A DNA stretch of 64,000 bases from contig OZ260663.1 of assembly GCA_965285935.1 (NCBI GenBank), forward strand, positions 69,192,001 through 69,256,000. The letters run 5' to 3'. Positions 1 to 64,000 of this stretch are shown in pieces. The notes beneath the pieces are model-generated. The model saw nothing but the letters and a program-made list of their open reading frames with translations, ran no database searches and was not told where the DNA came from. Source of the stretch: Ophelia neglecta. Lineage: Eukaryota. The translations under genes were made by a program, and so were the position numbers. Within the stretch, counting starts at the first letter, position 1, and every line of letters starts with the position of its first letter.

Positions 1-1999
1 AAATTGGTTAATTGGTATTAATCATACAAACAGTTGGTTTGTCTATGTTCCAGCCAGACTTATGACAAACTTTTATGTACTTTTAACTTGGGGAGATTGG
101 AACACACCATTGCCACCTATCTCAATCAGACACGTTACCAGAGGAAAAAAAGAAAAAAAAAAGAAAAAAACACTAAAAATGAATAAAAAAAAGTTGGATC
201 ACTGTACGCCTTTGTAGGTATTCAATAACTTGAAATGTACCAGGGAAAAGAAACTGTGATGACAGATTGTCACTAGAAACATCCCAAGGTTACCTTAGAT
301 AGAGATGGCATTTCTTCTAAATACAGATATATCATGTTATATGTTTTATTTTGTGTCGTATATAAATATTTACATGTAGAACAGAAAGTAGGCATCTAAC
401 ATTGGACAGTAATCAGTCTTTTTGAAAGATTGATGCATTAGGTTTTTCTACCAGTTTGGTCTTTATTTCAAAACACTTTCTGCCTTTCATAGTGATAACA
501 TAATACTGTATTGAAGCAGATGTGTTGGGCAGTAGATCTAATATATACAGCTGAAATGCCTTAATTTAAGTATATTTGAAATAGTTGTTGAATATTTAGT
601 ATTTGGTTGCTATTGTGAGACATTTTTCTGAAGTGCAAACACATCATTTGTATTTAGAATGTGTCTTTGTATGTAGTATATCCCATTTAAGAGTATCCTT
701 CCTAGGTTAAAATTTAACCTTGATTGCAGAACATATTCATTGTCTGTTTCATAGAAGCCTTTTGAAAAGCCCAAAGTTTTACTTTCTTATTCTCACCGGA
801 CTGAAGTCATTCCTATTTGCAAATTGGTCACCATCTGATAGTCTTCTATTTCTTTCTTATGTATATATGTGTGTAAAGTAATTTTTCCAAATAATAAAAC
901 TAAGAGCTATATACATGTACATCTGGTAGCTTCAACAGCTTGAAAATCATTTACAGTTGACTAGATTGATTAAAGTTTTAAAAAGATCATATTCTTTGTT
1001 ATTTGTCCTAAACATTAGATATATATCCTTAAAACCTTTATTTACAGCAGGCAGGTCAATGGGACACCCCTGCTTGACATCATTCAGTTACCCTTGCTTG
1101 AGTGCCGCACGGTCATTGCCCAGAGACTATACTTGGTTTTTGGCCATAAACAACTAACACATTGATGTCCAGAAATAATTTTATGTATTTGTTTCTGGGA
1201 CCTTTTGGTGGTTACTTTAAATTACATAACACTCTCACTACTTATAATTACAAATTAGTTATACAGTTACAAATTATAACCACTGTGCTTGTAAACGCGA
1301 TGCAGCAAAAAGTATTAAAAGTTATGGTACAGAAATTGACTGGGTAGAAGTGCCTATACATGGCTATGAATTGATTTCTTTTTGGAGAAATCTTAATAGG
1401 TAAGCTGCCAAGGCAATGAAAATATGACTTAATTTCATATGGGCCCTAATTCCTTACATACACTACCAGGTTAGGCCTTTATTTACTATTGGAAGGGTAC
1501 AGTAAAGTGTATGCCAGCAGGTTGAAAGGTGTAGTCAGATTTGACCCTGGCAGGAAAAGTGCCTGAAAAATGACGAAAACAACCAATGACTGTGACTAAA
1601 GGGCAATACCTGGTCACACAGAAACCACTTGGTTCTATTGACAAGTGTGGGACTGTGTTTTGGGGACCATTATTTAGTTTATTAAATTACTACTATAACT
1701 ATTTGAGCTGTGAAATTTCAATGACTACTCTATTTATATAAAGTGTTATATTGGCAATTGGAAGAGATTTGAAAAGTTGTTGTTATGTTAGACAGCGACT
1801 GGGGGGAAGAGGAATTGAGAAGGGGATGGGGGGGGGACTAAAACAAATTTGACCCTATAAGGTGTTGATCAATTGCCTTTGCAGTAAAAAAAAAGAGAGG
1901 CTGCTTATGTTAAACACTTGCCTAACGGATAACTCGTATAACTCGTATAAGCTGGTCACTGCCTCACATGCTATCCTGACTGACAAATGTAACACTGAC

Positions 2000-2122
2000 A
2001 ATGGCCCTTCATCACAGGTACTTTAAGATGGAAAAGATAGGACATGGGAATTCAAAAACTGTCCTGTCATTGCAGGTGGCCCTTCATCGGAGGGACCCTA
2101 CATCACAGGGACCACTGACTGT
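2000..2122. mobile_element. Partial MITE end, same family as 43777-43860
   Basis: aggtggcccttcatc...ccctacatcacagggaccactgactgta resembles aggtggccctacatcgcagggactactgta at 43831-43860. Confidence 0.6.
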
Positions 2123-4805
2123 ATTTCCTGGTAATTCCGATCCTTTTTGTGCAATCTTCTTAATGAGCTTTTGTCACCATAGTGCTGTATAGGAAATAGG
2201 TGGGGGCCATGTGTTTTTAAAGGCCTGGTTCAACACAGGCTGTGACTTTTTGATAGGAGCAAGTATAGGCTATTAAAATGTATATCCCAATCACACATTC
2301 TAGATGAAATTATGTTTAATATGTGGGGCATGTACTACTCTCTTCTGGGTACATTGAGACCTGAAAGAACTGCCTGTAGGGAACATAGCCCCAAATTTGT
2401 CCAATAAGTGTTTCTTTTCTTTGCCTTTTTCAGACAGAGGAAGAGGTTTAAGATGAAAAATTTGTTTTTCCTTTATGCCTTTGGATTTTATTTTAAATTT
2501 TAGTTTACCGCTTGGTTACGACTACATCATATTAGGAGGTGGACAACAAAAGGGTAGCAACAAAATTCTCCAGCCATATTTATAAAACACGATGAAAACT
2601 AAAGTGTTTACAGTTTGATTGAACATATATGGCTTTTTGGATTTATTACCTGGTTTTTGCGAACTACTTTTAAACATGGAATACAGCACAGACTTAATTT
2701 TTCGCAAATTATAAATGACCAAGTTTGCAAAAACTTTCATGCAACATTAGGATTATACAGGGAGGCTTTATTTTTTCCTTTATTGTTGCCCATTTGATGA
2801 CAATTTAATGCTATTATTAAGTTCATGTTTTAATGTTTTAAACACATTTAGGTAGAGCTTATTGAGAAGCCAAGTAAGCTCTCATCACTTGGGATGACAA
2901 GAGTGGGGATTTTACTGCTTAGAGGTTTACAACACTGTAGGCACCAGGATGCAAGTGATCCAATCTTAATTATTGACTTTTTTGGCACTTAAGATTTTTT
3001 GCCATTTTATAAGGCACGTTGGTTTACAGCTGCTTAGTATGGATGCAGCTGGTTGGTACAGTTGAATTCTAGCAATGTTAATATTTGCACAATAATGTTG
3101 TTGTGTAGGTGCCCCTGCTTTTCCAATGCAAAACCACTAGACCGGTCTATCTGTATTTCTCTGAAAGTGGGTGTTTCAATTGGTTACAAATAATGGTCAT
3201 TAGTAATAACAAATACTTACTGTAAAGGTAAAAATCAGCGATTTTTCATAAAATAACAGTGTGTTTTTATTTTTATTTTTTGCTAGATTCAAATATGCAG
3301 ACCTTGTATAAGCATTCAAATGTGACATTTAAATTTTGCAACCAACTGTTTTTTATGCATAATTTTCAAATTTAAACCTGTGTGAACATTATTACCATCT
3401 CAGTACTTTAAAATCAATGGAAGCAAAGATACACAATTTATAATTTATATTTATTAAGAGCATTTAAAAAATATATCAGGAAAAATTGCAATTATCTCAC
3501 TGTGAAGATGGCAGCACAATATGTTTCAACAATAAAATTGCTCTCAGCATTCACGATAAGCACCACAAGCCTGCAACTCAGTATCAACCTAAATATACAT
3601 TAGTATTACAATCTTAAACAGAAATCTCTGGGAGCATCACTTTGTTAACCTTAACTGTGTTATCACACTCACACTAGGCACACCGGGGTCTACACATTTT
3701 AATCACTGGGACCCTTTATTTGGCATGATCACAAATTACAATTTTTTACATGGTAGCCTTTCAAAAATAAATATGGGAAATGAATACAAACCTAAAACAT
3801 TTCTTTGTTTAAGAATCACTTCAAATTATAAACTTGGAAACAGAATGCCATTGTATAATTAGGCCAACAACTCTCAGTGTACTTTCTTCAGCTCAGTCTA
3901 ACTCACATGTGAATTTATACAAAGCAATTGATGTTAATGACAATTAAAACTTCATAAACTACTCCATAAAACAAGGCAGTATGAGAACTTTGGTAAAGGA
4001 TGCAAATCAACTAGGTCTTAAATATCATTGTATTAAAATGATAACACACCCTTTTAAATAATTACATGTAGACATACCATTTTTACTTTGATGTTTATGG
4101 GGGATTAACATTTTCTTGACTAAATTAGATACAAAGTATGGAGTTACTGCCTTGTTTCCCGGACTAAGGCCGTTACACATCTGCACTTCAGAATCAACCA
4201 AAATCTTTATACATCAATCCCAAACAACAGCACTAAGCTTTCCTTTTTCAACATAAACATGTCCACAGCTTTGACTAACCAATGAGTAGCATGTAAACAA
4301 CTGACAATGCCTATTGAAGGAACTGTGCAAGAAAATTAAATGTTCAATGCCAACTGTTATTATTCATAGAACATGATGATAACATATTCTGATAATGGGA
4401 TAAAATCATGGATAAACTTTCATAAAGCATTAAGAAAATAAGTACAATACTTATCTTTGACATTGTCAACACTCAATATTAATATCTACATACATGTATA
4501 ATACACACAAGTGCTCATTTTACTTAAATCTAACCAATTATGTAGAAAGGAAGTATTATTATATTGGTACATTCAGTACATCGAGCATGTTTCCACTGCA
4601 AGGAAATATCTGAATGATTATTAATTGAAGTTTATTTTAATTGCAATGATCTACAAATTTAAACACTCTCTACAGAGAAGCAACCTTTCTTGAGTATTTA
4701 TGCTATGACAATAGGTTAAGTTTTAAACAACAAACTAGCCAGGCCTATATTAAATTGGGTGATTGGTTAAACTAACTACTTGCAACAGTGCCTGAAAGAT
4801 CCTTT

Positions 4806-7800
4806 TTATAATTTGGTGGCTTTTTCAGCAAACTGAGGTTTTATTTTGTATTCTCCATCATCATCGGTATCAGTGTCATTATCATCTACTTTATCTACGT
4901 AATATATGTCACTGGCGTCACTTGAAGTAGCGCTGTCCCCATCTTCGAATGTGACAGATTTTTCTGATTGTTTGCTTCCTGGTTTCTTTAACAAGCCTTT
5001 CTTTGCTCTGCCCTTAGATTTTGGTTTGGGGGGTAATGGTGGATTGTCCTTGTCATTAGATGCACTAGCGTTAGCCTGTCTTGAACTAGGATTCCTATCA
5101 TCTCCAGATACCAATGTGTTCCCCTCTGCAGGTAGTTTGTTTTTCTCCTCTTCCATCATTTTTTTCTCTGCTGCTCTACCAACAATTTTTCTCTTGGACC
5201 CTGCCACTTTAATCTTGTCACTCTCTTTGTTAGTCATTTCAGGGCCGAGATTGTCATCAGATAGAAAATGCTCTTCTTTTTCCTTTGCATACTTCTTATT
5301 ACACAATGGTGAGACACCAGTAGCCATTTGAAAGATCTGATCTCTAGCTAGAGTAATATCCATGTCATCCTCAGAGCTATATTCTAATAAATCCCGTTTT
5401 CTCTGACTTTTTCCATCCATTGTGGATGAATCTGAAGACAACAAATTTGTCTGGTCAAATATTTCTGCTTTTTGTAATTGCCCAGGTTCCTCATATTGAA
5501 TGACTCTAGTTTCACTTTCTTCAGTTATGTTTCCAATTTGAGAGTCCTTTTCTTCCCTACCATAATAAATTTCTGTGAGGTTTTCATTTTTTACACAATG
5601 TAGTTCTGGACTGACAACACGTGCATAACTATCATCTGGTCTATCACTTGCCACTTCGGCATTTAAATTTTCTTCCATATCTACAGTAATGTCAGGAAAA
5701 TTGCATGGCCAGTCTGCAGTGGCCTTATTCTCTTTAGGGAAAGCCCAGGCATTGCAGACTGTTGGATCAAACACAGGTGTCACACTCTGCTTTGGAGCCA
5801 TATAAATTCCTTTTTGCTTACATTCCACCTTAGTTTCTCTGAATTCTTCAAACCATTCTGTTTCATCTTTCACACACTGACTTTCTTCAGGATGGTTTGG
5901 ATCAGAATAATCATTCATTACCTTATCTGCAGTGAATGGACATATTTCAGCAGAGTCATTAGAATCTTCAGACTGCAAACCGACTTCTTCATTATCCTCA
6001 TCAGGCTGGTGTACTTTGTGGACAGCCAGTACTTCTTCAGTCTGAATTTGTTGGAAAGCGCATGAAGTCAGGCCTAAATCATATTTTGTTTCTGTGAATA
6101 TTTGTTTATTACAATCTGCATACTCTACTGGATCAGGAAATTCATTCTCACTGTTGTTTAGGTCTTCTGCTGAACTCATCCTGCCTGGAACCACTTGGTC
6201 CTCTGTTTTGTTTATATCAAAGACCGGGTCAGGGCAAGATCCTACAACTGATGTTTTGCCATGAAGTTTTTTGGCAGATCCTGGTGTAACAACAGAAAAT
6301 GCACTTTCCTTCTCTACATGCTGCTGTTGGGTGAAATGTTTCTCAAACATTTTCTGCTGTTTTCTTTGTTCTTCTTGCTCAAATCTTTTTAAGTATGGTT
6401 CAATGATATCTTTTGGCGGTCTAGCACCGCTTATAACCATTTCAACAACTTCTGGAGGTAAGGGTGATTTGTCAGTCGTGATCACCACCATTGGTATGGA
6501 GGCATCTTCCGAGTCAGCTGAACATATATTCCTGGCCACACTGATAGGTGGCTGGTCTTCTTCCACTGCACCCACTGCTGGCCTTTCAGTAATTGGCATT
6601 TGCTCATATTCTATTTCATCAGTATTTGTTGGTTTGTAGGACGCTAGGAGAAATTCAATGCCAGATTGCTGAAAATGTGAGGTTGATGTTGGCTCAACAA
6701 GTTCCATGGTTTCGACCAGCTTTTGTTGGTCTTGCATTTCCACTGAACCCTCAACTTCTTGTGCATGATCAAAACTGTCAATCCTTCTAAAAATAGTCTC
6801 TACCTCTTTACTCCCATCATCTAAGCTATCTTCTGAGAAAGAGGATTCATTTAACTTCCTCCTTCTTCTTGACATGGCAATTGGTCTGGACACTTTTTCA
6901 ACTGGTGTGTCTTCTTTTGCTAGGATGCCACCCTTTGCTTCTTCTAAACTATCATCAGATACAAAGGTTTCAGACCCTTTCCTTTTCCTTCCTATCACAA
7001 AAGGCTGAGAAGTGGTTTGACTGGTCTGTACATCAAGGGACCCCTCAAGATACTCTTCCCCCAGACTGTCTGCTGACATAGATCGTTTTTCTCTTGTGGC
7101 TACACCTTCAACATCTTCAGTAAGTTCTTCTGACGGAGTCCAACCCACATCGCTTTCAGGTTTTTGGCCATCCTGAAATAACCCGAGGACTTCCTGGTCA
7201 GTACTATCAAAACTATCTGAAGCTAGATGGTCAATTTCTGGAATATCTAGTGCTATTTGACCATGCTGGTTGGTATCTGAGTGAGTAATGTCTTCAGGGT
7301 CTTTGGGAGGTTTGTCACCAGATGCATTAGATGGACTCTCTGTGTTTCGGTGAGTTGGGTGGTTATGGTCCCCTGAAGCCGGATTTCCATTATTTCCCTG
7401 AAGTTTCGGAGGTTCAAGGTCAGTGAATGTGGTTACAATAGAAGGAATAATAGCCAGTGACCCTGTATCAGCCTCATCAGATGATACCGGACAGCCACCC
7501 TCAGTGGCCCCTGCCAATTCCACATCTGACATCTCAATTGTCTCAAAGTCTGAATGTCCAGACTGGAGCATGAGGTCTGCCTCAGCTGTGAGGCTATCAG
7601 TTGACATCAGGATTTCATTAGGTTCACTTTCAGTAAGAGATTGGGTAATTTCATGAGTTGAACATGCAGTGACATTTGTTGATAAGGCAAATATTGGATC
7701 CGAGCTGTCAGAGGTTAGGCAAAATAGCGTTTGGTCACCAGATGGCACAGCTTGTGTATCACCTATACAATCAGATGAGTCAAGCGGCAGATTTTCAAGG

Positions 7801-10800
7801 CTATCTGCTTCTGAGAGAACTTCAATGTCACTTTCAGTATTGGTGTTTGGGATGTTACTTATACCTATGCTAGGACACAGACGCTGGTCAGGTATATTTT
7901 GTGAATGTTCACACCCCAGAAGTTCTTCAGCAATGACTTCCTTAGCAGACTTACTAAGCACTGGCTGAGATTCCTCTATGGGCTTCTCTGGCTTTTCAGT
8001 TTCTTCTGCTTTTGCAAGTGATTGCTTCACTTCTACTTTATCAGACAAACCAGCATTTCTTTCATGGTTCTCGGGTTCACCCAATGTTCCAGGTTGTTCC
8101 ACGTTATCCTTAAAGCATTCCACAATCTCTACATTCTCAGTTTCAATGAGATATTCAATGTCAATTATTCTCTTCTCACATATAAATTGAGAATCTGGAC
8201 ATTGGTCAAATGAGTTTGCTTCTAAGGACCCTGAAGGAGTGACAGCAATTGTTGGGATAGGCTTCTCTCCTGATGATGGTCTTGATAAAGCCCAAGCAAG
8301 CACATCTTCTTCAAGACTGGACCTCGACTTTGGGGAGAGAACCTCATCTTCCTTGATACTTTGATGAATAAATTCCTCTGGCCATGTTTGTTCAGACTCT
8401 AGACCAGGGCTCAGAGCTGCAGCATTTTTCTTTAGAGGTGAGAGCAGGGTTACAGCAGAGTAGGTGGCTAATGCCTCCAGATCTGAACTGTCAACACTTG
8501 TAACAAGAGACTCACTAGTATGTAGCCCGCTGTTTATATTGTCAGACTCACTATCCTCAAAATCATCAAGTACAGATTCTGCTACTGCTATCGCTATAGG
8601 TTGAGGAGGAAGGTGGTCTTGGCTTGCATGTATAATTGCAGCTTTGTCAGTTTCAATTTGTACATCTGGATATGAGCATACCTGATCAATTTGATTGTCA
8701 ATACTTTTCAGTTCAACAAGTTTCTTTTCATTATCAACTTCAGGTTCTTCTGCTATGATTGGGAGGTGGAGAATTGTCCCTGTTTCTAAGGATGTTAAAA
8801 TTCTTAGGCCAGTAAGGTGGTATAGAACAGATGGCAAATCTCCAATGTAATGTCTGTTTACTTCAGTCCAGTCTACTGAAGGTGAGCGTCTGACTGGAAA
8901 AATGGTACCAGTGGAAATTTCTGCATTGACATTGTCCAATTTTGTGGCTTGAAGTTCAGCATTTTGGCTTGTTGAATCCAAGTCCTTGTTTTCCTCTGGC
9001 GTATCAAGGTGGCACTCATCCTCAGGAGCCGTGGGTATTAGCTGGCGGTCTTCTACCACTCTTGCCTCTTTATCTATTAATTCAGGGAATGTTTGAGTAT
9101 CAGGAGTGACAATGACAGGATAATTCGGGACTTCTGTCTTTGAATCATTTTCCACATTTGCAACTGGACATGAAAAATCTGTATCTTCTAGCTTTTCTGA
9201 ATTGTTTGAGGTACCAATGGCATGTCCTGAGATGCCTTGTTCTTTCAAGTCATGATGCATCATATCATCTGATATATCTTCTATACGCTCATGGTCGGCT
9301 CTCTCTCTTGTAAGGATTTCTTCCTCTAATACCCCGTCCTCTTCAGTAATACCCTCACTATTTACTCCATTTTCAATTTGCCCCTTTGTACATGTCTCAT
9401 CTTCTCTCGGTGTTGGAGCCATTTTTAATTTCCCATCAGCACTCTCCTCATTCTGGCTGTCAGGTTTGTAGGCTTCTGATGATTCTTCTTGCAAACCAGG
9501 AACTTCTAGAATATCTGGTGCTGACTTCACAACAGCTTGATAGGATATCATTTCACTATCTGGATCCACCTGTTGCTCTTTTAATGCATGCTTTTCTTCT
9601 TGGTCTGAATCTGAAGCAGCCTCTCCCTTGCTTTTATCTGGGGGCTTGGGTTCGTGGCCCAAGCCTAAAAAATACTGCTGGTCATTTTTTAATTTAGGGT
9701 CTGCTGTTAATTCATCTGACTTGCATGGCTCATGGCACATTTCAGCCTGTAAATCATTGTCTTGCCTGCCTTCACTGGGCTGTTCTGCACCACTCACAGG
9801 GATACTGTCTGTGGGCTTACTCTTCCCGTCACTAGATTCTTTTCCCAAGGCACGCTTTCTCATTCTTCTGTTGCGTCGTCTTCTTAACTTGCCCTCCGAG
9901 GTTTCTTCCGCACTAAGGTTTTCAGCTTTATTTTCTGGCATATTGCAAACAGGCATGGCTATACAAACATCTCCACTTGGATGTGTTTTTGGAGATGTTG
10001 AGGGATCAGAGTAACTTTCCAGCATATTGGGCTCACCTTCAGTTAAATCTTTTACATTGCTAATATTTTCTTGCTGGGGTTCATTGCCCAATTCTAAAAA
10101 ATGCTGTGTAGCTTCTGTAGTGGATGCTTCGTTTGAAGCTATGTTGGGTGCCTTCTTTTTCCTTGTATGTTTTTTCTTTTTCTTGTGTACTTCCGTCGTT
10201 GGAGCTGCCTCTGCTTGACTGTTCTGTTTATTTTCTTCTGTAATAATCACATTCGTGGCACCCATCTGACCTTTTATGCCATCACTCTCAAGGACTTTGG
10301 GCATCTCTGTACACTGGCTGGCATCCCTTACCACTTGGTTGTCTTGATTATTTTTAGCATCATTTGACCCACTGTCGCAGACTGGGTGGCTTTCTTCATG
10401 TATTATGTGAAAGGTTTCTTTTAGTTCTGGATCAAAAGCAGAATCAGTATCTTTCATGCTAGTGTCTGATGCTGAGTGATAATCAGAAATTGTGATTGTA
10501 TCATGCGTTGTTTTTGTTTTTTGTTCAGGTTTTGAAAAGTCTGACTCTGATTGATCTCCCTCTTTCTCCCTCTTTCTAGCCTTTTTATTTCTGCGACGCT
10601 TTTGTTTACTGGTTATGTGACCATCTGTTTCACTCTCCTTGCGAGTGATTGGCGAATCTGAAGTAGTATCTGTAGTACTTGTTATTGATGAGCTCATAGA
10701 TGCTGATTCTTGATCTTTGTCACAACCCGAGACCTCTTCTTCTGCCTTAGTATAAGTAACCTTAGGAGCTAGATCTTTGATGCTACTTTGCTTTTCTGTT

Positions 10801-13800
10801 GGTACTGCAACTTTGTTTGCTTTTGTCACACTTGGTTTCTGATGAACCACTATTGAATCTGGTTTGTCTTGCTCATTATTCAAAACTGTGGTAGGATGGA
10901 CAGATTTTGACTCTGTTGGCAGGATGACTTTATTCTTTTTTGAATCTGCAGCTGTATTCCTTCTGTCAAATAATTCTCTATCTGGGGTACAAGTAGCTTT
11001 GTCTACTCGTTTCTTTTCACCATTCGATCTGATTTCTTCCCTGTCTTTATTTGCAATATCTTTTGATGTCAAATGACTTTCTTTAAGTTCCTTTTCAGGT
11101 GTGCTTTGAGCCAATTTTACGGGCAACTGTTTGGCTTTTTCTGTTCCAGACGACAGTCGATGTTCCTTTGGTTTTTGTTTTTTGCGTTGGCTTCCATGAA
11201 TCAACAAATTTGGTTTCTCTCCCTTTTCTCGAGCTGCTGCTTTGAGGGCCAATATTGCTGCTCTCTTTCTCAACCTTTTCCTCCTCCTACGACGCAATTT
11301 TCCCAAACCATCTCCAGGAGTTTGAGTACCTCTTTCAACAGAACTCCTACATTCAGATGAATCATCTCTATGTGGATAATCATCCATCTCTTCATCTTCA
11401 TCACAACTATCTACCATTTTATTATCAAGATTGCCATCCACTGTTGTTTGTTGTGGCTGGCTTTGTTCAACCAGTTCAACTTTTTTCTCAAGCAATGGAA
11501 GTGTGTCCTCACCAGTAGCAGGTAATACATCAGTTAGTAAAATGCCTGACATAGGTTGCATGACCTCCTCTTCAATCTTATTTTCACTTGGAGTGGTATT
11601 TTCTGGTTCTGGTAAGGTTGATATTTTTGATTTCTCCTGTAATTCTGACTCTACCCTACCCTCTTCTTGTGGTTTAGCAACTTCTGGTATAGGGCACACA
11701 CCCTTCAAATCATTCACTTCTAACATTACAGGGAGCTGCACTTTCTGCTGAGTAGGGAGCAGCTCAATGTTTTTATTGTCTTGCATTTCCTCATAGCACA
11801 TTTCACTGACTTCCACCTCTTCCTTGGACTGGTCTTTGGCCACAATTTCTGCATATGTGGCCATGGACGGGGAAAATTGTTGCTTTTCCTGCGACATTTG
11901 CTCAGATTGGCAGATAACTTCTTTGAAAGTGTCTTGTCCATTCTGGTCCTTTCCATTTAAATCATGTTCAGTCAGGAGAGCAATATCTACTTCCTCTTTT
12001 GGAATAACAGAAGGAATGTCAGGGGTGGGATGTAATGTAAATTCTTCATTAATATTGTTTTCGTTAGGCACTTCTATTTCCAATTCTAGTCCCATCCTTC
12101 CATCGTCTATTGCTGATTCCTTAAGGGTAACACTCTCTACTACGTCTAATTCTTCTTTACTTGTAGCAGGCACATGTTCATGGGGTTCAGGGGTGCCATC
12201 TTGCCTGAAATCTATGCAAGCATGTATAACAGGATCTGCAGCAACTGACTGAGATGCTGTCAATTCTTGTGAATAAGTTTGTGTCACAAAATCACTGTCT
12301 CCTGTCTCACCATTTCCATAAGGAACCTGTTCTGTTGGTTCCATAACATCTTTTTCATAGCCTACAGGGGCTTCCTCTTCCTCATCAGTTTTTTTCTGAA
12401 GGGTTGCAATATGTGAGGTTTTTCCAGGTAAAGATTCATGTAGACATTCAGAAGGCAGAATAATGCCAGGACTGCTTTCATTTCTAATTTCTGAGGATGT
12501 ATTTTCTTGCTCTGGTAAAATGTCTGTTTTGTTGTTTTCATCTAATGCAGTATCACCATCTACTAGCTTGGTCTTTTTTCTCCCTGAGTCATCAATGTCT
12601 TTATCCTCAACTGTATCTGATTCTGTTAATTCTCCGTCTTTTCCCCTTTTCCGTGATTTCTTGTTCCGACGACGCTTCTGTTTACTTGAAAGTTCAGTTT
12701 CTGTATCACCATCTTCCCTGGTAACTAGTAAATCACAAGTATCAGAAGGTTTCTGGTCATTTGCATCAGGCACAGTGTTAACTGCCTCTTTACATACCAG
12801 TGGTGTTTCAACTTCAATTTCTATATTGTCTTGTTCTTCTTCCTGTGATATTATTTGGTCTTCCTTGGGGACAAAGGGTGTCCCTTGAGAATCTTCTGCT
12901 TGTATTTCAAAAGACATTTCTGTACCACTTTCAGAGTTGTTATGGGGATGAGACCGTTCCATTTCCTTTTTCCTAGCTTTTTTATTCCTTCTTCTTTTTT
13001 GTTTACTAGTGAGACTGCTGTCATTTGCATCTTGTGTGTCAGTAATAGGAGACTGGGCTTGTACTGCTGATGTCTTTGGTCTAGGGTCTTCTTGTTCCTC
13101 CAGTTTTTCTATGTCAAACTCATTGATTGAGCTATCTCTTTCAGTTGCCAAAACAGGATGTGGACAGTCTGTGGAATCTGGGACTGCAAGTTCACTGTTG
13201 TCTTGGAGTGTAGTAACTATATCTTCAATAGCAAGTGCTTTAATATCCACTTGGACAGGTTCATCACTAGAAATATTTTCTTTCAGGACAGTATCTGTTA
13301 CTAAAGGTTTCCCATCACCTACATCAACCAAAGTCAAGTCGTCCTCCTGAAAAACTTCAGGAAGATCCTTATTCTCATCTGGTACTAGTCCTTCTGACTT
13401 TGCAGGCATTTCCTCGAGTTTAGGCTGATAAGAAGTTTGGTTATCTGCTTCTTCGATTGCAGATACATATTTGCCTTGGACATTAGGCATTATGTGTTTA
13501 ATGTTTTCAGCTTCAATATCGTACACAGGGTCATCAGTGGGCAAATTATCTTCCCATGTCATGTAGGGTTTGCCACTATCCCCATCATGAAGTAACTCAG
13601 GAACTGCAGACACATTCCCTGACACAATCTTGTCTTGGTCAGGCTTCTCCATTTTTATTTCACCAGGAATTTCTGTTTTTTCCTCATCAACTGTCACAAC
13701 TTGGTCAAATTGTGGTTTTTCGTTTGGTAGATCGTCAGTTACAATTTCTACATCTTTGATTGTTTCATTTGGTGTAGTTGGAGTCCCTTCCATGCTAATT

Positions 13801-16800
13801 GGGGAAGACTCAATTTGGCTATGAATTTCAGGTATAATATTTTCATTGATCTCGCTTTCATCTTCTACATTTTCAGGTAACTGAACTATTTCCTTTTGCT
13901 GTGAACACATTTCTTCCTGAGAAGACTCGTCTGCAAACGTGTTTACTTTGTCTGGATCTTGGCAGGAAGTTTTATAATCTGTGCAATGAACTGCTGATTC
14001 TGTTTGGGGTGGGACTTCAGAAACTATTTCTTCACTGCTTTCTACTTGCATGTCACATTTAACAAATTCACTGTTGGACAAAGTATCTTGTAGATCCTCA
14101 TCTGTCATAACAGGTATACCATCTACATCAAGAAGTACCTCAGGAGCTGCAGACACACTCTCAGACAAAGGCATGTCTTGTTCTGATTCCTTCTGTTTGA
14201 TTTCTTGAGGAACTTCTATTCTTTCTTCTTCCACTACTTCAATGTTGTCATAGGCTGGCTTTTCATCATGGATTATTTCTGCTTCTAATGGTGTGTCTTC
14301 AGCTATTTTAGGTATTGAAGTTGACGTTTCCTCAATGCTTATGGCAGAGGGTTCACTTTGGCTATGGATCACAGGAACAACAATTGCATTGATTCCACTG
14401 GCACTCTCTACATGTTCTGAATCCATAGTTGTAGGCTCATCTATATCATCATCAGTCATAAAAGGTATACCATCATCTATTTCAAAATGTAAGTCCAGAG
14501 GTGCAGACACACTACCAGATGAAGGTGTGTCTTGGTCAGGTTCTTTTTTACCAGAATCTTCTGATCTTTCTTTCTTCACAGTTTCAACATTGTCAAATAC
14601 TGCCTTTTCTTCATGCATGTCTTCAGATTTAATTGCTACATTTCCACTTGTGTTTGGTGGTTCTGTTTCTCTCCCTTCATTTTCTAAATGTGTTGAATCT
14701 TCAAGTGTTGGCTCTTCTATATCATCATCTGTCATAAATGGTATGCCATCATCTACTTCAGGAAGTACAATTGGGTTGTTGGTGGTTGATTCTATGACAG
14801 TATTTAGCGTACTGGTCTCATTTTCGATAATGAAGTCAGGTATATTTTGAAGCTCGGTTATACCGATTTCTTGCTTTGAATGTGTTTCCTCAGGAGCAGA
14901 CTGATCTGCAGCGGAGGTAATTTTGTTAGTATCTTGATTAGAAGTATCGCAGTATGTTTTTGGGTCTACTGATTCAGTATGGTCCTGAACTTGAAAATCT
15001 ACTTCATTGTTTTCTGCTTTACATTTCACAGATTCATCAGAAGACAAAGTATCTTGTAGATCCTCATCTGTCATAAAAGGAATACCATCATCCACATCAA
15101 GAAGTACCTCATGAGCGTCAGACACACATTCAGGCAAAGGCACATCTTGTTCTGATTCCTTCTGGTTTAGTTCATCAGTAACTTCTGTTTTTTCTTCTTC
15201 CTCTATTTCAATGTTTTCAAGTGCTGGCTTTTCATCTTGGATAACTTCCAATTCTATTTTCTCATCTTCTGTTTCTTTAGATAGTGAAGTCAAAGTTTCC
15301 TCGATGCTAATTGGCGAGGACTCACTTTGGCATTGCATCAATGGAACAATATTTTCTTTAATTTCAATAGTATCTTCAACATTTTCTGAATCCATAGTTG
15401 TAGGCTCGTCTTTATCATCATCAGTCATAAAAGGTATACCATCCTCCACATCTAAATTTAATTCTGGATGTACACAAACGTTGCCGGAGACAGATTTTTC
15501 CTTCTCAGGTTCTTTTTCAGCAAGAACTTCTGATCTTTCTTCTTGCACCGCTTCAACATTGTCAAATATTGTCTTTTCTTCCGGCGAGTCTTCAGATTCT
15601 ATTGCTTCATTTCCAATTGATTTTGGTAATGTAGTAACTTTTTTTGTTTCACTCCCTTCATTTTCTAAATGAGTTGAATCTACAAGTGTTGGCTGTTCTA
15701 CATCATCATCAGTCATATATGGTATGCCATCATCTACTTCAGGAAGTACACTAGGGGTGGTGGTGATTGATTCTACGACAGTATCTTGCTGACTTGTCTT
15801 ATTTTCAATACTGAAATCAGGTATATTTTGAAGCTCAGTTATACCTATTCCTTGCTTTGAATGTATTTCCCCAGGAGCAGACTGATCTGTAATGGAACTA
15901 ACTTTGTCGGTATCTTGATTTGAAGTATCATAGTCTGTTTTTGGGTCTACTGATTCAGTATGGTCCTGGACTTGAAAATCTACTTCATTGCTTTCTGCTT
16001 GCATTCCACATTTAACAGATTCATCATTAGACAAAGTTTCTTGTAGATCCTCATCTGTCATAAAGGGTATACCATCATCCACATCAAGAAATGCCTCATG
16101 AGCGTCAGACACACATTCAGGCAAAGGCACATCTTGTTCTGATTCCTTCTGGTTTAGTTCGTCAGTAAGTTCTGCTCTTTCTTCTTCCACTACTTCAATG
16201 TTTTCCAAGGCTGGCTTTTCATCCTGAATAACTTCCAATTCTACTTTCTCATCTTCCGTATTAATAGATAGTGAAGTCAATGTTTCCTCTGTGCTCAGTG
16301 GCGAGAACTCACTTTGACCTTGGATCAATGGAACAATATTTTCTTTAATTTCAATAGTATCTTCAACATTTTCTGAATCCATAGTTGTAGGCTCCTCTAT
16401 ATCATCATCTGTCATAAAAGGTATACCATCATCAACATCAAGAAGTATCTCATGAGCGTCAGACACACATTCATGCAAAGGCATATCGTGTTCCAGTTCC
16501 TTTTGGCTTAGTTCATCAGTAACTTCCGTTTTTTCTTCTTCCACTACTTCAATGTTTTCAAGTGCTGGCTTTTCATCCTGGAAAACTTCCAATTCTATTT
16601 TCTTATCTTCTGTTTCTTTGGAAAGCGAAGTCAATATTTCCTCGGTGCTGTTGGGCGAGGACTCACTTGGCCCTTGGATCACTGGAACAATACTTTCTTT
16701 AATTTCAATAGTATTTTTAACATCTTCTGAATCCATATTTGTAGGCTCGTCTATATCATCATCAGTCATAAAAGGTATACCATCATCCACGTCAAGAAGT

Positions 16801-19800
16801 ACCTCATGAACGTCAGACACACATTCATGCAAAGGCATATCGTGTTCCAGTTCCTTTTGGCTTAGTTCATCAGTAACTTCCGTTTTTTCTTCTTCCACTA
16901 CTTCAATGTTTTCAATAGCTGGCTTTTCATCCTGGAAAACTTCCAATTCTATTTTCTTATCTTCTGTTTCTTTGGAAAGCGAAGTCAATATTTCCTCGGT
17001 GCTGTTGGGCGAGGACTCACTTGGCCCTTGGATCACTGGAACAATACTTTCTTTAATTTCAATAGTATTTTTAACATCTTCTGAATCCATAGTTGTAGGC
17101 TCGTCTATATCATCATCAGTCATAAAAGGTATACCATCATCCACGTCAAAATGTAATTCTGGATGGACTAAAACGTTGCCAGAGACAGATTTTTCTAGCT
17201 CAGGTTCTTTTTCGGCAAGAACATCTGATATTTCTTCTTGCACCGCTTCAACGTTGTCAAATATTGTCTTTGCTTCCTGCAAGTCCTCAGATTCTATTGC
17301 TTCATTTCCAATCGTTTTTGGTACTATGGTCACTTTTTCTGTTTCACTCTCTTCATTTCCTACATGTGTTGAATCTTCAAGTTTTGGCTCTTCTACATCA
17401 TCATCAGTCATAAATGGTATCCCATCATTTACTTCAGGAAGTACACTAGGGGTGGTAGTGATTGATTCTACCACACGATCTTGTGTACTGGTCTCATTTT
17501 CAATAAAGTCAGGGACATTTTGAAGCTCAGTTATACCTATTCCTTGCTTTGAATGTATTTCCCCAGGAGCAGACTGATCTGTAACGGAGCTAACTTTGTC
17601 GGTATCTTGATTTGAAGTATCATAGTCTGTTTTTGGGTCTACTGATTCAGTATGGTCCTGGACTTGAAAATTTACTTCAATGTTTTCTGCATGCATTTCA
17701 CATTTCTCAGATTCATCAGAAGACAAAGTATCTTGTAGATCCTCATCTGTCATAAAAGGAATACCATCATCCACATCAAGAAGTACCTCATGAGCGTCAG
17801 ACACACATTCAGGCAAAGGCACATCTTGTTCTGATTCCTTCTGGTTTAGTTCATCAGTAACTTCTGTTCTTTCTTCTTCCACTACTTCAATGTTTTCAAG
17901 TGCTGGCTTTTCATCCTGGATAATTTCCAATTCTATTTTCTCATCTTCGGTTTCTTTAGATAGTGAAGTCAATATTTCGTTGGTGCTAATTGACAAAGAC
18001 TCACTTTGACCTTGGATCACTGGAACAATACTTTCTTTAATTTCAATAGCATTTTTAACATTTTCTGAATCCATAGTTGTAGGCTCGTCTATATCATCAT
18101 CAGTCATAAAAGGTATACCATCATCCACGTCAAGAAGTACCTCATAAGCGTCAGACACACATTCAGGCAAAGGCACATCTTGTTCTGATTCCTTCTGGTT
18201 TAGTTCATCAGTAACTTCTGTTCTTTCTTCTTCCAATACTTCAATGTTTTCCAGTGCTGGCTTTTCATCCTGGATAACTTCCAATTCTATTTTCTCACCT
18301 TCCATTTCTTTAGATAGTGAAGTCAAAGTTTCCTTGATGCTTATCGGCGAGGACTCACTTTGACCTTGGATCACTGGAACAATATTTTCTTTAATTTCAA
18401 TAGTATTTTTAACATCTTCTGAATCCATAGTTGAAGGCTCGTCTATATCATCATCAGTCATAAAAGGTATACCATCATCCACATCAAAATGTAATTCTGG
18501 ATGTACACAAACGTTGCCAGAGACAGATTTTTCTTGCTCCGGTTCTTTTTCGGCAAGAACATCTGATCTTTCTTCTTGCACCGCTTCAAGATTGTCAAAT
18601 ATTGTCTTTTCTTCCAGCGAGTCTTCAGGTTCTACTGCTTCATTTCTAATCGTTTTTGGTACTGTAGTCACTTTTTCTGTTTCACTCTCTTCATTTTCTA
18701 CATGTGTTGACTCTTCAAGTGTTGGCTCTTCTACATCATCATCAGTCATAAATGGTATCCCATCATTTACTTCAGGAAGTACACTAGGGGTGGTGGTGAC
18801 TGATACTACCACAGTATCTTGCGTTCTGGTCTCATTTTCAATACTGAAGTCAGGTATATTTTGAAGCTCAGTTATATCGATTTCTTGCTTTGAAGGTATT
18901 TCTTCAGGAGCAGACTGATCTGCAACGGAGGTAACTTTGTTGGTATCTTGATTAGGAGTATCACAGTCTGTTTTTGTGTCTACTGATTCAGTATGGTCCT
19001 GGACTTGAAAATCTACTTCATTGTTTTCTGCATGCATTTCACATTTCACAGATTCATCAGAAGACAAAGTATCTTGTAGATCCTCATCTGTCATAAAAGG
19101 AATACCATCATCCACATCAAGAAGTACCTCATGAGCGTCAGACACACATTCAGGCAAAGGCACATCTTGTTCTGATTCCTTCTGGTTTAGTTCATCAGTA
19201 ACTTCTGTTCTTCCTTTTTCCACTACTTCAATGTTTTCCAGGGCTGGCTTTTCATCCTGGATAACTTCCAATTCTATTTTCTCATCTTCCGTTTCTTTAA
19301 ATAGTGAAGTCAAAGTTTCCTCGATGCTAATTGGCGAGGACTCACTTTGACCTTGGACCAATGGAACAATATTTTCTTTAATTTCAATAGTATCTTCAAC
19401 ATTTTCTGAATCCACAGTTGTAGGCTCGTCTATATCTTCATCAGTCATAAAAGGTATACCATCATCCACGTCAAAATTTATTTCTGGATGTACACAAATG
19501 TTGCCGGAGACAGATTTTTCTTGCACAGGTTCTTTTTCAGCAAGAACTTCTGATCTTTCTTCTTGCACCGCTTCAACATTGTCAAATATTGTCTTTTCTT
19601 CCGGCACGTCTTCAGGTTCTATTGCTACATTTCCAATCGTTTTTGATACTGTAGTAACTTTTTCAGTTTCACTCACTTCATTTTCTACATGTGTTGAATC
19701 TTCGGGTGTAGGCTCTTCTATATCATCATCAGTCATAAATGGTATCCCATCATCTACTTCAGGAAGTACACTAGGGGTGGTGGTGATTGATTCTACAACA

Positions 19801-22800
19801 GTATTTTCTTGACTGGTCTCTTTTTCAATATTGACATCAGGGATATTTTGAAGCTCAGGTACACAGACTTCTTCTTTATTTGAAGATATTTCCTCAAGAG
19901 AAGACTGATGTGCAACCGTGCTTACTTCATCTGGCTCTTGACTTGAAGTATCGTAGTCTGTTTTTGGTTGTGGTATTTCAGTTTGATCATTGGCTTGATC
20001 AACTATTTCGTTGCCGGTTTCTGCTAACATGTCACATTTTGCAACAGCATCTGTGGACAAAGTACTTTGTAGATTATCATCTGTCATAAAAGGTATAATA
20101 CCATCATCCACATCAAGAATTGTTTGTTGAACTGCTGTTTCCGTTGGATATTGGACTTCAGGACCTATTTCTTTGCTGTGATCTTCTTCCAGGTCACATT
20201 TAGCAAATTCATCAGTGGACAAATCTTGTTGGTCATCACCAGATATGGTAGTAGATGTCTGCAAAGCAACTGCTTCTGGACTAGACTCCTGTGGCACAAT
20301 GTTATCTGGCACATAACGTTGCTCTGCATCTAATTCTTCTGACTTCGAAGTCACTTCTTCAGAATCAGACTTCACATCAACTGTGATTACTTTGCCTGGA
20401 TCTTGATATAAAATTTCATTGCCAGTTTCTTGGACTGCTGATTTCATCTGGACTTCAGGGACTATGTCTTCACTGATATCAGGAATATCACATTTGTTGA
20501 GCTTATCTGTAGGCACATTAGTTAGAACATCTTGATTTTGGTCATATTTTTTAATAAGAGCCACATCATTATCGACACTTAGGGGTGAAGTGGAAACTGC
20601 TGATGTATTCACTGGAGAAGCATTGTCATTGATTGGTGCACTCTTTACCTCCACATTAAGGTATTTTTGTACCTCAGGGCATAATTCTGTTAAGTCTTCA
20701 TTCTTTGTATCTAATTTTGACAGGTCCTTGGCTTTCCGTCTAGCTTTCTTATTTCGGCGACGCTTTTGTTTACTTGTGAGATTGTCGTCGTTCCCATCCT
20801 CCATACCAATTGCAGACAAGCTTGCTTGTGTTGCAGATGCATTTTGACCACTCTCTTCATGGGCGATGCTATCATGTGCATCACCTTGAACATCTTCTGC
20901 AGGCAACAATTCTTGGTTCAATGGCTCTTGTAAACCAGGCTCCTTTTTCACTGAAGGCTCATCATCATAACTCTGATGTGAAGAAGTAGGCTTGCAAGTT
21001 GTATTTGGAACTGCACATTCCACTTCCTCCTGGACTGCAGGAGCTACACCTTTAGCAATTTTTGTAGCAAAAGTATTTTTGGCGGACTCCTCTATGGTTG
21101 CCTCATTTTCCTGACCATTATCTGTCATAAAATTTATATCATCATCGTCATCCACAACTATTTCATTAGCGGCAGACTCATTCCTAGATAAATCAATTTC
21201 TTGGGTGAGCTGACCAAGGTTTGTTTCAGTTTCTTCTGAAACCTCCATCTTGTCCAAAACAGGCTGCTGTTCAAATATTTCAGGTGTCACCAAAACACCG
21301 TCAGTTTTAACACTAGGTTTAGATTCATTCTGGCTTTGGATTAATGGTTCTTCTTGCATTTCATCCTCAGTAGCTTCTATTTTCTGTTCACTTGGCAATG
21401 TAGGTATAGGACAAGATGCTAACCAAGCAGGAAAATTGTGTATTATAAGGGTTGGAGTGACAGGACATATTAATTCTTCTTGGATTCTTTCACAAGAAGG
21501 CTCATTTCTCGTATCCACTAATGTTTCTGTTGTTGCAGGACATTTGTCTTCTGGAGGCAGTTCATTGAAGCACTGCTGCAGCATTTCACTTTCTGACACA
21601 TTATTTAGTGCCTGTGAATCATTTTGGCATGTTTCTATATTCTGTGCTGTGGCATTGTCTTCTTCATTGATGCATGCCACTAACAGTGCTGATTGGGTTT
21701 GTTTTGATACTGATGCAGAAATTAACTCGTTTTTTTCTGTGACAACTCCTTCAGGATGGTTGTTTTCAACAGGTGTATCAAATGGTTGTGATGTCTCTTT
21801 TTGCATTTGAAAATTAGCCTCTAAGTCATTATTTGACTGGTATGCATTAGAATGAAGAATTGCATTTGTTCTATCTGTTACTGGATTGATTGATTCGTCA
21901 GCCTTTTTACCTATTTCACTTAATGCCCCTCCATAGAGCAGGTGTAGGCCCACAGCATATGTTACACAAGAGGGTACTCCTTCCATCATTGCTGCCTCTA
22001 ATGTGCTGAGAAGTGGTTCACTTTCTATTACGTCATGATCCGACGTATGTGATGTATGTGATAACTCGGTAACTTCAATGGGAACTGATTCTTCACTCAA
22101 ACATTTCTTCTTAAGCTCAAAGGATGTGGATGCTTCTTGACTAATATCTGTTTTTTCTGTGATACATGTATGCTGACCATTAATGGTCACAGGGATGGTA
22201 CTAAGGGCAAAAACTCCTGGCGCATGCTGCACAGCCTTTGGAACATCTTCCATCAGATATTTTTCTGTTGTTTCTTGAGCGCTTTCTTCAGAGCAGGTCT
22301 CAGGAATTTCAGCCGCAACCAAGTCCTCTTGATTAGATACGCAGATTTGGGAACTTGGATTTTCATCGCTTCTATGTGGCTCTCTATGATCTACAGGACC
22401 CCTTTCTTGTATGATGTCTGATTTGAGATTTCCTTTCTCCAAGCAGGTTTCTTGAGTATCTGAAAGTTGATACTGATCTTTATCCTTGACTTTCATCACA
22501 GGGGTTAATTCTCCACATGCACCTTTAGCATTAGCTTCTGACTGATCATAGAAGCCATTCATTCCCACAGGTACATCTTCAAGTACCAGCATTCCTGTTG
22601 AATGAATGACAGATGGAGGAATATCTAACTTGTAACTAGGTTCATCCACGATTTGTATGTTCGGTGTATCCAGCTCAACAACAGCTACAGATGAGTCTCT
22701 TATGCAAGGAGACATAACTGTTGCATCATCTGCTTCTTCTGCCATGGGTTCAGACCTTGTAATGTCAGTCTTCAAGTGTTCATCAATTTGACTTGTTGAG

Positions 22801-24356
22801 AATGTTACAGGAGTATTTGCCATAATCAAGAGGGCAGGGGCATGGCTTACACTTTGGGGTATATCCTGCAACATATGATAGCAGGTTTGTGTTTCCTGAT
22901 TTTCCTTGCCAGACAAACCCAACTCATTTGTACAAGCAGGGTTTGCCAGAATCTCCGGCATGGGAGATGAAGGGAACTGACTTGATTCTTCCTTCATTGC
23001 ATCTTGGGGTGTTTCATTGTCATACTGAGTAATTACTTCTGGCACATTCTCTTCTGTTTCAACTGGAAAAATGTCATGGCAACTTGTGTCCTGGAAAACT
23101 TCAAGCTGGTGCTCAACTGAAGTGGTTTCCATTTCGCTAGTTGGCTCAGGGAAAATGTCCGTTTTGGCATCGGTTAATGTATCATCCATTTCTGCTGGTT
23201 CACTAGGTAATTGCTGTCCCAAACCAGGACTTAATGCATCCACAACCTCACACTCCCAAGAAATATCCTCCTCTACTTCTTTTTCATTAACTGGTTTAAG
23301 GTCAGCTGCTACTTTTGGTGAAAGGATTTCCACTTCAGTATTGCATTGAGTGGGCTCTACTCCAAACTGCTTAACTTGATCAGGATTTGGTTCTCCAAAG
23401 CTTAATTCTGTCTGAGTATCATTTATATTCTCATCATCATCTGCAGGTAAACATTCTGAACTTTTTGGGCTATCTTCTGCACTATCTTCTTTGGATATTG
23501 GTACAGCTTCTTCTGATAAAACATGGGTGGGATTTTCTATTTCACGGTCAATGGTCAAATTTTTATCTTCCTGGGCTAGTTGTTCCTCCTCTGTGTTTCT
23601 GTCTTTGTCCATTGCTGTAACTGTCTCCATGGCAAGGGCAGCAATGGGAGCTAGGAGGGATATACAGGCCATGTCAACCATTTCTTCTTCCATTTCCATC
23701 TGTTTCTTTTCATTTTCAATTCTTAATTTATCCTCAGCTATGAGATCGTCAGCATCTACTATATCATTGCAAAAGAACTCTTCCAGCTCTTCAGCTTCCG
23801 GTACCTTGGAGGGCACAGACACATTCTGAATTGCTTCTAGGTGACGGCTTTGTTCTTCTGCACTACAATAACCGATGTCTAGGCTGTCTGGTGTTTTTAC
23901 ATCATCAGCAGTTACTGGAACTTCTGCGCTTTGTTTATTTACAGCAGGGTGTTCTTCCAAAACTGCAGACAGTGGAATATCATCATGCAAGGGTAACTCT
24001 CTGGGGGGACTTTGATGACAAGATTGTATTGGAGAAGTGTCATTATCACTATCAAGAAATCCGTCAAATACTGGACCTTCAGCATCAAAAGAACCTAAAC
24101 AATTTTCTGTACCTTCATCAGGCTTGTGGTGCTTATCCATACTTAAATCATTGCCTAAACTAAAAGCCGTTGTCCAATCAGGACTTATCTTAACTTCTTC
24201 AACCTCTGACGACTTACAGGGTGACTTTCTTTTACTTGGAGTAAAAGGGCTTCTTCCATGCCATGGTGTATTATCTAGTTCATCATCAGCATCCCATCTA
24301 GCCAGGGCACTGGTATTCCCACTCCCAAGGTATGTCTGGCACTGGGACTTAAATGG
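4806..24356 (-). CDS. Giant 19,551-nt coding exon (6,516 aa; acidic, low-complexity, repeat-rich); probable alternative last exon of TDRKH
   Basis: Stop-free frame of 6,522 codons. The ORF-track 'start' (TTG 24374) lies within a polypyrimidine tract and acceptor (tcatttgttttcctctctccag|CCATTT, phase 0), which matches a phase-0 donor CAG|GTACAA at 26145 in the last core TDRKH exon. All internal repeat spacings are multiples of 3. Coding status is high confidence; linkage to TDRKH is inferred. Confidence 0.85.
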   Translation of the reverse strand, partial: PFKSQCQTYLGSGNTSALARWDADDELDNTPWHGRSPFTPSKRKSPCKSSEVEEVKISPDWTTAFSLGNDLSMDKHHKPDEGTENCLGSFDAEGPVFDGFLDSDNDTSPIQSCHQSPPRELPLHDDIPLSAVLEEHPAVNKQSAEVPVTADDVKTPDSLDIGYCSAEEQSRHLEAIQNVSVPSKVPEAEELEEFFCNDIVDADDLIAEDKLRIENEKKQMEMEEEMVDMACISLLAPIAALAMETVTAMDKDRNTEEEQLAQEDKNLTIDREIENPTHVLSEEAVPISKEDSAEDSPKSSECLPADDDENINDTQTELSFGEPNPDQVKQFGVEPTQCNTEVEILSPKVAADLKPVNEKEVEEDISWECEVVDALSPGLGQQLPSEPAEMDDTLTDAKTDIFPEPTSEMETTSVEHQLEVFQDTSCHDIFPVETEENVPEVITQYDNETPQDAMKEESSQFPSSPMPEILANPACTNELGLSGKENQETQTCYHMLQDIPQSVSHAPALLIMANTPVTFSTSQIDEHLKTDITRSEPMAEEADDATVMSPCIRDSSVAVVELDTPNIQIVDEPSYKLDIPPSVIHSTGMLVLEDVPVGMNGFYDQSEANAKGACGELTPVMKVKDKDQYQLSDTQETCLEKGNLKSDIIQERGPVDHREPHRSDENPSSQICVSNQEDLVAAEIPETCSEESAQETTEKYLMEDVPKAVQHAPGVFALSTIPVTINGQHTCITEKTDISQEASTSFELKKKCLSEESVPIEVTELSHTSHTSDHDVIESEPLLSTLEAAMMEGVPSCVTYAVGLHLLYGGALSEIGKKADESINPVTDRTNAILHSNAYQSNNDLEANFQMQKETSQPFDTPVENNHPEGVVTEKNELISASVSKQTQSALLVACINEEDNATAQNIETCQNDSQALNNVSESEMLQQCFNELPPEDKCPATTETLVDTRNEPSCERIQEELICPVTPTLIIHNFPAWLASCPIPTLPSEQKIEATEDEMQEEPLIQSQNESKPSVKTDGVLVTPEIFEQQPVLDKMEVSEETETNLGQLTQEIDLSRNESAANEIVVDDDDDINFMTDNGQENEATIEESAKNTFATKIAKGVAPAVQEEVECAVPNTTCKPTSSHQSYDDEPSVKKEPGLQEPLNQELLPAEDVQGDAHDSIAHEESGQNASATQASLSAIGMEDGNDDNLTSKQKRRRNKKARRKAKDLSKLDTKNEDLTELCPEVQKYLNVEVKSAPINDNASPVNTSAVSTSPLSVDNDVALIKKYDQNQDVLTNVPTDKLNKCDIPDISEDIVPEVQMKSAVQETGNEILYQDPGKVITVDVKSDSEEVTSKSEELDAEQRYVPDNIVPQESSPEAVALQTSTTISGDDQQDLSTDEFAKCDLEEDHSKEIGPEVQYPTETAVQQTILDVDDGIIPFMTDDNLQSTLSTDAVAKCDMLAETGNEIVDQANDQTEIPQPKTDYDTSSQEPDEVSTVAHQSSLEEISSNKEEVCVPELQNIPDVNIEKETSQENTVVESITTTPSVLPEVDDGIPFMTDDDIEEPTPEDSTHVENEVSETEKVTTVSKTIGNVAIEPEDVPEEKTIFDNVEAVQEERSEVLAEKEPVQEKSVSGNICVHPEINFDVDDGIPFMTDEDIDEPTTVDSENVEDTIEIKENIVPLVQGQSESSPISIEETLTSLFKETEDEKIELEVIQDEKPALENIEVVEKGRTEVTDELNQKESEQDVPLPECVSDAHEVLLDVDDGIPFMTDEDLQDTLSSDESVKCEMHAENNEVDFQVQDHTESVDTKTDCDTPNQDTNKVTSVADQSAPEEIPSKQEIDITELQNIPDFSIENETRTQDTVVVSVTTTPSVLPEVNDGIPFMTDDDVEEPTLEESTHVENEESETEKVTTVPKTIRNEAVEPEDSLEEKTIFDNLEAVQEERSDVLAEKEPEQEKSVSGNVCVHPELHFDVDDGIPFMTDDDIDEPSTMDSEDVKNTIEIKENIVPVIQGQSESSPISIKETLTSLSKEMEGEKIELEVIQDEKPALENIEVLEEERTEVTDELNQKESEQDVPLPECVSDAYEVLLDVDDGIPFMTDDDIDEPTTMDSENVKNAIEIKESIVPVIQGQSESLSISTNEILTSLSKETEDEKIELEIIQDEKPALENIEVVEEERTEVTDELNQKESEQDVPLPECVSDAHEVLLDVDDGIPFMTDEDLQDTLSSDESEKCEMHAENIEVNFQVQDHTESVDPKTDYDTSNQDTDKVSSVTDQSAPGEIHSKQGIGITELQNVPDFIENETSTQDRVVESITTTPSVLPEVNDGIPFMTDDDVEEPKLEDSTHVGNEESETEKVTIVPKTIGNEAIESEDLQEAKTIFDNVEAVQEEISDVLAEKEPELEKSVSGNVLVHPELHFDVDDGIPFMTDDDIDEPTTMDSEDVKNTIEIKESIVPVIQGPSESSPNSTEEILTSLSKETEDKKIELEVFQDEKPAIENIEVVEEEKTEVTDELSQKELEHDMPLHECVSDVHEVLLDVDDGIPFMTDDDIDEPTNMDSEDVKNTIEIKESIVPVIQGPSESSPNSTEEILTSLSKETEDKKIELEVFQDEKPALENIEVVEEEKTEVTDELSQKELEHDMPLHECVSDAHEILLDVDDGIPFMTDDDIEEPTTMDSENVEDTIEIKENIVPLIQGQSEFSPLSTEETLTSLSINTEDEKVELEVIQDEKPALENIEVVEEERAELTDELNQKESEQDVPLPECVSDAHEAFLDVDDGIPFMTDEDLQETLSNDESVKCGMQAESNEVDFQVQDHTESVDPKTDYDTSNQDTDKVSSITDQSAPGEIHSKQGIGITELQNIPDFSIENKTSQQDTVVESITTTPSVLPEVDDGIPYMTDDDVEQPTLVDSTHLENEGSETKKVTTLPKSIGNEAIESEDSPEEKTIFDNVEAVQEERSEVLAEKEPEKEKSVSGNVCVHPELNLDVEDGIPFMTDDDKDEPTTMDSENVEDTIEIKENIVPLMQCQSESSPISIEETLTSLSKETEDEKIELEVIQDEKPALENIEIEEEEKTEVTDELNQKESEQDVPLPECVSDAHEVLLDVDDGIPFMTDEDLQDTLSSDESVKCKAENNEVDFQVQDHTESVDPKTYCDTSNQDTNKITSAADQSAPEETHSKQEIGITELQNIPDFIIENETSTLNTVIESTTNNPIVLPEVDDGIPFMTDDDIEEPTLEDSTHLENEGRETEPPNTSGNVAIKSEDMHEEKAVFDNVETVKKERSEDSGKKEPDQDTPSSGSVSAPLDLHFEIDDGIPFMTDDDIDEPTTMDSEHVESASGINAIVVPVIHSQSEPSAISIEETSTSIPKIAEDTPLEAEIIHDEKPAYDNIEVVEEERIEVPQEIKQKESEQDMPLSESVSAAPEVLLDVDGIPVMTDEDLQDTLSNSEFVKCDMQVESSEEIVSEVPPQTESAVHCTDYKTSCQDPDKVNTFADESSQEEMCSQQKEIVQLPENVEDESEINENIIPEIHSQIESSPISMEGTPTTPNETIKDVEIVTDDLPNEKPQFDQVVTVDEEKTEIPGEIKMEKPDQDKIVSGNVSAVPELLHDGDSGKPYMTWEDNLPTDDPVYDIEAENIKHIMPNVQGKYVSAIEEADNQTSYQPKLEEMPAKSEGLVPDENKDLPEVFQEDDLTLVDVGDGKPLVTDTVLKENISSDEPVQVDIKALAIEDIVTTLQDNSELAVPDSTDCPHPVLATERDSSINEFDIEKLEEQEDPRPKTSAVQAQSPITDTQDANDSSLTSKQKRRRNKKARKKEMERSHPHNNSESGTEMSFEIQAEDSQGTPFVPKEDQIISQEEEQDNIEIEVETPLVCKEAVNTVPDANDQKPSDTCDLLVTREDGDTETELSSKQKRRRNKKSRKRGKDGELTESDTVEDKDIDDSGRKKTKLVDGDTALDENNKTDILPEQENTSSEIRNESSPGIILPSECLHESLPGKTSHIATLQKKTDEEEEAPVGYEKDVMEPTEQVPYGNGETGDSDFVTQTYSQELTASQSVAADPVIHACIDFRQDGTPEPHEHVPATSKEELDVVESVTLKESAIDDGRMGLELEIEVPNENNINEEFTLHPTPDIPSVIPKEEVDIALLTEHDLNGKDQNGQDTFKEVICQSEQMSQEKQQFSPSMATYAEIVAKDQSKEEVEVSEMCYEEMQDNKNIELLPTQQKVQLPVMLEVNDLKGVCPIPEVAKPQEEGRVESELQEKSKISTLPEPENTTPSENKIEEEVMQPMSGILLTDVLPATGEDTLPLLEKKVELVEQSQPQQTTVDGNLDNKMVDSCDEDEEMDDYPHRDDSSECRSSVERGTQTPGDGLGKLRRRRRKRLRKRAAILALKAAAREKGEKPNLLIHGSQRKKQKPKEHRLSSGTEKAKQLPVKLAQSTPEKELKESHLTSKDIANKDREEIRSNGEKKRVDKATCTPDRELFDRRNTAADSKKNKVILPTESKSVHPTTVLNNEQDKPDSIVVHQKPSVTKANKVAVPTEKQSSIKDLAPKVTYTKAEEEVSGCDKDQESASMSSSITSTTDTTSDSPITRKESETDGHITSKQKRRRNKKARKREKEGDQSESDFSKPEQKTKTTHDTITISDYHSASDTSMKDTDSAFDPELKETFHIIHEESHPVCDSGSNDAKNNQDNQVVRDASQCTEMPKVLESDGIKGQMGATNVIITEENKQNSQAEAAPTTEVHKKKKKHTRKKKAPNIASNEASTTEATQHFLELGNEPQQENISNVKDLTEGEPNMLESYSDPSTSPKTHPSGDVCIAMPVCNMPENKAENLSAEETSEGKLRRRRNRRMRKRALGKESSDGKSKPTDSIPVSGAEQPSEGRQDNDLQAEMCHEPCKSDELTADPKLKNDQQYFLGLGHEPKPPDKSKGEAASDSDQEEKHALKEQQVDPDSEMISYQAVVKSAPDILEVPGLQEESSEAYKPDSQNEESADGKLKMAPTPREDETCTKGQIENGVNSEGITEEDGVLEEEILTRERADHERIEDISDDMMHHDLKEQGISGHAIGTSNNSEKLEDTDFSCPVANVENDSKTEVPNYPVIVTPDTQTFPELIDKEARVVEDRQLIPTAPEDECHLDTPEENKDLDSTSQNAELQATKLDNVNAEISTGTIFPVRRSPSVDWTEVNRHYIGDLPSVLYHLTGLRILTSLETGTILHLPIIAEEPEVDNEKKLVELKSIDNQIDQVCSYPDVQIETDKAAIIHASQDHLPPQPIAIAVAESVLDDFEDSESDNINSGLHTSESLVTSVDSSDLEALATYSAVTLLSPLKKNAAALSPGLESEQTWPEEFIHQSIKEDEVLSPKSRSSLEEDVLAWALSRPSSGEKPIPTIAVTPSGSLEANSFDQCPDSQFICEKRIIDIEYLIETENVEIVECFKDNVEQPGTLGEPENHERNAGLSDKVEVKQSLAKAEETEKPEKPIEESQPVLSKSAKEVIAEELLGCEHSQNIPDQRLCPSIGISNIPNTNTESDIEVLSEADSLENLPLDSSDCIGDTQAVPSGDQTLFCLTSDSSDPIFALSTNVTACSTHEITQSLTESEPNEILMSTDSLTAEADLMLQSGHSDFETIEMSDVELAGATEGGCPVSSDEADTGSLAIIPSIVTTFTDLEPPKLQGNNGNPASGDHNHPTHRNTESPSNASGDKPPKDPEDITHSDTNQHGQIALDIPEIDHLASDSFDSTDQEVLGLFQDGQKPESDVGWTPSEELTEDVEGVATREKRSMSADSLGEEYLEGSLDVQTSQTTSQPFVIGRKRKGSETFVSDDSLEEAKGGILAKEDTPVEKVSRPIAMSRRRRKLNESSFSEDSLDDGSKEVETIFRRIDSFDHAQEVEGSVEMQDQQKLVETMELVEPTSTSHFQQSGIEFLLASYKPTNTDEIEYEQMPITERPAVGAVEEDQPPISVARNICSADSEDASIPMVVITTDKSPLPPEVVEMVISGARPPKDIIEPYLKRFEQEEQRKQQKMFEKHFTQQQHVEKESAFSVVTPGSAKKLHGKTSVVGSCPDPVFDINKTEDQVVPGRMSSAEDLNNSENEFPDPVEYADCNKQIFTETKYDLGLTSCAFQQIQTEEVLAVHKVHQPDEDNEEVGLQSEDSNDSAEICPFTADKVMNDYSDPNHPEESQCVKDETEWFEEFRETKVECKQKGIYMAPKQSVTPVFDPTVCNAWAFPKENKATADWPCNFPDITVDMEENLNAEVASDRPDDSYARVVSPELHCVKNENLTEIYYGREEKDSQIGNITEESETRVIQYEEPGQLQKAEIFDQTNLLSSDSSTMDGKSQRKRDLLEYSSEDDMDITLARDQIFQMATGVSPLCNKKYAKEKEEHFLSDDNLGPEMTNKESDKIKVAGSKRKIVGRAAEKKMMEEEKNKLPAEGNTLVSGDDRNPSSRQANASASNDKDNPPLPPKPKSKGRAKKGLLKKPGSKQSEKSVTFEDGDSATSSDASDIYYVDKVDDNDTDTDDDGEYKIKPQFAEKATKL
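14100..20115 (-). repeat. Coding higher-order tandem repeat (units A 339-351 nt, B 276-288 nt, C 351-354 nt), each anchored on DDGIPFMTD(D/E)D
   Basis: Motif anchor (gtcata on + strand) at 20083, 19732, 19444, 19090, 18745, 18457, 18103, 17749, 17407, 17119, 16765, 16411, 16057, 15712, 15424, 15070, 14731, 14455, 14104. Confidence 0.95.
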
Positions 24357-25277
24357 CTGGAGAGAGGAAAACAAATGACAAGGTTTAAGTATTTGACTGT
24401 GATACTGAAAAATGGATGGTACTGAGACAATGAAGCAACATCACACCCAACTTAACATGCATGTATCCATGTGTGCACTGACATGAAAAGCTGCTAAGGT
24501 GAGAGGCTCATCCAAAACCATACCACAGAATACGAATAAAGTGTACAGCCATGCTCTCCCAAATTACGCATATATCACTTATGCTACATGTTACAGATGA
24601 ACTAAAGAAGATGAAAACAGTAATACCAAAAGCCTGAAAGTGATGAATCAATATCAGATATTACACCAAATTAATTCACACTGAATGAAACCTGTTTGGT
24701 GTTTTCATCAGCATTAATTTTATGAAATAAATGACCAGTTTTGAGGTTACTTCTCGATAACATTCCTGCTGATACAAGCCATCAAGTTCAATAAATGCAG
24801 CGATGCAGGCTAATTGTTAGATTGGAGTAATGATTTAAATCTCTTAAATCTTATTACCTCCTTAGTATAAAAAAGCAACCCTGTATAGCTGAGAAATACC
24901 CTACTTTAACATTTGGATGAAACATTATATTAACAGAACTGTCCTAGATAACTGTGTATAATAGAGATACGATTCTGCTAGGGGCTATTCAATTGGAGAG
25001 GTGGCAGGAACAGAATTGAATCTGTTTTGACCCACACCCCTGGTGACAATGATTTGCCACACCTATATTTATATATATATGCATTCCTGGTGCCCCAATA
25101 TTCAGACTCTGTTGTAAAAAACGTCACAAGGTATGGTACGAGGACCTTGACAGTGGACCTTGTGTTGCAATCATCTGTTGATGTTTAAATGTTATGAATA
25201 ATTCACAAATTAGTGACACCAGGAATCATGTCAAGTGCAGGGTACTCTCTCCACAACTTAATGTTACTATATTGCAT

Positions 25278-25283
25278 TTTATT
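25278..25283 (-). terminator. Candidate polyadenylation signal (AATAAA) of the short TDRKH isoform
   Basis: tttatt on + strand, about 250 nt downstream of the TAG at 25533-25535. The hexamer is common in AT-rich DNA. Confidence 0.4.
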
Positions 25284-25532
25284 TCAATACAACTGGAGAT
25301 TATGTTTTAAATCTGATGCATGGTTATTAATGTCACACAAATATCCTTAACAGTGGACTTGAAGCATATTAAACAATTTCCATATTTCATTCAATGTGAA
25401 TTGAATCAAACCAAAGGAGAGTAGTTAAATGAGAAAGGTTTGGTTAATTGGAAGCTCCAACGTAACAAAATCATATTTTAAAAAGCTTTACCGGCTCCAT
25501 GCTGTATGGAAGCAAACAGGGACGACACGGAT

Positions 25533-28500
25533 CTATTTGCATGTGGCGGCTAAATGGTGAAGAAAAAACTAATTTCATTCATAAAACAATTGTCAAAAGT
25601 AGAGCACAAGTTAGGAATGTCTGGTAGGCAGAAGGACACTTTCCTTCTTCTTACACTTTATTATTATTCAGAGCTTTGGCATTTGGCAGCAGAAAGCAAA
25701 TACATAAAGTTAAACAATTTTATGAAATGATTTTCCCACCTCGGGATCCATAGTAAGATTTTCCAATGTTCTTTGGTCATATCTAAATTTATAAAATGAA
25801 AATTTTTTGGTTGGGAGTTTTAAGGGTAAAACATATACAATGATACAGATAAGTTTAGCACTATTGACACAGCGTGTACAAAAGAAGACATAATAACATT
25901 GCAGCATTTATTTATTTATTAGTTCATGCCTACAAAGCAATCTGCACATGCAAAACGCCTGGTGCAGCAGTTGATATAAATGTGATGAACAGGAGCGTAA
26001 GCAGCTACAAACAGTACAGACACAAAGCTGGAGAAGATCTTGTCCTGCTGCCTACAAGACATTTCTAACTGCCCTGTATCTCTTCTAGGAAATGGATAAT
26101 TTCAAACTCATGCACTCACGTTCAAGACTATTAAGGCCTTGTACCTGATCATCTAAGTTAAAACTCGTATCTTCTTTGTCCAATACTGCACCACCCTGGC
26201 TGACTAGCTCTTCTGCAACATTCTTGTCCTAGTTTGTGAAGGAAATATGTATTGAATCAGTGCAGGAAAAAGATGCATCATATTTGAACTTATATCTATG
26301 AAATCCTTGATAAAGATGTCAGTGTATGCAGTATGCCATTAAACAAGCTAAATCAGGCTAATAGTTTTACTAAGAAACAAAACTTTGGGATGAGAAAACT
26401 AAAAAGTTTCTTAGTTCAATAATTTCTTTGTTAAAACTATTCATTTTGAAAGATTTGGGGGGTGGGGGTGGCCCGGGGGGGGGGGGGGGGATGGGGGGAG
26501 GTCGAAGGGTGTATTCTCCAATACCCACACTTTTGGTGAAAACAGTTAGGGGCCTATGGAAATAAAATATTTTGGGGGGCCTTGGACATGTTTGCCAGTA
26601 TATGGATTAAATGACTTTTTGACTGTGTCAATAACAAATAGGTGAAGGTTTCCCATCTTAAAACTCATTGGAGGTGTTAAATATTTGACACAAATTTGGT
26701 GACCATAGGTCAAAGCATTGCAATGTGATTGTAAGTACAAAGCTTATTGGCCAGACAGTTAGAAGGCTGGCATTTCTCAGTCATCTGTGTCCCATGCAAT
26801 GGGGGACACAAACATATGGACATACCTCTTCTTGGTTTGTATCAATTAGTTCAATACATGGTAAGGTTCCATTTGGCGTGTCTTTATATGTTATAATTTT
26901 TGCCATCAAACTCTTCCATTTGGCACAATATGTCAGATCTTCAAACACGTCAATGTCTTCATCTCTCCATTCTTCTCCTACAATGGCAAAGTCAAGAGTA
27001 CAATATGAAATAAGAGTAAGCTAAGTCCCTTTAATTTTTACTTTTACTTTACATGTCAAGTATTGATATCCACTCCATCTTGTCAACTCACCTACTGGCT
27101 TGACATTGGCCAGTGAGCATCTTAAAGCTTGGAATGGAAGGCTGAAGAAATCAGATCTGAAAACAATCAATTAACATGTACTTATACATAAAGAATTGTG
27201 GTTTACTTCCTAAGGCTTCCAAATGTGTTCTGGCATAAAACAAGTGAACAAAGTATTGAACCTTAACTGATAATTCTTGAAAATTGAGTTATTCCATATA
27301 AAGAGACATGTAAATGATGATATGCAATTTCTTGTTTATAAAAATCTTATGAAATAGGTTGTAAAGTAAATTGTAGTCCCTCCACATATATTTAAAGGAG
27401 AAGACCTAATTATTCTCTGATTAAATACTACCATTTTCATAGGAAAAATCAGTCATTAGTCATTGCTTATTTAAAGTACACTGTTGCCATTTTCACCAAT
27501 TTGAAAATTTCCAACGCTACGTGCTTGCACACTGATAAAAAATATATTTACAAACAGTGAAACTGTATTTCATAGTAAGAACAGACTCTTTACAACTTTT
27601 TCTATGTACACAATTATTGTTTTATGTTCAAAATCAACCATAGATATAATATATGGGAATTATTTGGCCTTAATAATTTGAACTTAAACTGATGATCACT
27701 TTAACAGATTACAATCATACCTCTATACATAAACAAAAATGATACCTTCTATAGGTATTTATTAAAGCAGCCCTATTAACAATGACAATTAATTTGACAG
27801 TTTACAGCTGGACGAACCTTAATTGTCTAGTTTTGTCTTTGGTTATGAAGCCACTATCACCGTAGTCCACATAATATAAGTCAAGCTGGTCATCAAGCAC
27901 CTCACATACACGAGCCCTGTACCATGACGTGTCATGTTCAAAGGGGGCTGCTATTATGTCTCCAACTTTAGGATTCTCAACCTGGCTGGCCTGTAAACAT
28001 TAAATGAACCTGATTGGAATATGCTATACAGTTTTAAATTTTAAAGCATGACATCATAAAAACAGCATTTGAACACTGGCACTGAGATGGCCACAATAAT
28101 TTTAGTATCTCTGATTCTGCTTACCATGGAGCAATCCCATAAAGTGACTAAACATGCATTAAATTCTCTAAAATTTGTTCGATGGCCGTAGAAGTAGTTT
28201 TATTGCCGCTGCTCCTAAACTGACCTGCTGCATCTCTTCACCTAAGTAGTATTTAGTCATTTGGTCGACGAGCTCATCCAGCTGTGCAGACCTGGCACTG
28301 AGTACTTGTACCCAGAAATGGCCAGGGTGCTCCACCGCTGACACCCACACCTCCAGATAGTCCTTGCGGTTTGGCCAGCTTGTCTCTTGTACACGGACAT
28401 CCCCCGCCTCGCTGGGGGCACCAACAAGTGACGCTGACTCGACTATCTTCTCTTCAATATCTGATACAAATCATTATACAAACAATGAGTGGTTTATTTT

Positions 28501-31071
28501 CCAATTGGTTCATATATGATTATAAATTTGATTAAAGACTATACTTCAAAAATAGTATTAAGCCTAAAAAGTATTTAGGAATGTGCAGTGTTAATAATAT
28601 ATTAATAAATCTAATTGAATGTAAGATCAGCAAAATTGCTTATATCAAGTTAAAAATCATAATAGGAGCAATAAAGCTGGTGAAGATATAATCTAGAGAC
28701 CTGAAATTTACACACAAAATTTTGTTTACACACAGTATAGAAAATATTTAGCTGTCTTAGTTTAATCACTCACCATTTGGGGCCTCTAAGGCTGTGTCTT
28801 GAGATTGGTCTGGAGGTGTGGGTTCTGAGGAGTCATCGTCCTTTTTGCGTCTGCCACGCTGTTGCCGGTTTGCAGCCAAAACCTCCATCTTGGCTTGGTG
28901 AGCTTCTTCATCTCGTACCTTCTCTTCTAACATTCCCTTAAGTAATAGCCAAATAAACTAATAAGGGAAGGGTGTAAATTTAATTCAATTTTTGTTCATA
29001 TATTCCTGACAATGCACCATAACAAGTTGATAGGGACATTTATTTAAATGAATCATCTTTCACAAATCTTCAATTATGTGCAATTATCTTAAAACTCCAG
29101 AAATGTAAATACTCTAAAAATAAATGATGTATGGGTGGCTGGTGAAGCCTCTAAGATACTAGTAGTATACATGGTGGGTTGAATCACTATGATGATCATT
29201 AGTCTCTTGCCTGATGATTGTGTTAAACATAATGTTATTTCTGCAATCTAATCACATAGGTCTTACTTACCTTGGCATTTTCAATGGCTTCGGGGGTGCC
29301 TCTCAGGACAATTTCTTTAGTGTCATTAGGACCTGTGTCCTCGGAGCGATCAATCATGATTCTGCATTTCGAAGCCCTCTGCAGATGTCGAATGGTTTCA
29401 CCTGCTCGACCTAAAAATTAACATCATTGCAATTATCAGGCTTACCCCGGGGGACCACTTCATTTTGGTAAGGTGCTCCCAAAGCAAATCTTTCATTTTG
29501 ACCATCTGAGACCTATCTCAATGCCAAAAATACCCTGAGATGCCACTTCCATAACTTGGAACACTGAATTGTTCATTATATGAAATTAAGTTAAAAACAA
29601 AGTTCTTAATGCCTCTGCTTTCGTTGAAGCGAGCTATCCGACCATTTGACCCAGCAGGAGAAGACAGCAAAATGGTAGTAACCCATGGAAAAGCCTAGTT
29701 GCTGCTTTTTACTGATACAGATGTGGAGCAGTGACTTTCATGATGCTAAAGTATTAGGGAGGGGAAAAGATTTATAACAATAATAATCAATTACTTTTTT
29801 AATTTTTTCCCCTTAATTATGTTTTTTTTAACATGTGCATTTTAGGTTCATTCTTTGGCACAGTTAAGACAAATTTCCACATACCAATAATTCTGCCAAG
29901 GGCTTTCTGCGGTACGAGAACTGTCTCTGAGACAAGGGGAGGTTGGTCTGCAATCACTTTACGCACCATCATCTCTGCCTGCTGGGCTCCCTGCTGGGAG
30001 CCTCTGATGACTAGAACGCGGTGTCCTTCTTTGCCTCCTTCATCTTTGAAATCAAGTCTAGCACCAGTTGTTTCTCTGATCTAAAATGTTAATAATAAGC
30101 TTAAAAACTTAATAATCAGGCCCTAATGCTTCCATAACTTAACGCTGTCTTACTTTGCATACAACATGCAAGGGCTTTTCCAAGTAAAAACATAAGGGGG
30201 GAGGGAGGAGAAAATACCTTTTTTTACCACCTCAACAAATTCATTTTTTATTTGTACCCTTTAATAAAGTGCTTCTGAAGCAACGACACCCCCCCCCCCC
30301 CCTCCTTCAGTAATCCCAGCTTAAATATCTTTTTAATAAAAGTCCCACCCTCATTACTGTTATTTAAATAAGTGCATGAGAATTACCTGTTTTTGAATGC
30401 AAGAAAAAAATCACCCACATCATTTTCTTGAAAATAAAATTGCCTGTGGATTTCTTCATTAACTTACGGCCTTCACCCAATTATACCAACTTAGAATCAG
30501 GCATGAAACTACAGAAGAAAATAAGTGTTCCACCCCACCATTACCATATAATATAGAATAGCCCCAATGTAATTTTATTAAGTGCCTTCCTACCTCTTTG
30601 ATCATAGCACCTTGATGACCGATGACAGCCCCAACGGCATCTCTAGGCACTCGAACATCGATCACAGTCTGTCGCGAGGTGACCACCCGGCGATGACCAC
30701 TCTCTTCCTCTTCCTCATCTGAAAATAAATTAGAAATAAACATATTTGCCTGAATATTCAGATCTTCTGCGTTGCATAGATTCTCCATCTAAAAAGTCAA
30801 ATTTGTTATACATTTCATAGGACATAATTAAATGTCGGATCTAAAGCAATGATAATAGTGTATGTATGTTAACAATTTCTCAGAAGTAATAATAACAGAA
30901 CATAGTTTTCAATTCACCATCCTTTTACTGTTTACAGAATGTGCAGTGGCAAGGTCAATAAGATGGTATCAACTTACCTTCACTTTTCTTTAGCAAGAAA
31001 TACAAAAGCAGGGCAGTGACGGGCATAGACACTGCCAGCGCTACTTTTTGGGCGGTTGTCAACTGACGCAT
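25533..31071 (-). CDS. TDRKH: Tudor and KH domain-containing protein (TDRKH/Papi orthologue), short ~489-aa isoform
   Basis: Hand-spliced GT-AG exons with consistent phases: 30978-31071 (MRQLTTAQKVALAVSMPVTALLLYFLLKK, TM anchor), 30594-30718 (KH1 VPRDAVGAVIGHQGAMIKE), 29885-30080, 29271-29410 (KH2 GRAGETIR), 28774-28936, 28225-28460 (VWVSAVEHPGHFWVQ), 27818-27990 (Tudor WYRARV...YYVDYGD), 27092-27156 (SDFFSLPFQALRCSLA), 26826-26977, 26120-26228 and a putative last exon 25533-25549 (..PATCK*). TM-KH-KH-eTudor order is diagnostic of TDRKH. The last exon is less certain than the rest. Confidence 0.93.
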
Positions 31072-34000
31072 TTTGAGATCTGTTAAGACTTCCCTTATAA
31101 AACACTCTATCAGCTCCAAAAAGCAAGAGATTGGTATAGCACCAAAGAAAGTTGAATCACAGTCTCTTTATCTATCACAGGGAAACATGTGATTTCTCAA
31201 TCTGAAAAGAATTAAAAAAAATAGGATGATTATGATTAAAATTAGCCTAAGAGTACCTGGTACTTGCACATTTAGTGAATTCATAATCTCTTCAACAATA
31301 CTAGCCATTTTATGTACAGAGAGGTGATACTGATACACTTGATATATAACTGACATGCATTAAGTTACTTGACAATGTACTAAAAGGCATTTTCATATTT
31401 AATATATCTCCTTAATGCTAAAAGAGTCTAGGTGAATGTGCACGATTACATGTTTATTGGATGAAAAGCTGCCAAATATTTGAAAATGGAATAAAACTAC
31501 ATTCAAGTCCATAGATTTAGTTACAATAACATCCATGGAAAGTCTAAACAAACAGTGCTCGACACAGTAAAAAATATAAGTTATTTAACCGCCTTCACTG
31601 GCCAACAACATATTAAATTTTAATACGAGCTTCTTCTGAACACAACACCTTTCTATTAAATGTCAGCTGCACAACACGGTGGCAGTTTTTCCATCCTTGG
31701 CTAATTTCCAACTCTTTGAGATTGTGATGTGTTACTGCCAATCTCTACCGAGCCCAGGTATACCAGTAGATCATGGAAATAACACACCTACATGTTACTC
31801 TGAACAACAGGAATTTAAACAAGGTGCAGCCATTCTGTAGTCCTCTCACAGCGGCTCTAATAAAAACCAACTGAATTCCACTCAGGAGTTGTCGAAAAAG
31901 ACATTTATTTATCATAGCTCTGTAGCAATGATCTCTCAAAGGATTCTGCCAAACTATTAGAATAAGTTGAGTAGCTCTTGATAAGTAAATGATGGACATG
32001 AAATGATTTTCAAGTAGCAGGCAATAATCAAAGAAAGTATTCTTACAAGGTGAGCATTTCAGTAATGGCAAGTACTCTGATCTATTAGATCTGTGTCTAG
32101 AATCAGAACTGCGGTTATCACATCAATCACAGTGAATTTTGTTCAGAATGAGAAGAAAAGAATCTGTTGTTATCTACAAAAACTAACCATTACCATTATT
32201 ACTGAGTGAATTCTTCTCAGAGCTGCTCGGTTTTCCCAGTATTACTATGATTGAGTGTGAACAGCATTGCCACCCGTACAGATTTGACATTACACTGAGG
32301 TGTGTCTAAGTCAGGAGGTGGAAAGTGCAACAGGGCAAACCCTGCAGCTTTATGTTCCCAAGTTAGAACCGTGCAGTCCTAAACTACTAACTTTGCTAAC
32401 CAAACAGCCATTTCATATACAAATGCCGTCATCTGGGGAGCAGTTGTTGATCTGCACCAACGCATAGGCTTCTGACCAAAATAACAAAATGTCAAATACA
32501 CAAGAGTTCAAATTCCTCTTTTTACATACAGCCTGGGATTCCATGAAGGAAGTCTGCTGGCTTGCCTACATGTATATAGGCACATACATGTTCTGACTGA
32601 CGTATAGCATTTGGTTAGAAAGCATGTTTGTCTTAATCAATATATTTTATTGTATTATATCAAAGTCAGTCTACTTGACTTAAGTCATTAATTGAATAAT
32701 GTGATCAAGTCTTACAAAATTTTGCAAAAAACCTGTCTGATTCAATGTCTGTTCCTTGGTTGGCTAGCTGTTTTGGTAGAGATGAAATCCATCCTTGTGT
32801 TTAAAAACTGTCAATCCTGTGACTCATCCACACAGAGGATGTCTGGGTTTTGTTGCTCTACACACCCAAAGCTAGCCACGTGATATCTTACACTATTCCA
32901 TATGGTCAATATTCCAGATAGCCTAAATCTTGGTTAAATATTTAGCTGCAAACCATTTAAAAATATCAATATGCTAAATATTTAGAAAGGCTGCTCAAAA
33001 TATGATTTAGCCCTATGCACATTACATAACAAACATGTGAACACCTACTCCGGCTGAAGAACTGACTTTCATGACTAAGGATTCCTAGTCAGGTTTCTCT
33101 TACTTGCACATCAATAAGCTTTTTTTCCTCAACAGTCTACATTTCACAAGATAAAGACTGGCTTAAAGGTTTGCATACACAATTCAATGATGTTTTGGTA
33201 CACTGCTTTGCACCTGTACACTTAACGGAAATCTGTCACATAAAGAATCGTATTATGAAGAAAAAATCTTTGCTAGCAGAAATCAGTAATCAATTTGCAG
33301 GTGATTTATCATATCAAGACCAGTATTAACTGCAGCCTAGTACAGTGTCTCAGCAGCTCCGTTGGGTAGGTGGCCGGCTTTCTGCTAAGCCTTTTGATTA
33401 ACAGGAGGCACAGTTTTACAATATATCATTTTTATGTGTTTTTGTAAAAAACAACTATTATTTCCTATGAAATCCCAGCGGAGATGTCACATGCATGGTA
33501 GACCTAGCTGGTGTATGACTTGCAGTTTGCATGGACTAACAATTAGGCTTATTGCAGTACGATCTATCATTGATACCCAACAAATATATCCCTGATATTC
33601 CAATATACTCCCAATAATCATTGAGACCAATTTCCAGGAAAATAAGAGACGGATTGGTGTGAACGCTAAATAAACTGTCCGCGAACCACATAAACCACAT
33701 GAAGCTACATGCATATAAATTTCGACATGTGACAGGATGCGTGACCTCAGGATATGTCCCACATGATATGCAAATTGATTTATGATTTCTGCTTCCAATT
33801 TTTTTTTCTAGTTAAACTTTTGTTGTTTACGTGACATATTTCTGATGTAATAAATAAAACAGCACAGTATTATGTAAACTATTATGTAAACTAGAAAACT
33901 GATAAGGGGGATTATATCCAAAGGGTAGCAGAAATGAGAGATAGGGTACCTCCTGATATGTCTCCTGGAAGTGGCAAAAGGTGAGCCAATTTAGCTGGTA

Positions 34001-34509
34001 CGAATGAGGGGGAGGCATATCCACATAACTGATATCATTTCACAACATACATGCAATCAAATTACCGGAAACATTACAAAGAGGAACATTAAACTCAAGC
34101 TAGCTTTACCTTGGATACAGTTAATAAAGTTGCACATATGCAAGCAGATGGCTAGTCAGACAAGTGCAAGTTGCTTATTTAAATCCCATAATGTAAATAG
34201 TGACCAAATTAGGACTAAGACTGTGCAAAACAGCCCATATTGCAAGTAAAGGACCAGTCATACCATTTATTCTTGATTTTAGTATAATCAAACAAAGTGT
34301 TTATCACCATAAAGGGAGGGTTGTGGCCGAACTTGAAATAGAAAACTTCAGCTATACAAAGATGACCTGTCCCATATAATATATACCTATGGAAAAGAAT
34401 AGACATAGACATAGGAAACAGTAGTTGCCCTTGGAAAATACCTAGCAGGTTTTGTCGGCTCAATGCCAGTATCTATCTTGTGGGAGGAATTATCGAAGAT
34501 TGTCCCAAA

Positions 34510-35205
34510 TGAGCATCATCACCCAACAACTAGCTGATTCACTGGACTAAAGACAGCATGTGGATGTGGTACTACTAGACTATGTTAAGGTGACTGGGTT
34601 CTACACTAGCATCTCCTGCTCAAACTGCGGTGGGACAATACGCTCTAGTGGAACCGATCATTCATGGACTCCAGGATCTTCCAACCAAGAACCTTGCCCA
34701 GAGCCTGGAAATGTCCAATACATGTGGAGCTGCCGCATACATCTACAATGACTACTCAAGAGAAAGTAGTGTCACAGCAATGCTGTTTAAACTACAGTGG
34801 TCCCCTATCCAGCTCCGCAGACAGCATGCCTGCCTAATCATGCTATACAAGATCATCCATAATCTCATCAACATCCCCGGACAGCAGTATCTCATATCAG
34901 CTCTCAGCTGGACCAGGGGCCACCCGTAAAAACTGAGGATACCAGCAAGCAGGCTGTTCCTCCACCAGAGCTCCTTCTTTCCTGCAGCCATTCATCATCG
35001 GAATGCAATGCCCCATTCACTAATTTCACTGGCTGCCTGTAGCACACTGGAGGCCTTCAGCAGCCAACTTACCACTGGCGTAGAGTAGGGCTCAGTACAG
35101 CCTTTTAAAACTTGCACTAAGCATTTATTTTACTCGTTTTTAAAACCACCCCACCAACATGCACCTTAAGGAGGGATGGGCTCACTAAAAGAAGGAGAAG
35201 AACTC
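34510..35205 (+). mobile_element. Degenerate, internally deleted CR1/L2-type LINE ORF2 fragment, antisense within the putative TDRKH intron 1
   Basis: RT-like VDVVLLD, then AAAYIYNDYSRESSVTAMLFKLQWSPIQLRRQHACLIMLYKIIHNL (typical ORF2 C-terminal region), and a GAAGAA-like tail. Frameshifted. Confidence 0.8.
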
Positions 35206-38200
35206 CCCATTTAAAATCAGCTCTTTCTCCATTTGATATCTATAAAAGTGCAAAATAAGTATTCTGTACAATAAAGTCATTAGATTCCTTGCAGTGAGTT
35301 TCAATAAATGTTGAGTACATTCAACATGCCTGCCTATTGATCTAGCAATCTTAAGCACATAAGCAACGGTGGAAAATCTGTTTTCTTAATTTGACCTTGA
35401 AAAGTAGGCCAATGTTAATTTCAAAATCAGCATGAGATTCCTGTCTCTGTCTCTACATACTACTGTCCCCTATGCAGGGTTTATGAATTGCCATGCATCA
35501 GTGCTGGAAGGTGCAGAGAATATATCAAAGGATCAAACGCATTTTAATTTTGATGGTGGGAGATGTGCTGAGGAGTAAAATACTAGTATGAGGGAGTTTG
35601 AAAAAAAAGAGCAGAGAGTTTTAAAACAGGAGTGGGGCATTAACTGTGGTAAAGTGGGCACACTGCCCCCTTGTACAATTCAAGAGTTGGAGCTTGACAA
35701 CTTCTTTGGGGAGGTTATTCATTGAAGGATGAGAGTTTATGGGTAGGAGGAGAATGTGTAATAATTTGCCACAATGTGAATCTGTCTTAGGGAGAGAGGA
35801 TGCAAATGCCTTGTTAGTCTCATAGGTTTCCAGGAATGTTGGGATTGGGACAGCTAGTAGGTTGTTTTCTATTTAAAGAAAATTAATAGTAGTTGTTTGT
35901 TGTTCACCTCACCCCCTGTCTTATACACATATTTTAGTGACCAGTGCATTTGATGTGCCACTTTGCACTGATAAGTCACATTCCTTGGAATATTAACAAG
36001 TCTCAGTCAAACCTTACACTTTACCAGAATGTCTACATACACAAGCCTGTAAATGGATTTTCTGTACTCTATATGCCCATGGCATTCAGGGCCTTTAGCC
36101 GAGCCATTCAGAAGGTATGAGGAGTTTTAAGACAAGCTAGGCCTATAGTGATCTCTTTATTTTTATATCAAGGTCTTAAACTATCCAAATCAGCATCTCA
36201 CCATGAACTGATAAATTTATATGAATTTTTGTAAAGGGGATTAGCTATTACAGATGCCATTGCTACCAGATACAAAGTAAGAAAAAAACTTTATTGAAAT
36301 TTGATGTTTATCATGAATTCTGATTTCCCCAAAATAACCTGTTAGTGAAAAGATATGTGTAAATACTGACATTTTGAGTTTCTATTTTACCCCTAAATAT
36401 GTAAGAATTATATCAATGTAGTATCTTGTTATTTACACAACCTATATGTACATAGTCTATAACATGTAACTAACACACAAACAATACATGAAACACCCCT
36501 TTTGCTGCTTTCTTATCTTGTCCAGAGAATTGGGATGTCTTTTCAATTATGGGACTTCTCAATTGGATTTTTGTTGGCAATTTAAAGTACTCATATAGGT
36601 ACATATCCTATCAATTGAGTGCCAGAGAAAGTTAGGCCTGCCAACAGGAGTTTTTTACCCTTAAGTAAGGCATTTTATACATATTCTTTCAAGCCAGGAC
36701 TAATTGGGTCTTGATATCAAAATGATTTGCTTTTTACAATTAAAAAATCTGTCTTATTGCCAAGGTCGGTTGAAATGAGAGAAAAGAGTCAAGAGTCTGG
36801 GCAATATAAAAATAATATCTATCTGGTAATCAGTTCCTTTTCACATCGGGCGTGTTGCCAGACAGGCCTGAGACAGCAGAGGGGACTGGGGGTCGGTGTG
36901 TTCATATTTTAAGCCATCATGTCTATATGGGAGGATGTGCCATACTGGCCATCCCCCTCCTCCCCCCCCCCCCATCTCTTCCAATACTAGTGTTTATAGA
37001 AGAGTCAAATTAGCCACTGGGTGAAATTTTGCACAGGACTTTATCTCCCCCCCCCCCCCCCCCCCCCCGATTACTCCCTTCTGGCTGATGACTTACAACC
37101 CTAGGGCTCCACCCTTAATCTAATCAATAAAACAAACATTTAATATACATAATACTGCTAAGCCTGAAGATTATTGGCAAGTAGACAGTGCAGTGAAAAC
37201 GATAATATCCATAACCCCTAGGGTGAAAATTCCCTGGCAAAACATATTGGATATCATGTTAAATATGTGCAGTTTTGTGCTTTCATGTTTTAAAGATAAA
37301 GAACCTTCTGGAAAAGTGGTCAGCTGCACTTAAATCACTGAATTAGTTTTATTATAATTAGAGATGCTAATCTGCTCCATTTTATAGTTTAAACCAATTA
37401 AATGATAGCTACACTGTCCCAAGATTTTCTTGACTATGGTGATATTTCTGACATAACATTTTTTTCTTCTTGTCCGGAAACCTAACCAGTTGATAAAATT
37501 GTCCCTGCTTAGTCAATTTTTATTGCATATTCACCTTATGAATGGAATGCTAAAATGCCCAATCTTAGCAGACACCACTAGCTTTTCATGGGTACCCTGC
37601 GGTTTTGTGTGATATCAGGTTTAAAAAAACCTTAAAGCTTCAGAGTCGTATGCATCCATTTTAATGTGTGTCAGCTGTTTATTTAAAACAGGAAAGTGTG
37701 GCCTGCAGAGAAAAGAACATGATACGAGGATCAAACTTTATATGAAATCTCCTTTTTTTCTCATTACTCTGCTATTAAACTGATTTTGATATCACTGTAA
37801 ATCATTAATATTTATACTAACTAAAGGATGAACACGATGTTATCTTGGAAGATGGTGTCAAAACATAGAACCTAATAACTGATAAGCTATTAATATCTCA
37901 TTCATACATGTATATAAACTAGTAGATGAAAATATCTGTGGCAAAATTTTCACAATATAAACGCACATAAATCCCAAGGAGGATGTATTTCAACAAGTAT
38001 TTGCCCTAGCTGTCAGAACCTTCAGGTAGACTCTAGGATACTGATATGTGTGTACATGGATATACATTTAATACATCCAGTACTTTTTCATACATGTACC
38101 ATAACACTCCCATGACTCAGTGCTGCCTAGAATATTATTAGCCAATGAATGTGCATGACAGCATAATGTGCCAACTGGATAGTACAGGACATCCTAGATA

Positions 38201-39204
38201 TATTAAAAACAGACAATCCTGCATTAAAGGGACCTTATCAGGACAGCCAAACACTAGTTTAAAGTAAGGGTGAATATACCTGATAACAATGTTATTTAAC
38301 TATACTCCTTGAAACTGGTCACCAGTGTTTAATGGGGCAATATTGTATTTATAGCTGTTAATTGATTAGGCCTGATACACTCAGTCTTCTAGTCATCAGA
38401 GTCATCACTCTGGTTTTACATCAAATCCACCTATAAATCTAGTCATCAGAGTCTGACATGGATTCTGTGCCCTATCAGCAGTATTTCTATAAACAGTATC
38501 TTATGACCTCATGTTGCATCATATGTGTTTTTTTTACTAAGGGAAATAATCTTTCAAAATGACCACTATGCATGCATAAACACCCACAAAATCAATACCA
38601 TACAAAAAGTACATCACATACTGAACACTTGGTATGCATTTTTAAGACACGGAGATGGCTACATGCCTGACAAGGCATGTGGATACCCAGCAATGATGTA
38701 ATCAGAAAATGACTCCAAGGATGGTGCTCTGCTGCAGTGCTGCTTTAAGGTATGCATGTGCAATGATGCAACACAAATATATATGCAGAGTGTTGAATTA
38801 TTCAAGGAAATATGGTGAAAAGTAAGGGATAGCAAAATCTGCAGTTTAGGTTGAAGGTACTATTATAGGAGAAATGACTACAGCTCTTATGCAGGCAATT
38901 GCCGGAAGCATTGCACAATTGTGTGCAGCTGCCTGTCCCAGACAGTCTAGCAGTTGGTACTTACATAGATAGATAGGAGCCGACTCTTGGGGAAGGCAGG
39001 CCAGCCAGAGCAGGAAAATCACCAACCACACACACGCACGTACAGGCACAAATAAAATAGACTCGTGGCCTCTCTGGCAAAAAGACAAGATTTCACCACC
39101 CTACTGGCTGCTGCATGTAAAATCATCACACAGTTCAGGTACGACCAAAAATAGCTTCCAGGAAGGCCAGAAATCAGCAGTGTACAGTTATCTCTTCTGT
39201 GGGC

Positions 39205-39218
39205 CTGCCCCCTGGTGG
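39205..39218 (-). promoter_or_regulatory. CTCF consensus-like site CCACCAGGGGGCAG
   Basis: Matches the CTCF core consensus, within an intron. Motif match only. Confidence 0.4.
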
Positions 39219-41607
39219 GTCCAAAGAACTGGACAACTACTGAGGACGTTGGAAGAACTCCAAATCACTGTCTACTCTAGACATCCTTCAATGAAATTGA
39301 TCAAGCATACCACACTGCCTATATACAATATACCAGTATACAACATGTTCTTTGGTGGAAACTATCAGCTATTGACTCTCAGTTGGCAGCAAGAATTTAT
39401 AAGTAGAATTGAAAACTAACTTAAAGTCTGGCTGTGGTAAATACCTTTATAGCATCATTTAGAGTAATCAAATGCCTGTCATATTTTCAGCCTGCCTGTC
39501 GATCATGACTTCTTCTAGAGAGAGTGGCCATGAAAATCAGTTCCATCTGCAGATAGAATATGACGAAGCAGTTTGTTCAAGCTGACGGGAGTAGGGCACT
39601 GACCTCAAAGTTTAGGCACAGAAACTGGCAACAATACTCAGTGATATACTGGGAAAATCCTGATATTTTCAAATAGCTGCAAAGAAAGCCAACTCTGCTG
39701 AAATCATTATTACCACAAGTGTGGAATGATCCAGATTTTACAATGTAGCTACAATCCGCATTTGCCAACCTGACTGTGTATATTACTGAAATGGCAAATG
39801 TACTGTAGGCCTACTGTAGCCTAAGAGATTACTACTTAGACATCTGTCAATACATCTTCCTTCCTAGTTTTAGGTAAACAATGTTACACTATATTGGGTG
39901 GAACACAAAAAACAATCCCACATTTTCTTTGAGATATAACCGAGTTAGATAAATATACAGTGACTACGCAGTCAAGAGTGTAAGAATAAAAAAATCAGGT
40001 TGATACACTTGTTTGGTAAATACAAAGCAAGTTATGGTGTTTTAGCCCATTTGGTTCTCAAATGATAGCAATTCAGGCAATTATGGAGTGTATTTGTTTA
40101 TTTTTGGCATGGTACTTGAAGAGCCTCCATTAATACTGTTTATATATTATCATATTGAGAAGGTTTTATTTCAAAATATAAATCATAGCAATAGCCAAAA
40201 TGCCTTCAGTAATATATATACATATACACATAATTACATATACAGTATATGAATATTAATACTAAGTGTTGTAAGAACATAGTTATTCCAAGTCCATTAG
40301 TTTTTAAGTAGAATAACAAATCATATATCAGAAGATTTGAACTCAAATGAAACTGACATGCAAACAAACCAATGTGTGATAAATTGGAATCCAGCCTGTA
40401 TGTGTAGACCGTTCTAAAATCAGCAAAGATATCTCCATGAGATATTAATAGAAATGGGCTCAAAAAGTACTGCGTAATTTATTTGGGGCTCACCACCTAT
40501 AAGTAAACTCTGATACATCACAAGGAGCACTGAAGACAGGCACTAATACACAGAAATACACCTATAGTACACGATCTCCCACTGACCTGTGCAGATGACA
40601 GGATGAGTGTTCAGATCATAAATCAGGGCCACATACCTCTTGTCACTTCCTTCATAGCTTCCATCCACAGTCCAAACAATATACCTGGTCAGTATCAGGA
40701 AAGTCATATGTTTGACTCAAGGAGAGTGGCTTGTCCTAGCTACAATGGCAACAGGGGTGATTTTCCAGCATATATCTTGGCAAGAGTCTAAGGTGCCCAA
40801 CGCCAACGCATCAATGGCAATTGTATCTTAAAAGTAGTACAATTAAGACACCCATGGCCTGCCAAGTGAGAGCTCAGCAATAGATAACAGTTTACAAGTT
40901 ACAAACCATGCTAAACTTGGCCTTCCAGACACCAACTTGTTGTCAGAACCTACATGATCACTAGTAGAAAATCACTAGTATATACTGTATATAGAAATAA
41001 TATTAGTACTTCAACATAGTGGAGTAAGTCTTAAATATACATGTTGCTATGAAAGATGCAAAGAGGGTGCAAGACAACCATAATCCTTAAGTACGTATTT
41101 AAGGCCCTGGCTGTTGCATACAGAAAAATTACTCAGATTTTAAATTAAAAATGATGTTCTTGTTTTACAGGCAAAGTAGAAGTGAATGTGTTTGGTGGAT
41201 GGAGGGCAACTTTAGACATTTCAACAGTCGGGCTTGTCTAGAGCATTGTAATATAAAACACATCCAAATGCAATCAAATATAGCATTTTACTAGGTTTAG
41301 GATTTGTTTCTTGCCCAGACAATATGTTCCATATCAGGAGGTCTCAAAAACTGGGCATAGATTGATTTGTCAGATAAAAGAATCACAGTCAACCTACAAT
41401 TCAAAACACAGTACTCAAAAAAACCACTGATGGGCAATACTTTTATGGGAGATAATACATAATGGAATACACAGTGAAACCTGCCTTACATTAACCATAT
41501 TTACATGTACATTACACCACAACATCATTTGTGCACCTTCAAACATGTTTTGTCCAGGCATAAAGAAAAATATCTGGGTACATTCATGTAGGCCAAATCC
41601 TTGAGCT

Positions 41608-42203
41608 GAAGAAGAACCACTCTCCACAGCAGAGGTGTCGCCACATGTCGTTGCAGGCTATGCCATAACGACAATGGTGGCCTTATGCTGTGCAGTGGGT
41701 GCAGTGGTAGCCGTGAGCGTGTGACAGGTAATGTCGACAAAATAGTCGCGCTGCTGTAGAAATTGGAGAACAGCATGCAAAAATGGCAGCAAACATGATG
41801 TCAGTGATATAGCGCTGAATTTTATCAACTGCGCTTACATGAGATTTTTGGAATGTTGCAAAACTGATTTCTTGTCTTGACAGCAAGCAACACTTCAATG
41901 AGGTGTTTGATAAAGCACAAAAATAATAACGGTGTATTTGACCAACCAACCTTGACTGAAAAAAGCCAGCCCAAAGTTTAAATAGGATTTGCAATGAGAA
42001 GCCACCCTTTGACATGGTCAAACTCAAAATGGATATGTTTGGGGCTTGGGACTAGCTCCATCTCTGTTTGATGTTCTTGCTCACTCTTCACAATCCACAG
42101 CAGAGGTGTCGCCACCTGCATGCTATACCATAACGAGTGCACAATGACTGGTTACTTTGACGTAATAGTCATGCAGCTGTGGAGAGTGGTTCTTGTTTCT
42201 TCA
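41608..42203. repeat. Possible ~600-bp MITE remnant
   Basis: Inverted repeat aagaaccactctccacagc (about 41612-41630) / gctgtggagagtggttctt (about 42177-42195). Internal direct repeat cacagcagaggtgtcgccac at about 41625 and 42096. No clear TSD. Confidence 0.45.
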
Positions 42204-42396
42204 TAGGCATGTGCCTTCCTCCAGCAAAGAAGCAGCATAGCAGAATGACATTCACTAATGGCAATGATTTCATGTGCATTTTAAGAACAAATAAGGCAGG
42301 TCAATAGCATACACAAGGTGATTTTGAGACAAAAACTCAACAACCTGAAGAATAAAGAAGCATTTGAAGGCATAAAAGAAATGCCTATGCTCAATA

Positions 42397-44048
42397 CTGT
42401 AAACCCCTTATTGTTTGCGCGCTTTTTATTTCGCGACTTTCGCGAGGGTTACAAAATCGCAAACATTAATGTTCGCCAAATATAAAGGTCGCGATAATAA
42501 AAGGGCGCAAAAATAATTGGTCCCTAGCTAGCTCTAGCTAAACTGATCGTAAGTACTGGTATGCCAAGCTACGGCTACTGCACATCTGGTCCCCGGCGTG
42601 AACGGTCACCTGCTATGGCCGGCCGATATTTTAATGTACGAACTGTTTCTCCATTAAAAGTCCCTGCAACGAGCGGTCACCTGCTATACGCGGACAGTCC
42701 TACAGTGAACTTTTTCCCCTGCTACGAGGGGACAAACAACATATTTATTGATATTTTTGTACTGAATTTCCTTGCCTTCGACCGGAATTAAAAATATCTG
42801 TGCACGGCAGGACGCGAGTACATTTTTGACCGTTCTCCATATCAGCAACACGGTCCGAGTCGTGAAAGTTATAGTGGTTGTAGACACTTGTGAGATGGCA
42901 GAGCGATGTAAATTGATTTCAAAAAGGGAATGATTTTACCAGTAAGGCAACTTGTGTTGAACAGCAAAGGAAAATAAAAAATAATTTATAAAGAAATGCA
43001 TAAAATGTTTTATTTTGAGGGAACTCGGATGTAGTCCGTGTGACTCGGCACTCAGCGCATCCCATTGCCAAGTGGCCGGCCGCCATGTTTAAATTGTTAA
43101 CGATCTCCGACTTGTTGCTCACAGGTTCTTCAAGTTGTTTGAAAGATGTGTAAACATTTGATCACACACAAAGAACAAAGACTCTGTGAATAAATGTGTT
43201 TGTTTGTTGTGCAGCGATTACACGGGCATCATGCGTGTAATTATGTGTATAGGCCCGATCGATGACTGGCTGACAGTCGAATTGTTTGTAACAGCTTGGT
43301 TACGCTAGCCAAGATCCGTAGCTCTGGGCCCCTTCCTCGTGTATTATTTGGGACCCCTACGGTCCCACAGTGTCTGCATAGCTCAAATGTGACATTATAA
43401 ATGGACCTAGAGCTACGTATTTTGGATAGGGTTACGCTACTGAAGGACTGAACTTAAGAATATGTCACAAGGGACCGCATGCTGATCGAGTAGAATGCAT
43501 GTAACTTTTCACAATGTCTTCAAGAGGACTTTGTGAAAAGTTACATTCAGAATTCCATATTATTCTGCTGGAAATTAACACAGTGAACTTATTCATGGAA
43601 ATGTTTGTCCAAAAACAATTCATAATATATTTTTTAATAATTTTTGACAAAATAATAACAAAACAAAATTCCATGTATGATAACAATAAATACATACAAC
43701 TGATAAGCTTGTCATTATAGATAATTTAATAAATTAATCACAACAAATTCTGCATAGCCATTGTGTCGGGTGTCCTGTCCCTTCGATGAAGGGCCACCTC
43801 CAATGTATGGCCACTTTTGCTTGGATGGACAGGTGGCCCTACATCGCAGGGACTACTGTACCATTCATAACAGTTATGTTACAAATGCCAGACAGCACAC
43901 TGCAGAGGGTGACTAAGGGTTAAGGGGTACATAAACATGCAGGCAACTACAGGATAAAGGATAGCATATAGTGGATGAATGAAGAGTGCAAGAGTTAAAA
44001 TCACAAAATCGCGCACATTTTTAGGCGCGAATATTAAGGGGTTTACAG
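42397..44048. mobile_element. TA-flanked Tc1/mariner-type non-autonomous element carrying nested insertions
   Basis: TA|CTGTAAACCCCTTA ... TAAGGGGTTTACAG|TA with CG-rich (tcgcga) subterminal repeats. The interior holds a second MITE family (about 42580-43860) and a small hairpin element (43306-43428). Confidence 0.75.
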
Positions 44049-45073
44049 TAATAAAAAGTCATGACATGCATGTACAGGCTCTCCTTGGCTCTCTGGCAAA
44101 AAGACAAGATTTCAGCACCCTACAGCACGCATGCCACCTGGGTGTGAGCGCCATTAGTCATGTGGACTACTCACTATTTGTAACCTCGTAGGGGCAACAT
44201 CTGGTTGCGGTATTATGTTGCAACTCGGCAATGAAAGCAGTGCAGCCATCCACCCAGTGGCAAACACCTTTTGTACTCACAATGCTATTAGGCATGTGAT
44301 GGCCGATATTGTATCAAGCAATAAGTGATAAATTAAAAGTAGATAATGAAACTTTGGCTGATATATTCAAATTTAATAGGAAAGGATTTAAGGCAAAGTA
44401 ATTGCTATTTCACCGCTTTAGATAGATAACCACAATTTCTCGTAAGAGTTATTTAAACAGCTTGGAGTAATTGTGGAAGGTTGGAAAGTGAAAACTAATA
44501 CAGCCGGGTAAAAGCATTTGCCCAAGCCATTATTTCCTTCATATGTTGAAACCTTCCTTATATATACCACCTTTTGGGCCCCCCTCATGCTGCTAAAAAG
44601 ATTTCACAGGAATAAAAGTTTGTGTTAAAACAGAAGAAATGCTACGCGTTTATTAACTCTGCTTCCTGGTAAGGCAGTTCATACTAAACATCAAAACCAA
44701 CTGAAACCTCAAGAAACCAACCCAAACCAAGTTTACATTATCCAGAAATGTCATGTTAACATTGTTAGGTGTTTTTTGTTAAAAAAAAAGATTTATATCC
44801 GATCTTGCAATCAAATGGGCTTCGCATTTATGACACTTGCGCAAAGCTGACATGATTCTATGTGAACCCCCCCCCCCCCCTCATGGACTAGTAGCGACTA
44901 ACAAGAACATGCTCTGACCGGCGTGACAATCATGGAGAAAGTAAATACCGCTGGTAGGCATACAATCCTGTAATATCGCTCGACTGACGTATGTGTTAAG
45001 GGTCATTAACAAATCAAAGTGAGAATAGACATAAGTAACAGTTAGATTTTATGAAACAGAGTTACGTAATCAC

Positions 45074-45190
45074 CTTCGTCAAAGTGTTGTCATTGTCACC
45101 TGCAGAGAAGCTTAACTCGTAATTGAATAATTTATGACGATCCCCGTTTTCGGAAATTCGCACACGGTAATTACGGAAAGCACCTTTTAC
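45074..45190 (-). other. Putative non-coding first exon of TDRKH
   Basis: Donor AAG|GTGATT at 45074/45073 in a CpG-containing patch next to the TXNL1 promoter. The ATG exon has an acceptor (ttaacag| at 31079), so an upstream exon is needed. Would imply a ~14-kb first intron. The 5' boundary is a guess. Confidence 0.45.
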
Positions 45191-45193
45191 CTG

Positions 45194-45208
45194 CAGCGCC
45201 ACCTGGAG
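45194..45208 (-). promoter_or_regulatory. CTCF-like site CTCCAGGTGGCGCTG in the TDRKH/TXNL1 divergent promoter
   Basis: Near-consensus motif abutting the left TSD of the foldback element. Motif match only. Confidence 0.4.
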
Positions 45209-45502
45209 TTTCATCGGGAGTCCCTAAACGGAGGATCTAATATAGGAGGATGCACCTGCGCCATGTATAAGCGCGCATTTGGAGGATGCACCTGCGCCAT
45301 GTATAAGCACATCCGCCAATTGATTTGGAGGATGCATCTGCAGCCATGTATAAGCGGCGCCGCACTAAACCGCGGATGTTGGTAATATATTAGCAGCCAT
45401 ATATTGGGCGGTCATGGCGGACACTATATATATGTGGGCCTGGGTGGGATACATGGCGGATGTGCTGGCAGAGTACTGGGCAAGGTATCCGTTTTTAGTT
45501 TA

Positions 45503-45792
45503 GGGAGCGTTCATTATTTATGGCCGGGGGGGGGGGGTGGTCTCAGATCTGAAGTCTCAGATATTAGGGACGGACCATTTGATATTTGGGGGGGGGCCTA
45601 GAAAATTTTGGAAAAAAATTGTTTGTTTTCACTTTTGTACAATATATATTTCTAAATAAAATTGCGCACCCTGTGAATAGACTAAAAAAAAACTGTCCCC
45701 CCCATGGAAATGGGTTGAAAAAAAACTGTCCCCCCCATGTCCCCCCCCAAATTTACCACCCCCCCCCCCGGCCATAAATAATGAACGCTCCC
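45503..45792. mobile_element. Nested PIF/Harbinger-type MITE (MITE-1)
   Basis: TIR GGGAGCGTTCATTATTTATGGCCGGGGG at both ends, flanked by TTA on both sides. Confidence 0.75.
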
Positions 45793-46311
45793 TTAGCAAT
45801 AGTAGGTGTACTATTATTATACATGAGTTTTTCTTCTTTTTTCAGGAGTTCCTCATCCCACATACCTACAATCAGATACGTTGCACTATATTGCCTGTAG
45901 CCTGTAGGCCTGTATCTACCTCTATACGAATTACTATGTACTTTTCAGCAAACTTTCAAGACTTGTTAACTTTCAAGTTATTTTTTTAATGATGTAGAAC
46001 TATCTCTAGTCAATTTGCAATATAGGTAGTTAACTTCCTGAAATTCAGTGAAGAACTGAACTATCCAGGCTAGATCTCAGTTTTTAGCATGTGATAGACC
46101 AATCAGAATGACTTTCTGGGGAGTATCAATGACTTGCTAGCCAATCACCTATTATTTATCACAGGATTTCTAATTCCAATCAATTCTCACATTCACCTCA
46201 TAATTTGGCTAGGTGTGAAGAAAAGTCTCCAAAGTGTGTGAATATGTTGTTAGCAGTACACAATTGTGAATGGGAGAATAAAAGAGGGAACATCTGATTG
46301 CAACTCAATAA

Positions 46312-46589
46312 GGGACGGACCATTTGATTTCTGTGACAAACTTTTTTTTTCATCTTTTTAAGGAAACAATCTTTTTTTTTTCAATATACATGACCAACAA
46401 ACAATTTTTTTTCACCTTTGTATAATGTAAAACATTTTATTTATTGTTCCTGCACAGCAGTATTAAAAAAACATAAAATAATTCAATGCAGGGACCTATA
46501 CCCAAAAAACGTGTATTTATGGCCAACTGAAAACAATTTTTTTCCAAAATTTTCTAGGCCCCCCCCCCAAATATCAAATGGTCCGTCCC
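46312..46589. mobile_element. Nested PIF/Harbinger-type MITE (MITE-2)
   Basis: TIR GGGACGGACCATTTGAT / ATCAAATGGTCCGTCCC, flanked by TAA on both sides. Confidence 0.8.
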
Positions 46590-47036
46590 TAATATCTGAG
46601 ACTTCAGATCTGAGACCACCCCCCCCCCCCCGGTCATAAATAATGAACGCTCCCTAAACTAAAACCGGATACCTTGCCCAGTACTCTGCCAGCACATCCG
46701 CCATGTATCCCACCCAGGCCCACATATATATATAGTGTCCGCCATGACCGCCCAATATATGGCTGCTAATATATTACCAACATCCGCGGTTTAGTGCGGC
46801 GCCGCTTATACATGGCTGCAGATGCATCCTCCAAATCAATTGGCGGATGTGCTTATACATGGCGCAGGTGCATCCTCCAAATGCGCGCTTATACATGGCG
46901 CAGGTGCATCCTCCTATATTAGATCCTCCGTTTAGGGACTCCCAGTTTCATCGCAGATCGTCTGTGTTGTGCCGAATCACGGCTACCGGTCTGGTACAGA
47001 AGTAATTACGTTTTTACCGGCGAACCTACATCAAAT

Positions 47037-50000
47037 ATGGCTGGATCTGTAAAAATGATAGAAAACGACCAGCAGTTCCTTCCTGAATTGACGAATGCAG
47101 GAGCAAAGTTGGTTGTTGTTGACTTTTTCGCAGTTTGGTGAGTGTGCAAATTAATGCATGAGCGAAAATAGGGCAAGATTACATATCAACAACATATAAG
47201 TTGTAACCCGTTCTGCAAAAACGTTTGTTAGATATGGTAGAATCAATTTTGATGGGTCAAAATCTATTCCACCTTATAGAATAAATCACCGTCTTTATTA
47301 GAAAGAAATAACTCAACTCGATGATCTATTTAGATTGTAGGTGAATCTTTGAACTTGATCTGAAGCCTACATTAATGCAGGGTTCACAGGAAGGATAATT
47401 CTGGGTTGTGGCCAGAATGGGGGATTTGCCCCCATCTCTGACCTATTTAATGGGGCATTTTTCAAAGCAAAGGGGATACATTTTCAGTATAGTTTAATGG
47501 TCTATAATATGCCATTTGTTAATAGGATTATTCGATTTAATAAAACGTTGAAAGACCACTCAAGAATTATTGTGTCAAAAAAATCCAAGAGTAGACAGCA
47601 CTTTCTGGCCTTTGTCTGGCCTAAGACACATATTTGGTGGCATACTGTGCCAGCGAAGAAAAGCGGCTATGCGAAGTGAGATCAGCGGTAGTACTAAGGA
47701 AATTGTGTCCCGTTAGAGATCATGAACAAAACCTGGCCTGGGAAAAAACCACTTTCGTGGGCTTCATTTACATGTATGTAGTTGGTTATGAACGGGTATT
47801 GGTATCAACACATTTAACAACTACGGGACATAGCAGAATAATCCCTGGGTTCATTCTAGGATTGAAAGCTGATGGGACAAATGACCCACTGCCAACAATT
47901 TTGATGGGTCAGTTTTGAAATCAATGGGTTACCCTTTTTTTCATTTTATTTTTTCAGAGAGGAATAGCAATAAACAGTTTGTTTTATTAATTTTAATATG
48001 TAGGAACTGGTATATTGAATATTGTCAAACAGGGTTCGAATTAATGGCGTCAGGGCCTTAATTTACCCACAAATATTAATTTGGGACCCAACATTTAACA
48101 TGCCTACACGTCCGCCGGACGCTTAAAAATCATTATGACTCAACTCCTGTAAATGTCCTTACTGCCCAGTTTTCGTTGTAAACTTGTTTGTTGTTTCGGG
48201 CCCCCTAGATCATTCAAAATTGAGTGCACAGGTAATTTTTTTCTAATTAGTTGACATGGTTATAGTTAATCCAATCACAACTAGGCTTACAAGGGGGCTT
48301 GGTTAATGGGTCAGGGAAAGGTTAGTATCAGGTCATGCAAATGGCGTGGTCAGCAAGCTCGTCATTTGGAGGCGAGGAATCATTAGAATCAAATCGATAT
48401 TTAAATTAAATATAGATATAGCTATCCTTAACCTGATGGATCGGTAACTGCCATTGTCTTCTGCCTGAAATTTTACTTATTTTCCCAATAGATTAAATTA
48501 GTGAATTAGAACATTGAATTTTGAATTCGTGTAGTGCAGCAATGAAATAAGCGATTTATGGCATAAGATACTTGTTCTGGTTTTCGAGCTAACTCCATTT
48601 TTGACATTTAAAGGTATAATTGTATGATCTCAAAAATATTCTAAATATTTATAAGAAGCAAAGTGTTTTATGGCCAGCATAATCTGGGGTATAAAACTGA
48701 GGCCCATGTATTTTTAGCAAATTTAGTAGCCCTTACTAGCTTAGGAGCAAAGACTGAAGCTGAGAAAAAAATTCTGGACATTGCAAGTGGTTTTAGAGGT
48801 ACATGTACATACATGTACATGTGGCAAAAGCTCATCCAATGGCAAGCTTACAAATGTTTCACGCCCAAAAATCCTAGTCCTTAAACAACAGCACAATATA
48901 TTGCATTCCCAGTTGAATAAACATAGGTTTCTTGACATTGTTTAATAATATTGTGCTAAATCAAAGCAGTAATTAATAATTTTGGATTGTTGTAATGTTT
49001 CCAATATTCAGGGTTTGGGTTGTTATAAAACATGCATTCAATGATTGAGAACGTAAATTCCCATGCAGAAATGGCATCATAAAGTCAAACAGAACAGGGA
49101 TCAGGATGAAAAATCACAAAATTTTGGGTATGATCATCTATCGAAAATTTGTGATTCTACCAAATATGTGAGATGCAAATACATGTAACTAGGCTCGACA
49201 CCTTCATGATGATGCATTGTCAGCACCTTCTTGGATTTGGCTAACAACAGTAAATTGTCATAAGTTTCATAACCTAGAGCAAGCAATGTTGCATTCAAAT
49301 ATATACAGCAGTAAATTATCCCAGTATCAATTTTTATGCACAAAAAGTGCTCTACTTTTTGCGAATGGGATATCCACTATTAAACTGCCAGTATGGTCGG
49401 CAGGACCTAATCAGGCTGTTAAAATATCCAGAATATCATCCATGCTGGTAAAAATGCTGGTAATTTTTACCTGCTTGGATGATTATTGTTGAAACCTTAT
49501 CTAGTTTAAGAATGTCTTGTACTTCTAGGTAGGCCTACTTCATGTGTTGTACTTCACCAACATGAATGGTTTTCTTAAGACACATAATAGAACGCTTTAT
49601 TAATCTGTCTAATGATTTTTTTCAAAAATCACTTGTTTAACCATGATATGCTTTGCTGAGTTTGATCACACTGCACTGTCACACAGACAATTTTACTTTC
49701 CTTTTCCATAGTGCCTTGTTAGATTTCAAAACTGCTGAGTATAATTTTTCCCTTTCCCAAAGAATTAACATTGTGAAAGTCCTTATTATTTCATTTGCCA
49801 ATTTCAGGTGTGGACCGTGTCAAAGAATAGCGCCTGTATTTGAATCGTTTTGTGCAAAGTACCCAAGAGCAGTTTTCCTCAAAGTAGATGTTGATAAATG
49901 TCAGGTAAAAATAATGTATAATGTGTATCATTTCTTAGGCAATATAATAATTAAACCTCATAAGATGTTTTAGGGTTAAGTTATGCCATTTATCGACATT

Positions 50001-53000
50001 TTTACCAGCATTTTTTCTTATAAATCCAATAATTAGGAGTGCTCATTGACCAGGTATTTCATTGCAGGCATATGTCAGTTGTTTTACCTAAACATACATG
50101 TGATGTAATGTATTAAGCAGAATCTCGGGTTAGTTGTAAAGAAATACTGACAACTTGAATTTTTTCTTTTTGCATTCCTAGGAAACCGCAGGCTCCAATG
50201 GGGTGTCTGCTATGCCAACATTCTTGTTCTTCAGGAACAAGACGAAGATTGACACCCAACGTGGAGCTGATCCAAATGCACTGGAAGAAAAAATTAAAAA
50301 GTGGTATGGCTCAGAAGAAGAGGAAGAAGATGGCGAGACAGCAGATGCAGTTGTTAAAGGACATGTAAGCTTTTAGTGGACTTGACATTTGTTTTACTGG
50401 GATTTGTTAAACTACTAGGTAGTAGTTTTCATGCCCCAAATCTGATTTTAAACTGCCATTTGTTTCTATTTTCACACATTTGTTGTACATACATTAAATT
50501 GATATTTTTGTAGGGAATCATTTCAATTATTCTTGGCTGTCAATTATTAAGGCCTATTTGTAATTGTTGCCAACTGCATTCTTCCTTATATATTGAAGAA
50601 ACTTTAAATAAATACTGTCAGAAAAGTTCACATGGATGTTAAATCCCTGCACAATGACCCATACATGCAAACTTGTATGTATCCCACTGTCACTGAAAAC
50701 TTTCATTGTTATGGACTATAAGACAGTAGCCTCTTGAATAGGGAACATTGCAACAAGAATTGATACTAATCTATTGTTTTTTTTATTGATATGACATTGA
50801 CATTTAATACACATGTACCAGTAAAAACCAAAGTATTCTTCTGATATATAAAGATAAATGCTTTGTTTCTTCCATAGATGGATTTGGCTTCGTTCCTTCA
50901 CAAAGGTGGATGTGAATGTCTGAATGAAGCAGATGATCACCCACTTGCTCACGCTCTGACAAGTAAAGGAGGTTACTTAGAATCAGACTGTGATGAACAG
51001 GTCACAAGTAGATTTTGTTTACTATCAGGTCTATTAAATATTAATAAGTTTTGAGTTATAATGTACATGATTAATGTAATTTTAGTTTAAGTGCCCATGG
51101 ATGGTATTGACTATTTGATTAATTGTTTTTTATTTATGTTATTTCAGCTTATTGTATCTCTAGCATTTAACCAGCCAGTGAAACTTCACTCCCTAAAATT
51201 AAATGGACCTGAAGGTTAGTTTTAACACTTGTCTTTCTCTGTAGTGCTGCTCTTTCATGGCCCAGGGTAGTTGGGAGGCTTGGATAGTAATTATCACCAT
51301 GATAATTATTAATCTGCATTTAATGAACAAAGTTCAGATGATTATAATTATTGCCCCACCCTTTTTTGAAAAAAAAAGTGGGGGTAAAATAATGTATTGG
51401 GCAATATCCTCTGGCATGGGTACAGCTGGTGTTGCCAAGCTAGCTACCATTAGTTTTGAATATTGTTTGGCCTCTCTTAGGCCCACACTAACTATATTTC
51501 AAAGGCATGGTATGTAGGCCTGAGAATTTTGTTTGATTAGGTTGTGCCACCCTAGTGCCCATACTGCTTCCTGTTACAGCATTATGTTGAAAAAAGCCAT
51601 TTCCAGTGTTTGAGAAATTTAAATATTTTGGAGGGGGGTCTAGGACTAAGTTTTTTATGGCAAAATTTGTACAGTTTTATTTATTTATTATTATGCCATT
51701 TTATGCAATTTCTAGTTTATTGAGCAAATGGGTTTGGGTGGGGGGGGGGGGGGAGGGGCCTCAGATCCACTCTTGCTTTGACTTTGCCAGGAGAGATTTT
51801 GTTACTGACATGTTTACTATCCCTTTTAATTTTAAGGGCTTTTCTAAATGCCTTGTTATAAATACGTTCTTTCATTAAACTTGTGTTGAGATGGAACTCC
51901 TCTTTTGTTTCAGATAAAGGGCCTAAGAATGTGAAAGTCTTCATTAACCAGCCACGAACCCTTGACTTTGACTCTGCGGAAAGTATGGAAGCAGTGCAAA
52001 CATTCGAGTAGGTACAGGGGAACATGGAGTAAACATATTCATATTAATTTGTTACTTTATTTAGTTGTTCATTCCTTTGTATTTGATCCTTTAATGTGAA
52101 CTTTTGGCAATAAATATTATTATTACATGTATTATTATTATTATTAAGGAATCCCATTGCCTGGATTGTCCTAAAATCCACCTTCACTTGTTCCAATAAT
52201 CCCCACCAAAAACATGGTTTATAGTCACCTGGGTGAAAACTAGCCGGTGATATTGGCACAAAGAAAACCCTCTTCTTTGCACTTTCTTCTCTCTAATAGC
52301 AATACTTTAACCATTATTTATTCCCTCACCATATTGGTAATATTTGCTGACCCGCATTAGAACCAGAAGAGTTGCCACTATCTTTGACAGATTGAACAAA
52401 ATATGGTAGTTTTGGACCATACATTAAATATTTATTTCATACATGTCAATCTCATCCTGTTGTTTTATAGCCAAGAGTCAACATCTCCTAGTCAGCCATG
52501 GCTTGTTGTCTCTAAGGGTCAATACCTTTCACATGTTACTAGTTATTATTTGTATGTCACTGTCCTTCTTTTTATTATACTTTAATATTCTTAATACATC
52601 TTAGAACAATAATGAGAAGATCTTGTGACAGATAAATTCAGTAGAATGAAATTTTTTTTGCAGGTTGACGCCTGAAGATATACAAAGTGGAAATTTGATT
52701 GAGCTTAGATATGTAAAATTTCAGAATGTTCAAAATGTTACGGTGAGTTATACATTTAAGACTTTACTAATTGTGAATTTAAAGGTTTCATAAATATATA
52801 TTTAAAATGAAATAACCAGAATATGATATGAAATTTACCAGGGTAGTGCACCAGATTGTGTATTATGTTTGAAGATGTAACAAACGTTTCATGTTGCTAG
52901 ATTGTTTTTTCAGTTATTTATAAAGGACAACCAGGCTGGCGAGGAGGTGACTCAGATTGACCATCTGTGTTTGATAGGATCTCCTGTCAGTGCAACCAAT

Positions 53001-53516
53001 ATGGCTGAGTTCAAACGGGTAAGAGCTGAAACCAATAAGCTGCTACCAAGATGTAATAATCTTCTTTTATCATATCCACTAGGGTTGAAATAACATGTAC
53101 AAAAGTTTGATTTGATATGACGCATTATTTGGTCATCTACATGTTAAAATACCAGCTCAGCATAATTCCCACTAGTGAAAGCTGGAAGTTAACAAATGAC
53201 CTAAATTTGTTAGCATTTACATTATTAGAATTGCTGTTAACTTTCTTGGTTGGCCCCTTTTGCCATATTCAAAAGGGGCTGGAAGTTTTTCATGCTGACT
53301 GACATTTCAGTTCACTGGCACATTTTCACTTCTTTGGCAGCAAGAAATGTTGGGCAGTCTCTGCCAACCGCTGGTTTGTTGATCTAGACAATAAGGTTGT
53401 GTCCAATGTCAGTATTACACCATATGCTCTTTTTTTTTTTTAATTAAGCTGAAGTGCTTACAGTTATTATATTCTTTTTTTTTCAGGTTGCTGGAAAAAA
53501 AGGAGAAAGTCATTAG
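47037..53516 (+). CDS. TXNL1: Thioredoxin-like protein 1 (Trx + PITH domains), 292 aa, 9 exons
   Basis: Exons 47037-47137, 49808-49904, 50182-50364, 50878-51000, 51148-51214, 51914-52007, 52664-52742, 52914-53018, 53487-53516. All GT-AG and phase-consistent (879 nt). WCGPC active site, PITH motifs (CECLNE, LESDCDEQL, YVKFQNVQ), C-terminus FKRVAGKKGESH*. Confidence 0.97.
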
Positions 53517-53995
53517 GAATATTTTTAAATTGTGAAGTACAGATTAGTTTTGAGAATTTGATTTTTATCAACTCAATCTGTTATTCCTACCAATTAATTT
53601 TTTTCTTCAAAATGGAAAAAAATCAAGTAAATAGATGATGTCATTTATTTGATACGTGACATACTTATCAAGTATAACATTTTATTGAGAAGATCAGACT
53701 GTAAAACTAGAAGTGATAATTATTCAGCTTTTAACAACAATTTTTCAAACATTAGCCTATTTTTGTCCTTGTGTTACAGATTACATACAAAATGCTATAT
53801 TCTGTAGCTGCAAATTTAGTAGATCTACATGCCCCAGGTTTATGTTATCATCTGGGATGTAAATTTAAAGCTAGGTTGATATCCACTTGAAGTTTTGTAC
53901 CGAAGCATGCACCGTATCCTAACGTAAACTATTAAGCATGCTGCTGCAGGCATGAGACACATCTGTGATGTCAAAATCTGCACATCTGTATTCAC

Positions 53996-54001
53996 AATAA
54001 A
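53996..54001 (+). terminator. Candidate TXNL1 polyadenylation signal AATAAA
   Basis: About 480 nt after the stop, followed by T-rich sequence. A second AATAAA lies at 54111. Confidence 0.55.
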
Positions 54002-54377
54002 AATAACTTATCAAGGTATGCAATTGTCTACATTACTTGTAGTTTTATTTTGAAACGGTTTTATTTACTTGTCAAAAATTTCTGAAATAATTAGAAGTTA
54101 TATTATTAATAATAAAAGTAATAATACAACTTCTTCTGGGGCAATGGAATGAGTACAATAGAAATGTTTGATGACAGTGACACTCTCCGAGACAAACCTA
54201 GCGACCACTCTCCATGCATACAGTGGTTGGATTGGGACATAGACAGTACACCCAGTACATTTTAACATCAGCAGTGTACTATGTGCTGTTCTCCATATTA
54301 TGTGTTGCTTTACTTCATGGAAGTCATCAATGGGACATTGCGGTGCGCTGCATTAACATGGGATCTTGTGGAAACTT

Positions 54378-54700
54378 GACGGTGTGAGATAGGCACATAC
54401 TATGTATTGAACACTAATAGGATCTCATATTCAAGGAATCCAGTGGTGTCCTTGAATATCATCTTGAGTTTATTTTTCAAGGTCAAATCTTATCGGTGAG
54501 AGATAGAAATATAAAATGTTCTAAAAACTAATAGGAAATCATACAAAATGAATCCAGTGGAGTTCTTGAATTACACCTTGGGTTTATTTTTCAAGGTCAA
54601 ATATTAACGGTGAGAGATAGGCATATAAAATGTTTTGTACACTAATACGAAATCATTAACAAGGAATGCAGTGGTGTCGTTGTTTTTCACCTTGTAACTT
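54378..54700. repeat. Three diverged copies of a 114-bp tandem unit, probably part of a non-autonomous DNA/Helitron-like element extending to about 54870
   Basis: cggtg(t/a)gagatag at 54380, 54494 and 54608. Each unit contains aat(c/g)cagtgg; the first two end in tttattttcaaggtcaaat. Confidence 0.8.
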
Positions 54701-57364
54701 TAATTAAATTTCTACATAATTGTACCATACAATTACCATTGCTTTCACTTTCGCTCTCATTTTCAATGATAAATCTGCTTCTGACCAATTCTCCCCAAAA
54801 TCTTTTGTGCAAAAATCAACTTCTTGGCGGAGGCATCCAGGGGATGACGCTAGGTCAGCGCCAATATTCTTGCAATATAGTTTTTTTCTGACAGTAAAGG
54901 TTATTTATTATTTGGATTTTGCAGAATTGATGCGATTATTCTCGGCCTTATACTCAGCCAGGAATTTTTGTTTGCTCATATTCCTGTGCTTTCTCGTTTC
55001 ATAGTGTTTCAAAACCTAGATTGTGGCCACAAAGAAATGAACAAATAATAATTAGTAATAACCTGCCATATATGGAGTAAGTAGAAGTATTGGATGCAAA
55101 AAGCGTCGAAATCAGTTTCCTCTACCTGCTCAAATAAGTAGTGTACTTGGTGGGAGGCAGTTTTGGTGGTAGGAATCTGCTCTCCCAGCTACTTTGGCTC
55201 ACAGAAGCCAGAAGACGTGTCAATAAATGTTGCAGTTTCTTAAATGACTTTAGTACTGTAGTATTGAATATTGTAGTTTCTGAAATACTTAATTCACTTA
55301 AGAACATGCAAATAGCCATGTTGATATAGGCACAAGATTTGTACCAGTAATGACATGTATAGCATGTGCAAAGCAAAGCCTACTTCCATAATGAATTGGC
55401 AGTCTTTTTCTCGTTTTATTAGCATTAACAGACCAAGAATCATGACAGACCTAGGTTGACTTCAGGCGAGCCTACGTCAGTAACTCTTGTTACTAGAGTT
55501 AGTGGAGATGAGCCCGAAGTAGGTATGTAGGCAGGCGCATCTGTTACTTTCGCATTAACTTCGTTACATCAGGTGCAACTCTAGAAACTGGAATAAGTCT
55601 GGCCAACTCGGCCAAATTCAGCTTCATGGAAGATTTTTGTCATGAAACTATCAATTCATGATAGGTTGTGGCCTGTGGCAAATTGATATGCATGATCGTT
55701 TCTAATGTCATGAAAATAGGGTATTTCCTCCTCCACTTAGCATGTCCTCAAAAACCAAAAAAGGGGTCTCTTTGAAAATAAGACTTCGCAAAATTAAAAA
55801 CAAAGCACATTTCATTGTGCAATCTTAAAATGCGGCATTATAGACTATAGGGGCGTTCCATTTGGCCTAGCGGTTTATAGAAATGGTTATTGGGTATTGT
55901 TTGTTATTACCTTTCCCTAATAAAGGGGCGGATATTTTTCTTCACTTCAAATTTTCGTAAAATGAGATATACTTTTTCAATTTATTTTTAAGAATAATAG
56001 ATAATGAAATAATATAATTAAGTGGCAAAAAAAGAGGTCACTCATGCAGGAGCTTGCATACAAATGGTTATTTCAGATGAACACGTCAAAGTTCAAGAGA
56101 AAGTTTATAAATGAAAAGAAAAAGAATCAAGATGATTGCGAGAAGTGCAAAAATAAATTTGGTACTTTCCTCCATAAATTTATGCATATATATGTAGTAT
56201 ATTAATTTTAATGGGCGACATGGTTTCTATATAAATAACTTTTGTAATCACAGAGAAACAGTTCTCCGCCGGGCATCCACTCTCGTTTTTAACTTGTCTT
56301 ATAAAGCTTATACCACAGGACAGGGAAAAGAATTCTCTGCGGGAAAATTTAGGGAAATTGAAATTTGAAATGATGACGGAATTTTTTGCTAAAATCAAGG
56401 ACAAATCAGGGAATTTCAAGGCTTCTGGTGGTCTCTAGTGCAAATAACTCCCTAGGGTATATCAGAAGATTATATTAATCAGTACACTAGGCTATTTCTT
56501 TTACATCTACATGTTTAGCCATCTACATCCTTACTTGAGCAATCATTGAGCAATCATTGCCCTAGATCTGTGGGCGGGGGGGGGGGGGGGGTATGGGGGA
56601 GGTATCTATATTATAAATTACAATCATTTATTTGTTTGAGGACCATATATATTATTGCGTCAACTTATTCGGCAGGCTTTGGTTTTGATTGATTAATATC
56701 AAACAAACATTAATTACCATTTGATATGATCATTCATATATGACATGACACCACATGACTACCCTCTTTACTCTTTTCAGTTATTCATTAAATGTTTGAG
56801 GGCTGAGCATTTCCTGTTGTTTTAGATTAAGAGCCCTGCTCTCCTAGAATCTTCAGTCTTGTATAGCTTGATGAACTGTTGCATGATGCTTCATTTCTAA
56901 CAATTCTTTAACACGGGCTCGTCAATTCCAAAAAGCTAACAGAACATTTTGGTGTAAACAGGTAAGTTGATATTTATTTAATAAAGTCAATTCTCCTAAG
57001 GCAACATCATGCTCCTCCGCTCCTTAAGCTCAATCGACCTCATCTGCATCTGCATCACCAGCTACAGTTTACAAGTTCAGTGAAGAAGGTCATCAGAGTG
57101 TGAAGCTTAATGCTGAGTTGGACGGTGATGGGGCAATTCAAGAGATGCATGTGCCTGAACCACCTGAACGCTAGCTAGTCAAGGAATTGACTCCATGTAG
57201 GGTCCACCACCCCGTTGGCTCAACTGGAAGTAGCACCTCAGTTAAACAGATGGTAGCAATCTAAGGAACTCGGGACAGGAGAAATCCTGTAGGCTGTTAA
57301 GTGTGCTCAAAGTCATTTCTCATTCTAATATGGCAATTTTTGGTGAATCACACCCTAATTTCTG

Positions 57365-58380
57365 CATCCCCTGCGGGTTCGGGGAAAGAATAGGCCCGAC
57401 GTACCTCTGCGTGTCGTAAAAGGCGACTAAAAGGGGCGTCCTGTTTGCCGTTGGAATCAACCTGTGTTGGGGGAAAGACGGGATCCTGGTAGTTGAGCTT
57501 ACCTGATCACCGCGGTGTTTAGCGACAACACACCACTTCGACCCTTATTGGCATCTGGAGACTTCCTCATTGAGGTCTCCAGAAAATCCCAACATGACAA
57601 CCTGCTCGGATTAAAGTCTCTGGTAGAGATCCCTGTCAAGGCGACTCCTCACAAGTCAATGAATACTAGTAAAGGAGTCATCCGCTGTCGGGATCTCAAT
57701 GCCTGCACTGAGGAGGAGATTCTGGATGAACTCGAAGACCAGGGATTAACACAGGTCAGGTGCTGCACACGCAAGACACCTGACACTGCTGTGAAAACTG
57801 GTACTTATTTTTCTAACATTTAACTCTCCAAGTCTACCTCCTACATTGAAAGCTGGCTTCTTGAACCTCAAGGTTACACCCTACGTGGTACCAATTGCAA
57901 GGGAGCGCATGCCTCGTCTGATCGTAAGTGTCCCGTCTGGGTACGGGAAAAGGAGATGCAGGCCTATAAAGCAGTCTCCTTTTCTGGAACTCGTAAAATA
58001 ATTGAAACTAGAACACCAGGCGGACCAGCTGGCAAATCTTACGCCGCTGCAGCAACCCCTGTCTTAAAACGAGCTCCTACCCAGAGATCGGCGGAGATTC
58101 AGGTAAACACCGAAGAGTTGAAGTCTCTTGCTCCAATACATCCATCAACGAGCAAGTCGAGCTATCGAGGCAAATACTAACACAAACTTAAGTCAGAATA
58201 ACCCAAACAGAACAAACGATCACTACCAATAATAGACCTCACACAGACAGAGAACGGAAAGGGGAGGACCCTGTCTCCCAATTTAACCGTTTTGGTGCGC
58301 TGTCTGGGGACGAGGAGGAGGAGATTGATCACCAAAGTGATACACCTCCTCCTATGAACCTGGCTACGGGTCAGGCGACC
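57365..58380 (+). mobile_element. 5' part of an I/Nimb/Loa-type non-LTR retrotransposon: structured leader plus disrupted gag-like ORF1
   Basis: LASGDFLIEV...PHKSMNTSKGVIRCRDL...EEEILDEL..QG is characteristic of I-clade ORF1. Zinc-knuckle remnant NCKGAHASSDRKCPVW at about 57893-57940; KSYAAA motif. Stops and deletions present; no ORF2. Confidence 0.82.
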
Positions 58381-59662
58381 ACAAAAACTAACATAGTTAG
58401 ATTAAATCGGGGCCCTCCCCCAAAAGAAAATGCATGGCAACTAAATCGATATTCTGCAAAGAAGGTCAAGAAGGTCAATATAGGAAAGAATGCTCGAAAA
58501 TCTCTTGATGCACCAGGTATACTGCTCATTAATTCTTGTCCAATTGTAAAAGAACTCGTTAAGTGATGCTAAAAAAGTTGTAATAAACTTTTTATCTCAT
58601 AGTTTTTCTGATTTACAGGGTTTAGTGATCTTTACAAGCTGCTCTTCAGGAATGAATGTTTGAAGATGTTAGGTGTCATAGTGGCAGGACTTCAGGAGCG
58701 ATGTCCCTTGAAAATCTTTTTCCTTTGTGCAATCAAAGCCTTTGATCCCTTAGGGATAACAACACACTGCTTCAGTTAGAAAATCAATCTAAACCCTCAC
58801 TAACAAGTGTCTTTAAAAGACATTATCTGTCGGCAATAGGGGTAAAGGCGGTTTTTAACCCTTTATCTACAAAACCGCCTGTACGCCATACCCCCTTACC
58901 GTCCAAGACTGCCAGTAGGCTATCAGAGCTACATGTGTATACCTGAACCGTCCGAAACTGCCCTACAAGGGGGTGCCCAACCTTTAACATTACAAAAATG
59001 CGCTCAAGAGATGGGATCGTAGATGTGAGCAATGCATGCAATCGTTAATCAAACTACTTTCCCATAATACAAAACTTCGATATGGTTGCTATTTTTGATA
59101 TAATCTAGTTTTGAAACAGAAACATAAAAAAAAATCAAGATTGGCCACGTGGAGATGGCTGTCGATTATGTTGTAAATCTCTTTTCATTCATTGTTTACA
59201 ACACACTCGATGAACACCTGGGTCAATGGCGTCAACAATGGAAATTCCCCATCACCGGAGCTTCTCAGCATATTGTTTTTTTAAAAACATTTTTGAGTGA
59301 AATGCTCCTGTTATTGACTGTGATGATAACCTTCCCGTAATTTCTTGTTTTTATTACAATTTGTAACGTTATTTATTGACAGAACGATATTTAGAAACAA
59401 GTTTAATTTAACAATTCATATTGAAACAATGTAGATGTAAAACAGGAAAAAAATCATGGGCTCTCTGGCAGGATGCAGCCTTTGGAAATTAAATATGTGA
59501 TTATGGTAGCCTGGGTAAACCTTTGTGTGGCCTACCAATTTTATTTAATGAGTTACCAAGCACATAGTTCCCATTAATAATGTAAACTAAGCTTTGTTCA
59601 AAAGTGAAATATGGCAATCCATTAAAGCTCTTGCTCTAGTACTTCATTTGTAATGTATATAA

Positions 59663-62568
59663 TTAAATGTCACCACAAGCTACAAGCGTAAAATCGTTGT
59701 TTGTTTTCCCAGAATTGACACTACATGCAATTATATATTTTCCAGGTCGAACTTGAACACAGCGCCAGGTGCCTGTCTTAAACTTGTAACAACAAATCAC
59801 GCCCACTACTACGATTCCTGCCAGAAGGAGAAAACCACACACACCACCCATCAGGATGGACACACTGCAAGGAAAAAGTGTGCCGTTAGAGTAATATCAA
59901 AGCGATTTTTTAGAGACGGATATCCTTCGTCAATAACAGGATGCAATCAGGCACTAAGATGAGAAAAGTGGCTGCTGGTTTAATTATAGTGTGCAGCATC
60001 TGCGGCTGGGGTTATCCAAATAGCCAAAACACAATGGCTTATGCCTTATAAAGGCCAACTTTAATAAAGTAATAAAGCAAACAGACATTCTGGGCAAAAA
60101 AAGAAAGTTTAAGAAAGTTCTACCACACTCCAGATATCACTTATCATCCTTTCCATCCCCGACCCCACCCCACCCCCACCCTCCCGGCAACATTCAGTGC
60201 GATTCAATGTGATGAAACTTGTCAAACCGACCGAGTGGGACAAAAGATAACATGTTTTCCGTAGTTAATAACAATGCATTTAAACAATAATTTCCACTGA
60301 TTTCTTTCTTTACATATGTCTACCACATTGACAATTACGTCATGTAAACGCGGACTTCATTTGTTTGTCTGTTTCATCAGACGATCCCACTAATTGTCTT
60401 GACTTATATACACACGCCTCCATTTCAAGATCCTCTAATGTACCCTGACCCGTTGTATTAACCAGATGTCCCTTACTTACAGGTTTGTACCGTTGCATTG
60501 TAAAGTCATTCGCTTTCCTTTGATGACATGAGCACAGAGTGTCTGGTCATCACCGTCACTTGGCCTAGGGCACCAAATAGTCGTCCACGCGGGTCCAGGG
60601 TCTAGGAAACATTAAATTCTTTCAAAAATACTTGTTCCGTACAAAAGAACTGTCTATCAACAGTCTTGTGCCATAATTTAAAAGGTAAGATGTTAAAATC
60701 TATTAAAAAAAAGTTTCCTAAACACTAACGAAACACAGTGCCAATATTTCTTCGTGCAAAATGAACCTGTCGAGTGCCCCAGTAAAACGTCGACTTCTAA
60801 TTAACAACGGGTACAAGTGTCACATGCAGATTTAAATGCCACATAAATAGCAAGAGGAGACTTGGTAGACGTAAATATGATATATTGGACAATTAGGCCG
60901 ATATATATGTATGTTGAGCTGCAAAGTGGAATATTGGCAGGAAATGTACCCCACTTTCCAGCCGTTAACCCATTCGTTAACATGGTAGTGAGGATTACGT
61001 TTTTCTACATGAAACCTGCATGAAACCAACATATTCCATCATTAGTGTATTATTTGTGCTCTCAAGATTCGAGTAATTGTTTTTAGTAGTCGTGTTAAAT
61101 GAGCAGATACGACACATATTGACATGAATGGTTGTACTTAGAAAGCTCTGTATTTCCCAGCAGATTGTACATAGGCCTAGTGCTGAAGATGAACTAAATT
61201 GTTGATCATTCTAAATATATTCTTGAAATATAGACCTGCATAAAGTTTATTGATTAGGTCAAAAGGTTACACGTTGTTTCCCGCCTTGATCGCGACCTTA
61301 TAGATTTTAAAAAAGTGTCAGGAGCAGACTGGGCAGATAATACTCCTCCACTGTACATCTCGTTTGGTTTTGATTAAAAGCAGAGGCGCGGAACCTCGCG
61401 GAGAAAAATTCCCGAGATAAGGACACAACACTCGAATTTATCAACCTGCCCATAACTCTTCTCCAACCCTGAATTAACCCTACCCTTGCAGACGACTTTT
61501 TGCTTGCTGCCACTTAGATATACCCATGATCCCCGCCTCCGCATGGTCTCCGTGTTTAATCAATAACCTCAAATTTCACTATTTTTAAGTTTTAAGTGGA
61601 GGCGAGTGGTGCACATCATGGGTGTAGGTTGATTGCTTTAGCGAGACGGTTCTTTTAGTACAATGTCGGCACTTTTGCCTATTATTTTAAATTCTTATTC
61701 AATTACCCTTAAGTAGCTGATTTTAATATGCCTACTATTTCTTCATTTTTATATTAATACCTTATGGTGCTAAATGAAAATCTTCCAACTGTTCTTATCA
61801 TATAAATCTGTATTTTTTCTATGAAACGTTGCGTTTGCATGGGTTTAGAAAACATTTCTTTTAGTAAAAATGCTATCTTGGTAATGTATGTAATGATAGG
61901 TAGATCAATATCCTACCTGTGATGTATCATGTAGGATAGGCTTAAACCTTTGTTGTAGTAAAATTTCCCATATGTTGGGAGTTATGGTATTTCATTTTTA
62001 CGGTTATTTTCCTATACATGTTTTATAATTATTGTTTTCTCCGTGTTTTTAAACCCTACACTGTGTACCTGTTTTATATGAGTACTGTTTTCTGATGTAT
62101 CCTGTTGTCTTACTGGCACAGATGGTGGTAGCCCGCTCCTGACAACAGGCAGGGCTGTGGTAATATCGACAGCATTGGGTGTGGTCCGTGGGGTCACCCA
62201 ACCGGGGGCAAGATTCTGGATAATCCATTCCTGCTGGGCAATTTGTCACAGCCACAACTGTTTAGTAGTTGTTTGAAAAAAAGAATTATTTTCGAAATTG
62301 GCAATGTTTATATGCATGGTATACAGTTGATCTATTTCTTGAATGCTGCTGCAATCCGTTGATTGGGGCATAACATGAGTTTAGTAATACGCTAGAAATA
62401 ACTGGTTAGAACTTTTAAACACCATGAAACTAATCTTTGACAGACAATGTTTATTGAAGGAGGGCGCAACAGAAATGGCTTACCATTAGAAAAGTATATC
62501 AGTAAGACCAAGGAAAACGGCCGATTTACTTCTAATAATCGAATGTCTATTCCTAACTGAGGCCGCAT
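59663..62568 (-). CDS. Small Cys-rich single-pass membrane protein, Shisa/VOPP1/CYYR1-like (~183 aa)
   Basis: Phase-consistent exons 62484-62568 (signal-like FSLVLLIYFSN), 62114-62257 (CPAGMDYPESCPRLGDPTDHTQCCRYYHSPACC), 60481-60601 (WCPRPSDGDDQTLC) and 59663-59864 (TM ILMGGVCGFLLLAGIVVVGVI, then CCYK). Family assignment rests on cysteine pattern only. Confidence 0.72.
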
Positions 62569-64000
62569 CCTGGCTCACATAACTTGATTTTCTATAATAG
62601 GAATATCAACTATAATAGGAATATCAAGAATAATTATTGACGATAGATCTATGCGATACACTGTATGAATCCATGTCATTTTGTGGTTTCTTTTATCAAA
62701 GTCAGCGTGCATGATTTGGATGAGAAGCGAGCATACAGCTAAGTTACATACTTCCTTTAATGTACGTATATACAGAGAAGCACATTTATATATTGGATTT
62801 TAGACCTGTGTGGTATTCGGTGTTTATACATGTGGGTCCATTGATTTGTTAAATGCATCGTAAAAATGGAGACGATGACAATGCTTATGGATGCCCTCCA
62901 ACATATGATAAATGAAATGTAGTCCAAGGGTTGAATACCATAAAGGTATTAGCATTTAAAAATAAACATCATCTTAAATTGACTTAACTAATGTGAAAAG
63001 CTATCTTACCAGGGAAAATAAATAGAAACCGGTAAATAGATCTATAAGGTGACCCGTTCTACCTTCCGTCTAAGACTGCATTCGACCATGCCTTCAGGTG
63101 ATCTTCATTCCAGTGATGATCAGTTGATATCGGTCATCGATCACTGTAGTATACATCCCACAGCATGCCTCTCCTGTTTCCAGTGACCAGCACTGTAGAC
63201 TACTCAAACAAACCGGTTTTAATATGTTTACCATACACATTGTCATATGAATAGGATGTCTCCATTCCAAACCTTTCGTCATTGTCCATGGTCCTGCAGA
63301 ATCTAATATATTCTTTTAACTTATAGGGCACGTGGGAGCAGTCCGATTGAATACCAACAAATATATGTGATACTTAATCTCAAATGACTTGAATCACGAT
63401 AGTCTACTTTAATTAATATTAACAAACCATCATCTGCGTCCCGAAATATTATATATATAAATGCAACCTAATACTGTTTCATTTTATCTAGCTCTTTAAT
63501 GTCAGCCGTATGGTAATTAAGGTTGATTAAGTATATCTTTGAAATCCATAGAACCCACATCCTATTTTAAATATATTCGTATATATGTACATTATTTATT
63601 TTGGGGTCATCGCCATATAAGAGTTGTGATTGTTTATAGAATAAGCGTACATTATTTCCAGGGATCTGAAAAGCTGCATACTGCCTTTACAGAGATGTTG
63701 TTTACGATCTGAATCAGGAAGACTATATACCGTATGAATTTATGTATGTACTTTTATTTTGCCACCTTTACATAAGGTATACATAAGTTTACACAATATA
63801 TAATATAATTACTGACATAATATAACCAATTAATACTACATTTAGATAACTTGCACATTAATGGTAATACAATATTATATGGTTATTTACAGTTTAAGGA
63901 CATACAAAGAATAACACATTTCGCATACCTCCGAACTTTCATAAAAGCATATCGTGCACCATTGGCGGCTAATTTAGGGACGGAAACGTTAAGGCCGTGT

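Follow-up and report, generated by a model that had tools for sequence, protein, structure and literature searches.

The 64,000-nucleotide stretch of the Ophelia neglecta genome analyzed here (the window) encodes on its reverse strand an array of short acidic motifs, which on balance we take to be a tandemly amplified part of the predicted last exon of a TDRKH/Papi gene, with the selected motif probably serving a single folded partner as some 20 docking sites along a long disordered tail. The combination of a real motif, better conserved than its spacers, and a frame predicted to be spliced onto Papi/TDRKH suggests that a giant, disordered tail of Papi probably carries the array as a lineage-specific, multivalent strip of docking sites. 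The original prediction had put the number of motif copies at about 22, and a loose pattern recovers exactly 22 matches from 21146 to 13287 (reverse strand) in the translated giant frame. The array and associated repeats are as follows:

13287..21146, reverse strand, motif array, 22 copies (pattern scan of the translation)
21146, 20105, 19754, 19466, 19112, 18767, 18479, 18125, reverse strand, first bases of the 11-codon motif frames, start of the array
17771, 17429, 17141, 16787, 16433, 16079, 15734, reverse strand, the same, middle of the array
15446, 15092, 14753, 14477, 14126, 13580, 13319, reverse strand, the same, end of the array
14094..20105, reverse strand, core higher-order repeat, the C-A-B series (unit order and identities)
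9852..20783, reverse strand, additional motif family of basic character, flanking the array (sequence)

Stricter patterns retain 13 copies (DDGIPFMTD[DE]D), 17 copies (G[IV]P[FY]MTD[DE]D) or, with the IPVMTDED copy, 18. The degenerate edge copies named previously are all present (DDINFMTD at 21131, GIPVMTDED at 14111, SGKPYMTWED at 13565 and GKPLVTD at 13304), along with a further variant, GIIPFMTDDN, at 20090. A looser pattern matches 19 times in the exon against 0.1 expected from exon shuffles, a count in which the copies are not independent because they were produced by tandem duplication. The proposed spacing of 92-118 residues holds for the 18 core intervals (copies 1 to 19) but not for the outer ones, which measure 347, 182 and 87 residues. 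The core units follow the order C A B C A B B C A B B B C A B C A B, with lengths of 92-96 (A), 117-118 (B) and 113-117 (C) residues, a DNA identity of 86-98% between units of one type and equal length, and a net charge of -110 to -118 per 500 residues. The three unit types were held to differ while all keeping the motif; the motif is indeed in all of them, but A and B have homologous spacers (z 6.6 for protein, 9.5 for DNA), and it is only the C spacer that shows no detectable likeness to either (z -0.9 to 1.3). Judging by unit order and identities, unequal crossing-over probably multiplied a C-A-B unit of about 330 residues to build the array, and B was duplicated additionally. The basic family is represented by SKQKRRRNKK at 20783, 13016, 12695 and 10619 and GKLRRRR at 11312 and 9902, its copies having identical residues but differing codons.

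The proposal that selection acts on the motif rather than on the spacers is borne out by a dN/dS of 0.08 for the motif (17 copies), against 0.51, 0.62 and 0.74 for the B, C and A spacers respectively. The pooled spacers are near neutral (0.64), with a within-type pS of 0.14-0.20. Of 11 minimal motif changes 4 are non-synonymous against 75% expected (binomial p 0.007), and a Fisher test gives p 0.039 for all 11 codons and 0.004 for the 7-codon core, with binomial p values of 0.007 and 0.003, these tests resting on 11 changes among related copies, with 2-4 within any one unit type. Between unit types the motif shows a high pS (0.35-0.62) and a low pN (0.03-0.06), which indicates that the codons diverged while the residues did not; the Gly, Ile, Pro and Thr codons are specific to the unit type. 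When five C-A-B super-units are aligned, the three motif sites outrank every other 11-column window, scoring 0.93, 0.91 and 0.91 against 0.86 for the next and a mean of 0.72, and the C units keep the motif despite spacers without detectable likeness to those of A or B. Every Asp codon in the motif is GAT, consistent with CpG loss (CpG o/e 0.28) but also with homogenization at the DNA level. Taken together, the substitution patterns support selection on the motif at the protein level. We also compared contigs from three DNA-like sequencing runs of one sample, possibly the source individual, over 1500-14800, a segment outside most of the core array. Among the 40 differences listed out of 162, 3 of 3 indels in the giant exon are in frame, and the 23 changed codons include no stops, 11 being synonymous and 12 not; the in-frame indel contrast (3/3 against 1/5) is not significant (p 0.14).

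Papi/TDRKH/Tdrd2 is a mitochondria-anchored piRNA scaffold, and the proteins studied in flies, silkworm and mice are 500-630 residues long. The gene model in the window resembles it in an N-terminal hydrophobic stretch, the probable anchor, two KH domains and an extended Tudor domain:

30978..31071, reverse strand, TDRKH exon 1 with the start codon and a hydrophobic stretch (in-frame GT-AG model)
30718-30594, 30080-29885, 29410-29271, reverse strand, TDRKH exons 2-4, two KH domains (Pfam)
28774..28936, reverse strand, TDRKH exon 5, linker (gene model)
28460-28225, 27990-27818, 27156-27092, reverse strand, TDRKH exons 6-8, extended Tudor (Pfam, splice phases)
26977-26826, 26228-26145, reverse strand, TDRKH exons 9-10, extended Tudor (phase-0 donor at 26145)
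25912..26144, reverse strand, predicted end of a short isoform by read-through of exon 10 (gene model)
4806..24356, reverse strand, giant last coding exon (predicted), 19,551 bp, 6,516 residues (open reading frame, acceptor)

Exons 2-4 match Pfam KH_1 (E 6.6e-5, 2.8e-8 and 2e-10) and exons 6-10 match TUDOR (E 2.5e-6 and 2.5e-11), which gives the domain order of TDRKH/Papi, a pair of KH domains and then a single Tudor. The core is 44-51% identical to lophotrochozoan orthologues and groups among lophotrochozoan rows with named TDRKH in a tree that is unrooted and has no outgroup family (support 90/97). By analogy with the family, the hydrophobic stretch of exon 1 is likely to be a mitochondrial outer-membrane anchor. 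Downstream, the frame 24440-4806 (reverse strand) runs for 6,544 codons with no stops, where about 448 would be expected from base composition, and we predict that it is an alternative last exon of the lophotrochozoan TDRKH/Papi gene. The predicted acceptor at 24356, just 84 bases into the open frame, is in phase 0, and among 15 candidates listed from 24700 to 24150 it has the tract richest in pyrimidines (0.89); a phase-0 GT-AG join of exon 10 to the giant exon, predicted from 26145 to 24356, yields 6,992 residues with no internal stop. Alternatively, read-through of exon 10 reaches a stop after residue 495, with AATAAA at 25920 and 25912, which predicts a 495-residue short form made by intronic polyadenylation. 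Both the TDRKH/Papi host gene and its giant orthologues are additional to what the original prediction stated.

The giant exon is acidic and poor in aromatics, and Pfam returns nothing at cut-off on it, the weak EFhand_Ca_insen and DUF2810 matches falling below. One super-unit is predicted to be unstructured (mean pLDDT 43.9, pTM 0.13), with the highest pLDDT at the motif blocks (50-58 against 37-49 elsewhere), both from a weak five-row alignment. Derivation of the motif from the Tudor exons of the same gene was rejected (protein p 0.52-0.66, DNA p 0.26-0.81), and pairing the motif with a surrogate KH-KH-Tudor core in a complex prediction, run with alignments unused, gave a score of 0.00 that speaks neither for nor against binding. 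The C-terminal regions described for Papi/Tdrkh in PMC8938449 span 63-164 residues, unlike the tail of about 6,500 residues with its motif array found here; the same paper presents that of Bombyx Papi as disordered and phospho-regulated. In the non-subscription literature searched, judged in part by titles and the openings of abstracts, no description of a giant Papi form was found.

Comparable giant forms are predicted in Patella vulgata (XP_055955914.1, 7,595 residues) and Owenia fusiformis (CAH1789464.1, 6,880 residues), in models labelled uncharacterized or unnamed by their sources. In our orthologue survey 36 of 161 stored proteins passed a KH and post-Tudor filter; the tail exceeds 6,000 residues in 3 of these 36 rows (two Patella isoforms and Owenia), is about 1,170 in 2 (Lingula), 408-681 in 7, 229-244 in 2 and at most 156 in 22. 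The Patella, Owenia and Lingula models join their acidic tail at the equivalent post-Tudor place, and bowfin (Amia) and bichir (Polypterus) each have a long and a short isoform diverging after the Tudor domain. The Patella and Owenia proteins share with the present gene the core, a tail of 6,400-7,300 residues with 22-24% Asp/Glu, and nested repeats with conserved aromatic-acidic cores; the giant tails of the three lineages carry a charge of about -60 to -136 per 500 residues along most of their length. Their tails are nevertheless unalignable with the present one and have motifs of their own: in Owenia this is SDFDLFPDITD, whose acidic F-P-x-I-T core occurs 10 times, and in Patella it is GLLYFDFGDS, a DFGD-centered motif present in 7 copies, the cores being conserved even where the flanks diverge.

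The expectation that the motif itself would recur in orthologous giant exons failed: profile scans of Patella, Owenia and Lingula stay at shuffle level and a shuffled-query test gives p 0.17-0.67, leaving a single motif common to the giant orthologues unsupported, and BLAST of the giant exon against nine long orthologues finds no likeness at E up to 1. A pattern of hydrophobic-P-x-hydrophobic-T-D has 19 matches here, 9 in Owenia and none in 20 long multi-Tudor proteins, but it was chosen post hoc and does not pass a shuffled-query test (p 0.17 at best). As a single conserved partner would predict the same motif in other giant tails, its absence counts against the docking reading. Wider searches gave weak negatives: none of 4,485 candidates among proteins of 3,583-11,403 residues in a word-indexed search with the array, none of 71 with the Tudor exon in the longer mode of that index, which missed orthologues found otherwise, none of 1,455 proteins of 75-2,000 residues with the motif alignment at E up to 10, none among metagenome contigs with a degenerate DNA pattern, none among PDB sequences, and no usable match in the ESM Atlas.

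We compared the motif with known ligands of similar composition. Thr with Asp at +3 is the pattern of a CK2 site or an FHA ligand, and the claim of such a consensus stands on paper for 19 of the 22 copies; T-x-x-D/E sites are common in the acidic giant exon (135 against 112 expected). The likeness drawn to FAM21 survives as an analogy only, in the many copies (22 here) on a predicted unstructured tail, with no match to the LFa pattern (L-F-[D/E]3-10-L-F). The WASH-retromer component FAM21 bears about 21 Phe-acidic LFa motifs on a disordered tail and works by avidity (PMC3374753), each of its motifs being distinct, whereas the copies here are near-identical products of tandem duplication. The SDT repeats of MDC1, CK2 sites bound by the FHA domain of NBS1 (PMC2315671), are like the motif in their repeated Thr, acidic context and Asp at +3; but the array was rejected as an MDC1-type repeat, with no Ser-Asp-Thr-Asp core and with invariant hydrophobic residues before the Thr, and MDC1 belongs to chromatin whereas the setting of the array is probably cytoplasmic. 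With the matrix of Table EV4 in PMC7705450, under which STARD3 scores 2.5 and position 5 takes a small residue, the motif copies score 6.5 or worse as phospho-FFAT ligands of VAP because of the Asp at position 5, and were rejected as such. A lone phospho-FFAT-like site outside the array is within chance, being equalled in 7% of shuffles:

10464..10484, reverse strand, DYHSASD, score 1 (matrix scan)

The LIR/AIM pattern of Atg8 ligands (aromatic-x-x-L/I/V) occurs at none of the motif Phe residues, with no extended LIR in the array, and the clathrin-box or SIM-like pattern (L-hydrophobic-x-hydrophobic-D/E), as LLDVD, precedes just 7 of the 22 copies and shows no enrichment across the exon (7 found, 5.1 expected); both were rejected. 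Calcineurin-type and PP2A-B56-type sites are near chance in the tail (6 against 3.2 and 4 against 2.7 expected). On a larger scale, the giant ankyrins (vertebrate gAnkB and gAnkG, Drosophila Ank2) have a huge unstructured repeat-bearing exon, 3'-terminal in flies (PMC7401806), and like the present gene are ordinary scaffold genes enlarged by one very large exon. They belong to another gene family, and as the microtubule-binding repeats of gAnkB are basic, the nearer parallel here is the SKQKRRRNKK copies rather than the acidic motif.

Of the other explanations, the one that fares best, though we regard it as unlikely, is that the tail is a polyanionic spacer or brush separating mitochondria or granules, in which the motif lacks a reader of its own and is retained just as a CK2 site or as a weak sticker for self-association. 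The giant tails of the three lineages do share size, charge and a repeat-rich build but not sequence, and aromatics are scarce in the array, with 17 of its 39 Phe residues in the motif, as in a sticker-and-spacer layout. However, CK2 requires just S/T-x-x-D/E, which leaves seven near-invariant residues including G-I-P-F-M (core pN 0.007) unexplained, and a sticker would accept swaps between hydrophobic residues. It is less probable still that the motif is a passenger without its own protein function, namely the recombination junction of the repeat homogenized at the DNA level. Its position at every unit boundary, the mixed codon variants of several copies (3, 12, 13 and 17), the invariant Asp codons, the near-neutral spacers and the decayed edge copies would all fit such a junction. 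This reading is weakened by the type-specific Gly, Ile, Pro and Thr codons and a motif pS between types above that of within-type spacers, differences which conversion would wipe out; moreover, the Owenia and Patella repeats likewise keep their cores amid unrelated flanks. An acidic peptide with one aromatic can fill a single-strand-binding groove, and the motif resembles the DDDIPF tail of bacterial SSB, so that it might act as an intramolecular RNA mimic on the protein's own KH or Tudor surfaces, gating precursor binding until phosphorylation, in the manner of an enlarged Bombyx auxiliary domain. We consider this very unlikely, as about 20 copies far exceed the need of two KH domains per core, the KH domains, unlike the motif, are conserved from phylum to phylum, and adding negative charge to the Bombyx protein activates its binding of RNA (PMC8938449). 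Lastly, that the giant frame is a separate or rarely expressed gene outside TDRKH, as the prediction of the junction from sequence alone, the stop and polyadenylation signals of exon 10 and the short annotated TDRKH of Pinctada and Mytilus (463 and 519 residues) might suggest, is highly improbable given that the frame opens 84 bases before an in-phase acceptor and that the Patella, Owenia and Lingula models attach their tails equivalently.

Returning to the docking strip, we propose that the N-terminal anchor would tether the KH-KH-Tudor core to the surface of mitochondria, while the polyanionic tail would extend deep into the cytoplasm, on the order of 100 nm by a rough polymer estimate. Each unit would present a hydrophobic I-P-F-M plug with acidic flanks, suited to a basic groove containing a hydrophobic pocket; weak sites could sum by avidity, as in FAM21, and CK2 phosphorylation of the invariant Thr may tune affinity. 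The most likely purpose of such an arrangement would be the gathering or spacing of nuage or piRNA factors around mitochondria. A broader scenario, which we put forward tentatively and with considerable doubt, is that of a lophotrochozoan giant Papi isoform of 0.75-0.85 MDa, made through a huge last exon expanded from an ancient optional post-Tudor insert such as that of bowfin and bichir. This would be a mitochondria-anchored, multivalent scaffold that forms or spaces out intermitochondrial cement and nuage, a piRNA "giant ankyrin" for which every lineage evolved afresh an array of hydrophobic-Pro-x-hydrophobic-Thr-Asp docking motifs to suit a possibly fast-evolving partner.

In our assessment the giant Papi form is more notable than the motif array. 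A form more than ten times longer than usual, predicted in three spiralian lineages, would be a candidate long-range mitochondria-to-nuage scaffold, and it would offer a switch between long and short isoforms, of which bowfin and bichir have a version on a smaller scale. The array itself supplies a clean bait in the form of a single peptide that selection has kept about 20 times; even if the motif were without a reader, it would still illustrate the recurrent formation of lineage-specific motif arrays in giant exons.

The minus strand of the window reads without a stop from 24440 to 4806, a frame of 6,544 codons and the only one in the window exceeding 240; from base composition some 448 stops would be expected, and the remaining two frames hold 368 and 836. 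It is rich in Asp/Glu (23%), poor in aromatic residues and contains, at 13287..21146, an array of 22 DDGIPFMTD[DE]D-like motifs by a loose pattern, 17 of which fit G[IV]P[FY]MTD[DE]D. The units between the motifs are of three types, arranged C A B C A B B C A B B B C A B C A B; same-type units of equal length are 86-98% alike in DNA. Homology unites the spacers of A with those of B, and C has no detectable relation to either. The array is real, and the original prediction described its copies and three unit types accurately. A weak structural model gave no fold (pLDDT 43.9), with peak values at the motifs.

Upstream on the same strand, ten exons are bounded by GT-AG and agree in phase; their product has a hydrophobic stretch at its N-terminus, followed by two KH domains and one Tudor domain. 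Domain order and phylogeny identify this predicted gene as TDRKH/Papi: in a tree of 28 cores its protein falls among the lophotrochozoan rows (Lingula, Owenia, Patella, Pinctada, Mytilus and unnamed rows), with group support of 90/97 and a partly open inner order. The donor of exon 10 (26145) and the acceptor of the predicted giant terminal exon (24356) are both of phase 0, and their joining yields a predicted long form of 6,992 residues with no internal stop; reading through the donor yields a predicted short form of 495 residues, with an AATAAA about 170 bases past its stop. The window holds these further features:

46968-53093, plus strand: TXNL1-like gene with thioredoxin and PITH domains, divergent from TDRKH
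45216-46943: long inverted repeat; each arm has about 400 bases, 221 being 100% complementary, and about 900 bases separate the two
54379-54694: tandem repeat, 2.8 copies of a 114-base unit
59663-62261, minus strand: exon-like pieces, partly rich in cysteine, with a transmembrane segment and then CCYK

The inverted repeat ends next to the start of the TXNL1-like gene and resembles a foldback or MITE-type element of young age. The exon-like pieces look Shisa-like, and fragments at 57497-58566 and 34594-34929 (both plus strand) resemble non-LTR retrotransposon ORF1 and reverse-transcriptase ends; Pfam returned no match for any of these three regions.

Contigs from three runs of one sample, possibly the source individual itself, were compared with 1500-14800. 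Indels were in-frame in three of three cases in the exon part versus one of five in the flank (p 0.14), and among the 40 of 162 differences listed, 25 in the exon alter 23 codons, 11 silently and 12 not, with no stops; these differences fit a coding exon. Around 2000-2120 lies a very high-copy short interspersed repeat, with a summed contig depth of 40,000-107,000 versus 10-50 nearby.

Across 17 copies the 11 motif codons show a pS of 0.32 and a pN of 0.033, and between unit types pS is 0.35-0.62 and pN 0.03-0.06. Minimal changes in the motif are non-synonymous in 4 of 11 cases versus 75% predicted from the spacer rate (p 0.007), and in one of seven in a seven-codon core (p 0.003), these being tests on few events and on copies related to one another. 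A ranking of every 11-column window in an alignment of five C-A-B super-units, which allows for the post hoc choice of motif, put the three motif sites at ranks 1-3. Protein-level selection on the motif over the spacers (dN/dS 0.08 versus 0.51-0.74), as proposed originally, is supported. On the flanks of the array SKQKRRRNKK occurs four times and GKLRRRR twice, the copies differing in their codons; this basic sequence is a second selected motif, whose ligand may be membranes, RNA, microtubules or the acidic array itself.

With the Tudor exon as query, a full HMMER search yielded 275 matches (best 150 of 275 listed), and 36 of 161 retrieved proteins match the post-Tudor exon as well as a KH exon. 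Three of the 36, all database models, have tails of more than 6,000 residues, namely two proteins of Patella vulgata, 7,595 and 7,645 aa in full length, and one of Owenia fusiformis, of 6,880 aa; the remaining tails measure about 1,170 in Lingula, 408-681 in seven, 229-244 in two and at most 156 in 22. In Amia and Polypterus, long and short TDRKH isoforms end in identical residues and differ by a Ser/acidic insert that follows the Tudor domain and is 450-600 aa long (P0112/P0155 versus P0153/P0154 in Amia, P0159 versus P0160 in Polypterus).

The giant tails have a charged, repeat-rich build in common, each with its own conserved core, kept even where flanks differ: Owenia repeats an S-D-x-D-L-F-P-D-I-T-D-like core ten times and Patella a GLLYFDFGDS-like core seven times. 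The giant exon gave no alignment to either tail, a profile of its motif found nothing above shuffles in Patella, Owenia and Lingula, and a shuffled-query test in those tails gave p 0.17-0.67. Selection on the motif is supported, but its conservation across phyla is not. A loose hydrophobic-P-x-hydrophobic-T-D pattern occurs 19 times here and nine times in Owenia (0.1 expected in each) and in none of 20 long multi-Tudor controls; as it was picked by eye, it is a lead only. In Patella TDRKH (P0031) the seven repeats occupy residues ~2300-4560, each followed by a likely beta-hairpin. Their first part is similar to LYFVDFGDS, the Tudor cage strand in Patella's own core (p 0.002 against shuffled queries, for a likeness chosen by eye), and it also fits the G3BP-ligand pattern hydrophobic-x-F-G (10 versus 1.8 expected). 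The Lingula tail (P0018) has two PP2A-B56-type sites (0.2 expected), and LPIIAEE in the Ophelia giant exon is one similar site.

The best-supported reading, to which we lean slightly, is that the array forms a multivalent docking strip; that its partner belongs to the piRNA/nuage machinery appears about half as probable. What speaks for the strip is the selection on residues, the absence of a predicted fold, and acidic linkers (net charge near -115 per 500 aa) that space the motifs regularly. The tail would be anchored on mitochondria, as in the TDRKH family, and have a long reach; each I-P-F-M plug with its acidic flanks would dock into a basic groove, weak sites combining by avidity and CK2 tuning the binding through the motif Thr, present in 22/22 copies. 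Comparisons also took in the SSB tail and the patterns of CK2, FHA, LIR, clathrin-box, calcineurin and B56 sites. FAM21 LFa repeats (PMC3374753) and MDC1 SDT repeats (PMC2315671) work on a like principle, but the motif, with no LFa or SDT match, falls in neither class; the FAM21 comparison made earlier stands as an analogy. Giant ankyrins offer a parallel in gene layout (PMC7401806). Phospho-FFAT identity was rejected at scores of 6.5 or worse in the matrix of PMC7705450 (Table EV4).

The tail may instead be a charged spacer, its motif a kinase site or sticker, which we consider unlikely. Less likely still is a DNA-level passenger: the GAT codons are invariant, through CpG depletion or conversion, and edge copies have decayed, but the Gly, Ile, Pro and Thr codons are specific to the unit type, which argues against homogenisation of the DNA. 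An autoinhibitory RNA mimic, for which Bombyx Papi (PMC8938449) would be the precedent by analogy, is very unlikely. A separate gene for the giant frame is the least credible of all. Searches of the open literature turned up no account of a giant Papi. The larger result is a predicted giant Papi/TDRKH isoform, recurrent in spiralians.

What the first reader, a model, noticed from the sequence alone, without database searches (positions are those of the whole stretch)
24356..26228. Two competing 5' splice sites 25 nt apart form a reading-frame switch between short and giant TDRKH
Seen: the last core exon has donor A (CAG|GTACAA, 26145, phase 0) and donor B (AAC|GTGAGT, 26120, phase 1). B joined to acceptor 25549 reads ..LE-PATCK-stop with an AATAAA about 250 nt later. 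B joined to the giant acceptor reads ..LE-PI-stop. Only A joined to 24356 opens the giant frame directly. A + the 58-nt cassette 25492-25549 (open in phase 0: PPHANRSVSSLFASIQHGA) + giant exon also stops after 2 codons. A possible 23-nt microexon (24858-24880, donor GAG|GTAATA) would restore frame for both phase-1 routes. Inference: protein length can be toggled about 14-fold by coupled donor and last-exon choice.
Basis: partly seen in the sequence, partly recalled or inferred. Interest (0 to 1): 0.8.

Follow-up and report, generated by a model that had tools for sequence, protein, structure and literature searches.

The report
TDRKH gene beside giant coding exon
A normal-looking piRNA-pathway gene (TDRKH) is followed on the same strand by a real 19.5-kb coding exon, but sequence alone cannot show that the two are spliced together, and the proposed two-donor frame switch has no support beyond matching reading frames.

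Summary
The gene lies on the minus strand. It is a single-copy TDRKH/Papi orthologue of 10 coding exons (476 aa). A 6,516-codon open exon (24356-4809) follows 1.8 kb downstream.

The giant exon is real coding sequence. One other species encodes a homologue (P0001). Similarity to it starts exactly at acceptor 24356 and ends at the same C-terminus. The first in-frame ATG lies about 70 codons inside the conserved part, so the exon needs an upstream phase-0 donor.

The switch itself is unsupported.
- No RNA run exists, and the three runs that hold the stretch are genomic contigs without joints.
- Donor A scores below all nine core donors, at the level of a random GT.
- Donor B is good (chance about 0.02).
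- The cassette and microexon are no better than 28 other pseudo-exons in the spacer.

- Unspliced read-through gives a 495-aa protein ending at TAG 26087-85, followed by a triple AATAAA.
- B>24421 and A>24404 also open the giant frame.
- In-frame ATGs in the spacer would allow an independent gene.

My best reading (0.4) is a composite terminal exon, where splicing at A competes with proximal polyadenylation. An independent giant gene is nearly as likely (0.33).

The parts
30978..31071 (-). TDRKH coding exon 1: ATG at 31071 and an N-terminal hydrophobic anchor (MRQLTTAQKVALAVSMPVTALLLYFLLKKSE). Donor AAG|GTAAGT, phase 1.
30594..30718 (-). Exon 2: acidic linker and start of KH1.
   Evidence: Pfam KH_1 on the ORF piece 30462-30788, just under the curated cut-off (21.1 vs 21.5 bits); splice sites
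29885..30080 (-). Exon 3: end of KH1 and start of KH2.
   Evidence: KH_1, E 4.4e-9
29271..29410 (-). Exon 4: KH2.
   Evidence: KH_1, E 1e-11
28774..28936 (-). Exon 5: charged linker.
28225..28460 (-). Exon 6: N-terminal part of the extended Tudor domain.
   Evidence: Pfam TUDOR; all PDB hits are TDRKH/Papi, best 6pi7 at 2.2e-12
27818..27990 (-). Exon 7: Tudor core.
   Evidence: TUDOR, E 6.2e-12
27092..27156 (-). Exon 8: extended Tudor (SDFFSLPFQALRCSLANVKPV).
26826..26977 (-). Exon 9: extended Tudor. Its donor GAG|GTATGT is also phase 0.
   Evidence: Aligns to TDRKH 5j39 residues 139-185 of 208
26145..26228 (-). It is 84 nt long and phase 0 at both ends.
26139..26147 (-). Donor A, CAG|GTACAA, phase 0. 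It is the weakest donor of the gene.
   Evidence: Score -0.19 against 1.04-7.7 for the nine core donors
26114..26122 (-). Donor B, AAC|GTGAGT, phase 1. The intron side matches the consensus perfectly.
   Evidence: Score 3.95; chance of a GTRAGT within 60 nt about 0.016-0.02
26085..26144 (-). Read-through tail VQGLNSLERECMSLKLSIS plus TAG at 26087-26085. This gives a 495-aa short form with no further splicing.
25907..25920 (-). Three overlapping AATAAA, 165 nt after the read-through stop, followed by T/GT-rich sequence. Candidate proximal poly(A) site.
25492..25549 (-). 58-nt candidate cassette (acceptor tttag|, donor CCG|GTAAAG). It also holds ATGs at 25542 and 25500 that reach the giant frame through its donor.
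25278..25283 (-).
24858..24880 (-). 23-nt candidate microexon. Its acceptor is poor (pyrimidine fraction 0.56) and its donor scores 1.14.
24357..24440 (-). 28 open codons upstream of the giant acceptor, bounded by TGA at 24443-24441. The stretch holds alternative AG acceptors at 24421 (in frame with B) and 24404 (in frame with A). It shows no similarity to P0001.
4809..24356 (-). Giant terminal coding exon of 6,516 codons. It is acidic (E 13.7%, D 9.4%), has no Pfam domain and is single-copy. Stop TAA at 4808-4806.
23568..24344 (-). Conserved N block (exon residues 5-263, 51% identical to P0001). It includes TYLGSGN, DNTPWHGRSPF and LDSDNDTSPIQSC, and a long helix at 23553-23753 that AF2 predicts with confidence.
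13407..20039 (-). Repeat region with at least 14 D[DG]GIP[FY]MTD units, mostly 118 aa apart. The 354-nt tandem arrays at 16047-17149 and 17739-18487 match at 92-93%.
4842..8882 (-). Conserved C block (residues 5159-6505, 38% identical to P0001). It consists of islands of short invariant motifs. In the 431 residues folded (exon residues 5860-6290) AF2 predicts mostly disorder and one confident helix (6312-6455). A KSVTF (RVxF-like) motif lies at 4947-4961.
4631..4641 (-). ATTAAA/AATAAA about 165 nt after the giant-exon stop. Candidate distal poly(A) signal.

Best explanation
The locus is a single-copy TDRKH/Papi orthologue: an N-terminal membrane anchor, two KH domains and an extended Tudor domain in 10 coding exons (476 aa). 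Its last core exon behaves as a composite terminal exon.

By default the transcript runs on through both GT sites. It reads 19 more codons to TAG 26087-85 and is cleaved after the triple AATAAA at 25920-25907. The product is an ordinary 495-aa TDRKH.

When transcription passes that site, the weak internal 5' splice site A (26145, phase 0) is joined to the strong, conserved acceptor 24356. The 6,516-codon terminal exon is then added, giving a 6,992-aa form with a mostly disordered acidic tail.

On this reading the choice is splicing versus proximal polyadenylation, as in the IgM heavy-chain switch. It is not a contest between two donors that shifts the frame. Donor B is either unused or acts as a U1-binding site between A and the poly(A) signal. 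The cassette and microexon are chance pseudo-exons.

Shown here: the exon model, the frames, the signals, and the reality and boundary of the giant exon. Inferred: every statement about which sites are used.
For: - TDRKH identity: KH_1 matches on three exon pieces (two above Pfam's cut-off, the KH1-start piece just under it) and TUDOR on two. Every PDB hit is TDRKH or Papi. The ten exons join into an open 476-aa frame. The gene is single-copy in the 762-Mb genome.
- The giant exon is real. It has 6,544 stop-free codons. P0001 (5,539 aa) matches at 1.4e-216, with conserved N and C blocks.
- The boundary is fixed. Similarity begins exactly at the LQ| of acceptor 24356, with none upstream, and both proteins end within about 10 residues of each other. 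Acceptor 24356 has the best pyrimidine tract in the region (0.83).
- An upstream phase-0 exon is required. The first in-frame Met of the ORF lies after the conserved TYLGSGN..DNTPWHGRSPF residues.
- A>24356 is in frame.
- A read-through stop and a triple AATAAA lie 165 nt apart, the same spacing as at the giant exon's own end.
Against: - There is no RNA evidence at all.
- Donor A scores like a random GT. A phase-0 GT somewhere in the last 20 codons is expected by chance, so the frame match carries little weight.
- A strong proximal poly(A) signal together with a very weak donor predicts that the giant form would be rare.
- The contig encoding P0001 could not be fetched, so synteny with TDRKH in the second species is unknown. 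A search with the Tudor exon did not return an ORF from that contig.
- No annotated protein combining KH/Tudor with this tail was found.
Confidence: 0.4

Rival explanations
1. There are two separate genes in tandem. TDRKH ends at TAG 26087-85 and the triple AATAAA. The giant exon belongs to an independent transcription unit whose short first exon lies in the 1.5 kb between that poly(A) site and 24356. One candidate is the 'cassette': ATG 25500 in the context ACAGCATGG, or ATG 25542, with donor 25492 in phase 0. That would give MEP|PFKSQ... or MQIDPCRPCLLPYSMEP|PFKSQ...
For: - cassATG>24356 is open.
- 6 of 12 spacer donors have an in-frame upstream ATG and phase 0, so a first exon is easy to place.
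- A strong proximal poly(A) signal follows directly after a natural TDRKH stop.
- Donor A is at random-GT level.
- P0001 carries no KH or Tudor Pfam domain.
- No KH/Tudor-plus-tail protein was found in any length class searched.
- The conserved motif lies at the very N-terminus of the exon.
Against: - The new promoter would lie only about 350 nt or less from the upstream gene's poly(A) site in a 762-Mb genome.
- The strong acceptor at 25549 would be pointless on a first exon.
- In-frame ATG routes are so common in the spacer that none is evidence.
- P0001 is an ORF-caller product that starts at an intronic ATG, so its lack of KH/Tudor says nothing.
Confidence: 0.33
2. Donors A and B are both used and compete. 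Combined with the choice among acceptors 25549, 24880 and 24356, they shift the frame and toggle between a short and a giant TDRKH.
For: - All frames are as stated.
- B has a perfect intron-side consensus close to the exon end (P about 0.02) and scores within the range of the core donors.
- Acceptor 25549 has a strong pyrimidine tract (0.78).
- The splice sites are unchanged in the three genomic runs.
Against: - There are no junction data.
- A is the weakest donor of the gene.
- The cassette and microexon are not distinguishable from 28 pseudo-exons in the same spacer.
- The short form needs none of these sites.
- B>24356 and A>cassette>24356 would give short proteins on mRNAs with a 19.5-kb 3' UTR, which is uneconomical.
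Confidence: 0.1
3. The fusion runs through donor B rather than A. B (phase 1) joins the upstream acceptor 24421 (ttgtctcag|TA). That stays in frame and adds 22 non-conserved linker residues before PFKSQ...
For: - B>24421 is open.
- B is the better donor.
- Acceptor 24421 has a pyrimidine fraction of 0.61, within the core range of 0.50-0.72.
- P0001's frame is also open for at least 56 codons upstream of the boundary.
Against: - Conservation with P0001 stops exactly at 24356, and the residues before it in both species look like a translated pyrimidine tract ending in CAG.
- Acceptor 24356 is clearly stronger.
- Each of the three phases has one AG in the 84-nt leader, so the frame match is uninformative.
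Confidence: 0.07
4. Mutually exclusive last exons. Exon 9's phase-0 donor (26826, GAG|GTATGT) skips exon 10 and joins 24356 directly. Exon 10 with its read-through tail serves only the short form.
For: - Exon 9's donor is phase 0 and scores 4.56, far better than A.
- Exon 10 is a symmetric 84-nt exon.
Against: By position against the 5j39/6b57 constructs, exon 10 encodes the end of the extended Tudor domain. Skipping it would probably truncate the fold (inference). The competing acceptor 26228 lies much closer.
Confidence: 0.05

Closest known systems
TDRKH / Papi (mitochondria-anchored piRNA 3'-end trimming cofactor; PDB 6pi7, 5j39, 6b57, 5vqg, 5ygb)
   Same: It has an N-terminal hydrophobic anchor, two KH domains and an extended Tudor domain. 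Every PDB hit of the two Tudor exons searched (6 and 9) is a TDRKH or Papi chain. It is single-copy.
   Different: Known members are about 560-580 aa (own knowledge). Here a 6,516-codon exon follows in a compatible phase. No described member carries such a tail: no paper holds both 'TDRKH' and 'giant exon', and no protein was found in the length classes searched.
Composite terminal exon / intronic polyadenylation switch (IgM heavy chain secreted versus membrane form; PCPA transcripts, PMC4227790, PMC5928244)
   Same: An internal, weak 5' splice site sits upstream of an in-frame stop and a poly(A) signal, with a distal terminal exon further downstream. The U1-type sequence at B lies between the weak donor and the poly(A) signal.
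   Different: Use of either end is not shown here. The distal exon is 19.5 kb and changes protein length 14-fold, rather than swapping a short tail.
Alternative tandem 5' splice sites (for example Bcl-x long/short, WT1 +/-KTS; own knowledge)
   Same: Two GT sites lie 25 nt apart at one exon end, with complementary strengths: A is good on the exon side and B on the intron side.
   Different: Known cases have both sites documented by transcripts. Here A is at random-GT level and no junction data exist.
Giant-exon isoforms of scaffold proteins (giant ankyrin-G/B exons, titin Novex-3 terminal exon; own knowledge)
   Same: A single very large exon adds thousands of mostly disordered residues to a modular protein by alternative processing.
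   Different: Those exons are internal or shorten the protein. Here the exon is terminal, is found in only one other species, and its link to the upstream gene is unproven.

Membership tests
TDRKH/Papi | Two KH (type I) domains | tested here: met
   Pfam KH_1 on exon pieces 30462-30788 (21.1 bits, just under the 21.5 cut-off, because the domain is split by an intron), 29820-30080 (36.4 bits) and 29238-29417 (44.9 bits).
TDRKH/Papi | Extended Tudor domain closest to TDRKH rather than to other Tudor proteins | tested here: met
   Pfam TUDOR on two exons. All six PDB hits of exon 6 and all six of exon 9 are TDRKH or Papi chains.
TDRKH/Papi | N-terminal transmembrane anchor | tested here: inconclusive
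   An 18-residue hydrophobic stretch, VALAVSMPVTALLLYFLL, is followed by KK. No transmembrane predictor was run.
TDRKH/Papi | Binding of methyl-arginine PIWI tails and recruitment of the trimmer | not testable with these tools
   Needs biochemistry.
Composite terminal exon (splice versus poly(A) switch) | Internal 5' splice site upstream of an in-frame stop in the same exon body | tested here: met
   CAG|GT at 26145, TAG at 26087-85.
Composite terminal exon (splice versus poly(A) switch) | Poly(A) signal in the intron downstream of that stop | tested here: met
   AATAAA three times at 25920-25907, followed by T/GT-rich sequence. This is a signal only; cleavage is not shown.
Composite terminal exon (splice versus poly(A) switch) | Both the spliced and the proximally polyadenylated RNA exist | not testable with these tools
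   No RNA runs. The runs laid are genomic contigs.
Alternative tandem 5' splice sites | Both sites have splice-site quality comparable to used donors | tested here: not met
   B scores 3.95, within the core range.
Alternative tandem 5' splice sites | Junction reads from both sites | not testable with these tools
Giant coding exon (real, not a chance ORF) | Open frame far beyond chance, and conservation in another species with matching ends | tested here: met
   6,544 codons. P0001 matches at 1.4e-216. Boundaries match at both ends.

The most novel reading that the evidence does not exclude
The only TDRKH gene of this animal makes, besides the ordinary 495-aa form, a 6,992-aa form anchored to the mitochondrial outer membrane. 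Its 6,500-residue acidic tail is repeat-expanded and studded with short conserved motifs, and would act as a scaffold at the piRNA-processing surface. Output would be gated by U1 binding at GTGAGT (donor B), which silences the adjacent triple poly(A) signal so that the weak donor A can splice to the giant exon.
Probability: 0.12. Interest if true: 0.7.

Novelty: new variant of a known kind. Interest (0 to 1): 0.38.

Why it matters
TDRKH/Papi is a small, well-conserved adaptor that holds PIWI proteins and the pre-piRNA trimmer on mitochondria. If the single TDRKH gene of an animal also produced a form 14 times longer, it would be an unusual case of a core piRNA factor acquiring a lineage-specific scaffold. 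It would also be a clean natural system for studying how splicing competes with polyadenylation over a 19.5-kb exon. If the giant exon is instead an independent gene, the result is more ordinary: a new, fast-evolving, disordered giant protein of unknown function next to TDRKH, and a warning that frame compatibility alone invites false fusion models.

Tried and rejected
**RNA evidence**
- The look-up of sequencing runs found no RNA holder.
- Read laying on X1-X3 showed genomic contigs only. The one joint is a 4-nt indel in a (CCN)n tract.

**Relatives of the giant exon**
- The word search with the C block found only P0001.
- The N block against proteins of 1,100-3,500 aa found nothing.
- The full HMMER search with the first 1,200 aa returned 0 hits, not even P0001. 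A composition filter or the library's make-up may be the cause, so I do not read this as absence.
- The ESM Atlas was blank twice.
- JGI metagenomes were blank for the N-block alignment and for a DNTPWHGRSPF back-translation.

**Context of P0001**
- The look-up of encoding contigs refuses proteins over 5,000 aa.
- The listing of cluster members gave no accession.
- The Tudor-exon search returned only P0002, on an 886-bp metagenome contig with no 3' context.

**Other checks**
- Pfam on the giant exon gave nothing above cut-off; the EFhand_Ca_insen hit at 21.5 bits is below its cut-off of 27.
- Rfam on the whole window gave nothing.
- The spacer is not a repeat or transposon.
- Exon 10 alone is too short to hit TDRKH in the PDB.
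- AF2 of the two conserved blocks gave one long helix each, in otherwise low-confidence chains, from two-sequence alignments. I did not run a fold search on single helices.

**Ideas rejected**
- The cassette and microexon as special features.
- The cassette ATG as evidence for an own start.

**Method note**
Exons were searched one by one by reference.
- Joined frames were computed only locally, for frame and length checks.

Full report
**Observation.** The gene lies on the minus strand. Reading 26400-24200 and enumerating AG/GT sites confirms every coordinate in the finding:
- donor A, CAG|GTACAA (last exon base 26145, phase 0);
- donor B, AAC|GTGAGT (26120, phase 1);
- acceptor 25549, and the 58-nt cassette ending at 25492 (CCG|GTAAAG);
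- the 23-nt microexon 24880-24858 (GAG|GTAATA);
- the giant acceptor 24356 (ctctccag|CC).

B>25549 gives ..LEPATCK*, B>24356 gives ..LEPI*, A>24356 is open, A>cassette>24356 stops after AI, and the microexon restores the frame for both phase-1 routes. The AATAAA at 25283 lies 250 nt after the PATCK stop.

**The upstream gene.** Stop-to-stop ORF pieces with consistent splice sites give ten coding exons from ATG 31071 to 26145. They join into an open 476-aa frame (joined only locally, not searched).
- Searched exon by exon, three pieces match KH_1 (two above Pfam's cut-off, the KH1-start piece just under it) and two match TUDOR.
- Every PDB match of exons 6 and 9 is human or mouse TDRKH, Bombyx Papi or Drosophila Papi.
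- Exon 1 encodes a hydrophobic N-terminal stretch.
- The Tudor exon occurs once in the 762-Mb genome.

This is the animal's single TDRKH orthologue. By position against the 208-residue 5j39 construct, exon 10 encodes the last part of the extended Tudor domain. That placement is an inference, because exon 10 alone is too short to match.

**The giant exon.** A 6,544-codon frame without stops runs from 24440 to 4809. From acceptor 24356 it holds 6,516 codons and ends in TAA at 4808-4806. ATTAAA/AATAAA follow about 165 nt later.
- The product is acidic (E 13.7%, D 9.4%) and has no Pfam domain.
- It carries a recently expanded 354-nt tandem repeat, the D-D-G-I-P-F-M-T-D units.
- It is single-copy.
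- It is real coding sequence. One other species encodes P0001 (5,539 aa), which matches at 1.4e-216. The N block is conserved at 51% and the C block at 38%, around a diverged middle.
- Similarity starts exactly at the LQ| of acceptor 24356, with nothing upstream, and the two proteins end within about ten residues of each other.
- The first in-frame Met of the ORF lies after the conserved TYLGSGN..DNTPWHGRSPF residues.

So 24356 is a true, conserved 3' splice site in phase 0, and the exon is a terminal exon that must be fed by an upstream coding exon. AF2 on two-sequence alignments predicts disorder apart from one long helix in each modelled stretch.

1. Without any further splicing, exon 10 reads on for 19 codons (VQGLNSLERECMSLKLSIS) to TAG 26087-85. 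165 nt later come three overlapping AATAAA (25920-25907), followed by T/GT-rich sequence. This is the same stop-to-signal spacing as at the giant exon's own end. It is the simplest source of a short (495-aa) TDRKH, and it needs neither B nor 25549.
2. The 84-nt open leader before 24356 holds AGs at 24421 and 24404. B>24421 and A>24404 also run open into the giant frame, so A>24356 is not the only direct route.
3. Exon 9's donor is also phase 0.
4. The cassette holds ATGs at 25542 and 25500 (the latter in ACAGCATGG) that reach the giant frame through donor 25492. An independent gene would therefore fit the frames too.

- The nine core donors score 1.04-7.7. B scores 3.95. A scores -0.19, about rank 13 among all GTs of the spacer.
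- GTRAGT occurs at 2.7-3.3 per 10 kb in the window, so one within 60 nt of a given point has P of about 0.016-0.02. B is mildly unusual and A is not.
- At thresholds the cassette passes, the spacer offers 28 pseudo-exons. The microexon's acceptor fails the pyrimidine threshold.
- With the microexon added, 4 of the 58 donor/pseudo-exon routes stay open into the giant exon.
- 6 of 12 spacer donors have an in-frame upstream ATG with phase 0.

Frame compatibility in this spacer is therefore cheap. It cannot choose between the models.

**Transcript and comparative evidence.** None could be obtained.
- No RNA run holds the stretch.
- The three holders come from one sample and are genomic contigs that cross the introns. 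They show single-base differences but no change at any of the splice sites and no splice joints.
It has no accession on record.
- A Tudor-exon search returned only an 886-bp metagenome contig from a more distant animal.
- No protein combining KH/Tudor with this tail appeared in the length classes searched.
- The exhaustive HMMER job returned nothing, not even P0001, so I do not read it as absence.
- JGI metagenomes and the ESM Atlas were blank.
- The spacer 26144-24357 is unique in the genome and is not a transposon.

**Most likely mechanism.** I commit, at 0.4, to a composite terminal exon. The default is read-through plus proximal polyadenylation, giving the ordinary TDRKH. The giant form arises when the weak internal donor A is spliced to 24356. 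The contest is then between splicing and cleavage, as in the IgM heavy-chain switch (own knowledge) and in composite terminal exons generally (PMC4227790, PMC5928244). B may be a U1-binding site that damps the neighbouring poly(A) signal; U1 suppression of intronic poly(A) sites is described in PMC4227790, but its action here is speculation.

Nearly as likely (0.33) is that TDRKH simply ends at that poly(A) site and the giant exon belongs to its own transcription unit, with a short first exon in the spacer.

**Verdict.** The sequence description is accurate but incomplete, and the interpretation cannot be judged without RNA. The solid result is a conserved 19.5-kb terminal coding exon that needs a phase-0 donor, lying 1.8 kb downstream of the single TDRKH gene. 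Whether the two are one gene is the question worth an experiment.

**Rules followed.** Exons were searched singly by reference. 

Noticed in passing
window 49770-49920 (+): A thioredoxin-domain exon (PF00085, E 2.7e-9; motif RCGPC...AVFLKVDVDKCQ). It belongs to a neighbouring gene on the opposite strand, upstream of TDRKH.
   Followed up: partly
window 13407-20039 (-), arrays 16047-17149 and 17739-18487: A recent tandem expansion inside the giant exon. At least 14 D[DG]GIP[FY]MTD units lie mostly 118 aa apart, and the 354-nt DNA units match at 92-93%.
   Followed up: partly
window 4947-4961 (-) and P0001 C-terminus: K-S-V-T-F-E-D here and K-R-V-R-F-E-D in P0001. This is a conserved RVxF-like motif of the kind that docks protein phosphatase 1. 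The link to PP1 is a lead from my own knowledge and is untested.
   Followed up: no
giant exon, six sites (for example exon residues about 1195-1210, 3785-3800, 3890-3905, 4355, 4590-4605, 4830-4845): A recurring basic motif of the type (T/S)SKQKRRRNKKARK or GKLRRRR.R.RKR. It resembles a nuclear localisation signal and is spread through the acidic tail.
   Followed up: no
window 23553-23753 (-): AF2 predicts one long helix with pLDDT above 90 in the conserved N block. Its core is hydrophobic (MVDMACISLLAPIAALAMETV) and is conserved in P0001.
   Followed up: partly
whole window: CpG observed/expected is 0.22-0.35 in the genes, the spacer and the flanks alike. The region is CpG-depleted throughout.
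   Followed up: no
window about 26480-26580 (intron 9): A (CCN)n tract that translates as a proline run. The public contigs break there and show length differences of 4-6 nt.
   Followed up: no
window 26184, 26192, 26193 (exon 10): All three genomic runs differ from the assembly at these bases. Two changes are synonymous and one turns Gly into Cys in GGA(V). They are polymorphism, or a difference between the assembled individual and the sequenced one.
   Followed up: partly
window 57497-58563 (+): Three consecutive ORFs of 108-124 aa without a Pfam match, rich in basic residues. They may be the remnant of a mobile element.
   Followed up: partly

Follow-up and report, generated by a model that had tools for sequence, protein, structure and literature searches.

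A 1,728-bp foldback-type transposon interrupts a CpG-rich island immediately upstream of TXNL1 in Ophelia neglecta, and the same island probably holds the start of TDRKH. The analysis covered one 64-kb window of contig OZ260663.1, and positions are window coordinates throughout. The best explanation as a whole, to which we give a probability of about 0.6, is that an element of MULE/foldback type was brought to a start-site region by its own targeting preference and has had a small effect there.

Structure of the element

The boundaries, target-site duplication (TSD), arms and nested elements were located directly.

45216..46943, no strand: whole non-autonomous foldback-type element, 1,728 bp
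45207..45215, plus strand: left copy of the TSD, 9 bp, same as 46944-46952 and not extendable
46944..46952, plus strand: right copy of the TSD, 9 bp
45216..45502, plus strand: left core arm, 287 bp, GC 0.51, CpG o/e 0.85
46655..46943, minus strand: right core arm, 289 bp
45216..45224, plus strand: terminal imperfect palindrome GGGA-G-TCCC, mirror copy at 46935-46943
45245..45356, plus strand: three subterminal repeats of 28-29 nt, starting at 45245, 45281 and 45327, probable transposase-binding sites
45503..45792: nested MITE-A, 290 bp, 34-bp perfect TIR, TTA on both sides, whole in the left arm only
46312..46589: nested MITE-B, 278 bp, 17-bp perfect TIR, TAA on both sides, whole in the right arm only
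45503..45624, plus strand: mirrored 122 bp, made of 63 bp of the outer end of MITE-A and then 59 bp of an end of MITE-B
45796..46308, no strand: unique spacer, 513 bp, CpG o/e 0.12, three CCAATC motifs

The insertion is a real, non-coding transposon remnant. AGTTTCATC, exactly 9 nt long, is present at both 45207-45215 and 46944-46952. Of the lengths from 7 to 13 nt, 1/7 matched, and the chance of such a match at a fixed position is ~7e-6. Arms 45216-45624 (409 bp) and 46531-46943 (413 bp) are 98.5% identical over 413 columns. They differ by 2 substitutions and 3 indels, the indels lying in one TA run and two runs of G; the outer 209 bp are identical, as are 286/287 aligned bases of the core arms. 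The intact 9-bp TSD, with exact copies at both element ends, and the near-identical TIRs of the initial annotation were both confirmed. Pfam matched 0/39 stop-to-stop frames of at least 30 aa in the element at E<=0.01, and a second copy of the element was not found within the 64-kb window. The 513-bp spacer looks like captured, once-methylated DNA. The idea that the core arm is itself a small inverted-repeat element is not supported, as 79/1000 shuffles align as well and its folding z is -1.64. An Rfam scan of the window gave 0 matches, and the core arm had no match in phage records.

Nested MITEs and probable copying between the arms

Two nested MITEs had been overlooked in the first reading of the element. 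Each arm is composite, with a 287-bp core and a 122-bp inner part built from the ends of the two MITEs. A TWA target duplication is a criterion for PIF/Harbinger MITEs (PMC4482050), as is a size of 100-600 bp with short TIRs (PMC5172404). MITE-A has TTA/TTA and MITE-B has TAA/TAA; at 290 and 278 bp, with TIRs of 34 and 17 bp, both lie within the size range. Their size of 278-290 bp, short TIRs and TWA duplications liken the pair to PIF/Harbinger (Tourist-like) MITEs as described in these sources (PMC4482050, PMC5172404), suggesting that both are Harbinger-like in build. Further copies of MITE-A or MITE-B were not found within the 64-kb window. The left interior resembles MITE-B weakly, 33/1000 shuffles being as good.

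Because the MITE ends are mirrored and each MITE is whole in one arm only, the arms appear to have been copied from each other after the MITE insertions. At some point two Harbinger-like MITEs would have inserted at the arms' inner ends. Repair or recombination would then have copied one arm over the other, extending the inverted repeat from ~287 to ~410 bp, and the same copying would have wiped out differences between the arms. In Galileo, internal sequence is described as having been recruited into the TIRs (PMC3573991), and conversion between arms has been proposed for Mu (PMC10401008). If the arms were copied from each other, their identity gives no date for the insertion, which weakens the earlier description of the element as young. 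The locus offers a snapshot of how a long inverted repeat may grow, with nested MITE ends marking the probable inter-arm copying, and a caution against using arm identity as a clock.

TDRKH, TXNL1 and the insertion site

TDRKH is a piRNA-maturation factor. The gene names TDRKH and TXNL1 proposed earlier hold, as the domain exons match. TDRKH has KH and Tudor exons whose best solved relatives are TDRKH/Papi. The known architecture of these proteins, an N-terminal membrane anchor, two KH domains and a Tudor domain (PMC6411938), is present here in full. TXNL1 has thioredoxin and PITH exons, the expected domain set. The genes lie head to head on opposite strands, TDRKH on minus and TXNL1 on plus.

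46953..47137, plus strand: 84 nt of TXNL1 upstream/5' UTR, then the first coding exon with its ATG at 47037 and its donor following 47137
44880..45206, minus strand: CpG-rich host flank, candidate TDRKH non-coding exon 1, CpG o/e 1.17
30978..31201, minus strand: TDRKH first coding exon with acceptor, 130 nt of UTR, ATG 31071 and hydrophobic N-terminal stretch
42397..44048, no strand: a distinct TIR element flanked by TA and containing small nested inverted repeats

The distance of 84 nt from the end of the right TSD to the TXNL1 ATG (47037) agrees with that first reported. The TDRKH first coding exon had no Pfam match though it is a real exon; its acceptor ranks 1/806 AGs (by pyrimidine, then T content), and the N-terminal stretch has a Kyte-Doolittle 19-residue mean of 1.96. 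With so strong an acceptor, the first coding exon must be preceded by another exon.

To place that exon, CpG content was examined. In invertebrates gene bodies are usually methylated and promoters unmethylated (PMC11292947). CpG o/e is 1.25 and 1.15 in the two host flanks (1.19 over 46944-47137). Over 31.2-42.4 kb it is 0.23, close to the 0.22 of the TXNL1 gene body, and 34/37 windows of 300 nt in this interval have CpG o/e <=0.34. CpG content favours a TDRKH start at 44.9-45.2 kb. Counting against this argument, promoters make up only 8-14% of unmethylated regions in two annelids (PMC11292947). A TDRKH start at 31.1-33 kb, named in the initial annotation as a refuting case, is disfavoured by a CpG o/e of 0.26.

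The exon-1 donor was originally placed with its last exon base at 45074. The left TSD is 133 nt from this base (~130 nt claimed), and the empty-site distance is 226 nt (~230 nt claimed). The donor is one of several candidates: it scores 5.8 with a 15-donor matrix, and three nearby sites score higher; 44/853 minus-strand GTs in 31.2-45.2 kb reach a score of 5.75. The candidates in 44880..45206, by first intron base, are 45190, 45099, 45073 and 44918, and since the training set of the matrix includes the 9-mer found at 45190, that site's score is inflated. Three donor-like sites fall inside 120 nt in the 44.9-45.2 kb flank, compared with ~3 per kb elsewhere. An acceptor at 45099, which would give a 26-nt mini-exon, scored 1.7 (top 22%) and is unsupported.

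The bidirectional promoter of the initial annotation survives in part. The foldback element does lie in a CpG-rich island just upstream of TXNL1, and the CpG profile favours the same island for TDRKH, with the donor one of several candidates. By a start-site criterion of ~1 kb, CpG and splice signals favour a shared promoter for the empty allele; in the filled allele the landmarks are ~1.96 kb apart. A promoter shared by TDRKH and TXNL1 is probable from these signals. The presence of GTAATTACG in both flanks was dropped as proof of one promoter: it has 2 copies in the window, and some 9-mer is shared by 617/5000 random segment pairs and by 300/5000 shuffles. A small third gene may lie in 31.2-45.2 kb, where the Pfam scan covered frames of at least 50 aa (0/81 matched) and exons can escape Pfam. 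Strand asymmetry across 31-45 kb is weak and uneven and carries no weight. Literature searches for the TDRKH-TXNL1 pair, a bidirectional-promoter/MULE insertion, nested MITEs in both TIRs and foldback elements in bivalves returned no report of the gene pair or of such a case among the papers listed, as judged by titles or by titles and the start of abstracts; most subscription papers lay outside their scope.

Probable insertion mechanism and effect on the two genes

Mu and P are reported to insert within ~50 bp of start sites (PMC7337890), and landing in start regions is already known behaviour for Mutator-type elements. We infer that start-site targeting carries over from maize Mu and fly P to this element. 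A transposase encoded elsewhere would have moved a non-autonomous, cut-and-paste Mutator/foldback-type element by binding its palindromic termini and subterminal repeats and making a 9-bp staggered cut. The target would have been an open, unmethylated stretch of ~230 bp, with the TXNL1 start on one side and the probable non-coding TDRKH exon 1 on the other. Preference for RNA polymerase II start sites, not TDRKH function, would have driven the landing. Given that transcription starts are a known target of Mutator elements, the proximity of the insertion to a piRNA gene is probably coincidental.

For each gene the closest 84-130 nt of host sequence would be retained, and the CpG-rich arm ends would extend the island both ways. 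The effect on expression would probably be small or mildly negative, and unselected. The sequence holds no sign that the insertion alters TDRKH or TXNL1. Sequence more than ~84 nt upstream of the TXNL1 ATG is shifted away by 1.74 kb, which may matter. A CTCF-like motif directly adjoining the insertion (45196-45205) could matter as well. As evidence it is post hoc and a lead only, with 2 matches in the window and 15/100 shuffles reaching 2.

The initial annotation held that the element either disrupts or re-supplies promoter activity. Its place in the TXNL1 upstream island stands, but the claim omits the commonest outcome for Mu, as promoter and 5' UTR insertions in maize are reported mostly to bring little or no change in expression (PMC7337890). 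Damage to the shared promoter would make this a rare, probably heterozygous, deleterious allele in one assembled haplotype. The ~230-bp CpG island is split and host motifs on its two sides are separated, among them ATTACG, with 4/12 of its window copies in the two flanks (62/3000 shuffles give any complex 6-mer four times). A recent insertion would agree with the intact TSD and with the identity of the outer 209 bp, and older MULE insertions in 5' UTRs were purged in maize and rice (PMC7337890). However, the same source describes most Mu promoter and 5' UTR insertions as minimal in effect and proximal-promoter insertions as persisting, and we consider damage possible but unlikely. A polymorphic allele would provide a natural experiment on a 1.7-kb insertion in a compact shared promoter.

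Classification of the element

A Mutator/foldback-type origin is suggested by several features. MULEs have TSDs of 8-10 bp; those of Aedes have 8-9 bp TSDs and mostly >100-bp TIRs with subterminal repeats, and their non-autonomous copies have heterogeneous interiors (PMC5225508). The element has an exact 9-bp TSD, TIRs of 287/289 bp (core) or 409/413 bp (total) and three 28-29 nt units per arm, a smaller number of longer units than the 9-15 bp ones described for Aedes families (PMC5225508). The three repeats per TIR reported earlier were found at their listed starts, and 6/6 copies in the 64-kb window lie inside the element, three per arm. Their reading as YY1-like cores failed. The YY1 consensus is CCATNTT (PMC3609554), and 0/58 window matches fall in the element; the CGCCAT core claimed for all three repeats is AGCCAT in the third. 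The repeats are best read as transposase-binding sites of a Mutator/foldback-type element, as Muta1 transposase binds subterminal repeats and a palindromic terminus (PMC5499845). A MULE DDE transposase was not found, 0/39 element frames matching Pfam. Its absence is expected for a non-autonomous copy, so the element is filed as MULE-like in build rather than as a proven member.

Muta1, a type-2 foldback MULE of Aedes aegypti, and its derivatives share the 8-9 bp TSD, long symmetric TIRs, GGG...CCC palindromic terminus, subterminal repeats and unrelated interiors (PMC5225508, PMC5499845). The imperfect palindrome at the end of Muta1 is GGGTCTACCC (PMC5499845), and the terminus here is of this type, a trait known from one family. 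Unlike Muta1, which has 9 repeats of 12 nt, the element has 3 units of 28-29 nt, a 9-nt terminus, arms extended by MITE ends and no transposase (PMC5225508, PMC5499845). Tm1 of root-knot nematodes (Mutator/Foldback, Phantom-like) has composite TIRs, a 9-bp TSD, non-coding copies and, in one copy, a nested element, as here; its outer motifs are asymmetric and its repeats ~14 bp, whereas the ends here are symmetric (PMC3169594). Galileo '2RT' of Drosophila mojavensis (P superfamily) is likewise non-autonomous with internal sequence recruited into the TIR by arm-to-arm copying, but it has a 7-bp TSD and P transposase and recruited its own DNA, not the ends of two unrelated MITEs (PMC3573991). Maize Mu/MuDR is alike in insertion at gene starts and in left and right arms kept alike; there targeting and expression effects were measured in a plant, whereas this element is known from sequence alone (PMC7337890, PMC10401008).

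The same insertion could belong to Merlin or another superfamily, which we think quite unlikely. Merlin TIRs of 24-462 bp, a GG start and 8- or 9-bp TSDs (PMC8101967) accommodate the element, and the foldback build occurs in unrelated superfamilies (PMC3169594). Against this, most of the Merlin TSDs described in PMC8101967 are 8 bp, and the combination of palindromic GGG...CCC terminus, subterminal repeats and 9-bp TSD matches the descriptions of Muta1 and Tm1. A Merlin IS1595-type DDE transposase was not found among the element's 39 frames with Pfam. With a Mutator-like assignment, the locus would be a clean case, from an invertebrate animal, of such a foldback element lying where a gene starts.

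A possible alternative start for TDRKH

TDRKH could instead start in the 42.4-44.0 kb patch or near 41.6 kb, leaving the element in the TXNL1 promoter only. CpG o/e is 0.91 over 42395-44050, one 300-nt window in 31.2-42.4 kb reaches 0.84, and the window's only AACATGGCGGC, of YY1 type, lies at 43089 on the minus strand, facing TDRKH. Donor-like sites occur at 42939, 42680, 42609 and 41950, and three in the patch score 6.3. However, a 14-bp perfect TIR flanked by TA at each end delimits the patch, small inverted repeats fill it, and a transposon origin accounts for its CpG richness. The 44.9-45.2 kb flank has a higher CpG o/e and denser donor-like sites, making a start elsewhere rather improbable.

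The arms as possible promoters

The arms might serve as promoters reading outward into both genes, driving or supporting them. Each core arm, with the GC and CpG values listed above, has one GGGCGG and two CCAAT. At the right junction a TATA-like octamer lies 29 nt before an initiator-like site. The window has 78 such pairs, and this one was given no weight. Donor 45190, if real, leaves 16 nt of host sequence before the TSD and would force the TDRKH start into the TSD or the arm; the inflated score of this donor counts against it. MuDR TIRs contain promoters (PMC10401008), but CCATNTT (PMC3609554) has 0 matches in the element, and the repeats are fully explained as transposase sites. Promoter activity of the arms is distinctly doubtful. 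If TDRKH output proved arm-dependent, the importance of the insertion would be much greater.

It is very improbable that the two arms form a portable outward promoter pair that has taken over both starts, with TDRKH transcribed from a piRNA-silenceable transposon end. Read-through would then yield a 410-bp hairpin and small RNAs directed at the family, and a transposon and the pathway that silences it would be linked in a natural feedback loop.

An assembly or read fold-back artefact, suggested by the near-perfect long inverted repeat and by three of five differences lying in simple runs, is extremely improbable given the exact TSD, the unique 513-bp spacer, the nested pair of elements, each with a TSD of its own, the two substitutions between the arms and host sequence that is continuous on both sides.

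Structure of the insertion

The window is animal DNA rich in introns, in which a foldback-type element separates two head-to-head genes.

45216-46943: the 1,728-bp element, with the 9-mer AGTTTCATC exactly on both sides and no extension possible
47037, plus strand: ATG of TXNL1, which has thioredoxin and PITH exons
Minus strand: TDRKH, with a hydrophobic N-terminus, KH exons and Tudor exons

AGTTTCATC occurs three times in the window, and its chance occurrence at a fixed position is about 7e-6. The two arms (TIRs) of 409 and 413 bp are 98.5% identical, differing by two substitutions and three indels, the latter in simple runs; the outer 209 bp are identical. Each arm carries three subterminal repeats, two of them identical 28-mers and the third with one substitution and one added base. 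The intact 9-bp TSD, near-identical TIRs and repeats described in the initial annotation were thus recovered, as were its distances: 84 nt to the TXNL1 ATG, 133 nt to a proposed TDRKH exon-1 donor (last exon base 45074), and 226 nt between them without the element. The element is a real feature, correctly located and ordinary in kind. None of its 39 frames matched Pfam, indicating that it is non-autonomous.

The arms are composite, which had been overlooked. The true arm is the outer 287/289 bp (286/287 identical between sides), and two different MITEs are nested in the element.

Left, inward of the true arm: complete 290-bp MITE, 34-bp perfect TIR, TTA on both sides
Right: complete 278-bp MITE, 17-bp perfect TIR, TAA on both sides

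TWA duplications define PIF/Harbinger elements (PMC4482050). Each MITE is whole in one arm only, and 122 bp, made up of the outer end of the left MITE and one end of the right MITE, are mirrored in both arms. Because separate insertions at mirror positions are implausible, we infer that one arm was copied onto the other at least once after the MITEs inserted. Either the arms were copied twice, in opposite directions, or a single copying was accompanied by two deletions; both histories would fit. Galileo has recruited internal sequence into its TIRs (PMC3573991), and for Mu it has been proposed that conversion takes place between the two arms (PMC10401008). Given such copying, arm identity dates the last copying rather than the insertion. 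The element had been called young; arm identity is no clock for this, while the intact TSD and undecayed CpGs (o/e 0.85) are consistent with an insertion that is fairly recent. What is most informative about the element is its nested arms, copied from one another.

The spacer (45796-46308) is CpG-depleted (0.12), as in gene-body DNA, and has three CCAATC motifs versus 0.44 per kb in the window. It may be captured host DNA.

Probable insertion near start sites

A transposase acting in trans would have put the element into an open island, a choice explained by the homing of Mutator-type and P elements on polymerase II start sites. Their insertions peak within 50 bp of start sites and are strongly enriched in 5' UTRs and proximal promoters (PMC7337890). 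Extrapolated from these plants and flies, start-site targeting is the most likely reading here, and proximity to a piRNA gene would then be coincidental. Disruption of a putative shared promoter by the insertion is unlikely; in maize, most such promoter and 5' UTR insertions alter expression little (PMC7337890).

The start of TDRKH

The best solved relatives of the minus-strand gene are TDRKH and Papi. Mouse TDRKH has the same architecture and takes part in the trimming of piRNAs and the silencing of LINE1 (PMC6411938). For TXNL1, a 61-aa query from the second-to-third exon region gave 21 matches among 84 candidates, none identical; named best matches were Mercenaria (72%), Owenia (70%) and Dreissena (67%), and Branchiostoma reached 78% with two thirds of the query covered. 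These matches make a marine invertebrate the most likely host.

31201-30978, minus strand: first coding exon of TDRKH
42397-44048: TA-flanked TIR element with a 14-bp perfect TIR, CpG o/e 0.91 and several small inverted-repeat elements within

Ranked by pyrimidine and T content, the acceptor of the first coding exon comes first among the 806 AGs in 31.2-45.2 kb, which calls for an exon further upstream. A start in 31.1-33 kb had been named as an example of what would speak against a shared promoter; CpG o/e there is 0.26, gene-body-like. It is 0.23 across 31.2-42.4 kb (34/37 300-nt windows at 0.34 or below, maximum 0.84), 0.22 in the TXNL1 body, and up to 1.25 and 1.15 in the host DNA flanking the element. 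Since invertebrate methylation is located on active gene bodies (PMC11292947) and this depletion resembles that of TXNL1, the profile reads as one long TDRKH first intron ending at the island next to the element. Pfam matched none of the 81 frames of at least 50 aa searched in 31.2-45.2 kb.

A second CpG-rich patch (42.4-44.0 kb, o/e 0.91) could place the start elsewhere, but it sits inside the TIR element, and this alternative is improbable. A start region beside the element is favoured. The exact donor proposed there fares less well. On a matrix built from 15 donors of both genes (held-out true donors, 3.1-11.3; 44 of 853 GTs at 5.75 or more) it scores 5.8, below 44918 (8.0), 45190 (7.7, inflated by an identical site in the training set) and 45099 (7.4).

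Short dispersed repeats of 43-49 nt occur in the presumed intron (39062-39104 and 44081-44123; 41618-41671 and 42089-42136). In the host flanks lie 4 of the window's 12 ATTACG copies (45061-45175; 47002-47010), including the palindrome TTACGTAA at 45062; post hoc, this is a possible host promoter motif. A CTCF-like motif on the minus strand (45196-45205) ends two bases from the left TSD.

Arm repeats and family

The arm repeats had been read as YY1-like. The consensus CCATNTT (PMC3609554) has 58 matches in the window and none in the element, whose repeats read CCATGTA. The only YY1-type matches near the element overlap the TXNL1 ATG or lie at 43089 (AACATGGCGGC), inside the TIR element. YY1 support for a function in transcription is lost, and re-supply of promoter activity by the arms is quite doubtful; putative transposase binding is a simpler role for the repeats.

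The terminus is an imperfect palindrome, GGGA-G-TCCC. In TSD length, long arms with subterminal repeats and such a terminus the element resembles Muta1 (Aedes), in which palindrome and repeats alike are bound by the transposase (PMC5225508, PMC5499845), and Tm1 matches the same build (PMC3169594). GG ends and TSDs of 8-9 bp are also known from Merlin (PMC8101967). Mollusc genomes contain MULEs and Harbingers (PMC10294476). The element is without transposase, and by its build a Mutator/foldback-type assignment is suggested. That it is an artefact is scarcely credible beside its exact TSD and the two complete MITEs nested in it.

Other features of the window

A tandem array (54379-54694, about 2.8 copies of a 114-nt unit) lies 3' of TXNL1. 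At 57497-58566 (plus), where GC content is higher, three neighbouring frames resemble a broken retroelement ORF1, the sole domain hint being a weak PRE_C2HC match (E 0.19).

Downstream of TDRKH, one unbroken frame fills 4806-24440 (minus). Its 6,544 codons encode an acidic sequence (E 13.7%, D 9.4%), and it contains internal repeats of 354 nt; a Pfam search of it gave nothing convincing. It starts 1.6 kb beyond the last TDRKH coding exon (26228-26085) and is CpG-depleted (0.28), and the intervening stretch is without an island (0.31). A phase-0 acceptor (first exon base 24356) fits a phase-0 donor at 26144 within that exon. The frame may be a giant alternative tail for TDRKH, or it may belong to another gene as one of its exons.
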